Positions 1-64,000 of a stretch of 64,000 nucleotides of DNA are shown here, piece by piece. Location of the stretch: contig NC_059425.1 of assembly GCF_021028975.2 (NCBI RefSeq), positions 29,698,001-29,762,000 of the forward strand, given 5' to 3'. The position numbers and the translations under genes are program-made. The notes below the pieces were generated by a model. The model saw only the letters and a program-made list of their open reading frames with translations, did not search any database and was not told the origin of the DNA. This DNA is from Sphaerodactylus townsendi (Eukaryota). The first letter of the stretch is position 1; every line of letters begins with the position of its first letter.

Positions 1-440
1 TATCATTAGGGCAGTCTCCCGATGAGACCCTGAAAGTTTTGAGACTGTGCCTTCAGAAATGTGCCCCCCCCCCCAGCCTGCAACCCGCATTGACAGGAAT
101 GCTGAAAACTCAATGCAGAACAAAGATTCTTGGGCAAATTTCAGGATGTTCTTGCAGGGAGGGCATTCTTGGACGTATCAGCACGTAAAATTTCAAGGTA
201 TCATCTGGAGACTGTCATGATGGCACCCCCAAGGTTTGGTGCAGTTTGGTTGGGGGGGAGCAAAGTTATGGACCTCAAAAGGGTAGTCCCATCTCCTTAG
301 CAAAGAATGGGGGATGGGGCACCTCCTGTGAGGTTCCATAACTTTCGACCACCTAAACCAAACTGCACCAAATTTGGGGGGTCCCATCAGGACAGTTTCC
401 AGATGATACCCTGACATTTTGGTGCTGATACATCCAAAAT
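1..440. repeat. Dispersed lizard repeat (unclassified), related copies at 1690-1990 and 19020-19380
   Basis: Shared motifs CCAAACTTCACCAAA, CATAACTTTGGACC and AAAATTTCAGGGTATCATC. Confidence 0.6.
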
Positions 441-921
441 CTCCTATTTGTTGGGGGGCAATAGTGTCTGGATAAGCCCTCGAGGCACGGCAAACATTCT
501 GCTTGGAAACGGGTCTCCACAGCGCTCGGGAGTGGTCTCGAAGCAGCAGCACCTACTTGGAAAAAGGACCCCCAACACCCAGGGGGGTGCCCGAGTACAG
601 CAATAGACTGCTTGGAAAAAGGCCTCTCACCTGCAACTGACCTCTCCTTCCAAAGGTGGTTTTGAAGAAACCTGCTGACATTGCAGACTCTCTGGCTCCA
701 ATGTGTGCATGTGAAAATGCCAATTCTCCTGCTCAAATCCCCCTGTGCTCTTTGCCCCGTCCATTGTGTTGTGCTTCCCCCCTGTTTGTTTTTCCACCTG
801 TAACTGTCAATAAAAGGGCTGGGGAGAAGACACTATGGCAGAGTTGCCCGCGCTTCTCTCAGTCCACGAAACAACATGCTGCCTCGGTTGCTGTAAGACA
901 ACACCTATTAGCTCCCATTGC

Positions 922-1440
922 AAGCCTTTATTGACATAGACAACAGTACAACAATAATAAAAATGGATTAAAAAGCATATACAATACAGGACATAAATGT
1001 TAGGTCGAAGGAAATCTACTAGCGTTTAGTAATTTCCAGGAGAAAGTCTGCCACTATCATACAAAGAGAAGGATCAGAATTGTCCAACAAGTAGTGTAAT
1101 TGGGGAGATCTGGTAAATGTAAAGGAGTAAGATTCAAATACTTGGATCTGATTTCCTTGAATCTGAGACAGTGTAGTAATTGGTGGGCCAGAGATTCAAC
1201 TGAGCCATCATTACATGGGCACAATCTTTTAGCCTTTTCTTGCTTATTAAATCTGCCATGTAATAAGGCAGAAGGAATAACATTGAACCTGGCGAGCATT
1301 ATGGCTCTCCTTTGAGCAGGGTTTATTAAGCAATACAGGTAGCATGCCAAGTGGCCCCATTCAAATGGGAGAGAAAAATACAGGGGGGAGCGTGTTTTTC
1401 ATATGCGGTGATTAGGGTAGAGAACTTTCTATCCAATAGA
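922..1440 (-). mobile_element. LINE 3' fragment (RTEX-like ORF2 C-terminal CCHC zinc knuckle)
   Basis: RRAIMLARFNVIPSALLHGRF...RLCPCNDGSVESLAHQLLHC, with a 3' end carrying AATAAA at about 927-932. Confidence 0.7.
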
Positions 1441-4237
1441 AGTTGACCTTTTAATTTTATATAAGCTTATGAATAGGACAAAGGGAAAAGTGAAAGCACT
1501 GAAAGTGCATTTTTTCTGCCATGAAGGAAAACAAGGGGTTGGAATGGGTGTCAGAGAGCAGAAGGTGGGATCAGGGAATTACAGTCCGAGAGAAAATGAA
1601 TTCGCAGCCAGAATCTAAAAGCCCTCAGCCAAGCGGCTGATTCCAAGGAGTTTTGACCTAACTCCAGACAAAGGGCTGCATAGGGCACGCAATTTGGGGA
1701 TTAGTTCCATTTGGAAACAATGGGGGATGAGGCACCCCCTTTGGGAGTCCATAACTTTGGACTCCTTGAACCAAACCTCACCAAACTTGGAGGGGTAGCA
1801 TAAGGACAGTCTCCTGATGATAAGCTGAAATTTTGGTGCTGATATGTCTAAAAATGCACCCCTTGCACGCACCAATGTCCTGGTGCCAAAAATTTTTGGT
1901 CATGGTGTAGTGGCCGCCCATGGGGGGGGGGGGGGCATCCAACTCAGGTTTTGCCTGGGGCTACAGTTTGCCTCATTACGCCCCTGCTCCCTGCTCCCGC
2001 TCCTCATCTTTGCAACAAAGAAAAGTTCAAACTGTCCAATGATCTTCCCTACACGTCTTCCAACCTGCCATTAGATTTGATTTGCAAGTCCAAAGGGGGT
2101 CTTTGTCTTTGCTAAGGAGTCGGATGGGTGTTGGTCTAAGCTGCATTCCAGAGCCAACTTCCTTGTCCCTTAATATCAGCCTCTACAGGCTACTGTTTTT
2201 GCTGACAAACACAAATCTTGAGAATAACACTTTTAAACTTAAACATTAGGGAACACAGTACAATACAAGCACATAAGAATCTCCTAAATTAACAATAACA
2301 AAACCTTAAGCTAACTTGGGGTACCTAGTCAAACTAAAATCCTAAGCAGTGGGCAAATCATAAATTCAACTCTAAAGGGGCTTTTATTACATCCTAGAAG
2401 GGCATAAACAAGAGGGAAGCCATACAACATTGGCATAATCGCACGTTCACGACCTTTGCAAGCCTTATGAAGGCTTCTGAGCCACACAAGTCTCCGCGTC
2501 CGGGCATGGAGCCAGTGTAGTCACATAACTCAGGAAAATATTCTGTTTGGGCGTTAACATTAACACCAGTGAATTTACAGCTTCTTGCAAGAGCTAGTGT
2601 CTTGCTTAAATCTTACATTTCTCTAATACCCATAAATACCTATAATAAAATGGCTTGCCTTAATACACACATATATATTCCTATCAAGTTCAGCCTCTCA
2701 TATCCTCATCTCAGCTCCCCCCCCCATCTTTTTTCACTCCTTCCAGCCCTTCTTTCTACATTTCAGCCTTCCTAATTTATTATTTTACTTTAAATAAGCA
2801 GGAAAAAACCAGACTTGAAAAGTTTAATAGTAGCTAACTGTATTGTGGTACTAAATTTTGTACTGGCAGGCAACAGATTTGAGCTTCCAATGGAAAGCTT
2901 CCAGCATTTCCTAAATACTTCACATCACTTCTGTGTGACAAATACCCTCACATTAGTAGAAAAAGATTAATTTATAAAAATCTGTAGTCAATTGTGAAAT
3001 GATTGAAGGGTTGTACTTTTAATCGGAGAATTTTGAAAATGCACACTACAGTCCCATTGCACAGCTAAGTACTTTGAGGTAGGGTTCCATGAATAATAGA
3101 CCTCCTACTGATGTTAACTTCTTCCTCTATGCTACAGACAGGCTGTGGTTGTTTTTGAAATAGCTACCGAACTTTGACCATGTTGCTTCTTAAACCCCCA
3201 CGTCACTTTGCTTTTTCAGTATGGAATAGGGAGTAGGGGTGGGAGAGTGGATTTGAGTGCAGTTCAAAGCAGTTCTACACAGCAGTAATTGTTATTTTAT
3301 TCAGTTTGGCTTATTTCCCCACTCCTCCTTTAGGGGTTTATTCTGAACACATGCAACCTCTTTCTGTGTGGGTCTCATCAAACTAATTCAGGAACAGAAC
3401 TTGCAAGACAAATAGATTTAAAAAAAAAATTAACTCACCCTTTCCATTGTACAGATCAAAACGGATGTAGCAAACACATAAATATAGAAATGACCTGGAA
3501 ATGCAACATATAGTCTCTCTCTGACTTTATTTAAACAACTGATTCTGCAGGCAACGCCCTGCTTCTCAAGCCTGCCAAAGGTAGGATTCTTCCCTTCTCT
3601 TTTAGGATTCCGTTCTAATAAAGTGAACCATGCAACAACCAGACAAGGACATAGCCCTGCAATAATTACTACAGTAATGATTGTGATAATAATATGCAAC
3701 ATAATAATACACTAATGAAAAGCCAACAACCAGCTAAAGAACCGGCAGCTGTGATATCTAAAAATATAATTACTACAATAATAGCAGTTTAACTAAATTT
3801 AACCTCCCCCGTTTACTAATTAACCGTCACTTACAAAGTTTTCCAATTACCTTAGTGATATGAGCCCATAAATGTTTATGGAGCTGAAGAGGCACTAGCC
3901 TTTTCCTCTGCTGATAATCTGTACTTTGTCTCTGCCCGCAGTGTGGTTAAGCAGATTGTTCCTCGGGTTTTATCAATATTTACAAGAAAGAGTCTGCACT
4001 TACAGGAAACAAATGTGAAACTGAAAGAACTTTGCTGCATGCCGTAATTTCTGTTCCTGAATTAGCCTGCAGAACCCACACAGAAAGAGGCTGTATGTAT
4101 TTAAAAAATAATCCTAAATGGGACAAAGGGCCATAGGAATTGGACTGTCCCTTGTGATGGAGTATCTGGCAAATACACTTGAGGAAGTGCCATTTATGCT
4201 GGCGCAGAGCACTAATTTAGTTGTGTCCCCTGGCATA

Positions 4238-4520
4238 AGAAGAAGAAGAGGAGGAGTTTGTATTTATCTCCCCCCTTTCTCTCCTGCAGGAGACTCAAAG
4301 GGGCTGACAATCTCCTTGCCCTTCCCCCCTCACAACAAACACCCTGTGATGTGGGTGGGGCTGAGAGAGCTCCGAGAAGCTGTGACTAGCCCAAGGTGTG
4401 TGGGAATGTACAGGCTAATCTGAATTCCCCAGATAAGCCTCCACAGCTCAAGCGGCAGAGCTGGGAATCAAACTCTGTTCCTCCAGATTAGATACACGAG
4501 CTCTTAACCTCCTACACCAC
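4238..4520 (-). mobile_element. tRNA-derived SINE
   Basis: (AGA)n tail on the plus strand and a B-box GTTTGATTCCC on the minus strand. Confidence 0.8.
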
Positions 4521-4702
4521 TTCTGCACCCCTTCTCCACATTGGGGGTCACTGTGGCATAGCTGAGCTTGTGTTCTGAGCTAGCATAAAAGTGAATGGTT
4601 CAGAAGACAGAGATACAATTAGTCCATTCCCTGTGCTCCTTTGACCGAAGACCATCCCTTTTCTAAAACTCAAATTATGTCATTGAAAATGACAGTATAG
4701 CC

Positions 4703-5355
4703 CAGGGGTTGGCAACCTTTACCACCCAAAGAGCCATTTGGACCCATTTTCCACGGCCCTGAAGATCTACCGAGCCGGAGAAGTGGCCCCCTCCACTCAC
4801 CTATCCTTCCAGCCCTGGGAGGCGGAGGCGCCAAGCAGGGAAATCCCCTCTGCCTGACGGAGCAGGCAGACGCCTACTCTGTGGGGCAGAGGGGGGATGT
4901 CAGCCATGGCCTGCCCAGTGCCACCGCCTCTCGTGCTAAGGGAGGAAACAGCGCCGGGCAGGGAAACCCCCTCTGCCCGGTGGAGCAGGCAGACACCTGC
5001 TCCGTGGGGCAGAGGGGGGATGGCGGTTGCGGGGATGGCAGAGGGGGAATGGCGGTTGCTCTGGTGGGACATGCCCACGCTACCCTCCGACTTCCAGGTG
5101 TCGCACTGCAGCGTGGGTGTGTCCCTCCAGCCCTCCAGAGCAGCGCTGGAAGGTGAGGTGAGTGGAGGGGACGCAAAAAGCGGTGCCCTCACGCACAGAG
5201 CCGCCTCCGGTTCAGCTCCTTCACTCACCTTTCCTTCCAGCGCTGCTCTGGAGGGACATGCCCACAGTACCCTCTGACCTCCAGGCTATGTGAAGCCGCA
5301 GTATAAGGCTGAAAGAGCTGCCTGCGGCTCTGGAGCCACAGGTTGCAGACCCCTG
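4703..5355. mobile_element. Non-autonomous hAT element with GC-rich internal repeats
   Basis: TIRs CAGGGGTTGGCAACCT / AGGTTGCAGACCCCTG with an exact 8-bp TSD GTATAGCC (4695-4702, 5356-5363). Confidence 0.9.
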
Positions 5356-6879
5356 GTATAGCCCATAAAACTCACTGGTATAGCCCCCCCCCCCCATATT
5401 GTTGAAAGACTTGATTGCTTAGGATGCCAACTAAGGGGAGAGACTTCCTGGCACAGCAAAACTCCCTTCCTAACAACCAATGACACCGCCCCCTGAGCTT
5501 TAAAAATCCAGGCCAGGACAACACACACCTCAGAAGACAGGGAGACTGGCATGGGATGCTGTCTGACACCTATCTGCCATGTGGACTTAATAAGAGAAGT
5601 CTGGACACAGTGTATAACAGACTTCTCTCTGTGATACACCTCTGAGGACACCAGCCACAGATGAAGGTGAAACATTAGGAACAAGATCTACCAGAGATGG
5701 AGAGAAGGCCTCAATGTTTCCAGGACACAAGTTTAATTGAGTAGATCACATACACACAAAACATGCTCACAGACTGTAGTCTAAGTCACAGTGCTTCTCC
5801 AAGTGACTGAATTCCCCAGTCCAAGAGGTGTCTCATAGGTCACACAGCCTGGAAAACCCACAACAACCAACATCGAAAGTGATACTGTTTGGGGGGTGGG
5901 TGGGGAATCTACCCTGAAACAGCATCATTTTCAATGTTGTTTAAACTAGGGAGCCCAGATTCTCCCTTAAAGGTGGATTTAAAAGGAGAATCTGGGCTCT
6001 CTAGTCTAAAACAACACTAAAAGTGATGCTGTTTCAGGGTGGAATCCCCTCCCCCCCAAACCGCATCACTTTCAATGTTGTTTCAACTAGGGAGCCCAGA
6101 TTTGTGTGTTAGGGCATATATATTCTATAATGTGATTGTGACTTTGAGATGACATGGTGCAAAAAATTATTCTTTGATCGTAGTGGGGGGGGGGCAGCCT
6201 TTGGTCCTGGGAGGCCATCCACGGGGGGGGGAGAGGGGGGGGGACAACGACGCAAAACTCAGATTTTGAACCTGGCTCCGTTTTCTCTAGCCTTCGACAA
6301 TACATCGATCAGTAAGTATTTGGGTGGAACTTGCTATGCAAAGGTGTGGTTGAGTACATTGTATTGTGGGTGGGGTTATCAGTCCATTTTTTAAGTACTG
6401 GGAGTCATAGCTGTGTTTATCTCTCTGGATATGCAAATAGTTATGACTCAGCACCATACTTGGGAATGTGGGTACTATCTGAAGAGGAACACATTGCCAG
6501 AAAAAATCTTGCCCGTGTCAGACGATTAATAATACCCCACTAAACTCTATGAAGCTTGCATGGCAGTCTGTTTTGGGGCTCTTGCAAGACTAACGTTTTA
6601 TTCCAGCAGAAGGTTCTGTGGGGTGTAATACAGCGAGGAGAACTGCGGCTCCCACGCCTAAAGCAGGCATGGTTGGAGACACAGGGCTGAATTATCAGAT
6701 AACCACACAGTAACGCCCTTAAAAATCTTCCTTCCCCATTCCCCTCTGAACGTCTCCCCTCTCCAACCTAAAGATGGCCCAGGCCAGCAAATCTGTTTCC
6801 TTGATTCCCCCCTTCAAGTTGGGCCCTTCCATTTCGTCCTTTCTGCAACTCACGACTAAGAGTTTTGGACCTTGGCAGG

Positions 6880-6980
6880 CACCGTCGCCCTGGTGGGAAG
6901 AAAACCGCGCGCGCTAGAATTCAAAAAGCAACGGGGGCGGCGTGCAGAAGGAACTTCGGTGGATTTGAGGTGACAGCAGG
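6880..6980 (+). promoter_or_regulatory. PBK: PBK promoter / probable non-coding exon 1 with CHR element
   Basis: CpG-rich patch (CCGCGCGCGC, GGGGCGG), TTCAAA (reverse CHR TTTGAA) at 6920-6925, and candidate donors GAG|GTGACA (6970) or CAG|GTTTGG (6980). The ATG-containing exon has an acceptor at 8381, so an upstream non-coding exon is required. Confidence 0.6.
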
Positions 6981-7373
6981 TTTGGGCTTCCCTTTCTTTT
7001 TCCTCTATGGAAGCTTTTCGGCATTAGAGGGCTTATTTGTGGTATTCTTTTCTTTGCAGCGGGAGTCCAAAGTGACTTGCAACGCTGTTCTCCCTTCCTC
7101 TGTTTTTTCCTTGCTACAACAGCCCTTGTGAGGCAGGTGAGCGTAAACACAAACACAGAGCACGACTGTCGCAAAGTCCTCACACACGAACGAGTGGAGC
7201 TTTAAACCTTCCAGAGCATAGGATGACAATCTGAAACATCACATTTGCTGTTATGTCCATTGTCTGTTGCAGAGAATTCTGGGATGCTTTCTCAGGTCTG
7301 GTGTGCCTCACTGTAAAACTCAGTGTGAGTTCAGAGTGGAAGGTGAGGGGCAGGATCAGTAGTGACTGTGCAG

Positions 7374-7662
7374 AGAGCCAACGTGGTGTAGTGGTTAAGA
7401 GCAAGTGGATTTTAATCTGAAGAACCAGGTTTGATTCCCCACTCCTCCACCTGAGTGGCAGAGGTAAACCAGATATGTTTCCGCACTTCTACATTCCTGC
7501 TGGGTGACCTTAGGCCAGTCACAGTTCTCTCAGGACTCTCTCAGCCCCACCTATGTCACAAGGTGTCTGTTGTGGGGAAAGGAAGGGAAAAGAGCTTGAA
7601 GCCCACCTTCAGTCTCCTTGCAGGAGAGAAAGGTGGGGTATAAATCCAAACTCTTCCTCCTA
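7374..7662 (+). mobile_element. tRNA-derived squamate SINE (L2-like tail)
   Basis: A box TGGTGTAGTGG, B box GGTTTGATTCC, tail GGGGTATAAATCCAAACTCTTC. Related copies at 4238-4520(-), 23815-24035(+), 43725-43960(+), 48428-48740(-) and 50810-51228(-). Confidence 0.8.
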
Positions 7663-7700
7663 CTAACTAGAGTTTCACTAATTTAGCAAAGATGTTTTCC

Positions 7701-7737
7701 TGGGGGTGGGGGTGGGGGTGGGGGTGGGGGTGGGGGG
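7701..7737 (+). repeat. (TGGGGG)6 G-quadruplex-forming microsatellite in PBK intron 1
   Basis: Read directly from the sequence. Confidence 0.85.
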
Positions 7738-8395
7738 CATGGTTGTGCAGTTTCCCTTTTGCAGCTATTACTATGGCAAATTTCTTTTTCTCTCCTCAAA
7801 GCGGCTTCCCACCCACTCTATAAGTCTTCACTTTTGCAGCAACTGAGTATTGTTCTATTGTTGTGTTATAACAATGTGTGTATTGTATTCTCAATTATTG
7901 CTGCTGTGAATGGGCCCTGTACTTTTCTTGATTATATTCACATCGTAGATAATTATCTCTCACCTTGCATCTTCTTAGCACCAGGCAGACCAGCTTCCTT
8001 CTCTTTCACCCTACTGTTTGCAACTTTTGTCCCTTTATAACCTTGTATATCTACTTACAAAGGCCAGGTTAAATACATTTGATGAAGGAGACTCTTGTCC
8101 TTAAGAATGTATGCTAGAGTAAATATTTTAAGGTGTCACAACATTTCTGTTTGCATTTGTAGAAATGCCGATGTACGGTATTTATTCTGGGCATTAATAT
8201 CGCTTCACTGTGATCCATGGAGCTCTTTAATTTATCTTCTACTGAGGAAATCTTCTGAAAAACCCAAGGGCTCTCACAACCTAGCACTGGTGTATGATAT
8301 ATTGGATCCCCTCTCAGCAGCAAATAGTGCTACACAAAGAAGTTATAATTGTCACAGTGTGCTTTTTCCTGTCTTCTGCAGGATAACTCTTCACA

Positions 8396-11300
8396 ATGGA
8401 AGCAGAACTTGCCTTAAAGACCCCCAGCAAACAATCTGAGAGAAAGAAAGCAGGTGAGTCTGTACTTAGTCTTGTGTGAGTCCAGTTTTTGAAAACAGAG
8501 GAGGAGGGATAGAGGAAAGCTGGATGATGATGATAATAATAAAATAATTTTCTGCAGGTTTGGAATTGAGGGAGAAGCTAGCGTAAGTCTTATGCTCAAA
8601 GTACCCCTTCTTTATTTACAGACAGAAACTGGGGAGTTTTGAATGCTCCTTTTTTCCTCTGTAAACATCTGTCCAGGTGTCAGTTAATGCTAGTGAATGG
8701 GAGCTCAAGGAAGCAAATGGGACAACTCACAAGAGGTTATTTCCTAGATCCTGCCCCTTCCATTTCTTGGCAGAATGCAACTTATCCCTGAAATCAGGCT
8801 CTATCCCTGAAGACTGGAAGATGGCCAATGTCACACCAATTTTTAAGAAAGGATCTAGGGGGGACCCGGGAAATTACAGGCCAGTCAGTTTGACATCTGT
8901 TCCTGGTAAATTAGTAGAATCTATCATTAAAGATAAAATTATTAAACATGTAGAAAAGCAAGACCTGCTGAGAAAGAGTCAGCATGGCTTTTGCAGAGGC
9001 AAATCCTGTCTTACAAACTTACTAGAGTTCTTTGAGAGTGTAAACAGGCATGTGGACATTGTCTACTTGGATTTCCAAAAGGCTTTTGACAAAGTTCCTC
9101 ACCAGAGACTGTTGAGAAACCTCAGCAATGAAGGAATAAGAGGGGAAGTCCTCCTATGGATTAAAAACTGGTTGAGAAACAGGAAGCAAAGAGTGGGTGT
9201 AAATGGGAAGTTCTCACAATGGAGAGATGTAGGGAGTGGTGTCCCCCAAGGATCCATTTGGGGACCAGTGCTCTTTAACCTATCTCATAAATGACCTGCG
9301 GAAGTAGGGGTGGGTGGCGTGGTGGCTAAGGTCTGCAGATGATACCAAATTATGTAGAGATTGGTGAGAACCTGAATAAAGCGATTGCGGCGAGCTCCAG
9401 CTAGACCTTGATATGGAATTAGGGTGAGTGGGCTAAGAAATGGGAAATACAAGGTTCTATGTAGCAAAATGCAAGGAAGTGATACACATAGGGGCAAAAA
9501 ATCCAAACTTCACATACAAGCTACAAGGGTCAGTGCTATCAGGGGTCACAGACCAGGAAAGGGATTTGGGCGTCTTAGTTGATAGTTCAGCATGGGAATG
9601 TCCAACTCAATGCATGGCAGCTGTGAAAAGGCAAGAAACTCTATGCTGGGGATCATTAGAAAAGGAATTGAGAATAAAACTGCAAAGATTGTCCATTGCC
9701 CTTATATAAAGCAGTGGTGCGACTGCACTTGGAGTACTATGTCCAGTTCTGGTGGCCCGCATTCTCAAAAGGATATTGAGGAGATAGAAAAAAAGGGTGC
9801 AGAGAGAAGGAGCCAACGAGGATGATTGAGGGACTGGAGCACCTTCCTTATGAGGAGAGAGGCTGCAGATTTGGGACTCTTTAGTTTGGAGAGGAGATGG
9901 ATCCTGAGGGGGGGATATGATTGAAGTCCTACAAAATTATGCATGGGGTAGAAAAATGTTGACAGAGAGAAATTTTTCTCACTTTCTCACAATACTAGAA
10001 CCAGGGGGCCATTCATTGAAAAATGCTGGGGAAAGAATTAGGACTAATAAAAGGAAACACTTCTTCACGCAACGTGTGATTGGTGTTTGGAATATGCTGC
10101 CACAGGAGGTGGTGATGGCCACTAACCTGGATAGTTTTAAAAGGGGCTTGGACAGATTTATGGAGGAGAAGTCGATTTATGGCTACCAATCTTGATCCTC
10201 TTTGATCTGAGATTGCAAATGCCTTAGCAGACCAGGTGATCGGGAGCAACAGCCGCAGAAGGCCATTGCATTCACATCCTGCATGTAAGCTCCCAAAGGC
10301 ACCTGATGGGCCACTGCGAGTAGCAGAGAGCTGGACTAGATGGACTCTGGTCTGATCCAGCTGGCTTGTTCTTATGTTCTTATGTTCTAAAGACAATCCC
10401 ATTGAAATAATACAGAGCAGCAGCTGCTTCCCTTGAGGGGACAGATGCCTTTTGGACGTCTGCGCAGCTAGAGACTGCTCACTAGTCGCTAACCCAAAAG
10501 AGTTCAGTCACTGGGTGAACAAACAACCAGATTTGCCCTGGGAGGAAGAGGAGGAAAGTAAACACTTCCTTTTCCTGTGGGCACCTTCAACATGCAGGCT
10601 TTTAGAAGTTGTAGTTCTTTGTGATTAGAGAAAAATGAAAGTTTTATAGGATGTTTTGATGTTTTAAGGAAGCAGGAGCACCATTTTAGGGGAAACAAGC
10701 ATGCTGAATATTTCTTCAGATCCCAGCTGTGCTGAGAATTGGCACCACAAGATCTTAAAAAGGAAAACGTTTATGCTTCTGGATTTTTTTTTAACATGGT
10801 GTGGGGAGAAGGAATTAGACCTCTTCCATGCCCCAGGAGGACTATAGAGGGATTCCTCGCCCACCTCCCTCCCTCCCTCCCTCCCTCCCTCCCTCCCTCC
10901 ACACACACTCTTTCTAAGGCAGCAGAAACCAAGTGAAGGGCACGGCTGGAGGCAGCTGCATCAGAGACTGCTTGCTCCTAGTGAAGGAGTGAGGGGGGTT
11001 GACCCCAAGCTACCCAGATCCACTCTAACCATACCTTCTTGGCTCTGTTTGACAGTGGAATTCACTACCTCGGAGTGTGGTGGAATCTCCTTCTTTGGAG
11101 GTTTTTAAACAGAGACTGGATGGCCATCTGTCAGGAATACTTTGATGTGTTCCTGCATTGAAGGGGATTGGACTTGATAGCCCTTGTGTTCTCTTCCAGC
11201 TCTGTGATTCTAAGAATTTAGAGATGGCACTGTGTAACTACTAAAGGATTTCTCTGCCTTTTTTCTTTGTCCAATATAGGACCAGTTAATTCACCATTAA

Positions 11301-14300
11301 TAACTATCCCAGCTTCTCCCTTCATGCAGAAACTTGGCTATGGAACTGGAGTCAGTGTTTACCTTATGAAAAGGTAAAGAAACACCTATATAGTAAAATT
11401 ATAAGTTGCTCACAGCTACAGAAAATGTATTTGAACAAAACAGAATTATGTGGGATAACTTGAAAAAGGTGGACAGTGAATAAGCAGTTTTGCTTTTGGC
11501 ATCTGTATGCCAAATTTGGCATAAAGAAGAAATTATTCCCCTGTTTTAAATTAGCTGGTGATACAGAATGTGGGAGTATGTCAAGCAAGCCTTCACAGAT
11601 TTTCTTTAGTTGTAGGAGCCACCCCAAAAATTCAAGTAGAGTCATTTCAGCATTTTCATGGTACAATTCAGGATTTTCATGGTACTCTTTTCTAATTATT
11701 ACTACTACCCCGAAACCTAAATTCTTCAGTTTCTTGTAACTGCAGTTAAGCTATCACAAAAAGCGTTTTGTATATAAATAAGGTTTTTTTGGGGGGAGCC
11801 CTGGTTGCCATCACAACAAAACCCTAACCTCTAGCCCTAACTTAACTTCTCCCATTATTTCTCAAATTATTAACATTATTCCTTTAAAAAGCTCAGAAAG
11901 TTGGAGCCAATGTAGAAAGCAACTGGTGAGCAATAGATTCATCAACCATCTCAGAATGGTGTAAAGTTAACATATGAGAAAGCATGTGTTCATCATATCA
12001 CAATGTGTATTGTGATGTGAAGTAATCAAGCTTTGTACTTGCACTAAGGATTGCAGAGAGCAACTGCAATAAAAACCTGGTAGATAAGTCAGGAGAAAAT
12101 ACTACTGAAACACGGCCATGCAACCCAGAAAACCCACAACATCCTTGCAATAAAATAACTGATTGCAAAGATTGTGCCACAATGAAATTTCTAGGCACTA
12201 TTCAGCATGTCTTTTCATTAGCTGCTGTTTTCAAATGCAATCAGTGTCCTTTGTCTGCCTGCAATATGCTTGAATCTGAAATTGCCTAAAGAGTGGTCTC
12301 TTGGTGGATTTCTTGAATACCTAATTACCTAAACAAGATAGTTCAATACATTCTGGGTTTCTTAACCAATCTTATTTATTGTAAATATGATGTGTGGTAC
12401 AGTTCCCCCCTGAGCTCAGTTAGAAATGGTAATCTGTTAGCTGAGTCAGATTCCCCACCACTGACTGTATAAGTGGCTGTAGCAATGAGAGACCCATCTT
12501 TACCTGGAGGTGTTTTTTTTAGGTCTCCAAAAGGCATCTGTCACTCCCCCTGGGCTGTGAAGAAAATAAATCCTAAATGTGACTCCAGTCAGCAAGATAC
12601 ATATCAAAAAAGACTGAATGAAGAAGCTAAGATCCTGAAAGGAATTCAGCATCCTAACATCGTGGGTAAGTTGGAATGAGAAAAGGGGAGGGTAGCTTCT
12701 TCATTCTGAGATTCCTGATAGATACATGGTAACAGACAAGAGTAGTTTCTGAAATTTACTATTTTCTTGCCCTGGTGAGTCTGTTCACTGGAAGCCACCT
12801 TGAGCCAAAAGGAAGTGTGCAGTATGAATATTTTAATAAATAACTATAGCCGGGTGGTACTTCAAGACTCTTGGCCTGTCAGGGTAAAATGTGTTTAAAG
12901 GGATACACCTTTTAATATAAGGAAATGGAGCTGGAGATGTGGAAAGAAATCTAAAGGATCTGTAATAGTCTTGGTGAATATCTACTGTGCATTGGGAGGC
13001 AATTTTACCATCTCCAACTGAGAAGCAGGAATGAGGGACCTACTGCACAGAATGATGTTGGAAATTACAAAGTATATGCATGTAGAAAAATTCCATATAA
13101 AGGATTAAAAACTGATAATTTCCTGCCACTTCAAAGTACACTAAAGGAATGAATCACTCTTCTCAGTGTAAACTTTGAGAGGCATTGGGCCGAACACAGG
13201 TTTCCGCAAAATCCTAAACAAGACAATTGTCTCTTGAAGGGTATAGAGCATTTACTGAAGCCAAAGATGGGAGCATGTGCCTTGCCATGGAATATGGGGG
13301 AGAAAAATCTCTCAATGACCTAATAGAAGAAAGGAGAGCACAACACCAGGGACCCTTTCCAGCTGCCACCATCCTCAGAGTTGCCTTACACATGGCAAGA
13401 GGGTTGAAGGTATGTGTCCGACTTTACTTGCAGAATATGTTTGTGACTGTAAGAGCAGACATTGTTCTAGCAAAGTCTGTAGTAGAGAGAACTCTGGGAA
13501 CATAGTAGAAGAAAATCACTTGTCTATGACTCAGATCATGGCGCCAGCCTTTGGTGCTTGTTCTCATGCTGTGACATTTAAGATTCCAAATGCAGTAACT
13601 GGGGGGAGGAGGGGGCACATGGCTATTAAAAAATGCCAATGCATGGAGCTTTGTGGGGCAGGCAAAAGATAGACAGCCCAGGTCATTACACAATTGCAAG
13701 TCCAAAGACCAGCAGCTATTGAGCACTGAGTTGGGGATGGTCTGTTCCCAAGGGAAGCAAGCCTGATTTATAAAACAAGCGAATTCTTTGCAACTGGAGT
13801 GGTGATTGGTGGAAGATGTGGAAGGGATCTTAGGATACAGGGCAGGGGCCCAAAATCTGCTACTGAAAGGTGTAAGTTAGGAGACAAATGGGGACTGACA
13901 GTCTGTTACAATTACTGGGTCTACATTTACCTAGCAGCAATAGCGCAAGATGCTGAAGGGAACCTGGAAGTAGTTTGGTCCATGTTAAAAGAGAGAAGAA
14001 ATAGATGGGAAGAGGCAGAGTGCTGGAACTGAAATATGTAGAAGAGAAAGGGGGAAGCCAGGTGGTGATGGAGAAGACAAGGTCGTATAAGGGAAAATGG
14101 CGAGGAGAGAGGTTTAAAAGCAAGGGCTGAAGAAAAGAGGTGTAGGCAAAAATAATGGAGAAAAGGAAGATTGTTATGGAAATTGTTCTCAAAGAGAGTC
14201 TCCAAACAAGGTGGTCAGCAGTAAGCAGTTTATTGAATACACGGCTGCAGGTGTGGAGAGAACGCACCCAGGGTGCGGTCTCTGGAGGGGCTCTCCAACA

Positions 14301-17300
14301 CAGCTCCTCTTATACCTTATTCCTCCCTCCCATTCCTGTCCACCCATCCAGTCCTTGCTGATATGGAAGGCTCACAATCTCCAATCCCCTGATTTCTTTA
14401 ACAATGTTTCTATGTGTGGCATATTATTCTTTGTTGTCAGCATGTACTAATTGCTGTCTCATCTCAACCTTTACACTTGTTTTCGATATGCTTCACTTCA
14501 CTTCCCCGTGACCCACTTCCCCATTTTTCAACTGCTGTGGACATCTATCACAATCTTAAAACCATTTCCTTTCCTGATATGGCATAAACAAAGCATTAGA
14601 TTCAGCTGAATCGTCTTCTAAAACTCATGCTGCAAATACATGTGATATAGGTATATATAGACACATCTTTGTGAGTTCAGACTTTCTTAATTCCTTAACA
14701 AGATGGATCTAGCAGGTATATTTTAAAGAGAGCAGTAAGGGAAACCTGGGGATGGGCCATTGTCTGAGTGAACAATCTACCTGTCTGATGACTTATCTGC
14801 TGTTTGTTGCCTGTTGAACTGCTTTAGTAGTCTTGTTGCCTTGATTCTACGAAAACCCTGAGATCTCATCCTGATCCCTTCCTCTTCTCTTCTTCAGTAT
14901 CTACACAATGACAAAAAATTGCTTCATGGAGACATCAAATCTTCCAATGTTGTTGTTAAAGGTGACTTTGAGTCAGTAAAGATCTGTGATGTGGGTGTTT
15001 CATTACCACTGGATGAGAACATGATGGGTACGTTGAACTTGTGGCAACCCCTTTATGGTCTGTGGCATTCTCTTGGAGGCCAGTCTTCAGTTCCTTTTTC
15101 TGAGATCTGGGGCGGCATGTGGCCTCGTTCAAGCACCTGCCTTGATGGTGGGACCTCCTCACTGTCCACTACTTTAGTCAAAAATGCATTACTCTGAAGA
15201 ATTAATTTCCTTGCCAAAGCTAGTGCCTGTTACATGTTCTATAACTGCATTCACACTGGAAAGCAGTGAATAAGTAATACAGTATTTACTCAAATGCAAG
15301 TCTAGTTTTTTTCACACATATGCCATAAAAATAGTCTCCTTACATTTGCATACATGTTACAGTTGTGTCCAATAATTTTGTGTGTGTGTGATTTTTAGGG
15401 GAATCCTCTTACATTCTTTTGATATGGTAAGCGGCAGAGTTTCTTCTAGGACACGGGTCAGGAACCTTTTACACTCAAAGAGCCATTTGGACCCATTTTA
15501 CCCGGAAAAGAAAACTCAAACTCATGGATGCACCGCGAGAGAGTACTTTTTTTGACATTTTTTTAAATAGCCAAGATAGTAATTCGTGTATTTTTTGGTT
15601 TTTTTTTTTAAAACCTTGTCATCCTACGAAGAAGGAAGGGCAGCCACAACTAGAGCAGGGCGTCCTCGCCTTCTGCTCGCCTCTAAGCCGGGAGAGTAGT
15701 CTCCCACTTTGTATCGCTGCCTCCCTGGCGCTCTTAGTTAATGGAGGAGGCGTTAGCCTGCTCGCTTCACTTCACCTCATCGGCCAAAAGCAGGAGCAGG
15801 GTCTTCCCGCCAAGCTGCTTTGGCTGCGCACGCTGCCTCCCGCCTCTGGGCGGCCACGGGAGGAGGCGTTGTGGCTCTTATTCGCTTCACTTCCCACCTC
15901 ACCTGGCCAAAAGCAGGGGAGCAGGGTCTCTCCGCCGCTTGTTTGGTTGTGACGCTGGCCTCTCCTGGCGTCGGCACATGAGGAGTGCAGCCAGGTTTCC
16001 ATTCGCCCAATTTCACCTCACCTGGCTAAAAGCAGGGAGCAGGTCTCCTCCTGCTGTTTTGGCTGCACGCTGGCCTCCCCGGGCGCTTTCCAAGGCCACG
16101 GGAGGAGGCAGCCGCTCTATTCGCCTACCTCCCCACCTCACCTTGGCCAAAAGCAGGGAGCAGGGTCTCCTCCCGCCGCTTGTTTGGCTGCACGCTGGCC
16201 TCCTGGCGCTCTTAAGGCCGGAGGAGGCAGCCAGGCTTCCCATTCGCTTCACCACTCTCATCACTCAAGGCTGCGCAGTGAGCAGGGTTCTCCCGCCGCT
16301 TGTTTGGCTGCACGCTGGCCCTCCCCGGCGCTCTAAGGCCACCGGAGGAGTGCAGCCAGCGCCCCATTCGGCCTACCTCCACCACCGGCTGCGCAGGGAG
16401 CAGGGTCTCCTCCCGGGCCGGGTTTTGTTGGTTGCACGCTGGCCTCCCCGGCGCTTCCAAGGCCACGGAGGAGCCAGCCAGTTCTATTCGGGCCTCTAAC
16501 CTCACCGGGGCCAAAAGCAGGGAGCAGGGTCTCCCTCCTCACGTTGCACGCTACCTCCCCGGCGCTCTGCTGCCACGGGAGGAGCCAGCCAGGCTCTATC
16601 TCGGGCTTCAACCTCACCGCCAAAGCAGGAGCAGGGTCTCCTCCCGGCCGGCTTGTTTGGCTGCATTGCTGGCCTCCCCGGCGCTCTAAGGTTTCACTCT
16701 TCCCTGCCTCGGGCTTCACTCACTCACCTCGCCTTGGCTGAAAGTTCCCTGCTTTAGTTTAAATTGGCGCCGGCCATTCTCGGGCGGGATCTCCGCTGCT
16801 CCCAGACAGCTTGGCAATGGGAGCTGGAAAGCCACCAGGAGCCATCTCACCGGCTTCACCGCTTTGCTCGCCTCTGTTGGCATTGCCTCCCCGCGCCCGC
16901 TTTACAGTTAACTCCCGCCGCCTGCAAGCTAACGGAGCTCGCAAAGCTCCAGGAAGGGACAGCCACGTGGGGAGCCGCACAACGGCAGGAGAGCCGCATG
17001 CGGCTCGGGAGCCGCGGGTTCCCGACCCCTGTTCTAGGATTAAGAAACCAGAGTTTCTCTGCTAGGATACTGGAACAACCTATGGTGATGCCTCAAAGCA
17101 ACCTATGGATGCCTCAAAGAAGCTAAATAGCCAGGAGGGAGATTTCTCTTTTAAAAATTCAGTGATCCATTAAGGTTCCCTGTCTGCATTATTGCTCAGT
17201 GGTGACATTTAAAAATATAAACACCTGCTTAAAACAAGAAGTACAGCTGCTGTACTTTAGGAGAGATGGGAAAGCTATAGACTCAATGTAAGCTTAGCTA

Positions 17301-20300
17301 TTCAAGATTTCTAGGAACCAAGACTGGGATGTCTATCTAGTATTCAGCTGCCAATCACTTTTGTTTTCTGTTAAGCCTCCTAAAGCTGTATAGAGGGGAG
17401 AAGCGGAGGCTTGGATGCATGAGTGGAATCCTTTTGCTTTGGTTTTGTGGCCTTTCCAACGTCCTACCTCACCAATAGGAAGGGAAGGGGCAGCAGGATG
17501 AGGCAGAGTGGTTTTCCTTATTGGTACCTTAGATACAATGTTAAGTAACTTTAGGTGACTGCCTTAAAAAACAACAACAAAGTACAAAATCCTGTCCATC
17601 TGATGGGGTTTCTGTGCAGTGTAAATTATTCAGATGAAACAAGAGTGGTGCAAGTGTCTGAATTCCCTCTTCCCCCAATTATGCTTATCTACCTCCACCT
17701 TCTCATTCAAGCATCTGAAGTTTCACCAGCACATTTTCAAGCCTCACTTCCAAGCAGGGGGACGTGGGTGGGGTATAACAGCATTACTGAATAGAGGGCA
17801 TTTAGCTGCTTATGCGTCTCTTGTTTCATCTGTAGAACTTTATTTATTCTATTTGTATCCTGCCCCTTCCTGATGAGTCGGGCTCAGAGTGGCTTACAAC
17901 AATTTAAAATGACATATATAAACAATTAAATTCCTTATTAAGTAAAACATGAGCATAATGGTGCCCTAAAAATACAAACATGGGAAGGCTGTTCAGAGGA
18001 GAAAGGAAGAAATAGTTAATCACAGATGAGGCATAATAAAATAGAACTTCAGCAATAAAATAAATAAATAAAAGGGTCCCAGAAAAAAGAAGGGAAGGTA
18101 AGCTACCTATACTCTTTTCCACCAAAAGATAACAGTAGAATTTTATATTAATCTGCCATTTCCTGGATCTTTGTTCTAGAATGCTCCACTTGGGTCCTAG
18201 TGCCTACCTAGTTCAGTTCCCAAGGCACTAGGACCCAAGCAGAGCATTCTAAAACAACGTAGGTCCAGGAAATGGCAGATTAATATACAATTCTACTGTC
18301 ATCTTTTGGTGGAAAAAAGTATAGCAGAAACTATTGCTGCCTTCAACCATATGTCTGGCAGAACTTCTCTGCTTTACAGGCCCTGTGGAATTGCATCAGG
18401 TTCTGCAGGGCCCAAGTCTCACTGGCTTCCGCAGATGGCTCTGCATTTCACTTGAATGCTGTTTTCCACACAGTGAGTGACCCAGATGCCCACTATATTG
18501 GCACTGAGCCCTGGAAACCAAAGGAAGTTCTGGAGGAAGATGGCATCATCACCGACAAGGCTGACATCTTTGCATTCGGGCTGACTCTGTGGGAAATGAT
18601 GACGCTTTCTGTACCTCACCTTAACCTTCCTGAAGATGATGAAGTATCAGATGAAGGTGTGCTTGACGGGGGTTTCCTCTTGGTCTGACTCAGTAATGGC
18701 TTTCATGGCGCTTCTCCCTCTCTTGATGAGGTGGTTCAATAGAAGGTTACTGTATATACTCATAAATCAAATTTTTTGTGTTGAAAAAGCCCCCCTCGAG
18801 TTATACGCGAGTGAGGTGTATTTTAAAAAATATTTTAGGGTTTTTACTTCACAGCCACCAGGGTGCAGTTTTGTTAAGACCAGAACTCATGTTTCCAGAT
18901 AGCTCAGGGACCACCCATCAGCCCCTGCCAGCATGGCCAATTGGCCTTGCTGAAAGGGGCTGATGGGAATTGTAGTTCCTGAACATCTGGAGAGCCGCAG
19001 GTTCCCTACCCCTGGGCTAGCAGCACCAAAATTTCAGGGTATCATCAGGTGACACTCCTGATGATATCAGCCAGGTTTGGTGAAGTTTGGTTCATGGGGT
19101 CCAAATTTATGGACCCCCAAAAGGGGGTGCCCCATCCCCCATTGTTTCCAATGGGAGCTAGTAGTAGATGGGGCTACATTTTGAGGGTTCATAACTTTGG
19201 ACCCCCTGAACCAAACTTCACCAAACCTGGGTGGTATCATCAGGAGGGTCTCCTAAAGATACTCTGAAATGTTGGTACTGCTAACATAAACATTTATTCC
19301 CTGACAGGTACCCTCAATTTTCCCCCAGATTCTCCCTTTAAATCCACTCAGAAGGGGGGGGGGTGATTTAAAGGGAGAATCAGGCTTACAGAGCTAGTTT
19401 ACTGTTTTTCTTTGAAATGAATATTCAAAAACATTTAACCTACTGATGCCTCAATCAATGTAATTTTATTGTTATCTATTTTTATTTTTGAAATTTACCA
19501 GTAGCTGCTGCATTTCCCACCCTCGGCTTACGCATGAGTCAACAAGTTTTCCCAGTTTTTTGTGGTAAAATTAGGTGCCTTGACTTATATGCAGGTCGAC
19601 TTATACACGAGTATAAACGGTAATTTGTTTATGGTCTTGGGCAGGATGGGGAAGAGCCTCTAACTCAGTCACTTTAGGCATGGGGCTGGGACCAAACATG
19701 TTCCAGTAAAAAAGGGATTAACAAAGAATTTGTTGAAAAGAAGGCAGTTACACTTTTAACATAAAAATGGCCATTAGCTCTAAGCTCTAGGCTTCACTGA
19801 GTTAGTAAAAATGGTGCTCAGAGTGACTGCTTTGTACCCCTCTTAGAATTACTTGGTCTCCTTGTACACCCGTGCATGCACAGAGTCTGATGTATGTGGG
19901 ATGAAATGGAGAGAAAGATAAAGGTCCCCTGTGCAAGCAGTCAGTCACCTATGTCACCTATGGGGTGACATCACAACCCAATGTTTACTAGGCTGACTAC
20001 TTTTATGGGTGGTTTGTCATTCCCTTCCCCAGTCTTCTACACTTTACCCCCCAGCAAGCTGGGTTCTCATTTTACTTACCTTGGAAAGCTGAGTCAACCT
20101 TGAGCCGGCTAGAGACCATCTACTTATTCCAGCTTGAGACTGGCCTTTTAGAATATGACTCCCTCCTATTGACCCAGTTTTAATATCTTTTCAGATGCTT
20201 CTTTTGATGAGGATGACTTTGATGAATCTGCGTATTATGAGGCTCTTGGGACACGGCCACCGCTCAATGTGGAAGAGCTGGGCCCGCTATATCAAAATGT

Positions 20301-20400
20301 CATTGAGCTGTTCTCTCTCTGCACCTTGGAGGATCCGAAGAAACGTCCTGCAGCTGCACGCATTGTTGACTGCTTAGAGGCACAGGGATCCATGCAATAA
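8396..20400 (+). CDS. PBK: PDZ-binding kinase / TOPK (lymphokine-activated killer T-cell-originated protein kinase), 7 coding exons, 327 aa
   Basis: Coding exons 8396-8453, 11280-11373, 12523-12665, 13240-13409, 14898-15027, 18474-18656, 20195-20400 (58/94/143/170/130/183/206 nt, total 984, all GT-AG, phases consistent). Translation [12 protein letters not shown]...[25 protein letters not shown]...[10 protein letters not shown]...HGDIKSSN...[14 protein letters not shown]...[11 protein letters not shown]...[12 protein letters not shown] matches PBK as I know it. Confidence 0.97.
8765..10388 (+). mobile_element. CR1 LINE, 5'-truncated, in PBK intron
   Basis: ORF2 RT motifs [64 protein letters not shown], and a 3' tail (TTCTTATG)n. 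Confidence 0.95.
11070..11213 (+). mobile_element. CR1 3' end fragment
   Basis: Typical CR1 terminus ([19 protein letters not shown]) followed by 3'UTR and a GATTCT tail. Confidence 0.75.
14172..14403 (-). mobile_element. Possible solo LTR
   Basis: TGTTA...TAACA ends. On the minus strand, a TATA-like GTATAAGAG is followed about 75 nt later by AATAAA. No clear TSD. Confidence 0.4.
15452..17031. mobile_element. Non-autonomous hAT element carrying a ~120-bp minisatellite
   Basis: TIRs CACGGGTCAGGAACC / GGTTCCCGACCCCTG with an exact TSD TTCTAGGA (15444-15451, 17032-17039). It shares the subterminal AAAGAGCCATTTGGACCCATTTT with the element at 4703. Confidence 0.9.
15650..16745. repeat. GC-rich tandem repeat, ~120-bp unit, about 9 degenerate copies
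   Basis: Recurring GGCCAAAAGCAGGGAGCAGGGTCTCC...GCTTGTTTGGCTGCACGCTGGCCTCC...GGCGCTCTAAGGCCACGGAGGAG. Confidence 0.85.
18107..18324. repeat. Foldback (palindromic MITE-like) element, second copy at 20784-20980
   Basis: Arms of about 100 bp: CTATACTCTTTTCCACCAAAAGAT...CTAGTGCCT / AGGCACTAG...ATCTTTTGGTGGAAAAAAGTATAG. Confidence 0.85.
18750..19620. mobile_element. Tc1/mariner-type element (opposite orientation to 20981) with nested hAT MITE half and gecko repeat
   Basis: TA|CTGTATATACTC ... CTTATACACGAGTATAAACGG|TA. The internal GGGAAAACTT/CAGCAGCT segment is shared with the 20981 element. Confidence 0.75.
19918..20112 (+). mobile_element. Sauria SINE-like fragment
   Basis: AAAGGTCCCCTGTGCAAGCA...CAGCAAGCTGGGT.CTCATTTTAC...GAGTCAACCTTGAGCCGGCT. 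Another fragment lies at about 54915-55065. Confidence 0.7.
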
Positions 20401-20980
20401 GTGCTGCTGCTGTTTCCCTGCATTTCTGTGATAGCTTGTTTTTTCATGACATTTCTTTTGGCCACCATTGAAGTTACTAGATTTTAAATGTATATAGTTT
20501 AATGACATAGAGAAGCACGAAGATACTTTAACTTAAATGCATAGAAGATGGGTGGTCTTACACTACAGTGTAACCATTTTGTAGTCTTGAAATATTGTTC
20601 CTAGTGGGTGGAAATAGTTTGGTTGGCTGATAAACTGATACTTTAGGGACTCCTGAAAGGCTCCGGGTTGTATTGTTTCCTTTCTCCATCTCCCTCCCTA
20701 TTGTGTTGTAATTTCTGAAAACTTAATTCTTGGGATTAAAAACTTGGAATCTTATCCTCCCTGTTGATCTCATTTGACCACGACTATACTCTTTCTCACT
20801 AAAAGATGACAGGAGATTTGTGAATTAATCTTTCATTTCCTGGACATTTGTTCTAGAATGCTCTGCTTGGGTCCTAGCGCTTACCTAGTTTGGAAGTAGA
20901 GTGTTCCAAAGCAGAGAAGGTCCAGGAAATGGTGGATTAATTCGCAAATCTCCTGTCATCTTTCGGTGAGAAAGAACATA

Positions 20981-21478
20981 CCGTATATACTTGTGTATAA
21001 GGTGACCCAAATATAAGTTGAGGCACCTAATTTTACCACAAAAAACTGGGAAAACTTATTGACTTGAGTAGAAGTCTAGGGTGGGAAATGCAGCAGCTGC
21101 TGGTAAATTTCAAAAATAAAAATAGATATGGTTGGGCGCTATTTGGGGTCTCTGCCACTGACTCCTCCCCCCCATCTCACCAATTCCGAAGGTCTCTGCC
21201 ACCGACCTCTCCATCCCGCAGCTTGTCCAGCTCACCCATGTCAACTGGCTGTCACCTGCCGAGAGCCAGGGGCTGGCCGCCACTGAGAAGAAGGCAGAGG
21301 CAGAGAAAGCGGCTGAAAGGGGGAGGGCAGAGAAGAAGGCAGGAGAGAGCCAACATGGGAGAGGGGGAATGCCACAGAAGAATTAAGTGGGACCCTCATT
21401 CGCGTATAAGTTGGGGGGGGGGCTTTTTCAGCACAAAAGATGTGCTGAAAAAGTAGACTTATACACGAGTACATAAGG
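20981..21478. mobile_element. Tc1/mariner-type non-autonomous element
   Basis: TA|CCGTATATACT.G.GTATAAG ... CTTATACACGAGTACATAAGG|TA, with a TA TSD. Confidence 0.8.
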
Positions 21479-22224
21479 TATCTAAAATGATTTGTATGTC
21501 TTCATTAATGCAGTTTCTGAGCATGTTACATAACAAAAGAGGGCTGTAACGAATGCCATGTGCTACCCTGTAATAATACTAGTTTTACTTGCTAAAATAC
21601 CATTTTATATAACTATATAACATCAGCTTCCCATGGATGCATTGCAACTTACACCCAGGGAAATAGGCACTGAGGAAACATCACCTGCAAGCACTCTCAG
21701 ACACCTTGCTTGGAACAAGAATACAGGTTTCAGGGTTTGAGACTGAAATGTTTATTACAATCTCAGCACAAACAAGTTCTAGACCATAGTTCTGTGGTGA
21801 TATTTTACTCTGTTGTGTAGAGATGTTGCTAGGTTTGATGGCTGTCCAGGGAGGATAACTTTCATTGTACGAGCAAGGACACTTGGTAGTAAAGAGTGAG
21901 GCAGTTTTGAAGTCAAGGTAAGTTCTAAGTAGATATGTATGGGTAAAGTTCATTAATAATTTTTTTTTACTAAATTTATGCCGTCTTCTGGCCTCATTAG
22001 GACCGTCAAAGCAGCCAACAGATTTAAAATGTACATAATCAAATTGCATCTTAAAAATCTTTTTTTAACAAAACAAATCCATCCTTCATTAAAAATCAAA
22101 GCTAAAATAAACACAAAAATGAAAACTGGGCAGGAAGGAGGGAGCGCTAATACAAGTCTTTACCTACTGGTGGAAAATATCAACAGCAGGGGACAGACAA
22201 GTCTTCCTGGGAAGAAAATTCCCT

Positions 22225-22850
22225 AGAAGGGACCACAAGGATACCTGTGGCATTCAGAGAATAGGTGGCCTTTCAGGTATGCTGGTCCCAAACCACATAG
22301 GGCTTTAAAAGTCATCACCTGCACCTTTAATTGTGCCTGGGAACAAATAGGGAGCCAGTGTAGGTGACCTTTCCAGTCTTGGCTGGAGCATTTTGTACCA
22401 ACTGGAGTTTTCAGGAGCAGCCTCACATAGAGCATGTGGCAGTAATCTAATCTGGATGTAGGCAGGTGATATGCCAGAGCGGCCAGGCACTCCTGGCCAC
22501 AGTTGCCACCTGCTTTTCCAGCTGTAGGCCCAGGCCTAAGAGCACCCCCACACACACACACTGTGGACCTGTTCCCTCAAGCAGAGTTTACCTTGTAGAA
22601 CAGGTGACACCTCAAATTCTGGGTTAGACCTACTTGCTAGTAGCACTCCTGTCTTGTCAGGACTGACCCTCAGATTATTAGCTCCCATCCACTCCAAAAT
22701 TGCTTCCAGCCATCAGTTCAGCCTCACTGGGATCATCTGAAAGTGCAAGATTTAGCTGAGTGTCATCTATATATTTGTGACTACCCAACCCTAATTTCCA
22801 GCTGACCTCACCCAGCAATTTCATGTAGATAGTGAAGAGTATAAGGAACA
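22225..22850 (-). mobile_element. Degenerate L2 LINE fragment
   Basis: TSRLDYCHMLY, LHWLPI, KVQVMTFKALCGLGPAYLK and a DDTQL remnant. Confidence 0.75.
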
Positions 22851-24959
22851 AGATACAAGCAGCTTACAGCAGCTCAAACATGCATTAAAATTCAATTGCA
22901 AATCCCTAGTATCCACTTGAATTATGACAAAATGTAACCAATATGAGGCTAGTCAAGTAAAACCACTTTGGAAGAGGAAATGGTGCATGAATATTGTTAA
23001 CGAGAAGAATACTGGAAGATAATGGGAGCCTTACGGGTATTGAGGGAGGATGGCACTAAGAGGTGGGGAAGGAAAGTAGAATGGGAGATTGAATCATGCT
23101 CTGGATATGTGAAGGTCTACATACGAGTGGTAGAAAACTAAGTCAAAATGTAGAGACCCGTGACACTCATTTTATACCCCTTTTTCTGCTTGTGCCAGGA
23201 AAGAAACTCTGGATAGTTATGTCACTCAGAGCGAGATACTGATTGGGAGGGGGTTTGGGAATAACAGGCTGCAGCTACCTGAAGCCATTTGCTAACTTTG
23301 CCAGGTCCAAGTGGGCTGTTCAGTATACTGACGAATCAGATGCAACCTGGCCACCTTACCAACAACTGATCAGAAACACAAAAAGATAGGTACAGAGTAG
23401 GTGGCCATCAGAATGGGTCATTGTAATGGCAAATATGCCATTACTTGAAAGCTTTTTGTCAGGAAAGAATGTGAGACTGGTACACTCTACCTGGTTTATG
23501 TCAAATGCAGCTGCCCCACTATTATCGCAATTATCACTTTGCAGTGAGTAGTTATTTATGTTTGGCTGAGGAGAGCCAAGGCTTGGTGAACAGTGCTGGG
23601 AATAGGGAGAACACCTTTTAGTAAGTCATAGCAGGGTAGGAATGAGTGTGGAATCTTTACTGATTCCCAAGTACAGATGCTTACACACAGAAAGGCAAGG
23701 ATGCCAGTACCACTTCTTAGAGAGAACAGTTGATAGCCTCATATAACATGTCTGATGTGAGCTGTTGCCAGCCAACAAAGATAGTAGGCATTTATGTGAC
23801 ATTAAATTTGCAGAGTCAGCATGGCACAGTGGTTAAGAGCAGTGGCCTGTAATCTGGAGAACCCAGTTCAATTCCCCAATCCTCCACATGAAGCTTACTG
23901 GGTGATCTTGGGTAGTTACAGTCCTCTCAGACCACATGGCGGCAGGCAATGGCCCAGCACCTCTGACTGTCCCTTGAAAATCCCACAGGGTTGCTATAAA
24001 TTAGCTGTCACTTGAGGGCACTTTACACACACACAAATTTGCATGATATACTCTGGCATTTAATGTAAGAGAGGACATCAAGGACTATCCTGATTAAATG
24101 GGCCAAGCTCATTCATGACAAGGGATTGCCATTTCCAGTATTCAAAATCACTGTAAAGGTCATCTCCACTTCCTTTCCTCATTGCAACTTAAACCTTTTC
24201 AAGGGAGAAGGGCAGATTTGCATGACAAGCCTGCTTTTACCTTTTGGTGGCATAAAGAAAGCACACAAGACACAGTATAATCCATTCAGACTTCTGCAAC
24301 TGTTCATATTACTCAGGCACACTGTTTTGAAAAACTAAGCAGGAAATTATCTGTGAATATCTGGTTTCTGTCAATTAATTACAAGACATTTTCTGCTTTG
24401 TTCCTGTTTACAAGCAATCTGGGATAACAAGTATGCAGTGGAAACATCCTGGCTGGCTATCCAAAGTTTATTTGCTCTTTCCTCTCACGCTGGTTGTAAG
24501 GCGGAGCAAAACTGAAGCCCTGCTTGAAAGAGGCAGTGGGAGAATTATTGTAGTTAATGGGAGATTGCTGCAGTTTAGATCAGTTACGACATCAGACATG
24601 GGGCTTGGGTTGCTATAAATCTTGGGTTGAATTCCTCCTGTTTAGTCAGCTAATGAATCTTGTCCTTCCTCAAGCTTCTTGGATGCAGAGTGCGGCTGTT
24701 AGGAGACTGAATCCGTGAGATCTGTAGCTTTTTCTTTCTGCAGTACAATAGCAAAAATAAGACGTAGCTTCTACTATGAATGTATCTTGAAAGTACAAGG
24801 AGGTATGAAGGAAACTGGTTAGAAATCTGAGTCCAGTAGCTCCCTTAGATACCAATGAGATTCTCAGAGTATAAGAGTCAACGTGTCTGCCAAAGAGAGC
24901 TTTTAAAAGTTTATACACGGAACATCTTGTCTAAGGTATAACAGGACTCATTCAAAACG

Positions 24960-26541
24960 TTGGGGGGGAAGAGAACGCCAAGCGCCACCCCATGATTTGT
25001 GAGGTGCTGCAAGGGGCGATCCTCTCTCAAATGTTTATTAACATCTGCATGCACCCCCTAACTGGATTGGTCTGGAGTTTTGGGCTGAGGTGTCTTCAAT
25101 GTGCGGATAACACCCAGCTCGTGTTCATGATGGTGGGCTGCCCGTCCTTGGCCCCAGGGCTCTCCAGCGTGGTTAAGGGGCTGTGTCTGTCTGTCTGTCC
25201 CTTTCTGCACGAGCAATTTACAGCAGCCCAGGGATGGCAAAAACGCCATCCCTTGGCAGCTGTTCGCACAGGCAGCGCTGCTGCAACGCAGCAGCACCGT
25301 CCTGTGCGGCCCAGAGCGGCGTGAAGGCGCCGCTTTCCACCTCCCTTCCCAAGGGAGTTTTTGGAAGGAGCCGCTTTCCCGTCCACCCCCCCCCCTCACC
25401 TCATCCTCTAGTGTCGGTCTGGAGGGCTGCTGAGACCCGCCCACGCTGCCCTCTGACGCTGGAGGAAGAGGTGAGTGGGGGGGACACAGAAGAGGCAACT
25501 CCATGCAGAGCCGCCTCTTCTGTGCTGGCCTCTGCGGGGGCCGCTCCCCCGGCATAATTTCTGCCGGTGGAGAGGCGCCCTTTCCGCTGTGCGGAAAGGG
25601 CCTCTGATTGAGAGCGAGCTGACTGAAGCTAAATCCAGTGGAGGTTCTGTGGGTGGGTCAGGAGGAGAGACCGGTTGCCTTTTGCCTGCCCTCACTGGAT
25701 GGCGAGGCCTTGTAGTTGGCCTCGTCTGTCAGAAGCCTGGGGGTGACCTTGGACTCAGCTTTGTCGCTGGAGGCCCAGGTTGCCAAGACAATCCAAGTGG
25801 CTTTTTACCATCTGCGACAGGCATGGCAACTGGCTCCGTATCTCTCTCGTTCCAACCTGGCCACAGTAATCTATGCAATGGTTACCTCCAGACTGAATTA
25901 TTGTAACTTGCTATATGCTGGCCTTCCTTTGTTTGTGATCCAGAAATTAAAACTTGTCCAACATGCAGCAGCCAGGCTTCTTTCTGGAACGTCAAGTGGA
26001 GACCGGATCACTTCGGTCCTATACCAACTCCATTGGCTGCCGATCAAGTACCAGATCATATTCAAAATGTTAGTGTTAACCTTTAAGGCTGTGAGCAGTC
26101 TTCGACATGCATACCTAAGGGACCGCCTTTCCCTGTATTGCCCCCTAGATCCCTCCGTTCATCGGAGGAAATTTACTGGAGATCTCTGGCCCGAAGGATG
26201 TCCGGCTCGCTTCCACAAGGGCCAGGGCCTTTTGAGCCCTGGCCCCTATCTGGTGGAATAAGCTCCCTAGTGAGATCAGTGCCCTGTGGGACTTGAATGA
26301 GTTCCGCAGGGCCTGTAAGACAGAGCTTTTCCACCAGGCATTTCCATCTAGCCAGCTGGTCTGACCATGAATATCATTGGCTTCCCACAGGTGCAGTAGA
26401 AAAGGGGAGGGATTGTTTGCCATCTATGGTTGGTTTTGCTGTTTTTAATTACTTGTTTTTATTTGTACTGGATTTTGTGTTGTTGCTGCCCTGAGCCCTG
26501 CTGGGGAGGGCAGAATATAAATATATAAAATAAAAATAAAT
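24960..26541 (+). mobile_element. Degenerate L2 LINE interrupted by a Harbinger-type MITE
   Basis: Decayed RT motifs (QGAILS, CADNTQL), SVRSLGVTLDS...VTSRLNYCNLLYAGLP...LHWLP, and an (AATAAA)-rich L2 tail. Confidence 0.85.
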
Positions 26542-26849
26542 GTTCTACTGTACCAACATGGTTAACCTCTGAAATCTGGTTTTCAGTCTACCTTAGGGGC
26601 TTTATTAAACCCTTTCTTACGCCCTAAGTGCAACCTCTTGCTATGTGTGTCGCTGAATCTCTGTTGTGGAGTTCATAAAATACCAGGTCGCCCTGTTGGG
26701 TATCAGAAATGGGCAGAAGAGCACTGTCTACATCTGGAGCACTCCCTAGCATTAATAGTTTGTGGCAGGTGTGCCAAGTTAGAGAATATTATTTACAAAC
26801 CCCAAAGAAAGGAGTTAATTACAAGCAAAAATGCTGATGCTCTAAGATC

Positions 26850-27040
26850 ACTTAAGAACACAAGAGTCCTGATGGATCAGACCAATGGTCCTTCTAGCCC
26901 AGCATCCTGTCCCACACAGTGGCCAACCGGTTCCTCCTGAGTGCTAACAGTGCATGAAGGCCAAGGACTTCCCCCGGTGTTGCCTCCTAGCACTGGTATT
27001 CAGAGATTTATTGCCTCTGAATATGGAGGTTCTATATAGT
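26850..27040 (-). mobile_element. CR1 3'UTR fragment
   Basis: TAAGAACACAAGAG...GGATCAGACCAATGGTCC is the reverse of the CR1 tail seen at 10330-10388. Confidence 0.6.
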
Positions 27041-27180
27041 CACTTTCCTCCCAGGGAAGGTGCTTCAACCTCTTAATTATCTTGTAAGATGAATCTGCTT
27101 AGTAACTGTTAGTTTTTAGCTGCTGCAAAGAGTACATACCACTACCATAAAGAAATACAGCACAGGCTAATTCATAAACA

Positions 27181-27186
27181 TTTATT
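27181..27186 (-). terminator. Probable ESCO2 polyadenylation signal AATAAA
   Basis: TTTATT on the plus strand, about 585 nt downstream of the ESCO2 stop codon. Confidence 0.55.
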
Positions 27187-27769
27187 TGAACAGATGTGAT
27201 CAGCTCACAAAATTTAGTGCAAGAAATGTAGCGCTTTGTAGACGCAGCCCACGTGGACTCTACCCTCACATGAAATTCTTCAAGATTACAGTCCTAGTGC
27301 TGCACATTCACCACCAGGTATAAAATATAGCTCATTAGTCCATAGCAGCATAAAACTCTTTCCGCGTTATACCTATTTCTTTTCTAGAAAGCAGCTTTTA
27401 CCGAGTTCCTCAGCCTGGAGCTGATTTTGTTAGCACGGATTTTCACATCCCACACTTAGAAGCACAGCTACAAGTAACCCACCAGGTTTGCCAAAAACAT
27501 GATGGGAACCAAGAGCCTAGCAATATCAACCAGAGGGAGACTAGATATATATATATATATATAGTATTAGTCACTATTCTCCTTCAAATCAACTTTAAAA
27601 GTTTCAATTTTGGCAACAAAAGTTACCGAAGCAACAGCTACTTGATACTATTCCTCAGTTAACATTGAACACTTCATCTAAATCTCAACTTCCTGAAGAA
27701 CAGGCACCCTTCCCCATGAAAAGGTAACTTTTCAGTTACTCTAATGAAACACACTGAAATTGCACAGCC

Positions 27770-30700
27770 CTAATTAAAGAAATTATAAACAAGGAAGTTG
27801 GGAGTTTGACAATATTTGACTGCAAATAGCTTGCCATCTGGGGTGGGATCAGAGAAAGCAATTTCATCGGTGCTTAGGCAGGAGCCAAATAGGAATGTAC
27901 GCCTGGAACAGAAAACAAGAATGGATGACCAATGCAGCACAAGCATCTTACCTTCAAAATTAATTCACTTTGTTGTCCTATAAAATAAGCCACATACAGT
28001 TGGAAGAAAAAAAGTACCCGAGACTGCCCAGAATATAATTTTTCTTATCTTTCCAGCATGCACACTTTTAGCATTAAGGGAAAATGCTTATTTAAAATAG
28101 TATTTCCTATCAGACTAGAATAGGATTCACATATTAGTTCATTCTCTCATGTTGGAGGAATCATTTGCCCAGGGCTCTTTTAGCACTAGTTCCTATCAGT
28201 GTGGGTAACAATCACCACATAAAATCAGGGGTGTCAAACATGTGGCCTGGGGGTTGAATCCAGCCCCTTGAAGGGGGCTTATTAGGCCTGCAAGCCAGCT
28301 GAGACTACCTCCCCCCCAGATCTGGCCTGGTGAGCCCTGGGATGCACCAGGCCAGATTAGGAGTGAGGGTTTTTTTTTGCTCAGTTGGCTCAAGGGCTTG
28401 ATAAGCCCCCTCAAGGCAGTCATCCAACCCCTGCTGCAGGCTAACCTGACCAGCATGCCCCCCCAATCATATTTACATCATATCTGCCATGTGTAACAAT
28501 TGAGTTTGAAAGCCCTGACATAGATAATTCACTGTTTAAAACAAGGCTAGGCCCTTTCCGCACAGGGGTTTTATGGCGCCCTGGGGACGGCAAAAATGCC
28601 GTCCCCAGGGAGCCATTTGCACAGGGGGCGCAGCTGCTGCGCAGCTGCGGCACCCTCGCGGCGCGAAGCCAGCATTTCCCAACCTCGCTTGGGGAGCGAG
28701 GTTGTTGGGAAATGCCGCCTTGGAGCTGCTGCCGTGCGAATGGCAGCGGCTCCAAGGCGCCCTCCCCCTCCCAACCTTCACTTACCTGGTCCCCGGCCCT
28801 CCGGCGCGTCGCCGAGGCCTGGGGACACGCCCCCCTGCCCTGCGACGCTCAAGCAGGCGCGCAGGGCCGGCGTGCCTCCAGGCCTCAGCGACGTGCTGGA
28901 GGGCCAGGGACAAGCCGGGCCGGCCGGGCGACAGCGCTCCGCGGCGCCGTCGTCCCAGCGTCGTGGGGTCGCCGTGGTTTACGCCGACCCAACCCCTTCC
29001 GCCTCCGTGCGGAAGGGGCCCTAGTGAAATATCCAAGCCATGATGAGCCCATTTCATTCAAACTATCAGCTTCCTGCTCTGGCTTGAATCCAGCATTTAT
29101 ATGCTCACTGGATCCTGCTGGAGAAAGCCGATAGATAAAATTAAAGCTCTCTGTATATTGCTATATGTAGAAGGTGAACCAGCTTTAAGTGTAAATGACC
29201 TGGGTGCTTCCTTATTGTTTGTCCCTTAACCCAAGCTAAATGTGGGTGTCATGCTAGGGAATATCCCAGAGCAGGGGTAGGGAACCTGCGGCTCTCCAGA
29301 TGTTCAGGAACTACAATTCCCATCAGCCCCTACCAGCATGGCCAATTGGCCATGCTGACAGAGGCTGATGGGAATTGTAGTTCCTGAACATCTGGAGAGC
29401 CGCAGGTTCCCTACCCCTGTCCCAGAGTCTTGTGTTGAATTCTGGGCTTCAGTTCATTTTTAAATAAAAGACTCAACTATAGTTTCTCACCTGACTACAT
29501 CCACCAGGCGTCTGGCAATGCCCTTTCTCCGCATCAGGCTGAACACCCAGATTCTACTGACCCCACAGACCACTTTTTCAGGCTTCGTTGAGCAGCACCA
29601 GGCACGATGATGCTCCAGGCTGTTCTTAGTGGGAGATTCTGCTGCCTCAGAAAGCACCCGAAAAGCCTAGGAAAAGGGCAGATAGCTTAGAAAGCGATGG
29701 AATGGGGAAAAATCCACAAGCCTGCACTCAAAGGCAGTCTTATGGGACAGATGACAATGTCTGTGGTTGCTGAGTCACATGTTACTTTGGGTGTGCCACT
29801 ATCAAGAGCTGCAGATGTCACGACTGTTCTTGGATGCTTTATTTGCAATAGGCGTTGTTATCCAGTACTTGATTATCTGGAATGCTGTTACCCAGAGGGT
29901 AAACGCCTCCCTCTCTCTAGCCACCATGCCCACCACCCCACTCTGGTCTCTCATGCTGGCCACCTTGATACCTCTGGCTGTTGTTGGGTTTACACAGCTT
30001 ACACTACATCATCCTCCACTGCCACCATCTTCGCAGCCTGCCTCGGCTGAAGAGTTCTCCAAGCAGTTGATCTACCTGTTTCCTGCAACATGGGATGGCT
30101 CTATGGCTTGGTCCTACCAAGCATGGGGGCTTTTGCCATGGTTGTTTTCAACAGGATGATGCCCAGTTGCTATGGATTCCATTGAGTACAGGGTGAGGAA
30201 GAACAAGAAGCTTGAATATTGGGCACATTCAATTAACCTCCATCCCCCAATCTCTACAAGTACCAGACAACAAAGCTTTCACTATACATCGTGCTATAAT
30301 AAATTCTTTACTCCTTAGGAAGCCACGAGACTCTTGTTTTTGCTGCAGCAGACTAATACAGCTGCTTGTGTCAACAAACCCCAGAGGAATAAGAGCCAGC
30401 ATGGTACAGTCATACCTCGGGTTTCGCCGGTAATCTGTCCGGCGACACTTGGCGAAACCGGAGGCTACGCCGTATGCGCATGCGTTATGCAAACAGCGTA
30501 AATTAGGTTCAAATCCCCACTTGCACCATTTGCTGGGAGACCTTGGGCCAGTCACACTTTTAGTCCTGACCCTGGCTACTATTTGGATGGGAGACCTCTA
30601 AGTTTGTGACATGGAGGCAGGCAACGGTAACTCACCTCCTACAGGGTTGCCATAAGTCAGCGGTGCCTTGACGGCAAATAACAACAACAATAATAAACCC

Positions 30701-33700
30701 ATTAGTCCTAAGGAAGCCATAAGACGGCTTTTGTTGCAACAGAATAATACTGCTACTTCTGTCAGCAGCTAGAAACCCCTCCCCCAAAACCCAGAGAAAT
30801 ACGGCCACCACAAAAACTGTATTTGAATGCGAAGTTTCTTATGAATTGTAAATGGAAGGATTCTGAAGACAGACTCTGAGGAACTGTTAGACTGAATTAA
30901 TTGGCTGTTGTGCATTTTCCGGGCTATGTGGCCATGGTCTGGTAGTTTTTGCTCCTAACATAAATCTGAAGATGCCAGTCACAGATGCGGGCAAAACATT
31001 AGGCGCAAAAACTACCAGACCACACAGCTTAGAAAACCCACAGCCAAATGAGCTTTTCCATCAAGGATATGCCCAGAATTAGCTTTCAACACTCTGCATA
31101 CTACATGTTCCTCACCTGCCTGACGGGTTCAGCAATTAAACAGCCAACTATCTTGTTAACTGATATAAACAGGTATGTTTGAGTGTGGGTTGGACAGGCC
31201 AAAGCTACTTGTTTAAACCCAAGTTCATTATCGACTAGCTCCCGGACATCTTCCATCTATACAAGAAAAATGAGACATGTCAGGTTAGTCACAAAAGTAA
31301 CACTTCTTGATAAAGCAATCTGCTGTACCTTGTTATCAGTTTGCTACAGCACCAAAAGGAGACTCCCACCTAATCCTAAGTAGCAGTCAAGAGCAGGTGC
31401 AAACAGTAAGCATTTTCTATCTGCTTGGTACTGTGTGGCTATAAAGTTGTTCTTTATAACCCTACTTTGCTTTAAATAAAGTACTTTGAAAAGTCAAAAC
31501 CATTTAATTTCTAAATAGTCAAATAAAAAAGGAGAAAGCTAGTTAAGAAAATAACTGAGGAAGATGAACAATATTCATTATTTTAAAACATTTCAAACAA
31601 CTGGAGAATTCAATTCAAGAAGGACATTTGGTGGATATTTATACTTGTGTCATGAGCAAAAATATTCACTCAAAAATACAAGAACTTTGGATCATCCCAG
31701 AAATGGGCAGGAAGCAGCTTTATACTATTTCACAGCTGGAGAAACAATGCTAGAAGAAAACGCTAAAATGTACCTTCTTGGTGGCATATTTTGGATCATC
31801 CTGCCGGACCAAGATAATTTTCCCATCCCAGAACTCTGCAACTACACGTTCATTCTTCCAGCCCTGCCAAGGAAAGAAAATGAGGGGTAGAAAAATGTAG
31901 ATTTCTAATAATTAGGACCTCAGAAATAAAAATCATACAGCCTGCTTGTTCCCGAACTTAAGCTCTAGGGGCGACCTGGGAAATGCCAAAGTAAGCTTAT
32001 ATATGGCAACACAAAAACCACCTCCAGAGAGATTGCTGGAACAAGTGGTTATTAGGACATTTCAGCTGACAGTCAGACAGTTCTGTTCAGCTTCCTAGCA
32101 AACTGCCAATTACTATTCCATTTAGTGAGGTGCATTCCTGAGATCATTGCTGTCCAGAACAAGATTGTTCACTCACAAAGGAGAGATGGTGGCTCATCTA
32201 GCTTTTGTCTTACCACATATTTTAATCCCTCGAGGAATCTCTGGTGGTACTGGACATGCTGTGCCTCATCTTCTGGGTTGGCAGCAGAGTAAACCATGCC
32301 ACATGCTTTGCAAACAGTGGCACCAAAATGTTTCTGACCAGCATCCTGTCAGGGCAGAGAAGGTATGACTATTTTAGAGTGGTACAAATAAACTGACGTA
32401 TGGAAGGAGTTCTAAAATATGGATGCACAGAGAGATCTTTCTGGCAATGGCAACATGGGTTACTTCATTCTAAACAGCTAAATGGAAACCTTTAAAGTAT
32501 ATAGTACTTTAGACTTCCTTTGAAGCTGTATGACCACACATAGAAATATACTCACAATGACCATCTGATCTTGAAAGTCTTTGCGCAGTTCCTTTGCCTT
32601 CTTGCTGGTTTTCAGTATGGCAGGAACCTTCTGCACAACAGGACTACGCTCCACAAGTGTAGGCTGCTCATCTGGGAGAACCTGCAACCTAGAATTATTT
32701 ATTTAGATGTGCCACCAACATAATTCTGAGGAGACTCCAGCACAATTCATATTTCCTTTTTTAGCTATCCACTCTCCACAATGGTCAGACCACACTGGTA
32801 AGCTGATCTCCAGAACAGAGCAATCAATCCCTGCACCCCATCAGAAAAGTCACAAGCAGCACAACTTGATTTGTCTATTTACAAAAGCAAGTTTCAAGAA
32901 TGGCTCTGGTTCCTCCCAGTATACTACAAAGCATTCGTTTTCACCTATACAGTCCTAATATTTTATGCTGGCAAGATCATACCTGCTAATGCACAACTGG
33001 TCCTGTGTGAGCTATATAAATAATTGGAGAATGTTTTGCCACACAACTAGCCAGATCAATTTGCTCTATTTGCACAAGAGGTTCCAAGAATCATCCCACA
33101 CCTCAGATACTGAAAGGACGAATGGTGACACCAAAAGCCAGAGATTTTTAGGTGTTTTTTTTAAAATTAAGATACTAGACAAGATGGATTAAATAGTTGA
33201 TTTGTAGTTACATTGTGTCCCCAAAGTATTGTAGAATAAAGAAGTAAGAGAAATGCATTTATTACATCATGTCAAGTAACAGTAGAAGTATGTGACAGCC
33301 TGCAGTGATGCTAAGAGTGCCCTTATGCTATGCAAGCACTTCATACTTGACCAGCACAGTTCCTTTTTCATAGGCATTATCCAACGATTCTGTAGCCTGG
33401 ATTTTAACATCAGGGCCAGGGGCTAGTGAGGCGTTGCCTTGGAAACAGTTAACAAATCCCAGTGCTGGGAAGAGGTAACGGTCAAGCCCTCTCCATACAT
33501 AGAATTTGGCACCCTCTCTCAAATAATTTTGTTAAATTACTATTTTTATTCCTATTAGTATTGGAGTTCATTAAGCCTCCAATTGATAATCCTTCCAGGC
33601 CCAATATAAGGACGTTGGTGAAGCAGGATTTTACTACAGCCCCACTGGCATTGTAAGTTTTTCTATCGTTTTATGCCACATTTGGATTCAAACCGAGAAG

Positions 33701-36645
33701 GAAAACCAGTGCATAAAAAGCATCTATACACATTTAATTACTTATGAAGGCCAGAATAAGATTACCTTTTTTTGTTCTCAGAATATGTACTCAAAGGATG
33801 GAAAACATCGGCCACAGAGGACGCTGGGGACAAAAAAAAACCTCTTTGAGATTTCCTCCATGTCCTCCATTTGAGTGCATGAGCCAGACACCAAATGCAT
33901 GGTATTCTGGGTATTAGTTTGAAAACGTTGAAGAATAGGATAATATGTCATACCAAATTTTTATGACAGAGTAAAATACAGAGGACAGCAATGCTTACAT
34001 TTAGTAGTCTCAACAGGGTTCTTACTGGAAGAGGCATTCTCACGCTCATCTCTATTTTTGGTTGGTCCTTCTGATATGCCTTCAGAGATCTGTGACAGAA
34101 AAATACTTTCTAAACAAAGAAATGTTCAGGCGATATACTTTTCAATATCGATTCCAAGGATTGGTCTGAAGGTACGTGACTCTGCAAGTACAATTCAGGC
34201 CAGAGCTGGGAGACTATCTAGGTGACTTATATGAACCCTAAATAAAACCTGCTAATTGCTATAACCAGTCTTGCCATGCTACTGTGCCTGTTGAGTAAGG
34301 CAACAATGCAGTAAGCAACTTTCCGAAGCACAATTACACTTCCAAATGCTGCAAGACGGCATTGCCGTCACTATATCATACAACACTGTGTGATTTTCTC
34401 CAAAAATGCAGTAGTGGAGAGAAAAGGGTTATTTCAGATTATATAAATGTATTCATGTTCATTTTGGGGTATGGCATTAACCACATGAGGGTTTAAGGAT
34501 CTTTTAAGCCTAAGGCCCATTCCTCACAAGCCATGTAGACCAGCATGGGGCCTGTAAAAATACCGTCGTGGAGAAGATCGCACAACTGCCGCTGCTGCAG
34601 CAGTGGTGTTTTCCCTCCACAGTGGCGTTTTCTCTTTTTGAAAATGTCGGCTTCCATCTGGTGCCAAGCGGACAGCATCATTGGAAGTCGCTGTTTTCCC
34701 TGCGCCGCTCCCAGTCCCCTTTTACCCCCACTCGTGTGGCCCATGAGGAAAGAGCCAAAGAGTCACTCTGGCCCAGTCTTGTCAAGAAACATTAAGCCAA
34801 AATAAAACAAAAAATCCAAGCATCTGGTACTGCTCATTACAATGCTGTCAAGATCAGCAGGGCTGTAATGTAGTTTTCAGCCCTCTCAGGTTGCTGTATC
34901 TGGGAACAGAGGCTGCTGTTGCAAGTTATAACTTGTCCACATACACATTTTGTAACATTCCATACCCCTCCAGAGAACAAAACTGTGACCATATGCATCA
35001 CAAGGGAAAAAATGTGAGAATATTAGTATGTGCACCGAACATCTTGCCAGCTTTCATAAATACTACATACCTCTATATCAACTGCCTTTTGATCTAAGGT
35101 GTTTGAGCCATCAGAGTGAGAAGGTTGGAGGGCCTCACTTCTCCGCAAAAGGTTCGTGTCATGTGTAGTCCTCACATCTTGGTTAGCATTAGTAGAAAGT
35201 GTCCCACTATCCTCCTCTTGTTTCTCCTGACTTTGGGTCTCATATGTTTGGCTTCTTTTCTCACCAATCTCAGCTGCTTTGCCTTTAGTGGCCAAATGGA
35301 GCTCTGTATGGGCTTGGACTCCATTCTGTTTCTCCCTCATCACGGACTTGCTGACAGAATGCAGTGATGACGGAGATGAAAGGTCCTTCTTAGAGCCAAA
35401 GGGCGTCTTCTTCCGAGTCATGAAAAATGCTGCACTGGTCTGAAGTTTCAGCGCAGGCTTGAATTTCATGCTTAAGATTCTGAAAGGAGTCTCCATTTTC
35501 TTTTCAACAACAGAATTAACATTCTCTTTCTGCTTATTAGGCTTTGCAGGAGTCATGTCTGTTTTAGTCTTTTTGCCTGTTTTAGTCTTTTTGACATTTC
35601 TTGACAAAGTCTTGCCTTGTCTCAAAGCTGCTGAACACCTGGATATTTTTGAACTGGTTTTCATAACAGGCATTACTTTCACCCAGACTGTCTCTGTCTT
35701 ATTGGCAATAGGTAGGTTGCCTTCATCTTTTCTTGGACTAAGAGGGAGGCTTTTGTTTGCAAGCTTTCTCTCCAGTACATTGCGATATGGTTTCCCTTTG
35801 CTATAAAAGGAGCTGGAGGACACAATGGAATAGTGTGTAGTCTCTGACGTAGGGGACATTCTCTGCTGGAACTCCCTTCGTGTCCTCCCTGGCACACTGG
35901 CTGTCTGAACTGGAGAAGTGTCCAATTTCTGTGAACTGGTTGACCTTTGGAGCAAGTTCTGGTTTTCTTTATCATTATCTTGAACGCCAGGAGTTTGCTT
36001 TGTTAGAGATGCAGCACTGTGACCTGTGGGCATCTTTACCATAGACTGATCCTCAGTGAACTCCAGCATCAGTTTTTTTACTGGATTCCCATGTACTAAC
36101 TGCAAGCTACAAAAAGTAAAATTACAGTAATATTTCATCCTACACATTTCAATATGAATTCAGCTATCGTGGTAATGTTTCGGCTCAAAAATAATATTTA
36201 TGTCACTTTATGAGTCATAAGACAATGAACTTTATTTGCAAATATAAAACTATATTGAAGTATGTTGCTGATCCCCTTTTAGATTGGATTTGAACTGCAC
36301 CATTCTCAGTCATCTTAACAGCGTTATTCTAAACAAAAAAACTTTCAATGATAATTCTGTATTTGTTTAATTTTGAACTGGTAGAGGGAAGAATTAAAGA
36401 TGAATGGGAAATTATCGGCCATTACACATTATCAATTATATAACGGCCATCAGTTGTTTTATGATATTGCAAAATGAACAGGAATATGTCCATATAGATC
36501 AACAGTTATATTCATGCTTCACAGCTGTTACAAATACTAGACTTAAGGGTAAGAAATCTTCCTAAAACCCTAGAAATATATAATATAAGCCTCACCCAGA
36601 TGTAGAAGAACAGTATTTTCTTTTTCTTGGAGTAATGGTTGCCAT
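27770..36645 (-). CDS. ESCO2: N-acetyltransferase ESCO2 (establishment of cohesion 2), 10 coding exons, 679 aa
   Basis: Coding exons (minus strand) 36645-36596, 36106-35071, 34089-33999, 33823-33766, 32688-32556, 32345-32214, 31863-31774, 31256-31116, 29666-29491, 27902-27770 (total 2040 nt, GT-AG, phases consistent). [10 protein letters not shown] start, PIP-like QMVIDAGQK, C2H2 finger CKACGMVY...HVQYH, acetyltransferase motifs [33 protein letters not shown], and stop TAG. Confidence 0.97.
28226..28517. mobile_element. hAT MITE with CAGGGGTGTCAAAC terminus
   Basis: Ends CAGGGGTGTCAAAC / GTTTGAAAGCCCTG with an imperfect TSD (CATAAAAT/ACATAGAT). Confidence 0.7.
28550..29020. mobile_element. 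PIF/Harbinger-like MITE, GC/CpG-rich (young)
   Basis: TIR GGCCCTTTCCGCAC / GTGCGGAAGGGGCC with a 3-bp CTA duplication. Related copies at about 25197-25602, 34514-34757 and 61529-61679. Confidence 0.75.
29272..29419. mobile_element. Palindromic hAT MITE (148 bp) in ESCO2 last intron
   Basis: Near-perfect inverted repeat CAGGGGTAGGGAACCTGCGGCTCTCC..., with an exact TSD TCCCAGAG. Confidence 0.93.
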
Positions 36646-38878
36646 GTCTTCAGTAAAGTGCCTAGAAATCAGAAACATTTACATACAGTTTTTCTGCCTG
36701 CAGAACTGAATTTAGAAAAACATTATGCTTGATTAACAGTCTTAGGGTGGGTCCTTTTTTCCTTCACCCCCTCCCCTTTATCTGGCTGAGTTGATAACAG
36801 CAACCCAAAATGGTGTCTCACAATAGGTCCTCATAAGACTTCAAATGCTTCACAGTTAGTGTATTACCCTACATGCCAAAGTTTTCCCAGTGAGCTGTGG
36901 GCCTGTTTGTACAGCACAGCTGTAATTTCTAAGGATGCCTAAAAGGCAGCCTTTTGGATCTGCAGTGCATTTTTACCCTAGCTGGGGAGGGGAGGGGATG
37001 GTACATTTTCTGCTTATCTGACAGCAGATATAGTATGTGAGTCAGTAAACTGAATTGGTTTATTCTGTGAATCTGTTTACACATGTAATCCTTACAGTGG
37101 ATATCCGGCTAGATGACTTAACATGGATCATGTGAAGTGGTTACAGGGCCCTATTCCCTCCTCCCATGCAAAATGAAGTTTTATTCCCTCACCCCTGCAC
37201 AATGCACTGTCTGAATGGTGACAAGATCTGCTCTTCTACTATGCAGACCCAACACATATACCAGGAATGTATTTACTTCATTTATACCCCACCTTTCCCC
37301 TCAAGAGGAATCCAAAACTACTTGCATCATTCTCTACTCTTCCATTTTATCCTCACAGGAACCTGATGAAGTAGGTAAATTGGGACAACAGGAATGGAGT
37401 GAGACTGGATGTCTGGTAAGGAGCTGCAAGCCTAGCACTGTGCCTTAGATCAGGGATGGGCAAGCATCAACACCAGGGCTTTTGGAGAAGAAGCTGCTGC
37501 AACTGTTCAGACCATAGCAACTTTGTAGGTAAGTCCAGCTGCACCTATCTAAACACACTTTCTGGTTCACAGTTTTAAACTTGAGCTATTTTTGCAATCC
37601 ACTTCAGGCCTTTGGCTTGACAGGCCAGATTATAAATATCTTAAATGAAAGTATTCTTCGGCTCAACATGCCATAGTTGTGCATATGTGTGTGCTGCCTG
37701 GTTCAGTTTCCAGTCAACTCAAAGCTCTCTCTTCCAAAATGACAGGCAACTTTTTCTTCACATACCTGCTCCTTTAAGTGGATTAGTGGATTTTTCCAAG
37801 CTCTGACAGGACAGAAGACCACCTTGTAACAACTCGCACCCTAGAGGAAACACCCACAGCCAGTTATATTAAAATAACCAGATGCCAGATGTTAGCATTG
37901 TCTGGGAAAAGCCTTGGCTCCACAGCAAGGATCCCCAAAGTGGAACCCACCCACCAAGCTTTTTAGAAATTAGACAGGTCTTGCTATTAGCTGCCTTCCT
38001 GCAAATTAAAAAGGTTTCTATGCCTGGAATAGCAGCCACAGGAAGGTCAACAGGGCTAGTAAGCACCCATACTTTCCTCGGTGTGTAGGTCCATTCCCCA
38101 TGTAGGCTTTCATTCTTTTTTACTGCTCCTTTCTCTACTAGTCTCCTTCTGCAAAGCAAGTCGGAAGGGATGTTTTTCCCTGCCGCCTGTGGCAGCCGTT
38201 TTAGATGGCGTTCACCATCTCTTCTCAAAACTCCAAAGGTGCTCACAGTTGCAAACAAGTTTGGGTTTTTCTTCAGAATACTAAATAGAAATTGGGGAAG
38301 GTTTCCTCGACGTGTGGTGTTCTCCGTGTCTTCTGTCACAATTCTACACAGGCGAGGGAAGCTTTAGCTACGGTCGCACCACTTCAACCTGCAGGAGACC
38401 GAGGGTGACTGAGACGGGGCTGCGGAAATGGCTTAAACACTTATTTCTCTCCTTACTTAGCTAAAATTCATCCAAACCTGTGTGTACATGGCGGAGGTGG
38501 GTGGGGGGGGGGGGAGATTTAAGCAACTACGGACCTTTCTGCACGTAGAAAGCTAGCAAAACGTGCTTTCTCCCTCAGTTGCGAGTTTTCTCCAAGCAAG
38601 GAGGCGTTTTCGGTTCTTTCTCGCCTACTTCTGAATTTGCGAAATAGGATCGCGCCTCCTCTCGTGATTTTTTTTTTTTTTTGCCCATTCATCAGTCAGA
38701 AGCCCCGACAGATCTTAGCTTCCGACACCGAGCTTCCAATGTTCACCTCTTGGCGTCATGAAGCCTAACGAGGTCCGGCACGCCACCCCGTTTCTTCGCC
38801 GCCACCACCATCTTTTCGCTTGCGATATTAACATTTTTCTTTAACAGAACCAACCCCCGCCCCCCCTTTCATAATTAC

Positions 38879-39280
38879 CTCAGAGAGAAAAAGAAGTCGC
38901 GAAAAGGCCGGATCCCGCGCCAACCGCCTCAGTCGACGCCTGCCTGTCTTGCTCGCACCTTTCGAATCTCCGCCGCGCGCGCGAGAAGAGCCTCGTTTGC
39001 TCCTATTGGTCGATGTTGTGATTGTTTCCGGAGGTTCTAAACTGCCATTGGGTGCGTTAATAGCCAATGATAGTTTTCTTATGCCAAGCTCAAGGAAAAA
39101 TAAGAAACCCGCCCTAACTAACTTTGGACCAATAGAGCGTGCCGTTTTTTGTGTCAACAAAGGCTATTAGCCAATGAAATAATTGGGCGGTTGCTGGGCA
39201 AGGCTCTCCCTGTACAATCTGAAAATGAGGAGAGAGAAGAGAGAGAATTGCGCAGTTTTCTGGGAAGTGTAGTTTTTAGA
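38879..39280 (-). promoter_or_regulatory. ESCO2: ESCO2 CpG-island promoter and non-coding exon 1
   Basis: Minus-strand donor AG|GTAATT at 38879/38878, CHR-type TTCGAA at 38961-38966 beside a GC-rich CDE/E2F-like run, about six CCAAT/ATTGG boxes in both orientations (39004-39186), and a ZNF143/THAP11-type motif ACTACACTTCCCAGAA (minus, 39258-39273). Confidence 0.8.
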
Positions 39281-39506
39281 GGGACTTTGTGTCGTATTTG
39301 TCGAGCAGCGCGGTTTCTTCGTGTGCCTGGAGCGGTAAGGCATTGCAGACTTTTATTGAATGTGGGGTTCTTGTAGTCATTCAGGGTGCGACGTCAGTAT
39401 GGTCTACAAGTCACTTATGCTCTTAGTTTCCTGCAAACTGAATCCTAGTTAGTGCCAAAGAACTAGATGCACGTGTTGATTTAAACTGATTTTTCATCAG
39501 TTAAAT

Positions 39507-42500
39507 CACGTGTGTCAAACTCAAGGCCTTTGGGCCACATCTGGCGAGATGGCGGCAGCCACAGAATGTGCGGAGTTGCAGCCTAAGCTGCCTCCATTGG
39601 GACATGCAGTCACAATCTCCCGCCTGCAGGTTAGACAACAGGGAGGTGAGCTCAGAGCTGCCACTTGCCTCAATGGGAGTGAGGAAGGGAACTTTGCAGA
39701 ATTTCTGTGCCAAGAAATGTGGACAAACTGAAGTTTGCGAGGGAATATCTGCCCGGGAGCCCTTGAGCCCTATCTTTATCCCTGAATCCGTCTTCTGTGA
39801 CTTTTTGTGCTTCATCTCTTGCTGGAGGTTGAGGGGGGAGGGGAGAAACCCGGAAAACACCTTCAGAAGGGAGAAGAGGAGAAACCTTGGGGTGGGGGAG
39901 AGAAAAGGGTGGGGGGAGCCATGCCTTAATATGTATGTGGAATGTGGGGGGGGGGGAACAGGAAGGGATTTTGCATGTTGAGAATTGGAATTTGGAGAAG
40001 TTTCAGGAGTGAGCAAATTCACCAGAGGGCTGGAAAAATACAGCTTGTGGTTTGGGTGTTATTTTTTTTTTTTGCAAGGCTGCCTTTTTGCAGCTGCAGG
40101 CTTTCAACGCTGCCTCCTTTGGCTGGCCCTCCCCATGCCACCCTCCCCCCCAATTCAGGACAAGATTTTTTGTTCATGATTCCCCCCAATCCACCCCCTT
40201 GCAAAAAGGAGGTCTGCAGCCTTATTAATGCAAAAGCAAAAAGTGCGCGCCTTTGCAAAATGCATGGGAAACTCGGGGGTCCCACACAGGTGCAAGAAGC
40301 TGGAAAGAAGACAAGCCTGGGGTTTTTTTGGGGGTGATGGGAAAGTGGAGAGAAATGGCCGCAGGAGGGGGCGGTGGGCGCATAGTGTTGACTTTTGAAT
40401 GCCTGGCGCATTCAAGGATCCCCCCTTCCAGCTGGTAAGGATTTGTTTCCTGTGATTTGCAAATGACCCTGGAGCAGCAGCAGTGGTGGCATGCATGCAA
40501 GCAAGGTGGTTGGGGGTAGAGGCTTTCGGCACTTTGGGGTTAATAGAGCCCACCCCTCCCCTCATTTCCAAATGACCCCATTGCAGGTTTTTTTTTTGCA
40601 AGGCTCCCCACTCTTCTTGTAATGTATTGCCAGCTTTTTACCCTGGGGAGGGGAGGTTCCAGATCTCCTCCATGTGAGGGTAGGGGAAATGCCAGGTACT
40701 CCTCTGCTGGGTTCGTTCTTTCTTTCTTTCCCCACAGTAAGCCCCCAACCCACAACAAGGCCTCCCCCCTCCTCCCAACCCCAGCAACCCACCCTGGCCC
40801 AGGGATCCGAGCGAAAGGGAGGGAGCCGCGCTGCTCTCTGGCGGCAGCTGCTGCAGAAGGAGACGCCGCAGCCGCGGCATGTTTACTCAGTCACTGAACC
40901 CACCCCAATAAAAATCTATACCTATGTGCTTGCTTTTCAAATAGGCTACCTGCGATCATTCCTGCGTCAAGTTCGTCAGATCAAGCATCTGTTGACGTAT
41001 ACAACCCTAATTTCAAATCAAAGCTAGCCCCTAACAATGGCCAAGAGAAAAGCTGATTCTGAAAACATTTGCGGAGGTAATGTGCCTGTAATTAAGGAGT
41101 ATAATCTAAGACAGCACTACAAGACAAAACATCAGGACAAGTTTAAAAACCTGGATGCAAAGCAGAAACTACAGAAGGCTGAAGAGTTGAAGAGGAATCT
41201 GACATCCCAGCAGACCGAAGTGAAATCACAAAGTGAAGCTGCTATGAAAGCAAGTTTTATTGTGGCAGAGAAGATTGCCAAATCAGGACGGCCATTTAGT
41301 GAGGGAGAGTTTCTGAAGAACTGCATGATGAAAGCGTGGGACATCATGTGTCCAGATATAAAACAGGCGTTTGCAAATGTAAGCCTTAGCACAAATACGA
41401 TTGCTGATCGGGCTTGTGAGATGGCCACTGATTTGAAAACACAGTTGCTTGAAAGAGGGAAAGACTTTGTTGCATACTCCCTTGCTGTGGATGAAAGTAC
41501 TGACACTGCACAGCTGGCCATCTTCATCCGTGGAGTGGACTCCAGTTTGTGCGTTACTGAGGAAATATTGGACATTAAATCGATGCATGGGACAATGGAA
41601 GGAAAAGACATCTTTGAAAACGTATATCAAAGTGTAACCGACATGAAACTGCCTTGGGACAAACTTGTTGGACTTACAACAGATGGAGCACCAGCGATGT
41701 GCAGTGAAAAAAGTGGACTAGTGGGAAGGATGCGCTTAAAGATGCGGGAGGAGAACTGTGCTGGTGAGTTGACAGTATATCACTGCATCATACACCAAGA
41801 AGCACTGAGTGGTAAAGTCCTAAAAATGGATCATGTGATGAACACTGTAACACAAACAGTAAATTTAATCAGAGCCCAAGGTTTAAATCACTGCCAATTT
41901 CAATCTTTTCTGCGGGAAATAGATTCAGAGTTTGGCGACATGCCTTATCATACGCAGGTGCGGTGGCTAAGTCAGGGGAAAGTTCTCAATAGACTTTTTG
42001 AGCTGGTCGAGGAAATCTGTCAGTTCATGGACAGTAAAGGAAAAGACTCCACAGTTCTGCGGGATGAAAAGTGGAAATGCGAGTTGGCATTTCTGGCTGA
42101 TATAACTACGCATCTCAGCGTCTTAAACCTTCAGCTCCAGGGACAGGAGCGCATGATAACTGATATGTATGATGCAGTGAAGGCATTTCAAGTAAAGCTG
42201 TGCTTATGGGAGACACAAATGCACCAATGCAACTTGTCTCACTTTCCCTGTTGCCAGGTAATGTTGAACCAAGTTAGCGCCACAGTGTTCCCAAATGCTC
42301 ACTTTGCTGATAAACTGAGCGCACTTCGCACTGAGTTCACATGGCGCTTTGCTGATTTGGAAGCACAGAAAAGTAATTTTGAACTGCTTCGCAACCCATT
42401 TGCTGTCGATGTGGAAACTGCACCAGTAGAAATTCAGATGGAGCTGATAGAGCTGCAGTGTAACGGAACGCTGAAGGCAAAGTACGACAGTGTGGGGCCT

Positions 42501-43025
42501 GCACAGTTCATTCGCTTCATTCCTGAAGTGATGCCCCAGCTCCGTCAACATGCGGCTCGAACCCTGAGTTTGTTTGACAGCACATACCTATGTGAGCAGC
42601 TGTACTCTGTGATAAAAATTAACAAAACCTCGCACAGGAGTCATCTCACTGATGAACACCTTCAGTCCATCCTGAGAATCTCCACAACACAGAACCTAAC
42701 CCCAAACATAAACGAACTTGTTGCCAAGAAGAGATGCCAAGCATCAAACTCTGATAAAATGGCATCAGAGCACAAATAATGTAATGTTTTGATTTGTTAT
42801 GATGTAACTTTTACTTTAAAGCACCATTTTTATGAAGAGCAAAATATTTCAAGTTTAAGTTTATGTTGCAATGATATTGTATCCTGTGTTTCAATGTATA
42901 TTAATGTTCAAAATGTTCAGTTTTAGTCTGTTTAATAAATGTTTATCCTGTTTGGCCTGTTTGGCCTGCAACCTAAAGTGTGCTTTGAGTTTTGGCCCCC
43001 TGTGCCATTGAGTTTGACACCCCTG
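39507..43025 (+). mobile_element. Full-length hAT (Charlie/Buster-type) DNA transposon, 3519 bp
   Basis: Left TIR CACGTGTGTCAAACTC (39507) and right TIR GAGTTTGACACCCCTG (ends 43025), 14/16 match. Flanking 8-bp TSD AGTTAAAT (39499-39506) / AGTTAAAC (43026-43033). Encloses a transposase ORF and AATAAA at 42934-42939. Confidence 0.93.
41037..42779 (+). CDS. hAT transposase, GTF2IRD2/EPM2AIP1-like family, 580 aa open ORF
   Basis: Single ORF with good Kozak context (acaATGG). Motifs AVDEST (D1), TTDGAPAM (D2), HCIIHQE (CxxH), VRWLS, STYLCEQ (E), and a C-terminal dimerisation region RSHLTDEHLQSILRI. The N-terminal BED finger is partial. Confidence 0.9.
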   Translation: MAKRKADSENICGGNVPVIKEYNLRQHYKTKHQDKFKNLDAKQKLQKAEELKRNLTSQQTEVKSQSEAAMKASFIVAEKIAKSGRPFSEGEFLKNCMMKAWDIMCPDIKQAFANVSLSTNTIADRACEMATDLKTQLLERGKDFVAYSLAVDESTDTAQLAIFIRGVDSSLCVTEEILDIKSMHGTMEGKDIFENVYQSVTDMKLPWDKLVGLTTDGAPAMCSEKSGLVGRMRLKMREENCAGELTVYHCIIHQEALSGKVLKMDHVMNTVTQTVNLIRAQGLNHCQFQSFLREIDSEFGDMPYHTQVRWLSQGKVLNRLFELVEEICQFMDSKGKDSTVLRDEKWKCELAFLADITTHLSVLNLQLQGQERMITDMYDAVKAFQVKLCLWETQMHQCNLSHFPCCQVMLNQVSATVFPNAHFADKLSALRTEFTWRFADLEAQKSNFELLRNPFAVDVETAPVEIQMELIELQCNGTLKAKYDSVGPAQFIRFIPEVMPQLRQHAARTLSLFDSTYLCEQLYSVIKINKTSHRSHLTDEHLQSILRISTTQNLTPNINELVAKKRCQASNSDKMASEHK

Positions 43026-43067
43026 AGTTAAACCTTTCTTTCTTGGAATGACCAGGATACTTAAAAT

Positions 43068-43168
43068 CAGTGGTGGGATTCAGCAGGTTCGCACCACTTT
43101 GGCAGAACCAGTTGTTAAAATGGTGCTTGTAAACAACCAGTTATTAAATTATTTGAATCCCACCATTG
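43068..43168. mobile_element. 101-bp hAT MITE
   Basis: TIR CAGTGGTGGGATTCA / TGAATCCCACCATTG with an exact TSD CTTAAAAT. Confidence 0.88.
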
Positions 43169-45113
43169 CTTAAAATGCATATGATTAATAGCATGACTTT
43201 CTGTTTCTTCCTTTTTGAGCTCAGTCCCATCGATTTTTTAACTGCTTTTTTAATTTGGTTATTTATAACGCACCTTTCTCTCTGAGACATAAGGCAGGTT
43301 ACATAGTGTATGTTATATACAATCAACAAGATGGGAAATCCAAGGAACAGTGTAATAGGATTCAGATTACAGAAATCTGAAAACAAAACCGAAATGTCAA
43401 CAAAGCAGAAACAAAGCATTAGCTTGTAAACACGGTATTTTAAGTGGTGTAGAAACTACCTAGTGTAACTTTACAGCAATAGGCAGCAACACTTGGTTGA
43501 CACTTTAATTGAGCTGTCCGCTATGACCCCGAGGTCTCCTTCCCTTTCAGTTTCAGCAAGTTCAGACCCCACTACTAAGTATTTAAAGATGGGAGGTTTT
43601 TTTTGTTTCAATCTACATCATCATTTAACATGAGCTTTTATGGAAAGCAGCCTGCCCTCCTCAGAGCATGGAAGCTAAGAAGACTGAGGTTGCTGTGTTG
43701 AGGAAGGCAGACAACCTTGTGAGATCCAACGTGGTGTAGTGGTTAAGTGCAGCACCCTTTAATCTGGAGAACCAGGTTTGATTCCCCTATTCTTTCATAT
43801 GAAGCCTGCTGGCTGATCTTGGACCAGTCACCATTCTCTCAAAGCTCTCTCAGCCCTACCTACCTTACAAAGTGCCTGTTGTAAAATCAGGAAGAGAAAG
43901 TGTTTCTGTGCCCTTTTGAGACTCCTTAAAGGAGAAAAAAACAGTATAAAAACCTCTTCTGCTCCTTCACCTCTGCTTGTGTCTTGTCTGGAATGCCCTA
44001 TGGACGAGCTCATCTTGAGTCAGTTGTGACTTTATGGTGCATTCTTCTACTTACTGTTGAAATGCATTATCTCCTGACTCACCTATATCTCAAATGCAAA
44101 AAGCACAGGGTGATACTTTTTAAAATTCAAACCAAGTAAAGAAAAAAGGCCATTTGCTTGTCATTATAGGCCAGTTAACACCAATAATGGCAGGCAGACT
44201 CCAGTTTTTGCTAACAGAATATGTGTAGAGCCTGAGAAAGCCCAGTTGCAGGGAGGTAGCATGAAAGCTTCTATCCTTTCCTAACCCCTGTTTAGCTGTT
44301 CAAGTGCCCATCTTGAAACTCCACACTTCCTTTCCATATCACGCCATCCATACATGGCACCTATGATGCCATGATACCAGCAGTCACTTTTCTTGCTGCC
44401 TGCCAACAGTTTTGGGAAAGTAGGCAGGGCCAGATCAGGCTCTTGTCCATCAGGCCTTCTGACTGGCCATTGGCCATTCTATCTGACTGGCCATTGGCTA
44501 TGCAGAAGTTTAGGAAGTTGCTTTGGCAGCAGCTACCACCACAGCACAAGAATCTTCCCTGTATGACTGCAGATAAGTTGTGTATGCAAGAAAATATTTT
44601 CAAACATGTTCATCTTAAAAGGTATCCTGTTATACAGAGCTTCTGCTTCAAATGCTGAAGAGTTACTATTAGATGCGAACCTCACTTCCTGAGATTTTTG
44701 TGGTTGGCGTTGCCTCTTGGGGCAGCCATTTTGAGGCTGTGCCCACCATCCAGTGTCGGAATTCTAAAGGTGCCCACAGACTCAGAAAGGCTGGGGACCA
44801 CTGTGCTAAGCAACGTTGACCAAGCAATGTTTACTAAGCAGTGTTTACGTCCTATGCCCATTGACTTCAAAAGGGTTGAGGAAGGTGCACCTCTAAGAAT
44901 GGAAGCTTCTCTGGCCTCCATCTTCCTCCATATCTCCACCCAGCCTTCTTCCCTGCTTGACTCTGATTTATCCCTTTCCTTGGGGTGACATTTTGAAACT
45001 TTCAAACCTTCCTGAAGGAGCTGGGAGGACCCCCACCCCACACACACTCTAATTCATAGCACAAATTGACCATCCCCTTCAGACTAATGACAGTGACGTT
45101 AGAGTTCAACCTA

Positions 45114-45119
45114 TTTATT
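45114..45119 (-). terminator. PolyA signal of the C2orf16-like gene
   Basis: AATAAA about 120 nt after the stop codon, followed by GT-rich sequence on the minus strand. Confidence 0.6.
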
Positions 45120-45241
45120 TGCACCCTGGGAAAAAAAGACAACACAGACCTGCTGTGTCCCAGCAGTGAAGGTGGATATCACAGAGCAATAAACCCTGGC
45201 AGGAGAAAGTGCCCCAACAATGAGCACGCCAGGCATTCTAG

Positions 45242-47756
45242 TCAGTCTGGGTGTCTGGCAATTTTGCTAGTGCTTTTCTTGGAGGGAGTCCTCTTCAGCA
45301 AACTGGGGGATTTCCTTGGTGTCCCAGGGGAAGTCGATTTTTTAGTGCTACTGGTCCCTTTCTGGGAGACCTTAGGTGAATCTGGTTCTTTAAAGCTCAG
45401 GGATGGCCTCCTGCGGTCTGTGGGGGACGTCTGCTTGGTGAAAGAAGCACGTTTGAGTATAGGAGGAGTGGCTGATTTGAGGGGAGAAACCTTTTGTGTG
45501 CTGGGGGACAAAGGAGAGACTTTTGAAATGGCTCCTTTCTTTTGGACCTCAGAGGTGGAGGACTTAAGTGAAAGAAGAGCCCCTGGTTCTTTCCGGGGCT
45601 GAGGGGAAACACGGGCAAATTGGGGAGAGTCTGGTTTCTTGGAGGGAGAGCTTTTCTTAGGGCAGAACTTCTCGGGGCACTTATTTCGCACCTTGGCCCA
45701 AATATTCTTGATGGTGGAGAGCAGCTGTTTCAGAATGGAGTGGGGCTTCTCGGGTGTTTTCGGATGGACTTTCTTTGGAGGTGGTGGGGACGGCTTTGCA
45801 GATACCGGAGATGGCCTTGCAGATAGTGGGGGTGGCCTTGCAGATCGTGGTTGGAACTGTGTTTTAGTAGTTTGTGCACTTGCAGGTGCTGGGGTAGTTG
45901 CAGCAACCCGTGCAACCTGTTGAGCAGCCACTGGATTTCTGGTCTTCCGGTTACCTCTCTCTGGGAGATGCTCCCTAGCAACATGAGGTGTCTTATCTGG
46001 GATTTTGGGACCTTGGGGTCTTGGTCCAGCTGCGCGGCCTTGGCTCTTTCTATGTGGAGTGGTGCGCTTACTCTTCTCTCTCTTTGAGGGACGTTCTTTG
46101 TCACAGGGTTTCTTGAGCACATCTGTTCCTTGTGTCAACCCCCACATGTCAGCTTCAGACCTCTTGATCTTAAGGAGGAAGCCGAGGGTCATATACGCAT
46201 TACCATCCTGCACATCCAGCCGTGGGTAGACAAGGAGGCAGGGGCTGTGCCGCATACGCGGGTGGGGGCAATATGGGGTGCAACGGCCACATAGCAGGCA
46301 CAGCGGATACTCCACGCTTGGTTGGCTGGACCCCATCTCCAGCCCTTTGGCCAGGTGCATTTTCAGGTCCTGCATTGCTTGCTCAGAGTCCAAAGACTGT
46401 ATGATGGTGTGGGCCAAGCACTGGGGCTTAGGAGTTCTAGCAGCGGGACGTGTACTGAGTTGTGCAAATGGGTAGCTTTTCTGGTTCTGTTCTTCTCGTG
46501 CTGCAGCAATGCAGGGCAACTCCAGTTGGTTCTGGCACATAAATGAAGGGTCCAGGAACTTCGGTTGCGTAGTAGCAGGTTGCGCCCAGGTCAGACTTGG
46601 TTTCTGAAATTCAGGCATGTTACTCCAACTCAAGGTGTGCATTGTCTGGTCTGTTCTCAAGCCGGCCTTGACCTCTCCTTGCTTGTCCTTGGGGCTGCCA
46701 GCTCTTCCCACCCTGCCAAGATCCTCCTTGGGAGACCCAGGTCTCCTGCCAGGGCTGTGACTATCCTTCTTTTTTTCCTTGGGGGTCTCGAGTCTTCCAG
46801 ATTCTCTTGGTGTGGAACTCTGCCCAAACACGGTGATCAGTTCTGTCAGTTCCTCCTTGGGGATCTGGCTGTTCAACGTGACTTCTACAGATTCATGAGC
46901 ATTGCTGTGATGTTGATCTTTCTTTTTTTCCTTAAGGGTCTCGGGTATTCCAGATTCTCTCAGTGTGGGGCTCTTCCTTTGCCCTAACACGGTGAGCACT
47001 TCTGCCAGTTCCTCCTTGGGGGTCCTGCTACTCACCTTGACTTCCACAGATCCATGGCCATCGCGGTGGCTTTCTTCCTTGCAGATGAGCGTGACGGGAG
47101 GAGGCAAGTCTTCTGAAGGAGAAGGAACAGGTATCATCGGCCGTGCAAAGAGCCCTGGGCTTGGTGGGCGAGGGGACTTGGGTGGTGTATGACGTCTGAT
47201 GCTTTGAGGAGGTGTGTGGCTGTGTGGCCGCTGATCTAGAAGTGACTGCTGGGTCATCCCATGCACCATCCCATCTGCCTGAGTTCTGTCATTCCCAGTA
47301 TGTGCCACTTCCTCCTCCTGACGTTTCTTCTGAATATGCCAGTTGAGCAACTCCTGCTCCTTGTAGCTCAGGACCCTAGCCGTCCTACTCTGCATATCGG
47401 GATTGGTCCTGTTGGTTGCTGGATGCCATTTAGGGGCTGAGGAGATCAGTCTGGTCAGAGACTCAGAGTGGGGTGTCGGTCCTCCCTGCTGCTCCTCCAG
47501 TTGCTTCTGACGTATGTTGAAATCGACCTTGCGATGAGACAGGGCCTGTAGGCGGACCTTCTGGAACCCAGCCCCGGGGGGTCTGATGAGATGTTGCTTT
47601 TGCTCCCTGCACTGAACATCATTTCCCAGGGTATCAGGTACTGGGGGAGATGGTGTTCTAGATTGGCCACCTGCTGATGAATGGACCCAACTGTAGAGTG
47701 AAACAGCAGTTTCCACAGAGGCATTGGATGTAGATGAGTATGCAGTCCTAGACAGT
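45242..47756 (-). CDS. Large terminal exon of a C2orf16/SPATA31H1-like, basic Ser/Pro-rich protein
   Basis: 2.5-kb open frame with no TE hallmarks. Polypyrimidine tract with acceptor ccccAAG| at 47757 (alternative at 47748). Motif EYPLCLLCGRCTPYCPHP..SPCLLVYPRL...G...LGFLLKIKR resembles the C2orf16 block YPVCLQCGRC...PYLLIYPQL...LGFRLRIGKR as I recall it. SPATA31-like motifs VDFNIRQKQLE and LNWHIQKKRQ. AATAAA at 45119-45114. Confidence 0.8.
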
Positions 47757-48059
47757 CTTGGGGAGGAGGGAGATAAAGTCAAAGAAAAGGCAATTCAGGA
47801 CACTCCCTGTGGGTTCACCCCAACTGCAAGCCTAAGAGAAGGTAATCCCAATTGATTAAAAATTGGGCTTACTCCAAAGTACATTTGCTTAGGATTGCTC
47901 TCCAAGTAGCCCAGCATCCTAGACTCCTAATTTGTTCAGGATTCCACATGTGCTGTGATTCTATGGGAGCACAAAAAAAAAGGTGCAAACGATGACAACA
48001 AAACCAAACTATCTTAATCTGTCAACCTATTGTTCCCATCATATCTGAACAGTCTACTC

Positions 48060-48138
48060 CAGGGGTAGGGAACCTGCGGCTCTCCAGATGTTCAGGAACT
48101 ACAATTCCCATCAGCCTCTGTCAGCATGGCCAATTGGA
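48060..48138. mobile_element. Half copy of the palindromic hAT MITE
   Basis: One arm of the 29272 element up to the central GGCCAATTGG. Another partial copy lies at 18890-19014. Confidence 0.8.
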
Positions 48139-48427
48139 CCAGTGCGGGAAGACACAATCGAAGCGTCCAGCCTCTTCTTTAAAACCTCCAAAAAAGGAGA
48201 CTTCACCACATTTCAAAACAGTGTATTCCACTGTTGAACAGTTGTTACTGTCAGGAAGTTCTTTCTAATGTTTAGGTGGAATCTCTTTTCCTGCACCTTA
48301 ATGATCCAGGATAATCAGCTCATATTTCCTCAATGGGAGCTATCAGCTGAGGATGTTTTTTGAAAGGGTATTTCTACCTTCAAGATGTAGTTTGGGTGTG
48401 GGGGAGCAGTTTGGGAATACGGAGGTA

Positions 48428-48740
48428 AGAAGAAGAAGAAGAGTTTGGATTTATATCCCCCCTTTCTCTCCTGTAGGAGACTCAAAGGGGCTTACAATCT
48501 CCTTGCCCGTCCCCCCTCACAACAAACACCCTGTGAGGTGGGCAGGGCTGAGAGAGCTCCGAGAAACTGTGACTAGCCCAAGGTCACCCAGTTGGCGTGT
48601 GTGGGAGTGTACAGGCTAATCTGAATTCCCCAGATAAGCCTCCACAACTCAAGTGGCAGAGCTGGGAATCAAACCTGGTTCCTCCAGATCAGAGTGCACC
48701 TGCTCTTAGCCACTGTTCTTAGTCACTACGCCACTGCTGC
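48428..48740 (-). mobile_element. tRNA-derived SINE
   Basis: Near-identical to the 4238-4520 copy, with a (TCT)n tail. Confidence 0.8.
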
Positions 48741-49431
48741 TCCTGCAGCAGGTTGAAAAGAGGATCCTTAGAGAGGGGACCTTCCAGTTTGCTTTTGGGA
48801 AAACAGAAGATGTTTAAAGATCCATGCTGTCTGGGTACCGGTCTGCTCTTCTATGCTCAAAAGTGCACATTTGTAAACTGAGGTGCGTTCATATATGCGC
48901 TGACCTAGCTGCAAGTATATCTGTTATTCTGTCAATTGCATTTCTAGTGCCTGCCTCAGCATGGAGGTAGAGATGGTTGTGATTTGGCTTTGATGCAGTG
49001 CTTGTCCTTGGAGATACTCAGAAAGCAGCAAAGGAATTGCACTCTGTTTCTGAAGCTTAGCATAACTGTGGTGGGGATAAGTTCCTGCCACTGATAACCT
49101 GTTCAAGTTACTCACAGTGCCAATCCAAGCAGAGTTTTTATGTTTTTATTCCATTTCTATACTATAGCAGCAGCTTCTTGGTATCCCAACTTAAAAGCTG
49201 CAGGACTGGGAAAGAGTCTGCTGTAGAACCTGGAAAGCTGTTGCTGGTGAGAACAGACAATTTTGGCCTATGGGTGGACCAACTGTCAAGTCTACTTGTT
49301 ATTTTTGCTTATGTTACCACTAATTTACTGCTGGCCTGGTGCTGAGGAGCTTGGGATTTGGCAGGCTAGTCCCCCTGCATAGATCCTGATCCTCTGACAT
49401 GCTGTAGTAGTAGGGCTGCCAACCTCAATCT

Positions 49432-49574
49432 TAGGTGTCAAACTCAGGCCCGCCAGATGTTCATGGATTACAATTCCCAGCAGCCCCTGCTAACATGGCC
49501 AATTGGCCATGCTGGCATGGGCTGATGGGAATCATAGTCCATGAACACCTGGAGGGCCAGAGTTTGACACCTGT
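49432..49574. mobile_element. Palindromic hAT MITE (same family as 29272)
   Basis: AGGTGTCAAACTC...GAGTTTGACACCT ends with the same internal TACAATTCCCA / GGCCAATTGGCC core. Confidence 0.8.
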
Positions 49575-49660
49575 CATCCATAGTGAAAATGGGGTAGGCT
49601 GCTCAAAGGTTAACAATCCAAACAAGCACCTGTATGGCTAATGGTATTATCGTACCAATA

Positions 49661-50164
49661 TTTCTAATATTCAGCAAACATTTAAACCATTATAAATGAG
49701 CTTTTATACTGTGTTAAACTTAACAACACAAACAATACCTACACAGGCTTATTGCTGTGCGATCATTTATACAAAGAAACTTTGAGCTTTGAATAGAAGG
49801 TATTGAGACCAGAGCGGAGTAACAGGCCAGAGTCTCTATCCTGGAGAGTCAGTTCTTATATAGCAGAGCAAAAAAGATTTTTTGTAGCCTTTTTGGAAAA
49901 GGATTTTTTTTTTAATTACAAGATAACGCACCTCTGTGAAGGTTTCATGAAGTAATTCAACAACTGGGGAATGACAGCCAATGTGCATATTTTTCATGTT
50001 AATTTGTTGTTGTGATGCCTTTGTAGAGGGACTATTTGGTTTAAGTTTCTTTGTATAAATGATCACACAATAATAAGCCTGTGTAGATACTGTTTATGTT
50101 GTTAAGTTTAACACAGTATAAAAGCTTATTTATAATTACTTACTTGTCTATTAAATATTAGAAA
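49661..50164. repeat. AT-rich inverted repeat, ~120-bp arms with ~260-bp spacer
   Basis: AGCTTTTATACTGTGTTAAACTTAACAACA...ATCATTTATACAAAGAAACTT mirrored by AAGTTTCTTTGTATAAATGATC...TGTTGTTAAGTTTAACACAGTATAAAAGCT. Confidence 0.8.
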
Positions 50165-50930
50165 CCTCTAGGTTATAGCTAGAGATTTCCTGGCATTACA
50201 ACTGATCTCTAGGGGACTGAGATCAGTTCACCTAGAGAAAACGGCTGCTTTGGAAGGTAGATTCTCTATAGCATTATACCCTACTGAAGTCCCTCCCCTT
50301 CTCAAGCTCTGCCTTTCTCAGGCTTCATCCTTCAAATTTCCAGGTATTTCCCAATCTGGAGCTGTCATCCCTATGTGCCTTACGTGCCAGCGATGCGTTG
50401 CATTTGCCATGCAATGTACTGGATATTCCTGTCCAATGTACTCAGAGTGTACTTCAGATTCAGGTCCTCAGATGATCTAGCGAACATTTAAAAAGTGGAG
50501 TGTTAGGGTGCTGGCATTGTGTTGCCATACAGTGAGATTTTCTTTTGTTGTTTATCTCACCTCTGGCTGTTCTAAATTATTTTTCTCTTATTGCTATAGT
50601 AATCTCTCTTCCCCTCTCACTCACAAAAGTCCATTCAATTAAATGTCCCCAAATAAAATACAGTACAAATCAATAACATACAGTACAAATCAATAAGAAG
50701 TCTGTCAAAAGTCCATATCCCTCTTCCATCCCATTTATCAATCCAACTCAAAGGCTCTCTAAAAAGGCCAGTCTCAAAAACTGACTGGAAAAGCCTTTGG
50801 AAAACAGCCATTCTCTCCTGTGAGGAGACTCAAGACAGCTTACAAACTCCTTTCCCTTCCTCTTCCCACACAAGATTGTGATTGTGAGGTAGGAGGAACG
50901 GAGAGCGTTCTGAGAGAACTTTGACTAGCC

Positions 50931-51068
50931 CAGGGGTCTGCAACCTGTGGCTCTCCAGATGTTCATGGACTACAATTCCCATCAGCCCCTGCCAGCTTGG
51001 CCAAGTGGCAGGGCTGATGGGAATTGTACTCCATGAACATCTGGAGTGCCACGGGTTGCAGACCCCTG
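50931..51068. mobile_element. Palindromic hAT MITE nested in a SINE
   Basis: TIRs CAGGGGTCTGCAACC with an exact TSD GACTAGCC, splitting the SINE at about 50810-51228. Confidence 0.9.
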
Positions 51069-51524
51069 GACTAGCCCAAGGTCACTCAACAGGAATGTAG
51101 GAAAGGGGAAACAAATCCAGTTCACCAGTTAAGAATTCGCCAGATAAGAATGTGGAGGAGTGGGAAATGAAACCCATTTTTCCAGATTAGAGTCCATCTG
51201 CTTGTAACTACTACACCATGCTGGCTCTCAAAAGAAAAAGCCCCAGGATCTGGCATTCCCAGTGCAAGAATCTAAGTAACAGGCATAGGGCGGGGTGGGG
51301 CAGTGGGGAGGACTTGGTCTGAGTGGCTGATGTTGGGTGTTCTTTTTTTTAAAGGAAGGGCCAGACTGACCCTCAATGTATTTATTTTGCTTCTTTTTTT
51401 AGAGGCTGCAGAGAAGGGTTGAAGGAAGGTATGTTTTATATGTGGGTCTTATTTAAGTTTTATAGCTCAAGAGCTTGATCTAAAAACAGGTCTGAAAGAA
51501 AGGAAGGGCTTTGGAGTGGCTCAC

Positions 51525-51723
51525 CTCTCTGGGTCTGTGGCTTCGTCCCTTGTCCCTTGCAAAGATGCTGTAAATGAAAGACAAGAAAGTCACATGAGCC
51601 AAGTTAAGTGTAGAGAGCAGCATCTCGCCATCTGTTGAGCCAAAAAGGAAGAAATTTGGCCATATCTGGCTGCTTACTTAAGCATGGTGTCAAGTACTTT
51701 GATTTCTTCTTGGAACCAGGAGC
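51525..51723 (-). CDS. Two candidate upstream micro-exons of the C2orf16-like gene (51723-51678, 46 nt; 51567-51525, 43 nt)
   Basis: Both have strong pyrimidine tracts with AG acceptors and GTAAGC/GTGAGC donors. Phases 0>1>2 join in frame to the 47756 exon, giving APGSKKKSKYLTPCL-TSLQGTRDEATDPE-RLSRTAY. Confidence 0.55.
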
Positions 51724-53337
51724 CTGTCAGAAAACCGAACAAAAAGAATTAGAAAATGTCTTATGTAAAGAGAGCAGAACTTCATATCCTGATTGTTTGT
51801 TTACTTGCTTACTGCATCTGTTTATAACCTGCCTTTATAACCTGTCTAATCTAAAGCCTGCCTCTTACCCTGAATTTTTTAATTGTTTGGATGGTCCAGT
51901 GGGTGGTGATCAGAAACAAAGGGACCAGTAGTAAGTCGCAAATGCTTGGGGTGTTATTTAGCAGACACGCCAGCATGATCCTGGAGCCACGTTGGAATAA
52001 CAGCAGCTGCTCAGACAACCACCAGGCTGGGAAATCTCAGGGCTCCCCCGCTGAGGTCATGCCTACATCACAAATGTCTTTTGCAGCCCACCCTGACTTG
52101 ACTGCCAGGCCTTCCCTTATCCCTGGCTAGCTGCACATTTGTCCCCCAGCCTGTCCAGCTGGAGCTCATATAAGTGCTTAGAACCTCAAATGAGAGAATG
52201 TGGTGTTCAGATCAAGCCTGTACACTCCCTGATCAAGAAGACTCCTAAATTTAGTGAAGAGAAAGGCAGAGAGACATCTTTATCTTTTTGCTTGTTCCTG
52301 GCCATGAACATTTATCCCAGTGGACAATTAATACCTCCTCTGGGCTGTTTCACATGAGGAAAACACTTCCAGAGAAGGCTGAAGGCTGTTCTACTTGTGT
52401 ACCACAGTCCCAAAATGTACAGCTGCCAACTTCTGGGGGGCCTGGTTGACCTGCAGTCTGCAGAGATCAGTTCCTTTGGAAGAGGTTGCTTTGGAGGGTG
52501 CACTCTATGGCATTATAACCTGGTGAAGTTTCTCCCATCCCCAAACACTGCCCTCTCAAGGTTTCAGCACCAAATCTCCTGGATTTTTTCCAACCTGGAG
52601 CTGGCAACCCAAATCTTAGCCTATTCACAGCTGAGAGCCCTAGAACAATGTCAGTTGGGGGATAGGACAGGACATGGACTTTGCAGCCTGCAAACTGGCC
52701 ATTGGATTAACAAAATGAGTACTCCAGAACATCCCATCATCTCAAGAATTAACATCTTGGAGAGAAGGAGGGGGAGAATGCAGCAATTATCCTTATATTC
52801 CTAGTTTGCTTTTCAGAAATTGTCTCCCAGAGTGATTCGTGTCAGTAAAGGCAGTCATATAATTAGAATGTACAGACAATTGGGCCCACCAAACTGATGT
52901 TCCCTCACGGTCTTGTTTCGATGGAACAGATGGAATTATTCTAAGGCCCTTATTCTCCTGGTTCGTACCAAAGGTGAGCATGTCCTTGTCTACATTGTCT
53001 ACTCAGAAATTCTAAAAAGTCAGCGGGTAAACCTTTTAATCTCAAGGATCAAACCACTGGAGCCTTCTAACAGTCATCATTAAAGCTGTTTTTAAATGGG
53101 TGCATGAAAACAATTTATACAGGCTTTTGTATCAACCAAGGCCTACACAGGGATTATGCTCCTGATAATAAAAAATGGTGGTGGTGGTGGTGGGGGGGCA
53201 TTGTTTTTGTACCTTTGACTAGCCACTGTGTAATCCCTTTAAGAGTTCCTGCATAAATATTCCACCAATGGATAAAATGTGCAGTCCAGTTTCACTGTCT
53301 TCTTATGAAATAGATAATAGCTTCAAAACATCTAAGG

Positions 53338-53515
53338 CAGTGGTTCTCAACCGTCCTAATGCTGTGACCCTTTAATACAGTTCCTCATGTTGTGGTGACC
53401 CCCAACCCTAACATTTATCAGATGGAGAACACTGATGCAGAGAGTCTTAGGCGACCCCTGTGAAAGGGTCGTTCAACCCCCAAAGAGATCCCGACCCACA
53501 GGTTCAGAACCACTG
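53338..53515. mobile_element. SPIN (Space Invader)/URR1-like non-autonomous hAT MITE
   Basis: CAGTGGTTCTCAACC.TCCTAATGC..TGACCCTTTAATACAGTTCCTCATGTTGTGGTGACCCCCAACC...GTCTTAGGCGACCCCTGTGAAAGGGTCGTTC...GACCCACAGGTT.AGAACCACTG with an exact TSD ATCTAAGG. Confidence 0.88.
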
Positions 53516-53954
53516 ATCTAAGGAGTGCAAGGGGATCTTCACAACTCCAAACAAATTTCACATGTTGTAAGTTAAAAGTATTTTCAAAGGATGTTAATTT
53601 TAATAATTTTGTTTGCCTCCCAAACTCTTTGTTTTTTATGAAGGTTCTGAATAAAACTCCAATAAATAAGCTGGTATCTTGTTCATATCCTCCTAAAAGG
53701 TAAAAGTCCCCTATGTAAGTACTGGATCATTCCTGACCTATGGGGTTGTTGCCGCAGAAGGCAGCAAGCAGGCTTACCCAACTCCCGACGGGAGGGACAT
53801 TCCAAGAAAATTTTATTGAATCCAACAGCACCTCCGGTAGCAATGGTAGGGGATCAATGAACTGGTGAAAAGCAGGGTTTTTTATAGGAACAAACATGGG
53901 AAAGAGTGTCTCCAAAACAATTCAAAATATTCAAACATTGATACATCATTGTAT

Positions 53955-54175
53955 TGTCCAAGGCTTTCACGGCTGGATTCAACTGGTTGTGATGGGTTTT
54001 CCGGGCTGTGTGGCCATGGGCTGGTAGATCTTGTTCCTAACGTTTCACCTGCATCTGTGGCTGGCATCTTCTTGGTGATACACCTCTGAAGATGCCAGCC
54101 ACAGATGCAGGCAAAATGTTAGGAACAAGATCTACCAGACCACGGCCACACAGCCCGGAAAACCCACCACAACTA
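53955..54175. mobile_element. Penelope-like element ends in inverted (tail-out) arrangement
   Basis: GGTTTTCCGGGCTGTGTGGCC...GATCTTGTTCCTAACGTTTC and its reverse complement. Similar pairs at 30900-31048 and 59577-59808, single ends at 5630-5870, 12085-12145 and 59314-59420. Confidence 0.8.
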
Positions 54176-56239
54176 ACTGATACATCAGTTTGCAAAGTAC
54201 TGGTATCTTGATGGCAACGGTTAGGATTTCAACATCTGTTTTCTCAGGCAGCACCTAGATATCTTACCCAGCTAATACAACAAAAGGAATCCTTTTACAA
54301 CATTTGATGGCGCTTTTAGAAATGCAGATGTTTTCTGTAATCCTATTTGAAGGCTAAATGTGCTTGATTGTGGAACACAGGGAATGTCTTAAGACAACAT
54401 TGGGGTGGGAGACAGGGCAGCTTATCAGTATTCAGAGACAGAAATTCTACTTCAGTTTAACAAACATTCTGCAAAACTATCTTCATAAAGGCTAACAGGC
54501 AAGTAACATCACAAGCTTCATAATATCATTTTCCTACAAATTATAAACATACAAAAATAGGAATACAATGTAGTAGAAACAGGTACATTGGAATCTTTAG
54601 GGCTGAAATCATGGATCTTTGAACAAAATAAATCATTCTCCTTAAGGCACACACCCAGTATTCTCAAGGACCCTTGGGGCAGACTACATGGTTTCCTGAT
54701 ATATTCCTTCAGGAAAGGACTATCCTTTCTGCAAGTCAAAAGGACTTTTATTCTTCCATGGGCCTTTGTTATCACATCCTGTGTATGTAACAGCTTGCAT
54801 GTCAGCACCGTGGTGCGGTAAGGGCTTGGGCTGAATATGGCTCAGTGTGGGATTCTGGGATATAAAATTGGCCAACAATTAAAATCAGAGAGAAAATAAT
54901 TATGCTGTTACAGGGTGATGTTACATCACGACACTTATTAGGCAAACTATATATTTGGGCAGGATTGCCATTGCCTTTCCCAGTTTATCCCAAGTAAGCT
55001 GGGTACCCATTTTACTGACTTCAAAAGGATGGAATGCTGATTCAACCTTGAGCTGGTTACCTGAAACTATTCTTATTATGACCGAGCAAGAATGATGCTG
55101 AAGGACTCTGGCATGAACAGAAATTGCAGCAACAGGAAACTGTTTAAGCATACCTGAACACTAAAATCAGCAATCCCCCCAAATGGTGTCCAAGGTCGTC
55201 ACTGTGTTTCCTGGCACCCATTTGCTTCTTCCTTAAACTCTCTCTTCCCTCAAAGCAAAGAGCTGATCCTAACTTCAACTCCTTGGATCAGGAGAAGCTT
55301 GAGAAGGGCCCAGGAAGTATCATGTTTGTATCTGAAGAGAGCACCCATTTGGAATCAGCTGCCTCTGTGGCAGGATGTTTGGTTTGTTTTCCATGTTTTG
55401 CCTGCCCCTTCCTAACCACCAAGAATATACAGAAGGGGGTAATTGTTAATTTCAGATCTTTTGGTGGCTTTTCACAGAAGAGCAAAGGAGGTGTTTCTTG
55501 GAGATATCTTTGTGCAACCTTTGATGGAGGCAGGATCCAGATCAAGAAAACCCTCATTTAATAAATAACTTTACACACAGTGGATCCCCCTAACTTCTTA
55601 GGTGCTGCTTGGTGTCACGCTTAGTTATCACAAGATTATGCTGGTCGCACAAAGACTCTGTGTGGTGGGCTAGCAGTCTCTCATGCTTCTCATAGCCAGT
55701 CTGCCCTGTGCTATTCACTAGTTTCTTTTCTGACATTCCACTAATTTTAATCAGGGTTGTCTTCCTCAAGTGTCAGGATCTCTGAAATAAGCCCAGTTTC
55801 CTTCTCACTTCCTTGATCTTCTTCCCCTCAATGTTCAACTGCCAGTTCCACCTCCCGCTCCACCATTCCAGAAACCATGGCAACACAGTTGCCTGGAGCT
55901 GTGCTTGTGAATGCTCTCTTGATTTTTGCATTTGCTGACATTTCCTCTCCCTTTCACAACCCCCCCCCCCGCCCATCTGTTGTGATTTTACTGAGAAGCT
56001 TATAACAAGGGACAGTTGGGGAGATACAAAATCGGTAAAACTAACATTCTCAAAAAAAAATTGAATAACAAAATACGTTACACCAGATTCTTCAAGTGCA
56101 GATACCAGGGATTGAACCTGGAACTTTCAGCACGCAAAGCACGTGCTGCATCTATCCCTCTCGAACAGAGTATGTATAAGAATAAATCCACGAAGTAGTA
56201 TTCTGTAATGGACCATAGCCGCGTATTGCATCTACATTG

Positions 56240-56810
56240 GCAACTACAATCCCCAGAGTGCAAGGGAGTGGATCTGATACCTGCTGCGTTCTTAACGTGC
56301 TCTACCACCCAACAGTACTTGGGCAGAGAAGAGATAGAAGAGCAACTCATAATTTTGGAACTCTTATCCATATACAGACTAACTAAACTCAATGCCAGTT
56401 TTGAATTACTCTGCATTCTTTGTTCCTGCCCATTAAGTATCTTTTTCGGAAATCAGAAGAACTCTACTGTTTTATTAGAAGGTTCAAGAGCGACCGATTC
56501 TTATATACTTCCGCCACTCTTGCCCCGCATAGGGAAAACCTCACCGGAAGTGTTAAACACCTCCGTAGAACATGGCAGAGTGGCTTCGCTCTTGTCATCT
56601 CTATGATGAAAAATTCGCCAGACTTCCGTATATCGGCTGTTGAAAATCGGAAGTGACTGTCTCAACAGACGTATGATATTCTGCCCCGCGGGCCCAACTT
56701 AAAAACGTCACGTCCGAAACGTCATCTGAAACCGGAAGTGGTTCTCTGCGAGTTGCCGTTGGTATCTTACGAGTGTTTTTGGCGAAAAGAAATACTTGGG
56801 GCTGTTGCCA
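56240..56810 (+). promoter_or_regulatory. CCDC25: CCDC25 housekeeping-type promoter
   Basis: Several ETS/GABP sites (CCGGAAGTG at 56544 and 56731, CGGAAGTG at 56648), CRE-like ACGTCA motifs at about 56705-56725, a ZNF143/THAP11 motif ACTACAATCCCCAGAGTGCA at 56243-56262, and CpG enrichment. Confidence 0.75.
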
Positions 56811-59800
56811 TGGTGTTTTACTTCACGTCCAGTGGTAAGTGTGGCCTGACTCTGCCTATAGGGCGCTAAGAGGGTTATTTATGGCAGGCCCCCCCTTTGA
56901 GTTTCCATGCCTGGGTCTGCTCATACGATGAGTTGGATATTGGAGCTGGAGAACTTGAAAACTCGTCTTTCAACTGAGTCTGTTCTCAAAACGACTGGAA
57001 ATGAAGCATTAAAACCTCTCGGGTGGAGTGGGGGGGCATGGTGGTTTCTGTCCCAAGTTGTTTAACAGTGTACATTTCACAGAGAAGCTGTGAAGGGGTT
57101 GGGGAGGAGGTGAGGGCAAACTGGAGAAGGCTTGACGTGGAGCTGCATATATATAATAAAAGGTAGAACAATGTAAAATGACAAACAGAAGTTCAGTGGT
57201 TGCAGTATCTCCCACCTAGAGGGAGGAAATGGATGGAAGGGCTCCTGGAACCTCATAACCTGCATAATTGTGATTTTCCCAGCCCTTTCCCCAAATTGCT
57301 GCCTTCCTGACAGATGTAGTTCCTTATTCCTTCTCATTCACTTTCTTCTGGTCAGCTTCTGCAGGAAGACTTGATGCCCCCCCCCCCCCCCAGCACTGTT
57401 GTATGTGTTTGTTCTATGTATACCCTGTTTTTCCTCAAGTGTAGATAGAGTGGTATGTGTGGGGCTTTCTCTTTTTGATCCTCTGAAGTTACTTTAGGCT
57501 AAGTGGTGGTGCTCAGCCAGTGCCTTTGTGAGAATGTCCCAGATGCAAGTCAGGCACACTTTCTTTTTGTGTACTCCCCTGTGTGATCAAAGTTATGAAC
57601 AAACCTGAAAAACAAATTTAAATGAGATTTCAGTGAATCTGAAGAAGTGTGCATACACATGAAAGCTTATACCAAGACTAAAACTTTGTTGGTATTAAAG
57701 GTGCCGCTGGACTCAAAATTATTTCTGCTGCTTCAGACCATCGCAGCTACTCACCTCAATCTATCAAAATGGGGTTAGTACTCATAAAATACTCATAAAG
57801 TACTCATAAAATGAGATTAGTATTCATGAAACCGTATACTTCTTCACTGTGTTCATAATATCACTTTGGGGGAGCAACAAAATATTGTTCTTTTAAAAAA
57901 TAATATCTACTAATAAAAAACCCAAAACTGTAAGGCATTCTGCAAAATTTGTAGAAAAATATTTAATTATAAATATAAATAATTTAGCAACAAAATCAGG
58001 GTCATTATTAGGTCTGACTTTGTTGTTTTTGTATTAGCCATCCAGTTATCTCCCATTCTGATAGCAAAAGAATAAATGGGACTCAGAGTTAATTCGGTAA
58101 ATAGCGGTTTCTTGGAAATTTGTAGTGCACTTGCTTCCATGCTGTCACGAGAAAATGCTTTTGAATTTGTTTAAAACTGAAACTGAAATGTTGCTTGGTG
58201 AAAATATTACTGAGACTTCTACTAAAATGTCAGATACTAATTTTTCCTCTTTTTCTTCATGGTCTTGTGGGCTATCTGAAAGAGCTTGGGGGACAATTGA
58301 TGCCCCCTGCAGCAGAGTTCAATGCTAGCAAACTTTGCAATGACTTGAAGTACCTAGAACAGAGTATTATAAATTGTTGCATTTTGTTTCTGTTTTCTAG
58401 AATATATCTGTTTGTGCTGTGTATGGTTTAATTCATAATGCTATCTATTTTCCATTTTTTGTTCCTCAGTTGTCCCCTCTGCTTACACCATTTACATGGG
58501 AAAAGATAAATATGAAAGTAAGTACAAAACTTCTTGTAGGTGCCTGACAAGATAAGGTCACTTTTATATGCTTTATTTTAATCAGAGGCCCTGTGGCCTT
58601 TATTTGAAATTTGATGTTCTGATAAATTATGCATATTCCTAAAGAACTCATTGGCACTTATTAATGGAAGTTGGAGTGACAAAAGCTCTCGCCTCTCCTG
58701 ATGAAGGCTGTTTGTTGTGCGCTCTGTATTTTTGTGTCTTTAGTATGACTAAACGCATGTCCATAGCCACCAATACTACGTCAGGGAGTAAATGTCACAC
58801 AAAATTCAGTGTAGCATTGCACCATAAGAGTCAATTTCTTCCTACAAATAATGACATTAGCATAGAGCTGTACACAGTTCAACTTGGAAAGGACACAATT
58901 TTGCCAGTTCCCCTCTTCCACCGCAGACCACCACACTGTAGCCAGTGCTGTTCCTGGTACCCTCCTTCCTGATAGGGGCAGCAGTTCAGGAGCTGCTGTT
59001 GAAGGGAGAGATTATTAATAACTTATTTTCTAGCCCACCAATTTCTTATGGAGACTCAAGATGGGTGATGGTATGTTCTTTCCCTCTTGTTAAACTCCAC
59101 TTAACACAACTTTGGATCTAGGCCTAAACCTGCAGGGCTCTCTTTAATTTTTTGTTCTCATCTTGTAATTCTAACAAATCTCTACATTTCAGATGCCAGC
59201 TGCTTATTCTTTTCAGGGAGTACTCCGTGGAGTTGCAGCACTGGGTGCAAGAGTGCAGGGTTTTTTATGCATGAGGTCCTAGTTCAATCCATTAACAAAA
59301 GGGACTATGAGTATGGGTGCTGTGTGGTTTCCGGGCTGTATGGCCGTGTTCTAGCAGCATTTTCTCCTGACGTTTCGCCTGCATCTGTGGCTGGCATCTT
59401 CAGAGGATCTGATGTTGGGAAAGCAAGTGGAGTATATATATATGGAGTATATATATATATATGAGTAGCTGGGTGGAGGAGATCTTTCTGTGCCTTGGTG
59501 ATCAGTCCCATTTAGTGAAGAGACAGTACAGTGCTGTAGTTTGACTTTGCATAACGCTTTTACATCCAGAATCCACTGGCTATTGGGTGTTTACTGGGCT
59601 GCATGGCCTGGTCTGGTGATTTTAGCTCCTAAAGTTTCACCTGCATCTTGACTGGCATCTTCGGAGGGATGTCGTGGTGAGATGTGCCACAATGTGCTAT
59701 GGAGAGAAACACATCTTACTGTGACATACATCTGAAGATGCCAGCCATAGATGTGGGTGAAATGTTAGGAGCTAAAACCACCAGACCAGAAAACTCACAA

Positions 59801-62800
59801 CAGGCAGTAGTTTCCTTTATTTAATAAAGTTGGGCTGTGGCTCAGTGGTAGTACATACTTTGCATACCTACAGTCTCTGGTTTATTCTCTGTGATTGCCA
59901 AGTAAACTGAGAAAGGCTTCTGCCTATAACTTTAGGCTTCTTAGCTGTGGTCCGGCTTGGTTTGGTGGCATCTTTGTACATTTTTATATAAGCTGAATTA
60001 GACATCTGACTTGTATCTAAACTGTTCACTAACTATTTTGCTTACATTTTGGGAAAGCCTGTTGAAACACAGGCAGGGTATAAACACTGAATAGAAAAGA
60101 TTGAAGCACATTGTTCAAGAATGTTTTGTGCATATCACAGAGCGCTTCCATCCCTGATGTGACTATGGAAAATGTGCATGCATCAGTCTTTAGAGATGCT
60201 GGTATTGTAATGTTCCGGTCATCTCTTCATCAAGGTTGCAGCTCTATTATATCTAATGAGAGGTCATCACTCAGAATTCAGACTAACAGCTCATGGTTTC
60301 TTGGTAACACTGTATTGGGCCCCCCCCCCCCCCCCCGAAAGAGATTTTTGGCATAGGCAGCAATGTGCAAAGTATTTTGTTTAAAATGGTGTATAGTGTA
60401 AAAGGTTCATCTCTTGATCTGAGAATTGTCTACTCAAAATTGACTTTAATTTTGTTTGTTTTTTAAAGATGAAGACCTAATAAAGTATGGCTGGCCAGAA
60501 GACGTTTGGTAAGTCTTGTAAGCATCCTTTCTGATTGCATTAGAGATAGCACACTGGTCAATTAACTGGTAGGGTACTGTTGATTGATTACCTATCATCT
60601 CCAAATATTGTTGGATAAGGACAGTGAAGAATGCCCATATGTAGGTGACAGCTTACCTCTTTAGTTTTATGGTATAGTCATTTGTTAGGACAGACATTGA
60701 GGGCTGCTAGAACGCTGCTCTAAAATTTACTTCTAAAAATTACAGAAAGTGAAATCATGACACAGCTGCTCCTACTAATCACCTGCTATAACTCTAGGTG
60801 CCTTTGGGCAGAAAGTTAACCTGTTGCAATGGATTTTTGCTTAATAATTGTTACTTTGATTTCATTCTGTTTCCAGTTAATTTTTTAAAGAAAAATGAAA
60901 CTATAGTCTGACGCTCATGATCCAGATAAAAACCAAAGAGTATAACGTTTCTAGAATGCCCTACCTTCCATGGTTATAAATTCTTTACATTAGAAAAATT
61001 CTAAGTTAACTAAGTTTGTAGTGAGAAAAAATTTCAGATGTTCAAACAATTAAAACAACTTTGTTTTAAAGAAGTGAATGCTTTAAAAATATTTGACAAA
61101 TATGTGATCAATTCCCCAAATATTTTTAACCTGTCAAGTGAGCAGCTCAAGGGTCTAGTCAAGTGAAACCTTCCTGAAGCTGATCAATGAGTTCTGAAAA
61201 TCATAAGGCAAGCCCTTTTCCTGGTCTCTGCCCCCTGGGGGTAGGGGGGTGTTACATTTTTAAACATAGTTTCATATTACAAAAAGCAAACCTCTGTGTT
61301 CACCTAAACATCTACCACACCAGGGAGAGGTCTGAGACATTTTACCTTAATGTCCTTGTTTTCTAAAAAGTTTTAAACAAGCAGCATTCAACCATGTCAC
61401 TTTCTTTGGTCTATCCCCTTGTTTTAAATGTCTTCTAGTGGCAAGCATTTCCTAGTCCATGTTGCACTGTAGGAGTCTTGTCAAACTACTCTGATTTTTG
61501 GAATATCCCATTTTACACATTTCTCTGAGGCCCCTTCAGCACATGCAGAATAATGCACTTTCAGTCCACTTTCAATACACTTTGAAGCTGGATTTTACTG
61601 TGCGGAATAGCAAAATCCACTTTCAAACAGTTGTGAACGTGGATTGAATGGGCATTATTCTGCATGTTCAGAAGGGGCCTAAGTCCAGCTAGCCTCATGT
61701 TAGCTCACAGTCAGAAAAACCATCAGATTTCTTGTATGCAAATAGGTGACTTTTTTTGCTTAGGAAAGAAAGTGATGGTAGCCTCAGACATAGAAAATTC
61801 AAAAACATTCAAATGGAACCCTCTGTTAGACTTCAGTAGATCCAGAGGGAGATTTTATTTGCAATATTTGGGAAGTCACAAGCAGATTGGCAGAACTTCT
61901 TTCACTAGGCTCTGTCAGCCCACAATAACCTTGACTAAATCCGCTCATTTGTGCGTAAGCCCATTTAAATTCGACTGACTACACTACGCAGTCCTAAAGA
62001 CAGTTTCTGGGTCCCATCCTTAATTCTGGCAATGTGAGTCCCACAAGGACCTGACCATGTTTGCAAAAGCCAAACTTGTGCCTGTATTAATTATTCTCTT
62101 TAGATTCTTTTTCTAAGTTTCACATCTTTGACTCATTTAAAGGTGAGGATGGCGAAGAACTTAACTGTGTGATGCTGCATGTACTCAGTGTCTCATTTAA
62201 ACTGGACCTGACCTGCCATACTCATCTTGCACATATAGCGGCTGAAATGCCTGCCTGGGATGGATCTTTAGGATATTTGCATTATTCTGAGAGTGGCTGA
62301 GGGCTGGCCTTAATGAGATGCTGCCCTTGTCCACCATGCTTACATTAACCCTTTCAACCCTGATGAGAACTGAAATGATGGGGTTGGTTTGTAGACTATT
62401 CAGGGGTGGGTTTCTCAGCCATTTGCTCGAGTGATGTTTATTTTATTTATTTATTTATTATCAAATTTATCCACCGTCCCTCCCCCGAAGGGCTCTGGGT
62501 GGTGAACAACAATGTTGTGTGTGGCTATCTAATTTAATTTTGTTTTAACACTGCCTCTCTGTTGAGGGTTTTTGAGATGGCTGATAAAACTGCCATTAAA
62601 GTATCAAAAATCAGTTAAAGCATCCATAATGTCTATCCATGCAAGATAACAAACCAGCAGTATTTTTTTAAATCCAACAATTATTGAGCAAGGTGAACGA
62701 AATAAAAAAATAAAATGAAACATGCGCAAACCAAACGCCTGACTGAGTAGGAATGTTTTTGTCTAATGCCTGAATCTGGGGGAACAAGATGTAGGGAGTG

Positions 62801-63394
62801 GTTTCCATAGCCAAAGTGCCAGTGCCAAAAATATAACTATATGTACACGCACACATACAACTGGAAATTAGGACAAACTGCACAACTAAGTTAAGAAGTC
62901 CAAGAGATTGGAAGTTATTGAAACAAAACGTATCTGGGATGATTCATGAATTGGCTGTTCTTTGTTGGCAGGGGAATGTCAAGGATCTTGTAAAGGAACA
63001 CTTTCAGCTCTGATCTCATTCAGTGAGCTCTGGAATCACTAGAGGGAGCAGTTGGCCACACATCTTTATGTTTTTTAAAAAAAATAACTCAAAGAAAACA
63101 TTGGCCATTTTAGTAGATGTTTCCATCCTTTTCAACCTCCTCCTCTCAAGGCTGAAGAAATCCTTGCTAAGAGATGTGAGCGTGATAAGCCATAAGAGTT
63201 CCTTTTCATGCCGGCAAATATACATGTTTTAAAATGCTCAGATCCAGGGGCCAGCAAGCCAATTGATGGCAGCCTGTATGGAAACTTTACTTTTGGATTG
63301 AATCACTGCCTCAGTTGAATGAATCTGTGCTGTGTTGTGTAGGTTCCATGTGGACAAGCTCTCCTCCGCTCATGTCTACCTCAGGCTACACAAG
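56810..63394 (+). CDS. CCDC25: Coiled-coil domain-containing protein 25, exons 1-4 (gene continues beyond the window)
   Basis: Exons 56810-56834, 58470-58517, 60469-60508, 63343-63394 splice in phase to [55 protein letters not shown], the highly conserved CCDC25 N-terminus. Confidence 0.96.
57639..57765 (+). mobile_element. Second-family Penelope-like end with hammerhead-like core
   Basis: CTGAAGA-a-gtgtg-cata-cacat-GAAA-gc-TTA-tacc followed by TTGTTGGT.TTAAAGGTGC..CTGGACTC. Confidence 0.6.
59365..59407 (-). ncRNA. Minimal type I hammerhead ribozyme motif in a Penelope end
   Basis: Minus strand reads tcct-CTGAAGA-t-gcc-agccacagatgca-ggc-GAAA-cG-TC-agga: intact CUGANGA/GAAA/GUC core, stem I tcct/agga, stem II gcc/ggc and palindromic stem III ACGT. 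Confidence 0.7.
61529..61679. mobile_element. Palindromic Harbinger-like MITE in CCDC25 intron
   Basis: GGCCCCTTC.GCACATGCAGAATAATGC...GCATTATTCTGCATG..CAGAAGGGGCC flanked by TGA/TAA. Confidence 0.75.
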
Positions 63395-64000
63395 GTAACT
63401 GCAACTTTTCCTCCTCGTCAAGTGGCATTGGTGCTTGGTGAGATTGCTGCTCTCACCAGCTGCTGGCATCCCATAAGAAAACATGCTAGCTGGGGTCGAG
63501 GTGCTGGAAGCCATTAATGGCTGTAGGAACACGGTGGAAGAATAGAAAGTGCCACTTCAGGCACAAGGTTGCCCTTTTTAAACTTTCCCCTAAAACAGCA
63601 AACTTATGCAAGTAGAAGCAGGGGGAATGAAAACTTCCTTCCTCCCTGTTCTTGTTTTGTATGGTCTGCTATTGTTCACCTGGGGGAGCATTCCAAATTG
63701 ACATACTCCACCCAGAGTTCTACCATTGCCATTTGATTTATCTATATGTGTTCACAAAGGTCAAAAGCGATAGAGCATGGGGCAGGGGGGAAAGATGCTG
63801 CTGTGGCCCAGAGGGATGGTTGAATGAATGAAGAGGCTCAGCAGACCTAGTGTCTGCTCGAATGTGTAATGTTTGGTTGAAGATCAGGTTTGCAATGCCT
63901 CTGGGTGGGATGGAGCATGATGTGCAGGCCCAAGGTTGCCAGAGGGGAAGAACGAGAGTCTTCTTCTGCAAAGGCAATATGCCATCATTAAAGTGCCTAA

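Follow-up and report, generated by a model that had tools for sequence, protein, structure and literature searches.

Can the promoter of a cell-cycle gene, working in its reverse direction, supply transcription to a transposase that has landed beside it, and is that transposase becoming a host gene? The question is raised by a hAT element next to ESCO2 in the gecko Sphaerodactylus townsendi, within a stretch of 64,000 nucleotides (contig NC_059425.1, positions 29,698,001 to 29,762,000; hereafter the window). A preliminary description of this DNA proposed that a non-coding exon from the ESCO2 promoter is spliced onto the transposase exon, giving a cell-cycle-regulated mRNA from a domesticated transposase.

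Anatomy of the Element

The element is a 3.5-kb hAT transposon (39507–43025) with terminal inverted repeats (TIRs) and an 8-bp target-site duplication (TSD), and its anatomy, deletions and replaced 5′ region can be read directly from the DNA (Table 1). Its left end is ~545 bp from the CHR element TTCGAA at 38961–38966 that marks the ESCO2 start region and the orientation is divergent, in agreement with the ~550 bp first estimated. Superfamily membership is indicated by the TSD, short TIRs, DDE, CxxH and RW motifs, and a Hermes-like fold. The TIRs are complementary at 15 of 17 positions, and the last 15 nt of the right TIR equal a 3′ TIR on record for hAT elements that had been mistaken for GTF2IRD2. 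Use of the TIR mismatch as an insertion clock was rejected, since other family members share the CAC left start.

Table 1. Features of the ESCO2-side hAT locus (window coordinates).
Feature	Position	Strand	Remark
ESCO2 non-coding exon 1	38879–38966	−	donor at 38879; presumed 5′ end, placed by CHR element
Promoter core	38996–39200		three CCAAT boxes on each strand, plus GC boxes; CpG-rich stretch
Host ZNF143/Staf-type site	39250–39273	−	motif form as in PMC3082894
Candidate non-coding first exon	39280–39334	+	ends in donor GCG/GTAAGG
Left target-site duplication AGTTAAAT	39499–39506		
Left terminal inverted repeat	39507–39523	+	CAC start
GC-rich interior, ~1.4 kb	39546–40940		unrelated to ~300-bp 5′ region of relatives
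Native hAT leader	40941–41036	+	homology to relative L007 begins at 40941
Single X4 contig over frame	41008–42913		1906 nt, one difference, depth 218.5
hAT transposase frame, 580 aa, open	41037–42779	+	
AATAAA polyadenylation signal	42934–42939	+	within element, 155 nt past stop
Right terminal inverted repeat	43009–43025	−	
Right target-site duplication AGTTAAAC	43026–43033		7/8 match to left copy

The GC-rich interior is partly multi-copy, with a DNA depth in public run X1 of ~4–10x that of the flank. Splice sites within it include the donors 39645 and 40434 and the acceptors 40078 and 40737, and the pyrimidine tract of the 40944 acceptor also falls there. The native leader is identical to that of the relative L007 at 82 of 96 positions, compared with only 35 of 79 directly upstream; because this homology begins at 40941, the acceptor AG is native and its pyrimidine tract is not. 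Relatives of the element possess a native ZNF143-type site ~120–170 bp before the ATG (found in 7 of 52 related loci). The ESCO2-side copy lacks that site and has the ~1.4 kb of other sequence in its place, so that transcription of the frame would require an outside or captured promoter, of which the nearest is the ESCO2 island. The replaced promoter region was overlooked in the preliminary description, as were the zinc-finger damage described below and a second AATAAA at 40907; the AATAAA that it did report after the stop is present.

The ESCO2 Promoter Region

Pfam confirms that the neighbouring minus-strand gene has ESCO-family exons (matches in 3 of 124 segments). Rfam gave no matches within 36000–58000. 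The gene starts in a CpG-rich stretch (38601–39350; GC 49.6%, CpG o/e 1.11), and the CCAAT boxes said to point in both directions are indeed there, six in all and three on each strand, vs. 0.4 expected in total (P about 4e-6). Bidirectional gene pairs are recognized by opposite-strand starts less than 1 kb apart within a CpG island. So is the ZNF143-type motif, on the minus strand and the sole match of its kind in the whole window. A TTTAAA occurs at 39480, 146 nt into the proposed intron. The donor at 39334 was also considered as the end of a CCDC25 first exon and rejected, as CCDC25 coding exon 1 is at 56810–56834 with an ETS-type promoter of its own.

Cell-cycle control of the transposase is doubtful. 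The CHR belongs to the ESCO2 start, more than 300 bp from the candidate plus-strand exon and past all six CCAAT boxes, and no CHR lies on or very near the start of that exon. Furthermore, CHRs have been reported without co-regulation of head-to-head genes: in every such case of Muller et al. (2014), one partner only was a late cell-cycle gene.

Transcription of the Transposase Frame

Four public runs (X1–X4) bear on expression. Run X4 represents one sample from one study, of unrecorded kind and strand, and its RNA nature is suggested by its depth pattern. Over ESCO2 this depth is exon-shaped (bins of 46, 31, 24 and 58 vs. 1–8 in most intron bins), and the exon 1 bin (38840–39083) stands at 57.7 between bins of 1.3 and 0. 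Depth in X1–X3 is flat, unlike that of X4. The transposase frame is covered by one X4 contig at 218x, vs. 2.3 and 3.6x for the pieces of the same copy's interior among those listed, and it is therefore likely that the frame is transcribed as processed RNA, the part of the original proposal of an expressed, domesticated transposase that stands. Depth over the frame is of the same order as over the ESCO2 exons (roughly 140–230x), with the proviso that X4 contigs reveal neither transcript start nor level. Contigs were placed on the locus at a likeness of 86, and the tables are thereby rich in repeats.

It is quite improbable that the insertion is silent, with X4 being something other than RNA or its contig coming from a near-identical copy, and the open frame owing to luck and to the preliminary description's selection of intact frames. 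The unrecorded kind of X4, the near-neutral protein change described below, and the known annotation of such elements as genes, an error described in PMC10641963, would suit such an explanation. Against it, X4 depth tracks the ESCO2 exons where X1–X3 do not, and DNA depth over the frame core equals that of the flank (68.8 vs. 67 in X1; 20.1 vs. 20.7 in X2), a match that excludes a further near-identical copy of that part. Run X3 additionally shows a gapped paralogue piece.

As to how the frame is reached, X4 contains only a paralogue's letters at 39615, at 39622 and at the listed places in 40363–40698, so the abundant X4 species either skips the interior or starts after it. Skipping could use the donor and acceptor of the preliminary description, which exist as described and prove of ordinary strength when scored with a simple weight matrix (textbook frequencies). 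The "strong" donor at 39334/39335 scores 8.0, compared with 9.0–9.7 for four CCDC25 donors; 57 plus-strand donors reach at least 8.0, a chance of 16% per 200 bp. The "good" acceptor has its AG at 40943–40944, which precedes the ATG at 41037 by 92 nt without an intervening ATG. It scores 6.7, like 211 sites on the plus strand, and stronger acceptors occur inside the proposed intron at 40737 (12.9) and 40078 (12.6). X4 cover is zero in bin 39084–39327, and the 11.9 of the next bin is accounted for by listed pieces (11.4). The 39334>40945 joint is absent from the 15 of 64 X4 joints listed, all of which are repeat-derived, and ESCO2's own joints are likewise absent there; since contigs drop short tips, the missing tip and joint are not counted against the junction. 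An N-terminal extension from an internal exon (39549–39645) was rejected, as the frame stops at 41025–41027 and X4 has only paralogue letters within that exon.

Alternatively, the frame may be transcribed from a promoter within the GC-rich interior (~40740–40940), in which case the 39334 donor would be a bystander and the nearby ESCO2 island would do no more than shield the element from silencing. We regard this as unlikely but a serious contender. A GC-rich patch is present at 40741–40900 (GC 67.5%, nine CpG, o/e 0.52), followed by a CCAAT at 40905, and a hypothetical X4 piece from ~40760 at ~94x reproduces the depth of two bins (predicted 115.5, observed 117.8). In addition, ~3,000 letter-depth in X4 40548–40791 is unexplained by the listed paralogue; it may lie upstream of 40945, and would fit either an internal start or use of the 40737 acceptor. 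The interior is also common to several copies, of which any autonomous ones would presumably need a promoter of their own. However, no piece of ~270 nt is among the eight X4 pieces listed, though pieces of 166 and 171 nt are, and the DNA runs yield unbroken 249–437-nt pieces there (the listing rule being roughly stated). High-copy repeats could supply the same bin depth, and the leader of such a transcript would hold upstream ATGs at 40879 and 40924 as well as the AATAAA at 40907.

A Transposase with Half a Zinc Finger

The frame retains the catalytic residues D152, D216 and E520, together with C250xxH253 and R309-W310. A structure model of the 580-aa product has a Hermes-like fold (pLDDT 82; an 11-sequence fold model gave 40), and its top ten Foldseek matches are all Hermes transposase (PDB 4D1Q, 2BW3, 8EDG; E 6e-8 to 2e-6). 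A sequence search of PDB gave no matches. Neither GTF2I repeats nor an N-terminal extension occurs in the frame, which is thus not a GTF2IRD2 transcription factor.

Three in-frame deletions have affected the frame: 69 nt at 41066/41067 and 9 nt each near 41216 and 41506. The largest removes 23 residues, including the first Cys and first half of the zinc finger, leaving a Pfam score of 16.4 bits, below the cut-off of 27.3 and the 33–43 of all five relatives scanned. The intact N-terminal BED-type finger that characterizes active hAT transposases is therefore missing. As the BED-finger domain of Hermes is indispensable for transposition, a protein with this damage would be expected to be unable to bind transposon ends and hence to mobilize them, and this copy of the element is probably transposition-dead.

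Age and Selection

An estimated 47 amino-acid changes have occurred on the terminal branch (0.082 per site). The DNA comparison, with L007, covers codons 1–268, where 30 amino-acid changes are derived in the window copy vs. 19 in L007, even though L007 is visibly broken (frameshifted, with a catalytic D lost). On this comparison, codons 1–268 appear to be changing at a near-neutral rate, with the frame remaining open. Under pure drift with 37–50 missense changes, the chance of acquiring no stop is 0.06–0.19 and that of no frameshift 0.001–0.12 (assumed indel rates), so an open frame by chance alone is somewhat unlikely, which pulls toward real selection.

An established domesticated gene that purifying selection preserves and that shares cell-cycle control with ESCO2 is nonetheless given only a small probability, and domestication in that sense is unproven. 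Several observations would accord with it: 580 codons remain open after these changes with all three indels in frame, the frame core is single-copy as is expected of a domesticated gene, X4 depth is of the order seen over the ESCO2 exons, and private changes number 18 of 393 after residue 150 vs. 19 of 139 before it (p = 0.0007, the cut chosen afterwards). Yet this skew weakens at a cut of 250 (p = 0.06) and is equal in the turtle protein P0002 (ratio 2.0). Even the broken L007 runs for 288 codons free of stops, and it carries at the same position a 9-nt in-frame deletion of its own. All three differences among full-match contigs of the frame alter the protein, and one of them falls on a near-invariant residue. 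The 120 + 120 matches listed include no named gecko protein and none above 87%, and, as noted above, CHRs are reported not to co-regulate head-to-head partners. Domesticated transposase genes are recognized by loss of their TIRs or TSD; both TIRs and the TSD are still present here. The near-neutral codons 1–268, the persistent terminal repeats and the lack of an orthologue among the listed matches together weaken the term "domesticated" as first applied to this locus.

Relatives and Known Systems

The protein groups with those of turtle and fish elements (support 99/96), apart from snake or tegu proteins, and we infer that the family reached the gecko by horizontal transfer. It shares its clade, matching TIRs and DDE/RW residues with the autonomous hAT-6 or "GTF2IRD2-like" elements of turtles and fishes, as characterized in PMC10641963 and PMC11008031, and is 84% identical to turtle proteins, whose hAT-6 status is assumed. 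The gecko copy differs from these elements in its half zinc finger, its 1.4-kb replaced 5′ region, and its host. The hAT-6_XT family is defined in PMC11008031 by 75% DNA identity over 90% of a turtle reference element; the word "gecko" is absent from that paper. Hermes has a similar fold, but requires the BED finger that is broken here. Mammalian GTF2IRD2 has a related transposase domain and gave the matches their automatic name, but its GTF2I repeats are absent from the gecko frame.

EPM2AIP1, beside MLH1, is a domesticated hAT gene with one 5′ UTR intron. The layout proposed in the gecko, with one such intron and a single hAT coding exon, is also that given for ZBED1, ZBED4 and Buster3/C5orf54 in PMC3257199, these being old conserved genes in contrast to the near-neutral N-terminal change of the gecko copy.

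Head-to-head architecture of transposon and promoter has already been described for mammalian domesticated transposons, as by Kalitsis and Saffery (2009; PMC2777200) for TIGD1–EIF4E2, where the transposon likewise lies antisense to a CpG-island gene, on its upstream side. There, Fig. 1D iii depicts a new upstream exon and intron spliced onto the element, and 23 of 63 human cases are given as bidirectional. Such cases are mammalian, and TIGD1 is conserved across primates with one TIR lost, whereas the gecko copy keeps its TIRs and TSD. No publication on the ESCO2-side hAT locus was found in open-access text.

A Candidate at an Early Stage

The explanation tentatively preferred, with somewhat less than even confidence, is that of a hAT copy head-to-head with ESCO2 from which the native ZNF143-type promoter motif and half of the zinc finger have gone, and whose frame is likely transcribed, probably from the ESCO2 promoter working in reverse. 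A short exon in that reverse arm would probably be spliced onto the transposase frame, the resulting processed mRNA would probably be free of cell-cycle control, and the protein, unable to bind transposon ends, would not mobilize the element. Because its N-terminal part is near-neutral and its frame nevertheless open, the locus is best described as an early-stage candidate rather than an established gene.

A bolder variant, to which we attach little credence, is a young gene mid-domestication: a horizontally acquired hAT would have exchanged a ZNF143-type promoter of its own for the host ZNF143 site beside ESCO2, and its finger-less protein, with catalytic core and dimerization region intact, would be selected for poisoning the transposase multimers of its family in proliferating germ cells.

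If the frame proves broken in congeners, the locus would be an ordinary transcribed transposon remnant. A young, expressed copy would offer a direct test of whether the reverse arm of a CHR promoter escapes cell-cycle control. Borrowing a promoter is one of the recognized ways in which the conversion of such elements into host genes can begin. As the known domesticated hAT genes are old, it is difficult to tell from them in what order promoter capture, mobility loss and selection set in. In a young, apparently expressed, finger-less copy that retains its ends and has segregating protein variants, that order may be readable across a species-rich genus of geckos.

Anatomy and relatives of the hAT element

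A hAT copy does lie head-to-head with ESCO2, and this copy is probably both expressed and transposition-dead. Its 580-aa frame keeps D152, D216 and E520 as well as CxxH and RW, and the predicted structure of the protein is confident (pLDDT 82), with Hermes accounting for all top ten matches. Relative to its relatives, the frame carries three in-frame deletions (69, 9 and 9 nt), the longest of which takes out the zinc finger's first cysteine; the Pfam score of this finger is 16.4 bits here versus 33–43 in all five relatives scanned. The equivalent domain is indispensable in Hermes (PMC10368747), and Tgf2 lacking it shows an activity of 21–25% versus 56% (PMC4890040). Given this dependence, the protein with its broken finger would probably be unable, or poorly able, to mobilise.

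A 29-row tree places the protein among those of turtles and fishes (support 99/96), separate from those of snakes and the tegu. This is consistent with the horizontally spread hAT-6 type, as portrayed in PMC11008031 and PMC10641963. Related intact proteins of snakes form a clade apart (P0014, P0015, P0017, P0019, P0021, P0025, P0026; P0028, P0030, P0039), some with a KRAB domain (PF01352); this clade appears to reflect an independent and older-looking case of domestication within the same transposase family. A short inverted-repeat element with an extreme copy number is located 31 bp past the right target duplication; its bin depth reaches 4.6 million in one sequencing run (X1).

Features of the locus and of related loci
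Feature	Position	Strand	Basis or remark
hAT element	39507-43025	+	17-nt terminal repeats, 8-bp duplication (7/8 matching)
Start of GC-rich interior	39546-39645	+	YY1-type motif; exon-like, strong donor (9.3) at end
Inverted-repeat element	43065-43171		18-nt arms
ESCO2 coding start	36645	-	sequence
ESCO2 non-coding exon 1	ends at donor 38879	-	sequence
Probable alternative ESCO2 5′ UTR exon, 74 nt	37766-37839	-	donor 10.2
Conserved squamate gene	45242-47395; further pieces ~47620-47760, 50385-50460, 51690-51730	-	17 matches among 101 candidates
Micro-exon-like stretch	51403-51428	+	very strong acceptor (13.2) and donor (10.1)
CCDC25, own first coding exon	56810	+	weak Pfam NFACT-R match
ZNF143/Staf-type sites, 5′ subterminal, in related loci	L001:112, L002:380, L003:166, L007:158, L011:1236, L032:2407, L036:954		pattern match

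Probable transcription of the frame

Four public runs of one study (X1–X4), none recorded as RNA, cover the stretch, and their contigs were compared over 36400–43700. Depth in X1–X3 is flat over introns (~67, 20 and 34×), which is DNA-like behaviour, and the core of the frame has the depth of its flanks in X1 and X2. In X4, depth tracks the ESCO2 exons, with bins of 46, 31, 24 and 58 versus 1–8 in most intron bins and 166 in one repeat bin. The frame occurs there as one 1906-nt contig (41008–42913) with a single difference, at 218.5×; pieces of this copy's GC-rich interior (39546–40940), among those listed, stand at 2.3 and 3.6×, and the letters at the listed interior places are a paralogue's only. 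X4 is interpreted as RNA in which the frame is present as a processed transcript. Of the transposase mRNA proposed in the preliminary description, expression of the frame thus stands as probable, while strand and start, like level, are not readable from contigs. A paralogue of the interior (34 differences) is found over 40333–40730 in X4 at 87×, with pieces of equal depth near 39528 and 39579–39622, so transcription of another member of this subfamily is likely as well.

Splicing from the host promoter, which would join a candidate non-coding exon to the transposase exon (39334>40945), is the most likely source of the element's RNA, if only tentatively so. Next in rank, and doubtful, is an internal promoter: a start near 40760 would match two X4 bins, but no piece of the length needed is among those listed, though shorter ones are. 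Some 3,000 letter-depth of X4 is unexplained in 40548–40791. Together with the long contig, a leader of 91 nt starting at 40945 accounts for 107 of the 117.8 observed depth, in a bin blurred by high-copy repeats.

Promoter region and splice sites

All motif coordinates in the preliminary description were confirmed in the sequence. Six CCAAT boxes fall within 205 bp versus 0.4 expected, far over chance, and the promoter stretch is CpG-rich (o/e 1.11, GC 49.6%). The description's appraisal of the splice sites fared less well under a simple weight matrix of textbook frequencies. The donor at 39334, regarded as strong, scores an unremarkable 8.0 versus 9.0–9.7 for four CCDC25 donors, and one as good has a 16% chance of occurring in any 200 bp. 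The supposedly good acceptor at 40944 scores 6.7 and is one of 211 such sites on the + strand; 40737 (12.9) and 40078 (12.6) score better.

The transposase had also been proposed to be cell-cycle-regulated. A validated form of the CHR, TTCGAA, is located at 38961, at ESCO2's start and past all CCAAT boxes. In PMC4176359, ESCO2 is listed among CHR genes, and a single partner is the late cell-cycle gene in all observed head-to-head pairs. Together these argue against the proposal, and the reverse arm of the ESCO2 promoter, closest to the ZNF143 site, is more likely constitutive.

Host genes around the element

On the minus strand lies the gene of an ESCO-family acetyltransferase, as 3 of 124 stop-free segments of 17000–35000 match Pfam ESCO zinc finger/acetyltransferase models. 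It is presumed to be ESCO2 rather than ESCO1 from its N-terminus and from its + strand neighbour, presumed to be CCDC25. The bin of the probable 74-nt exon has an X4 depth of 24 versus ~2 beside it. Since CCDC25 has its own first coding exon, it does not explain a + strand exon at 39334, and the idea that the donor there marks CCDC25's first exon was rejected.

ESCO2 and CCDC25 are ~17.8 kb apart here. The squamate gene between them, PRR30-like in one source's naming, is multi-exon, since N-terminal peptides of a 934-aa model are readable in its upstream pieces, and it may be head-to-head with CCDC25. The micro-exon-like stretch, outside every gene identified here, might belong to a non-coding RNA transcribed from the + strand. 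A 717-aa frame close by matches part of a protein labelled Sphaerodactylus townsendi at 100% identity, which identifies this gecko as the host.

Evidence for and against selection on the frame

With 37–50 missense changes, the calculated chance of no stop is 0.06–0.19 and that of no frameshift 0.001–0.12 at assumed indel rates, both figures ignoring that intact frames were chosen in the first place. This somewhat improbable open frame counts toward selection. Private changes are also sparser after residue 150 (18/393, versus 19/139 in residues 1–150; p=0.0007, cut picked afterwards), a skew that weakens at a cut of 250 (p=0.06) and recurs in one control out of 14, the turtle protein; 10 of the 37 private changes are consistent with CpG decay. 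That the frame belongs to a selected, cell-cycle-regulated gene is nonetheless quite unlikely. Over 262 compared codons within 1–268, leaving out three around two independent deletions, 30 amino-acid changes are derived in this copy and 19 in L007, its nearest DNA relative (one is ambiguous; pairwise pN/pS 0.51), even though L007 carries a frameshift and no longer has D216. L007 also runs for 288 codons without a stop and has its own 9-nt deletion at the same spot as this copy's, so some of the in-frame deletions need no selection to arise. Moreover, all three full-match contig differences in the frame, among 40 of 213 rows listed, change the protein (I122V, T186P, D514G). No named gecko protein, and nothing above 87%, is among the matches listed (120 of 800 and 120 of 560), in a collection that does include a Paroedura protein.

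A known architecture and a replaced 5′ region

A non-coding exon spliced to a transposase exon is, as had been suggested, a known domesticated architecture. It is described for transposon-derived genes in PMC2777200, where 23 of 63 such human genes are in bidirectional pairs; the architecture proposed here is alike in being transposon-derived and head-to-head. Similarly, PMC3257199 catalogues hAT genes that carry an intron in the 5′ UTR. No publication on this locus was found in open-access text. The exact 580-aa protein is already in NCBI and UniRef, which is no proof of function, because hAT elements of this type are often annotated as genes (PMC10641963).

In relatives, the terminal repeat lies ~300 bp from the ATG; here, the native 5′ region has been substituted by ~1.4 kb of GC-rich sequence, partly common to several other loci. 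L007, nearest among 52 loci, is 88% identical across the frame's first 800 nt, and homology to it starts at 40941, on the acceptor itself (82/96 identical downstream versus 35/79 upstream), the acceptor's pyrimidine tract coming from the GC-rich interior. The start of the interior resembles a host gene's 5′ end that had been captured, and is absent from this copy's abundant X4 species.

The ZNF143-type pattern occurs in 7 of the 52 related loci, including L007, whereas within the window it is matched solely by the host site at 39273. No open-access paper on such sites in this hAT family was found, judged by title. Because it resembles the ZNF143 site of PMC3082894, the relatives' native motif may act as a promoter. 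Such a site, for an activator that is ubiquitous in vertebrates, could aid the family's spread between fishes, turtles and lizards.

What the first reader, a model, noticed from the sequence alone, without database searches (positions are those of the whole stretch)
45114..51723. Unannotated-looking C2orf16/SPATA31H1-like gene inserted between ESCO2 and CCDC25
Seen: an open ~838-codon terminal exon with acceptor and polyA signal, plus two phase-compatible micro-exons 3.8 kb upstream. The protein is mostly disordered, basic and Ser/Pro-rich, with one conserved-looking core, EYPLCLLCGRCTPYCPHP...PCLLVYPRL...LGFLLKIKR (a possible CxxCxxC...CxH metal-binding module), then KPHSILKQLLSTIKNIW and a histone-H1-like SP/K tail. 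Recalled knowledge: human C2orf16 (SPATA31H1) has a matching YPVCLQCGRC...PYLLIYPQL...LGFRLRIGKR block and an SP-repeat tail, but lies on 2p23, and human ESCO2 and CCDC25 have no gene between them. Inference: this is a relocated or lineage-specific, probably testis-expressed member of a fast-evolving sperm gene family, and its Cys core may be an undescribed domain.
Basis: partly seen in the sequence, partly recalled or inferred. Interest (0 to 1): 0.75.

Follow-up and report, generated by a model that had tools for sequence, protein, structure and literature searches.

The report
Reptile PRR30/SPATA31H1-family sperm gene
This is a real, already gene-called lizard member of the family that includes the mammalian sperm genes PRR30 and C2orf16/SPATA31H1; it is likely a membrane-anchored spermatid protein, and its small cysteine domain, shared by both mammalian genes, is predicted to bind a metal and matches no solved structure we searched.

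Summary
The gene is real but neither unannotated nor lineage-specific. The 838-codon terminal exon, both micro-exons and the polyA signal are confirmed. One run behaves as spliced RNA and supports 50384>47756. Orthologues are on record in 12 named squamates, and turtle and alligator relatives are named PRR30. The Cys core passes the Pfam cut-off for DUF4679 (PRR30 family) and also reaches mammalian C2orf16/SPATA31H1. Turtle and alligator proteins carry both this core and the SPATA31 (FAM75) domain, so they tie PRR30 to the SPATA31 family; we found no paper saying so. The core folds confidently (pLDDT 81) with no PDB match. Its ferredoxin-like Cys spacing occurs only in squamates and is probably coincidence; zinc binding is likelier but untested. 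Which mammalian gene is the orthologue is unresolved. Relocation is not shown: human 8p and part of chromosome 2 were linked ancestrally. Testis expression is inferred from relatives only. Verdict: new member of a known family, with a modest, testable by-product.

The parts
51869..51976 (-).
   Evidence: tblastn to Paroedura N-terminus 62% id, E 4e-10; 19-residue hydropathy 1.57 here, 2.4-2.9 in snake and lacertid orthologues. Not seen joined to exon 2 in run X4
51678..51723 (-). Exon 2, 46 nt, basic residues after the anchor
   Evidence: AG/GT ends; tblastn; X4 bin depth 1.35 observed, 1.35 expected for this exon alone
51525..51567 (-). Exon 3, 43 nt
   Evidence: AG/GT ends; tblastn 79% id; X4 bin depth 1.89 observed and expected
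50384..50476 (-).
   Evidence: tblastn 84% id, E 1.5e-13; X4 contig 29 matches exactly these 93 nt at record positions 31-123 of 344
45242..47756 (-). Exon 5 coding part, 837 codons plus stop
   Evidence: X4 contig 25 spans 45110-47756 and stops at the acceptor, while X1-X3 contigs run through to 48081
47309..47551 (-). One degenerate SPATA31-type repeat unit (exon-5 aa 69-149)
   Evidence: BLASTP to Emydura unit 1 E 1.7e-13, and to second units overlapping or adjoining the FAM75-matching stretch in two turtles and alligator E 2e-3, 2e-6, 5e-4; no direct FAM75 hit
46766..47083 (-). Internal duplication of about 50 residues, not in the 15 orthologues aligned
   Evidence: alignment A1
46511..46555 (-). 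Short squamate-conserved block with two invariant Cys upstream of the core
   Evidence: invariant columns 401-415 in A1; low pLDDT
46133..46429 (-). DUF4679 (PRR30-family) core, about 100 aa: two helices, strand, Cys loop, beta hairpin, helix
   Evidence: Pfam PF15728 45.5 bits, E 7e-12; model pLDDT 81, pTM 0.70
46262..46300 (-). Cys/His motif C-x2-C-x2-C-x3-C-P-H
   Evidence: sequence; Cys 1, 2 and 4 invariant in 22 of 22; census of 172 cores
45680..45742 (-). Predicted amphipathic helix, also seen in turtle and alligator relatives
   Evidence: helix 674-690, pLDDT about 70; profile hits E 7e-4, 4e-6, 3e-4
45114..45119 (-). Polyadenylation signal AATAAA
   Evidence: X4 contig ends at 45110

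Best explanation
This is a five-exon squamate gene of the PRR30 / C2orf16 (SPATA31H1) branch of the SPATA31 family, likely the orthologue of the turtle and alligator genes named PRR30, and it likely encodes a membrane-anchored spermatid scaffold protein whose one folded domain is predicted to bind zinc. Shown: exons, open frame, orthologues, the DUF4679 core, and splicing of exon 4 to exon 5 in one RNA-like run. Inferred steps: (1) exon 1 acts as a signal anchor and the lysines behind it put the long body in the cytoplasm (positive-inside rule, established knowledge); (2) expression in round spermatids and location at the acrosome or sperm head, by analogy with PRR30, FAM205A and SPATA31; (3) the Cys/His loop holds one Zn ion that stabilises a small protein-binding domain; (4) the Ser-Pro/Lys-rich spacers are disordered, phosphorylated linkers. 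Mammalian PRR30 and SPATA31H1 look like daughters of such a gene that each lost different parts.
For: 15 orthologues at 61-81% in the core, 12 named squamates and 3 unnamed. RNA-like contig ends at the polyA signal and acceptor. DUF4679 above cut-off for the window core, and hit by 9 of 9 cores. Squamate profile aligns to Emydura over 227 N-terminal columns, E 7e-22, besides the core and C-terminal helix. FAM75 above cut-off (24) in Emydura 41.6, Pelodiscus 49.9, alligator 42.0 bits. Hydrophobic N-terminus in 7 of 7 squamate A-type orthologues scored, 3 of 5 marsupial PRR30 models and 3 of 4 C2orf16 models, and in 0 of 3 placental PRR30. PRR30 is listed as a round-spermatid marker (PMC9713473, passage) and as a human sperm phosphoprotein (PMC12153847, table); C2orf16 is in bull sperm (PMC12128097, table); FAM205A is acrosomal, has a predicted helix at 11-31, and its knockout is infertile (PMC13423385, passages). 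Cys spacing between Cys 3 and 4 varies from 3 to 5, as a Zn loop would tolerate.
Against: No tissue or localisation data for this gene. Exon 1 is not in the spliced X4 contig: bin depth 1.35 against 2.61 expected, and 132 nt of that contig are unplaced, so an anchor-less isoform may dominate in that sample; the public call P0001 also starts inside exon 5. The gecko anchor is borderline (1.57). The gecko protein has no direct FAM75 hit. 97 of 172 cores (mammalian PRR30) lack Cys 3 and the His, leaving three ligands. The core tree groups squamates with C2orf16 and turtles/alligator with mammalian PRR30 (90/99, not starred), which is against simple squamate-turtle orthology. No metal binding was tested.
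Confidence: 0.6

Rival explanations
1. The gene is the true orthologue of mammalian C2orf16/SPATA31H1, and PRR30 is an older paralogue lost in squamates.
For: Core tree puts squamates with C2orf16 (90/99). C2orf16 keeps Cys 3 and mostly the His. The exon-4 block's best match falls at the equivalent N-terminal position in 6 of 6 C2orf16 proteins (0-6 of 100 shuffles as high; these are related, so about one observation) and in 0 of 5 mammalian PRR30.
Against: AU tests reject neither all sauropsids together (p 0.23) nor squamates with mammalian PRR30 (p 0.17). PRR30 aligns over both flanking helices of the core, C2orf16 less well. An HMM of the exon-4 block did not find C2orf16; the repeat-unit HMM found 0 of 25 mammalian or unnamed mammal-type proteins. 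Shared features may simply be ancestral.
Confidence: 0.25
2. The core binds an iron-sulfur cluster through its ferredoxin-like C-x2-C-x2-C-x3-C-P motif.
For: Weak Pfam Fer4-clan hits in all 9 cores (best E 5e-5); UniProt names several squamate records '4Fe-4S ferredoxin-type'; weak PDB sequence hits to Fe-S proteins, E 0.09-0.5.
Against: The window core's Fer4-clan hits are all below the curated cut-offs. The pattern is in 33 of 172 cores, all of the squamate type with a 3-residue spacer; turtles, alligator and C2orf16 have 4-5, and PRR30 lacks Cys 3. There is one motif only, and the predicted topology gave no ferredoxin among the top fold rows.
Confidence: 0.08
3. The cysteines bind no metal and serve for disulfide cross-linking or acylation during sperm maturation.
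For: Only three Cys are invariant, an incomplete Zn site in PRR30; sperm structural proteins are disulfide-cross-linked (recalled).
Against: C-x2-C plus a distal C-x-H in a loop of a folded, likely cytoplasmic domain is typical of Zn sites (established knowledge); 73 of 172 cores keep four Cys and the His.
Confidence: 0.15
4. The gene was inserted between ESCO2 and CCDC25 only in this gecko lineage.
For: Human ESCO2 and CCDC25 are head to head with no gene between (recalled); a transposase ORF lies in the same 18-kb interval; in Phrynocephalus the family member and ESCO2 are on different scaffolds.
Against: ESCO2 and a family member share a contig length in 3 of 4 species where both lengths were seen (Liasis, Erythrolamprus, Rhineura); in Rhineura an ESCO2 fragment and a family fragment also share a second, 31.7-Mb scaffold, as if duplicated together. 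The gene keeps its introns, so it is no retrocopy. HSA8p with part of HSA2 is reported as ancestral to mammals (PMC9550189, passage).
Confidence: 0.15

Closest known systems
Turtle and alligator proteins named PRR30 by NCBI (Emydura XP_067406660.1, Pelodiscus XP_075770675.1, Alligator XP_059583561.1)
   Same: Colinear N-terminal region, repeat unit, DUF4679-type core (44-51% id) and C-terminal helix
   Different: They keep 2-3 repeat units and pass FAM75; the gecko keeps one unit and does not. Cys 3-4 spacer is 4-5, not 3
Mammalian PRR30 (C2orf53; Pfam DUF4679, PF15728)
   Same: Core with both flanking helices, 28-37% id; passes the Pfam cut-off; some marsupial models keep a hydrophobic N-terminus
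   Different: Much shorter (about 400 aa in placentals), lacks Cys 3 and His, no repeat unit or exon-4 block found
Mammalian C2orf16 / SPATA31H1
   Same: Core 32-36% id with four Cys and mostly the His; hydrophobic N-terminus in opossum, possum and rabbit models; weak match to the exon-4 block
   Different: 2000-6000 aa with large repeat arrays; flanking helices of the core diverged; our unit profile does not detect it
SPATA31 / FAM205 family (FAM75 domain, PF14650)
   Same: Short 5' exons and one long last exon (exon 4 is the long coding exon in PMC5338094, passages); N-terminal predicted membrane helix in FAM205A
   Different: No direct FAM75 hit in the gecko protein; link is transitive through turtles and alligator; no SPATA31A-G or FAM205 protein appeared among the named core hits
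Bacterial-type 4Fe-4S ferredoxin motif (Pfam Fer4 clan)
   Same: Cys spacing in squamates
   Different: Below cut-off, single motif, spacing not conserved outside squamates, no fold match

Membership tests
PRR30 family (DUF4679) | Match to PF15728 above gathering score | tested here: met
   45.5 bits against 27 with the core alone; missed on the full-length exon and found in 1 of 16 full-length proteins
PRR30 family (DUF4679) | One-to-one orthology with mammalian PRR30 | tested here: inconclusive
   tree and AU tests
C2orf16 / SPATA31H1 | Significant similarity of the Cys core | tested here: met
C2orf16 / SPATA31H1 | One-to-one orthology | tested here: inconclusive
SPATA31 family | Direct FAM75 (PF14650) match in this protein | tested here: not met
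   no hit for exon 5 or its first 185 aa
SPATA31 family | FAM75 match in colinear relatives, with a homologous unit here | tested here: met
   3 of 4 turtle/crocodilian proteins scanned pass; unit homology
SPATA31 family | N-terminal hydrophobic segment on short exons before one long exon | tested here: inconclusive
   architecture present, but exon 1 was not seen joined in X4
SPATA31 family | Testis / spermatid expression | not testable with these tools
   tissue of run X4 is not on record
4Fe-4S ferredoxin-type domain | Fer4-clan match above cut-off and family-wide motif conservation | tested here: not met
4Fe-4S ferredoxin-type domain | Ferredoxin fold | tested here: inconclusive
   not listed in fold searches, which does not exclude it
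Zinc-binding domain | Four ligands coordinating Zn | not testable with these tools
   model coordinates not available; conservation only

The most novel reading that the evidence does not exclude
The shared PRR30/SPATA31H1 core is a new amniote-specific fold that in squamates binds a 4Fe-4S cluster through a convergently evolved ferredoxin motif, making it a redox-sensitive switch on a sperm membrane scaffold.
Probability: 0.07. Interest if true: 0.8.

Novelty: new member of a known kind. Interest (0 to 1): 0.35.

Why it matters
The gene itself is ordinary annotation. The by-product is useful: two human sperm genes of unknown function, PRR30 and SPATA31H1, share one roughly 100-residue folded domain, and reptile proteins that carry this domain together with FAM75 repeats place PRR30 in the SPATA31 family. 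HGNC renamed C2orf16 to SPATA31H1 on a Pfam-N match and that paper does not mention PRR30 (PMC12807706, passage). This defines a small construct that can be expressed and solved, extends the family to the amniote ancestor, and flags the UniProt '4Fe-4S ferredoxin-type' names on squamate records as likely wrong.

Tried and rejected
No whole genome is held, so gene order elsewhere could not be read and dN/dS was not computed. No RNA holder listed on record; X4 is treated as RNA only from its contig pattern, and intron repeats swamped the joint table. Fold searches: Foldseek best E 0.21, 0 with E under 0.001; VIA-align best Z 3.5, rmsd 4.8, 66 aligned, 0 of 48,161 at Z 5 or more; absence does not show a new fold. 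PDB sequence search: 7 hits at E 0.09-0.5. ESM Atlas: no usable hit for the core or human PRR30. Homodimer prediction with Zn: no answer. Rfam: 0 matches. A sigma-70 scan is irrelevant to a vertebrate. A CRE-like octamer at 52052-52059 is within chance (2 found, 3.6 expected). The acceptor 9 nt downstream (47747) would match Paroedura without a gap, but the X4 contig boundary supports 47756. No bird, amphibian or fish protein among the 20 of 40 profile hits looked up or the 120 of 186 listed, apart from one penguin record flagged as contamination; 66 rows were not shown. Left out of the tree: P0047 (repeat false positive), the self record P0001 and P0018, P0019, P0021, P0023, P0032, P0040, P0044, P0049 (fragments or near-copies). 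Literature: a search for chicken linkage of ESCO2/CCDC25 with SLC5A6/TCF23 gave 0 papers; searches listed no paper that, by title or abstract start, links PRR30 to SPATA31 or C2orf16 by homology or describes the reptile gene; only listings were seen for most, and subscription journals and supplements were not covered. Earlier-findings look-ups returned nothing.
Full report
OBSERVATION. The long minus-strand frame is real: 850 codons stop to stop at 47794-45242, far beyond chance. ESCO2 is confirmed by homologue search and tblastn and has its own CpG island at 38.5-39.0 kb; a second island at 56.5-57.0 kb precedes an ATG at 56810 that I name CCDC25 from recall. The gene lies between the two promoters. 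The closest orthologue is from the gecko Paroedura picta.

GENE MODEL. Orthologue N-termini laid on the window reveal two more exons: 51976-51869 with ATG and a hydrophobic stretch, and 50476-50384. Of four runs laid, three behave as DNA. X4 is not on record as RNA but its contig spans 45110-47756, from the polyA signal to the acceptor, at depth 15.7 against 2.8-4 for intron pieces; a second contig holds exactly exon 4 after a 30-nt overlap. Bin depths fit exons 2 and 3 in that contig, but not exon 1, and 132 nt stay unplaced. So 50384>47756 is supported, the exon 2-3-4 chain is inferred from depth, and exon 1 rests on homology alone. Tissue is unknown.

FAMILY. A search with the core returned 16 of 27 candidates: the window's own 717-aa public gene call, 12 named squamates and 3 unnamed. 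The core passes Pfam DUF4679, the PRR30 family. A squamate profile against 1.84 billion proteins gave 40 hits; of 20 looked up, they are further squamate copies, turtle and alligator 'PRR30', a second alligator protein, mammalian PRR30 and C2orf16/SPATA31H1. Core identity to the window is 61-86% for most squamate A copies (54% for two), 40-49% for a second squamate paralogue, 44-51% for turtle/alligator PRR30, 28-37% for mammalian PRR30 and 32-36% for C2orf16. Turtle and alligator proteins also pass FAM75, the SPATA31 domain, and the gecko keeps one homologous 80-residue unit that is repeated in iguanians and in the second paralogue. The squamate profile aligns with Emydura from the anchor through this unit. 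SPATA31 membership is thus transitive for the gecko; PRR30-family membership is direct.

ORTHOLOGY. A 31-row, 103-column tree separates squamates plus C2orf16 from turtles/alligator plus PRR30 at 90/99, unstarred, with long branches to both mammalian groups. AU tests reject neither alternative. Features are split: C2orf16 keeps four Cys, a hydrophobic N-terminus and a weak match to the exon-4 block; PRR30 keeps the helices flanking the core. A single ancestral gene with reciprocal losses in mammals fits this, but is inference.

THE CORE. AlphaFold2 with 22 sequences gives pLDDT 81, pTM 0.70: two helices, a short strand, the Cys loop, a beta hairpin and a helix. In the full exon-5 model the same elements appear at lower confidence and 687 of 837 residues are under 50. 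No solved structure matches. Three Cys are invariant. In 172 cores fetched, 97 (mammalian PRR30) lack the third Cys and the His, 75 keep the third Cys, and the ferredoxin pattern occurs in 33, all with the squamate 3-residue spacer. I read this as a Zn loop whose squamate spacing mimics a ferredoxin motif. No metal was tested.

POSITION. Gene order in other genomes could not be read. As a proxy, ESCO2 and a family member share contig length in 3 of 4 species; these are 200-430 Mb chromosomes, so this is weak, but the shared 31.7-Mb second scaffold in Rhineura is more specific. Human 8p with part of chromosome 2 is reported as an ancestral mammalian association (PMC9550189, passage). That human PRR30 and C2orf16 both lie on 2p23 is recalled. 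Relocation is therefore not shown; a move within one ancestral chromosome, in either lineage, is as likely.

MECHANISM. Most likely a spermatid protein anchored by its N-terminus, with a disordered basic body, short conserved helices and one Zn-stabilised domain acting as a scaffold at the acrosome or sperm head. This rests on relatives: PRR30 as round-spermatid marker, a non-obstructive-azoospermia hub gene (PMC11241133, passage) and mouse testis hub gene (PMC11036721, passage), and sperm phosphoprotein; C2orf16 in bull sperm; FAM205A acrosomal with infertile knockouts. A SPATA31H1 variant paper (PMC13348677, passages) has no occurrence of 'domain', 'PRR30' or 'cysteine'. For all papers I saw search listings and keyword passages only, no whole texts or supplements.

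VERDICT. New member of a known kind, already gene-called here and across sauropsids. Interest 0.35, for the link between PRR30 and the SPATA31 family and a small fold without a match.

Noticed in passing
window 41028-42779 (+): Open 583-codon frame resembling a hAT/GTF2IRD2-type transposase (recalled); only a weak Spin-doc zinc-finger hit, E 0.0075. It lies between the ESCO2 promoter and this gene.
   Followed up: partly
window 45243: Runs X3 and X4 carry a 2-nt insertion at the stop codon, which would extend the protein by two residues; likely an allele.
   Followed up: partly
P0014, P0112, P0113, P0019, P0091, P0114 (Rhineura floridana): Three near-identical copies of the gene on the ESCO2 chromosome, plus a gene fragment and an ESCO2 fragment on a second scaffold.
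   Followed up: partly
P0022 (Anolis), P0027, P0028: A second squamate paralogue (starred clade); the Anolis protein holds two tandem cores. Alligator also has a second, divergent copy (P0033/P0086).
   Followed up: partly
P0005, P0008-P0012 (snakes): Expanding 9-residue Trp-containing tandem repeat right after the repeat unit, varying in copy number between snakes.
   Followed up: no
P0016, P0018, P0023, P0053, P0116: UniProt names these '4Fe-4S ferredoxin-type domain-containing protein', probably from the motif alone.
   Followed up: yes
window 36645 and 38880-39100 (-): Likely true ESCO2 start codon on a short exon, and a promoter with CCAAT boxes and a CDE/CHR-like stretch (recalled motifs); the Euleptes model P0087 starts in what looks like intron sequence here.
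   Followed up: no
window 8665-9294 and 25716-26261 (+): Reverse-transcriptase-like fragments of LINE elements (recalled resemblance); kinase motifs of a PBK-like gene at 11336-18500.
   Followed up: no
P0160: A penguin PRR30 record flagged as unverified contamination is the only bird row among those shown; the family may be lost in birds.
   Followed up: no
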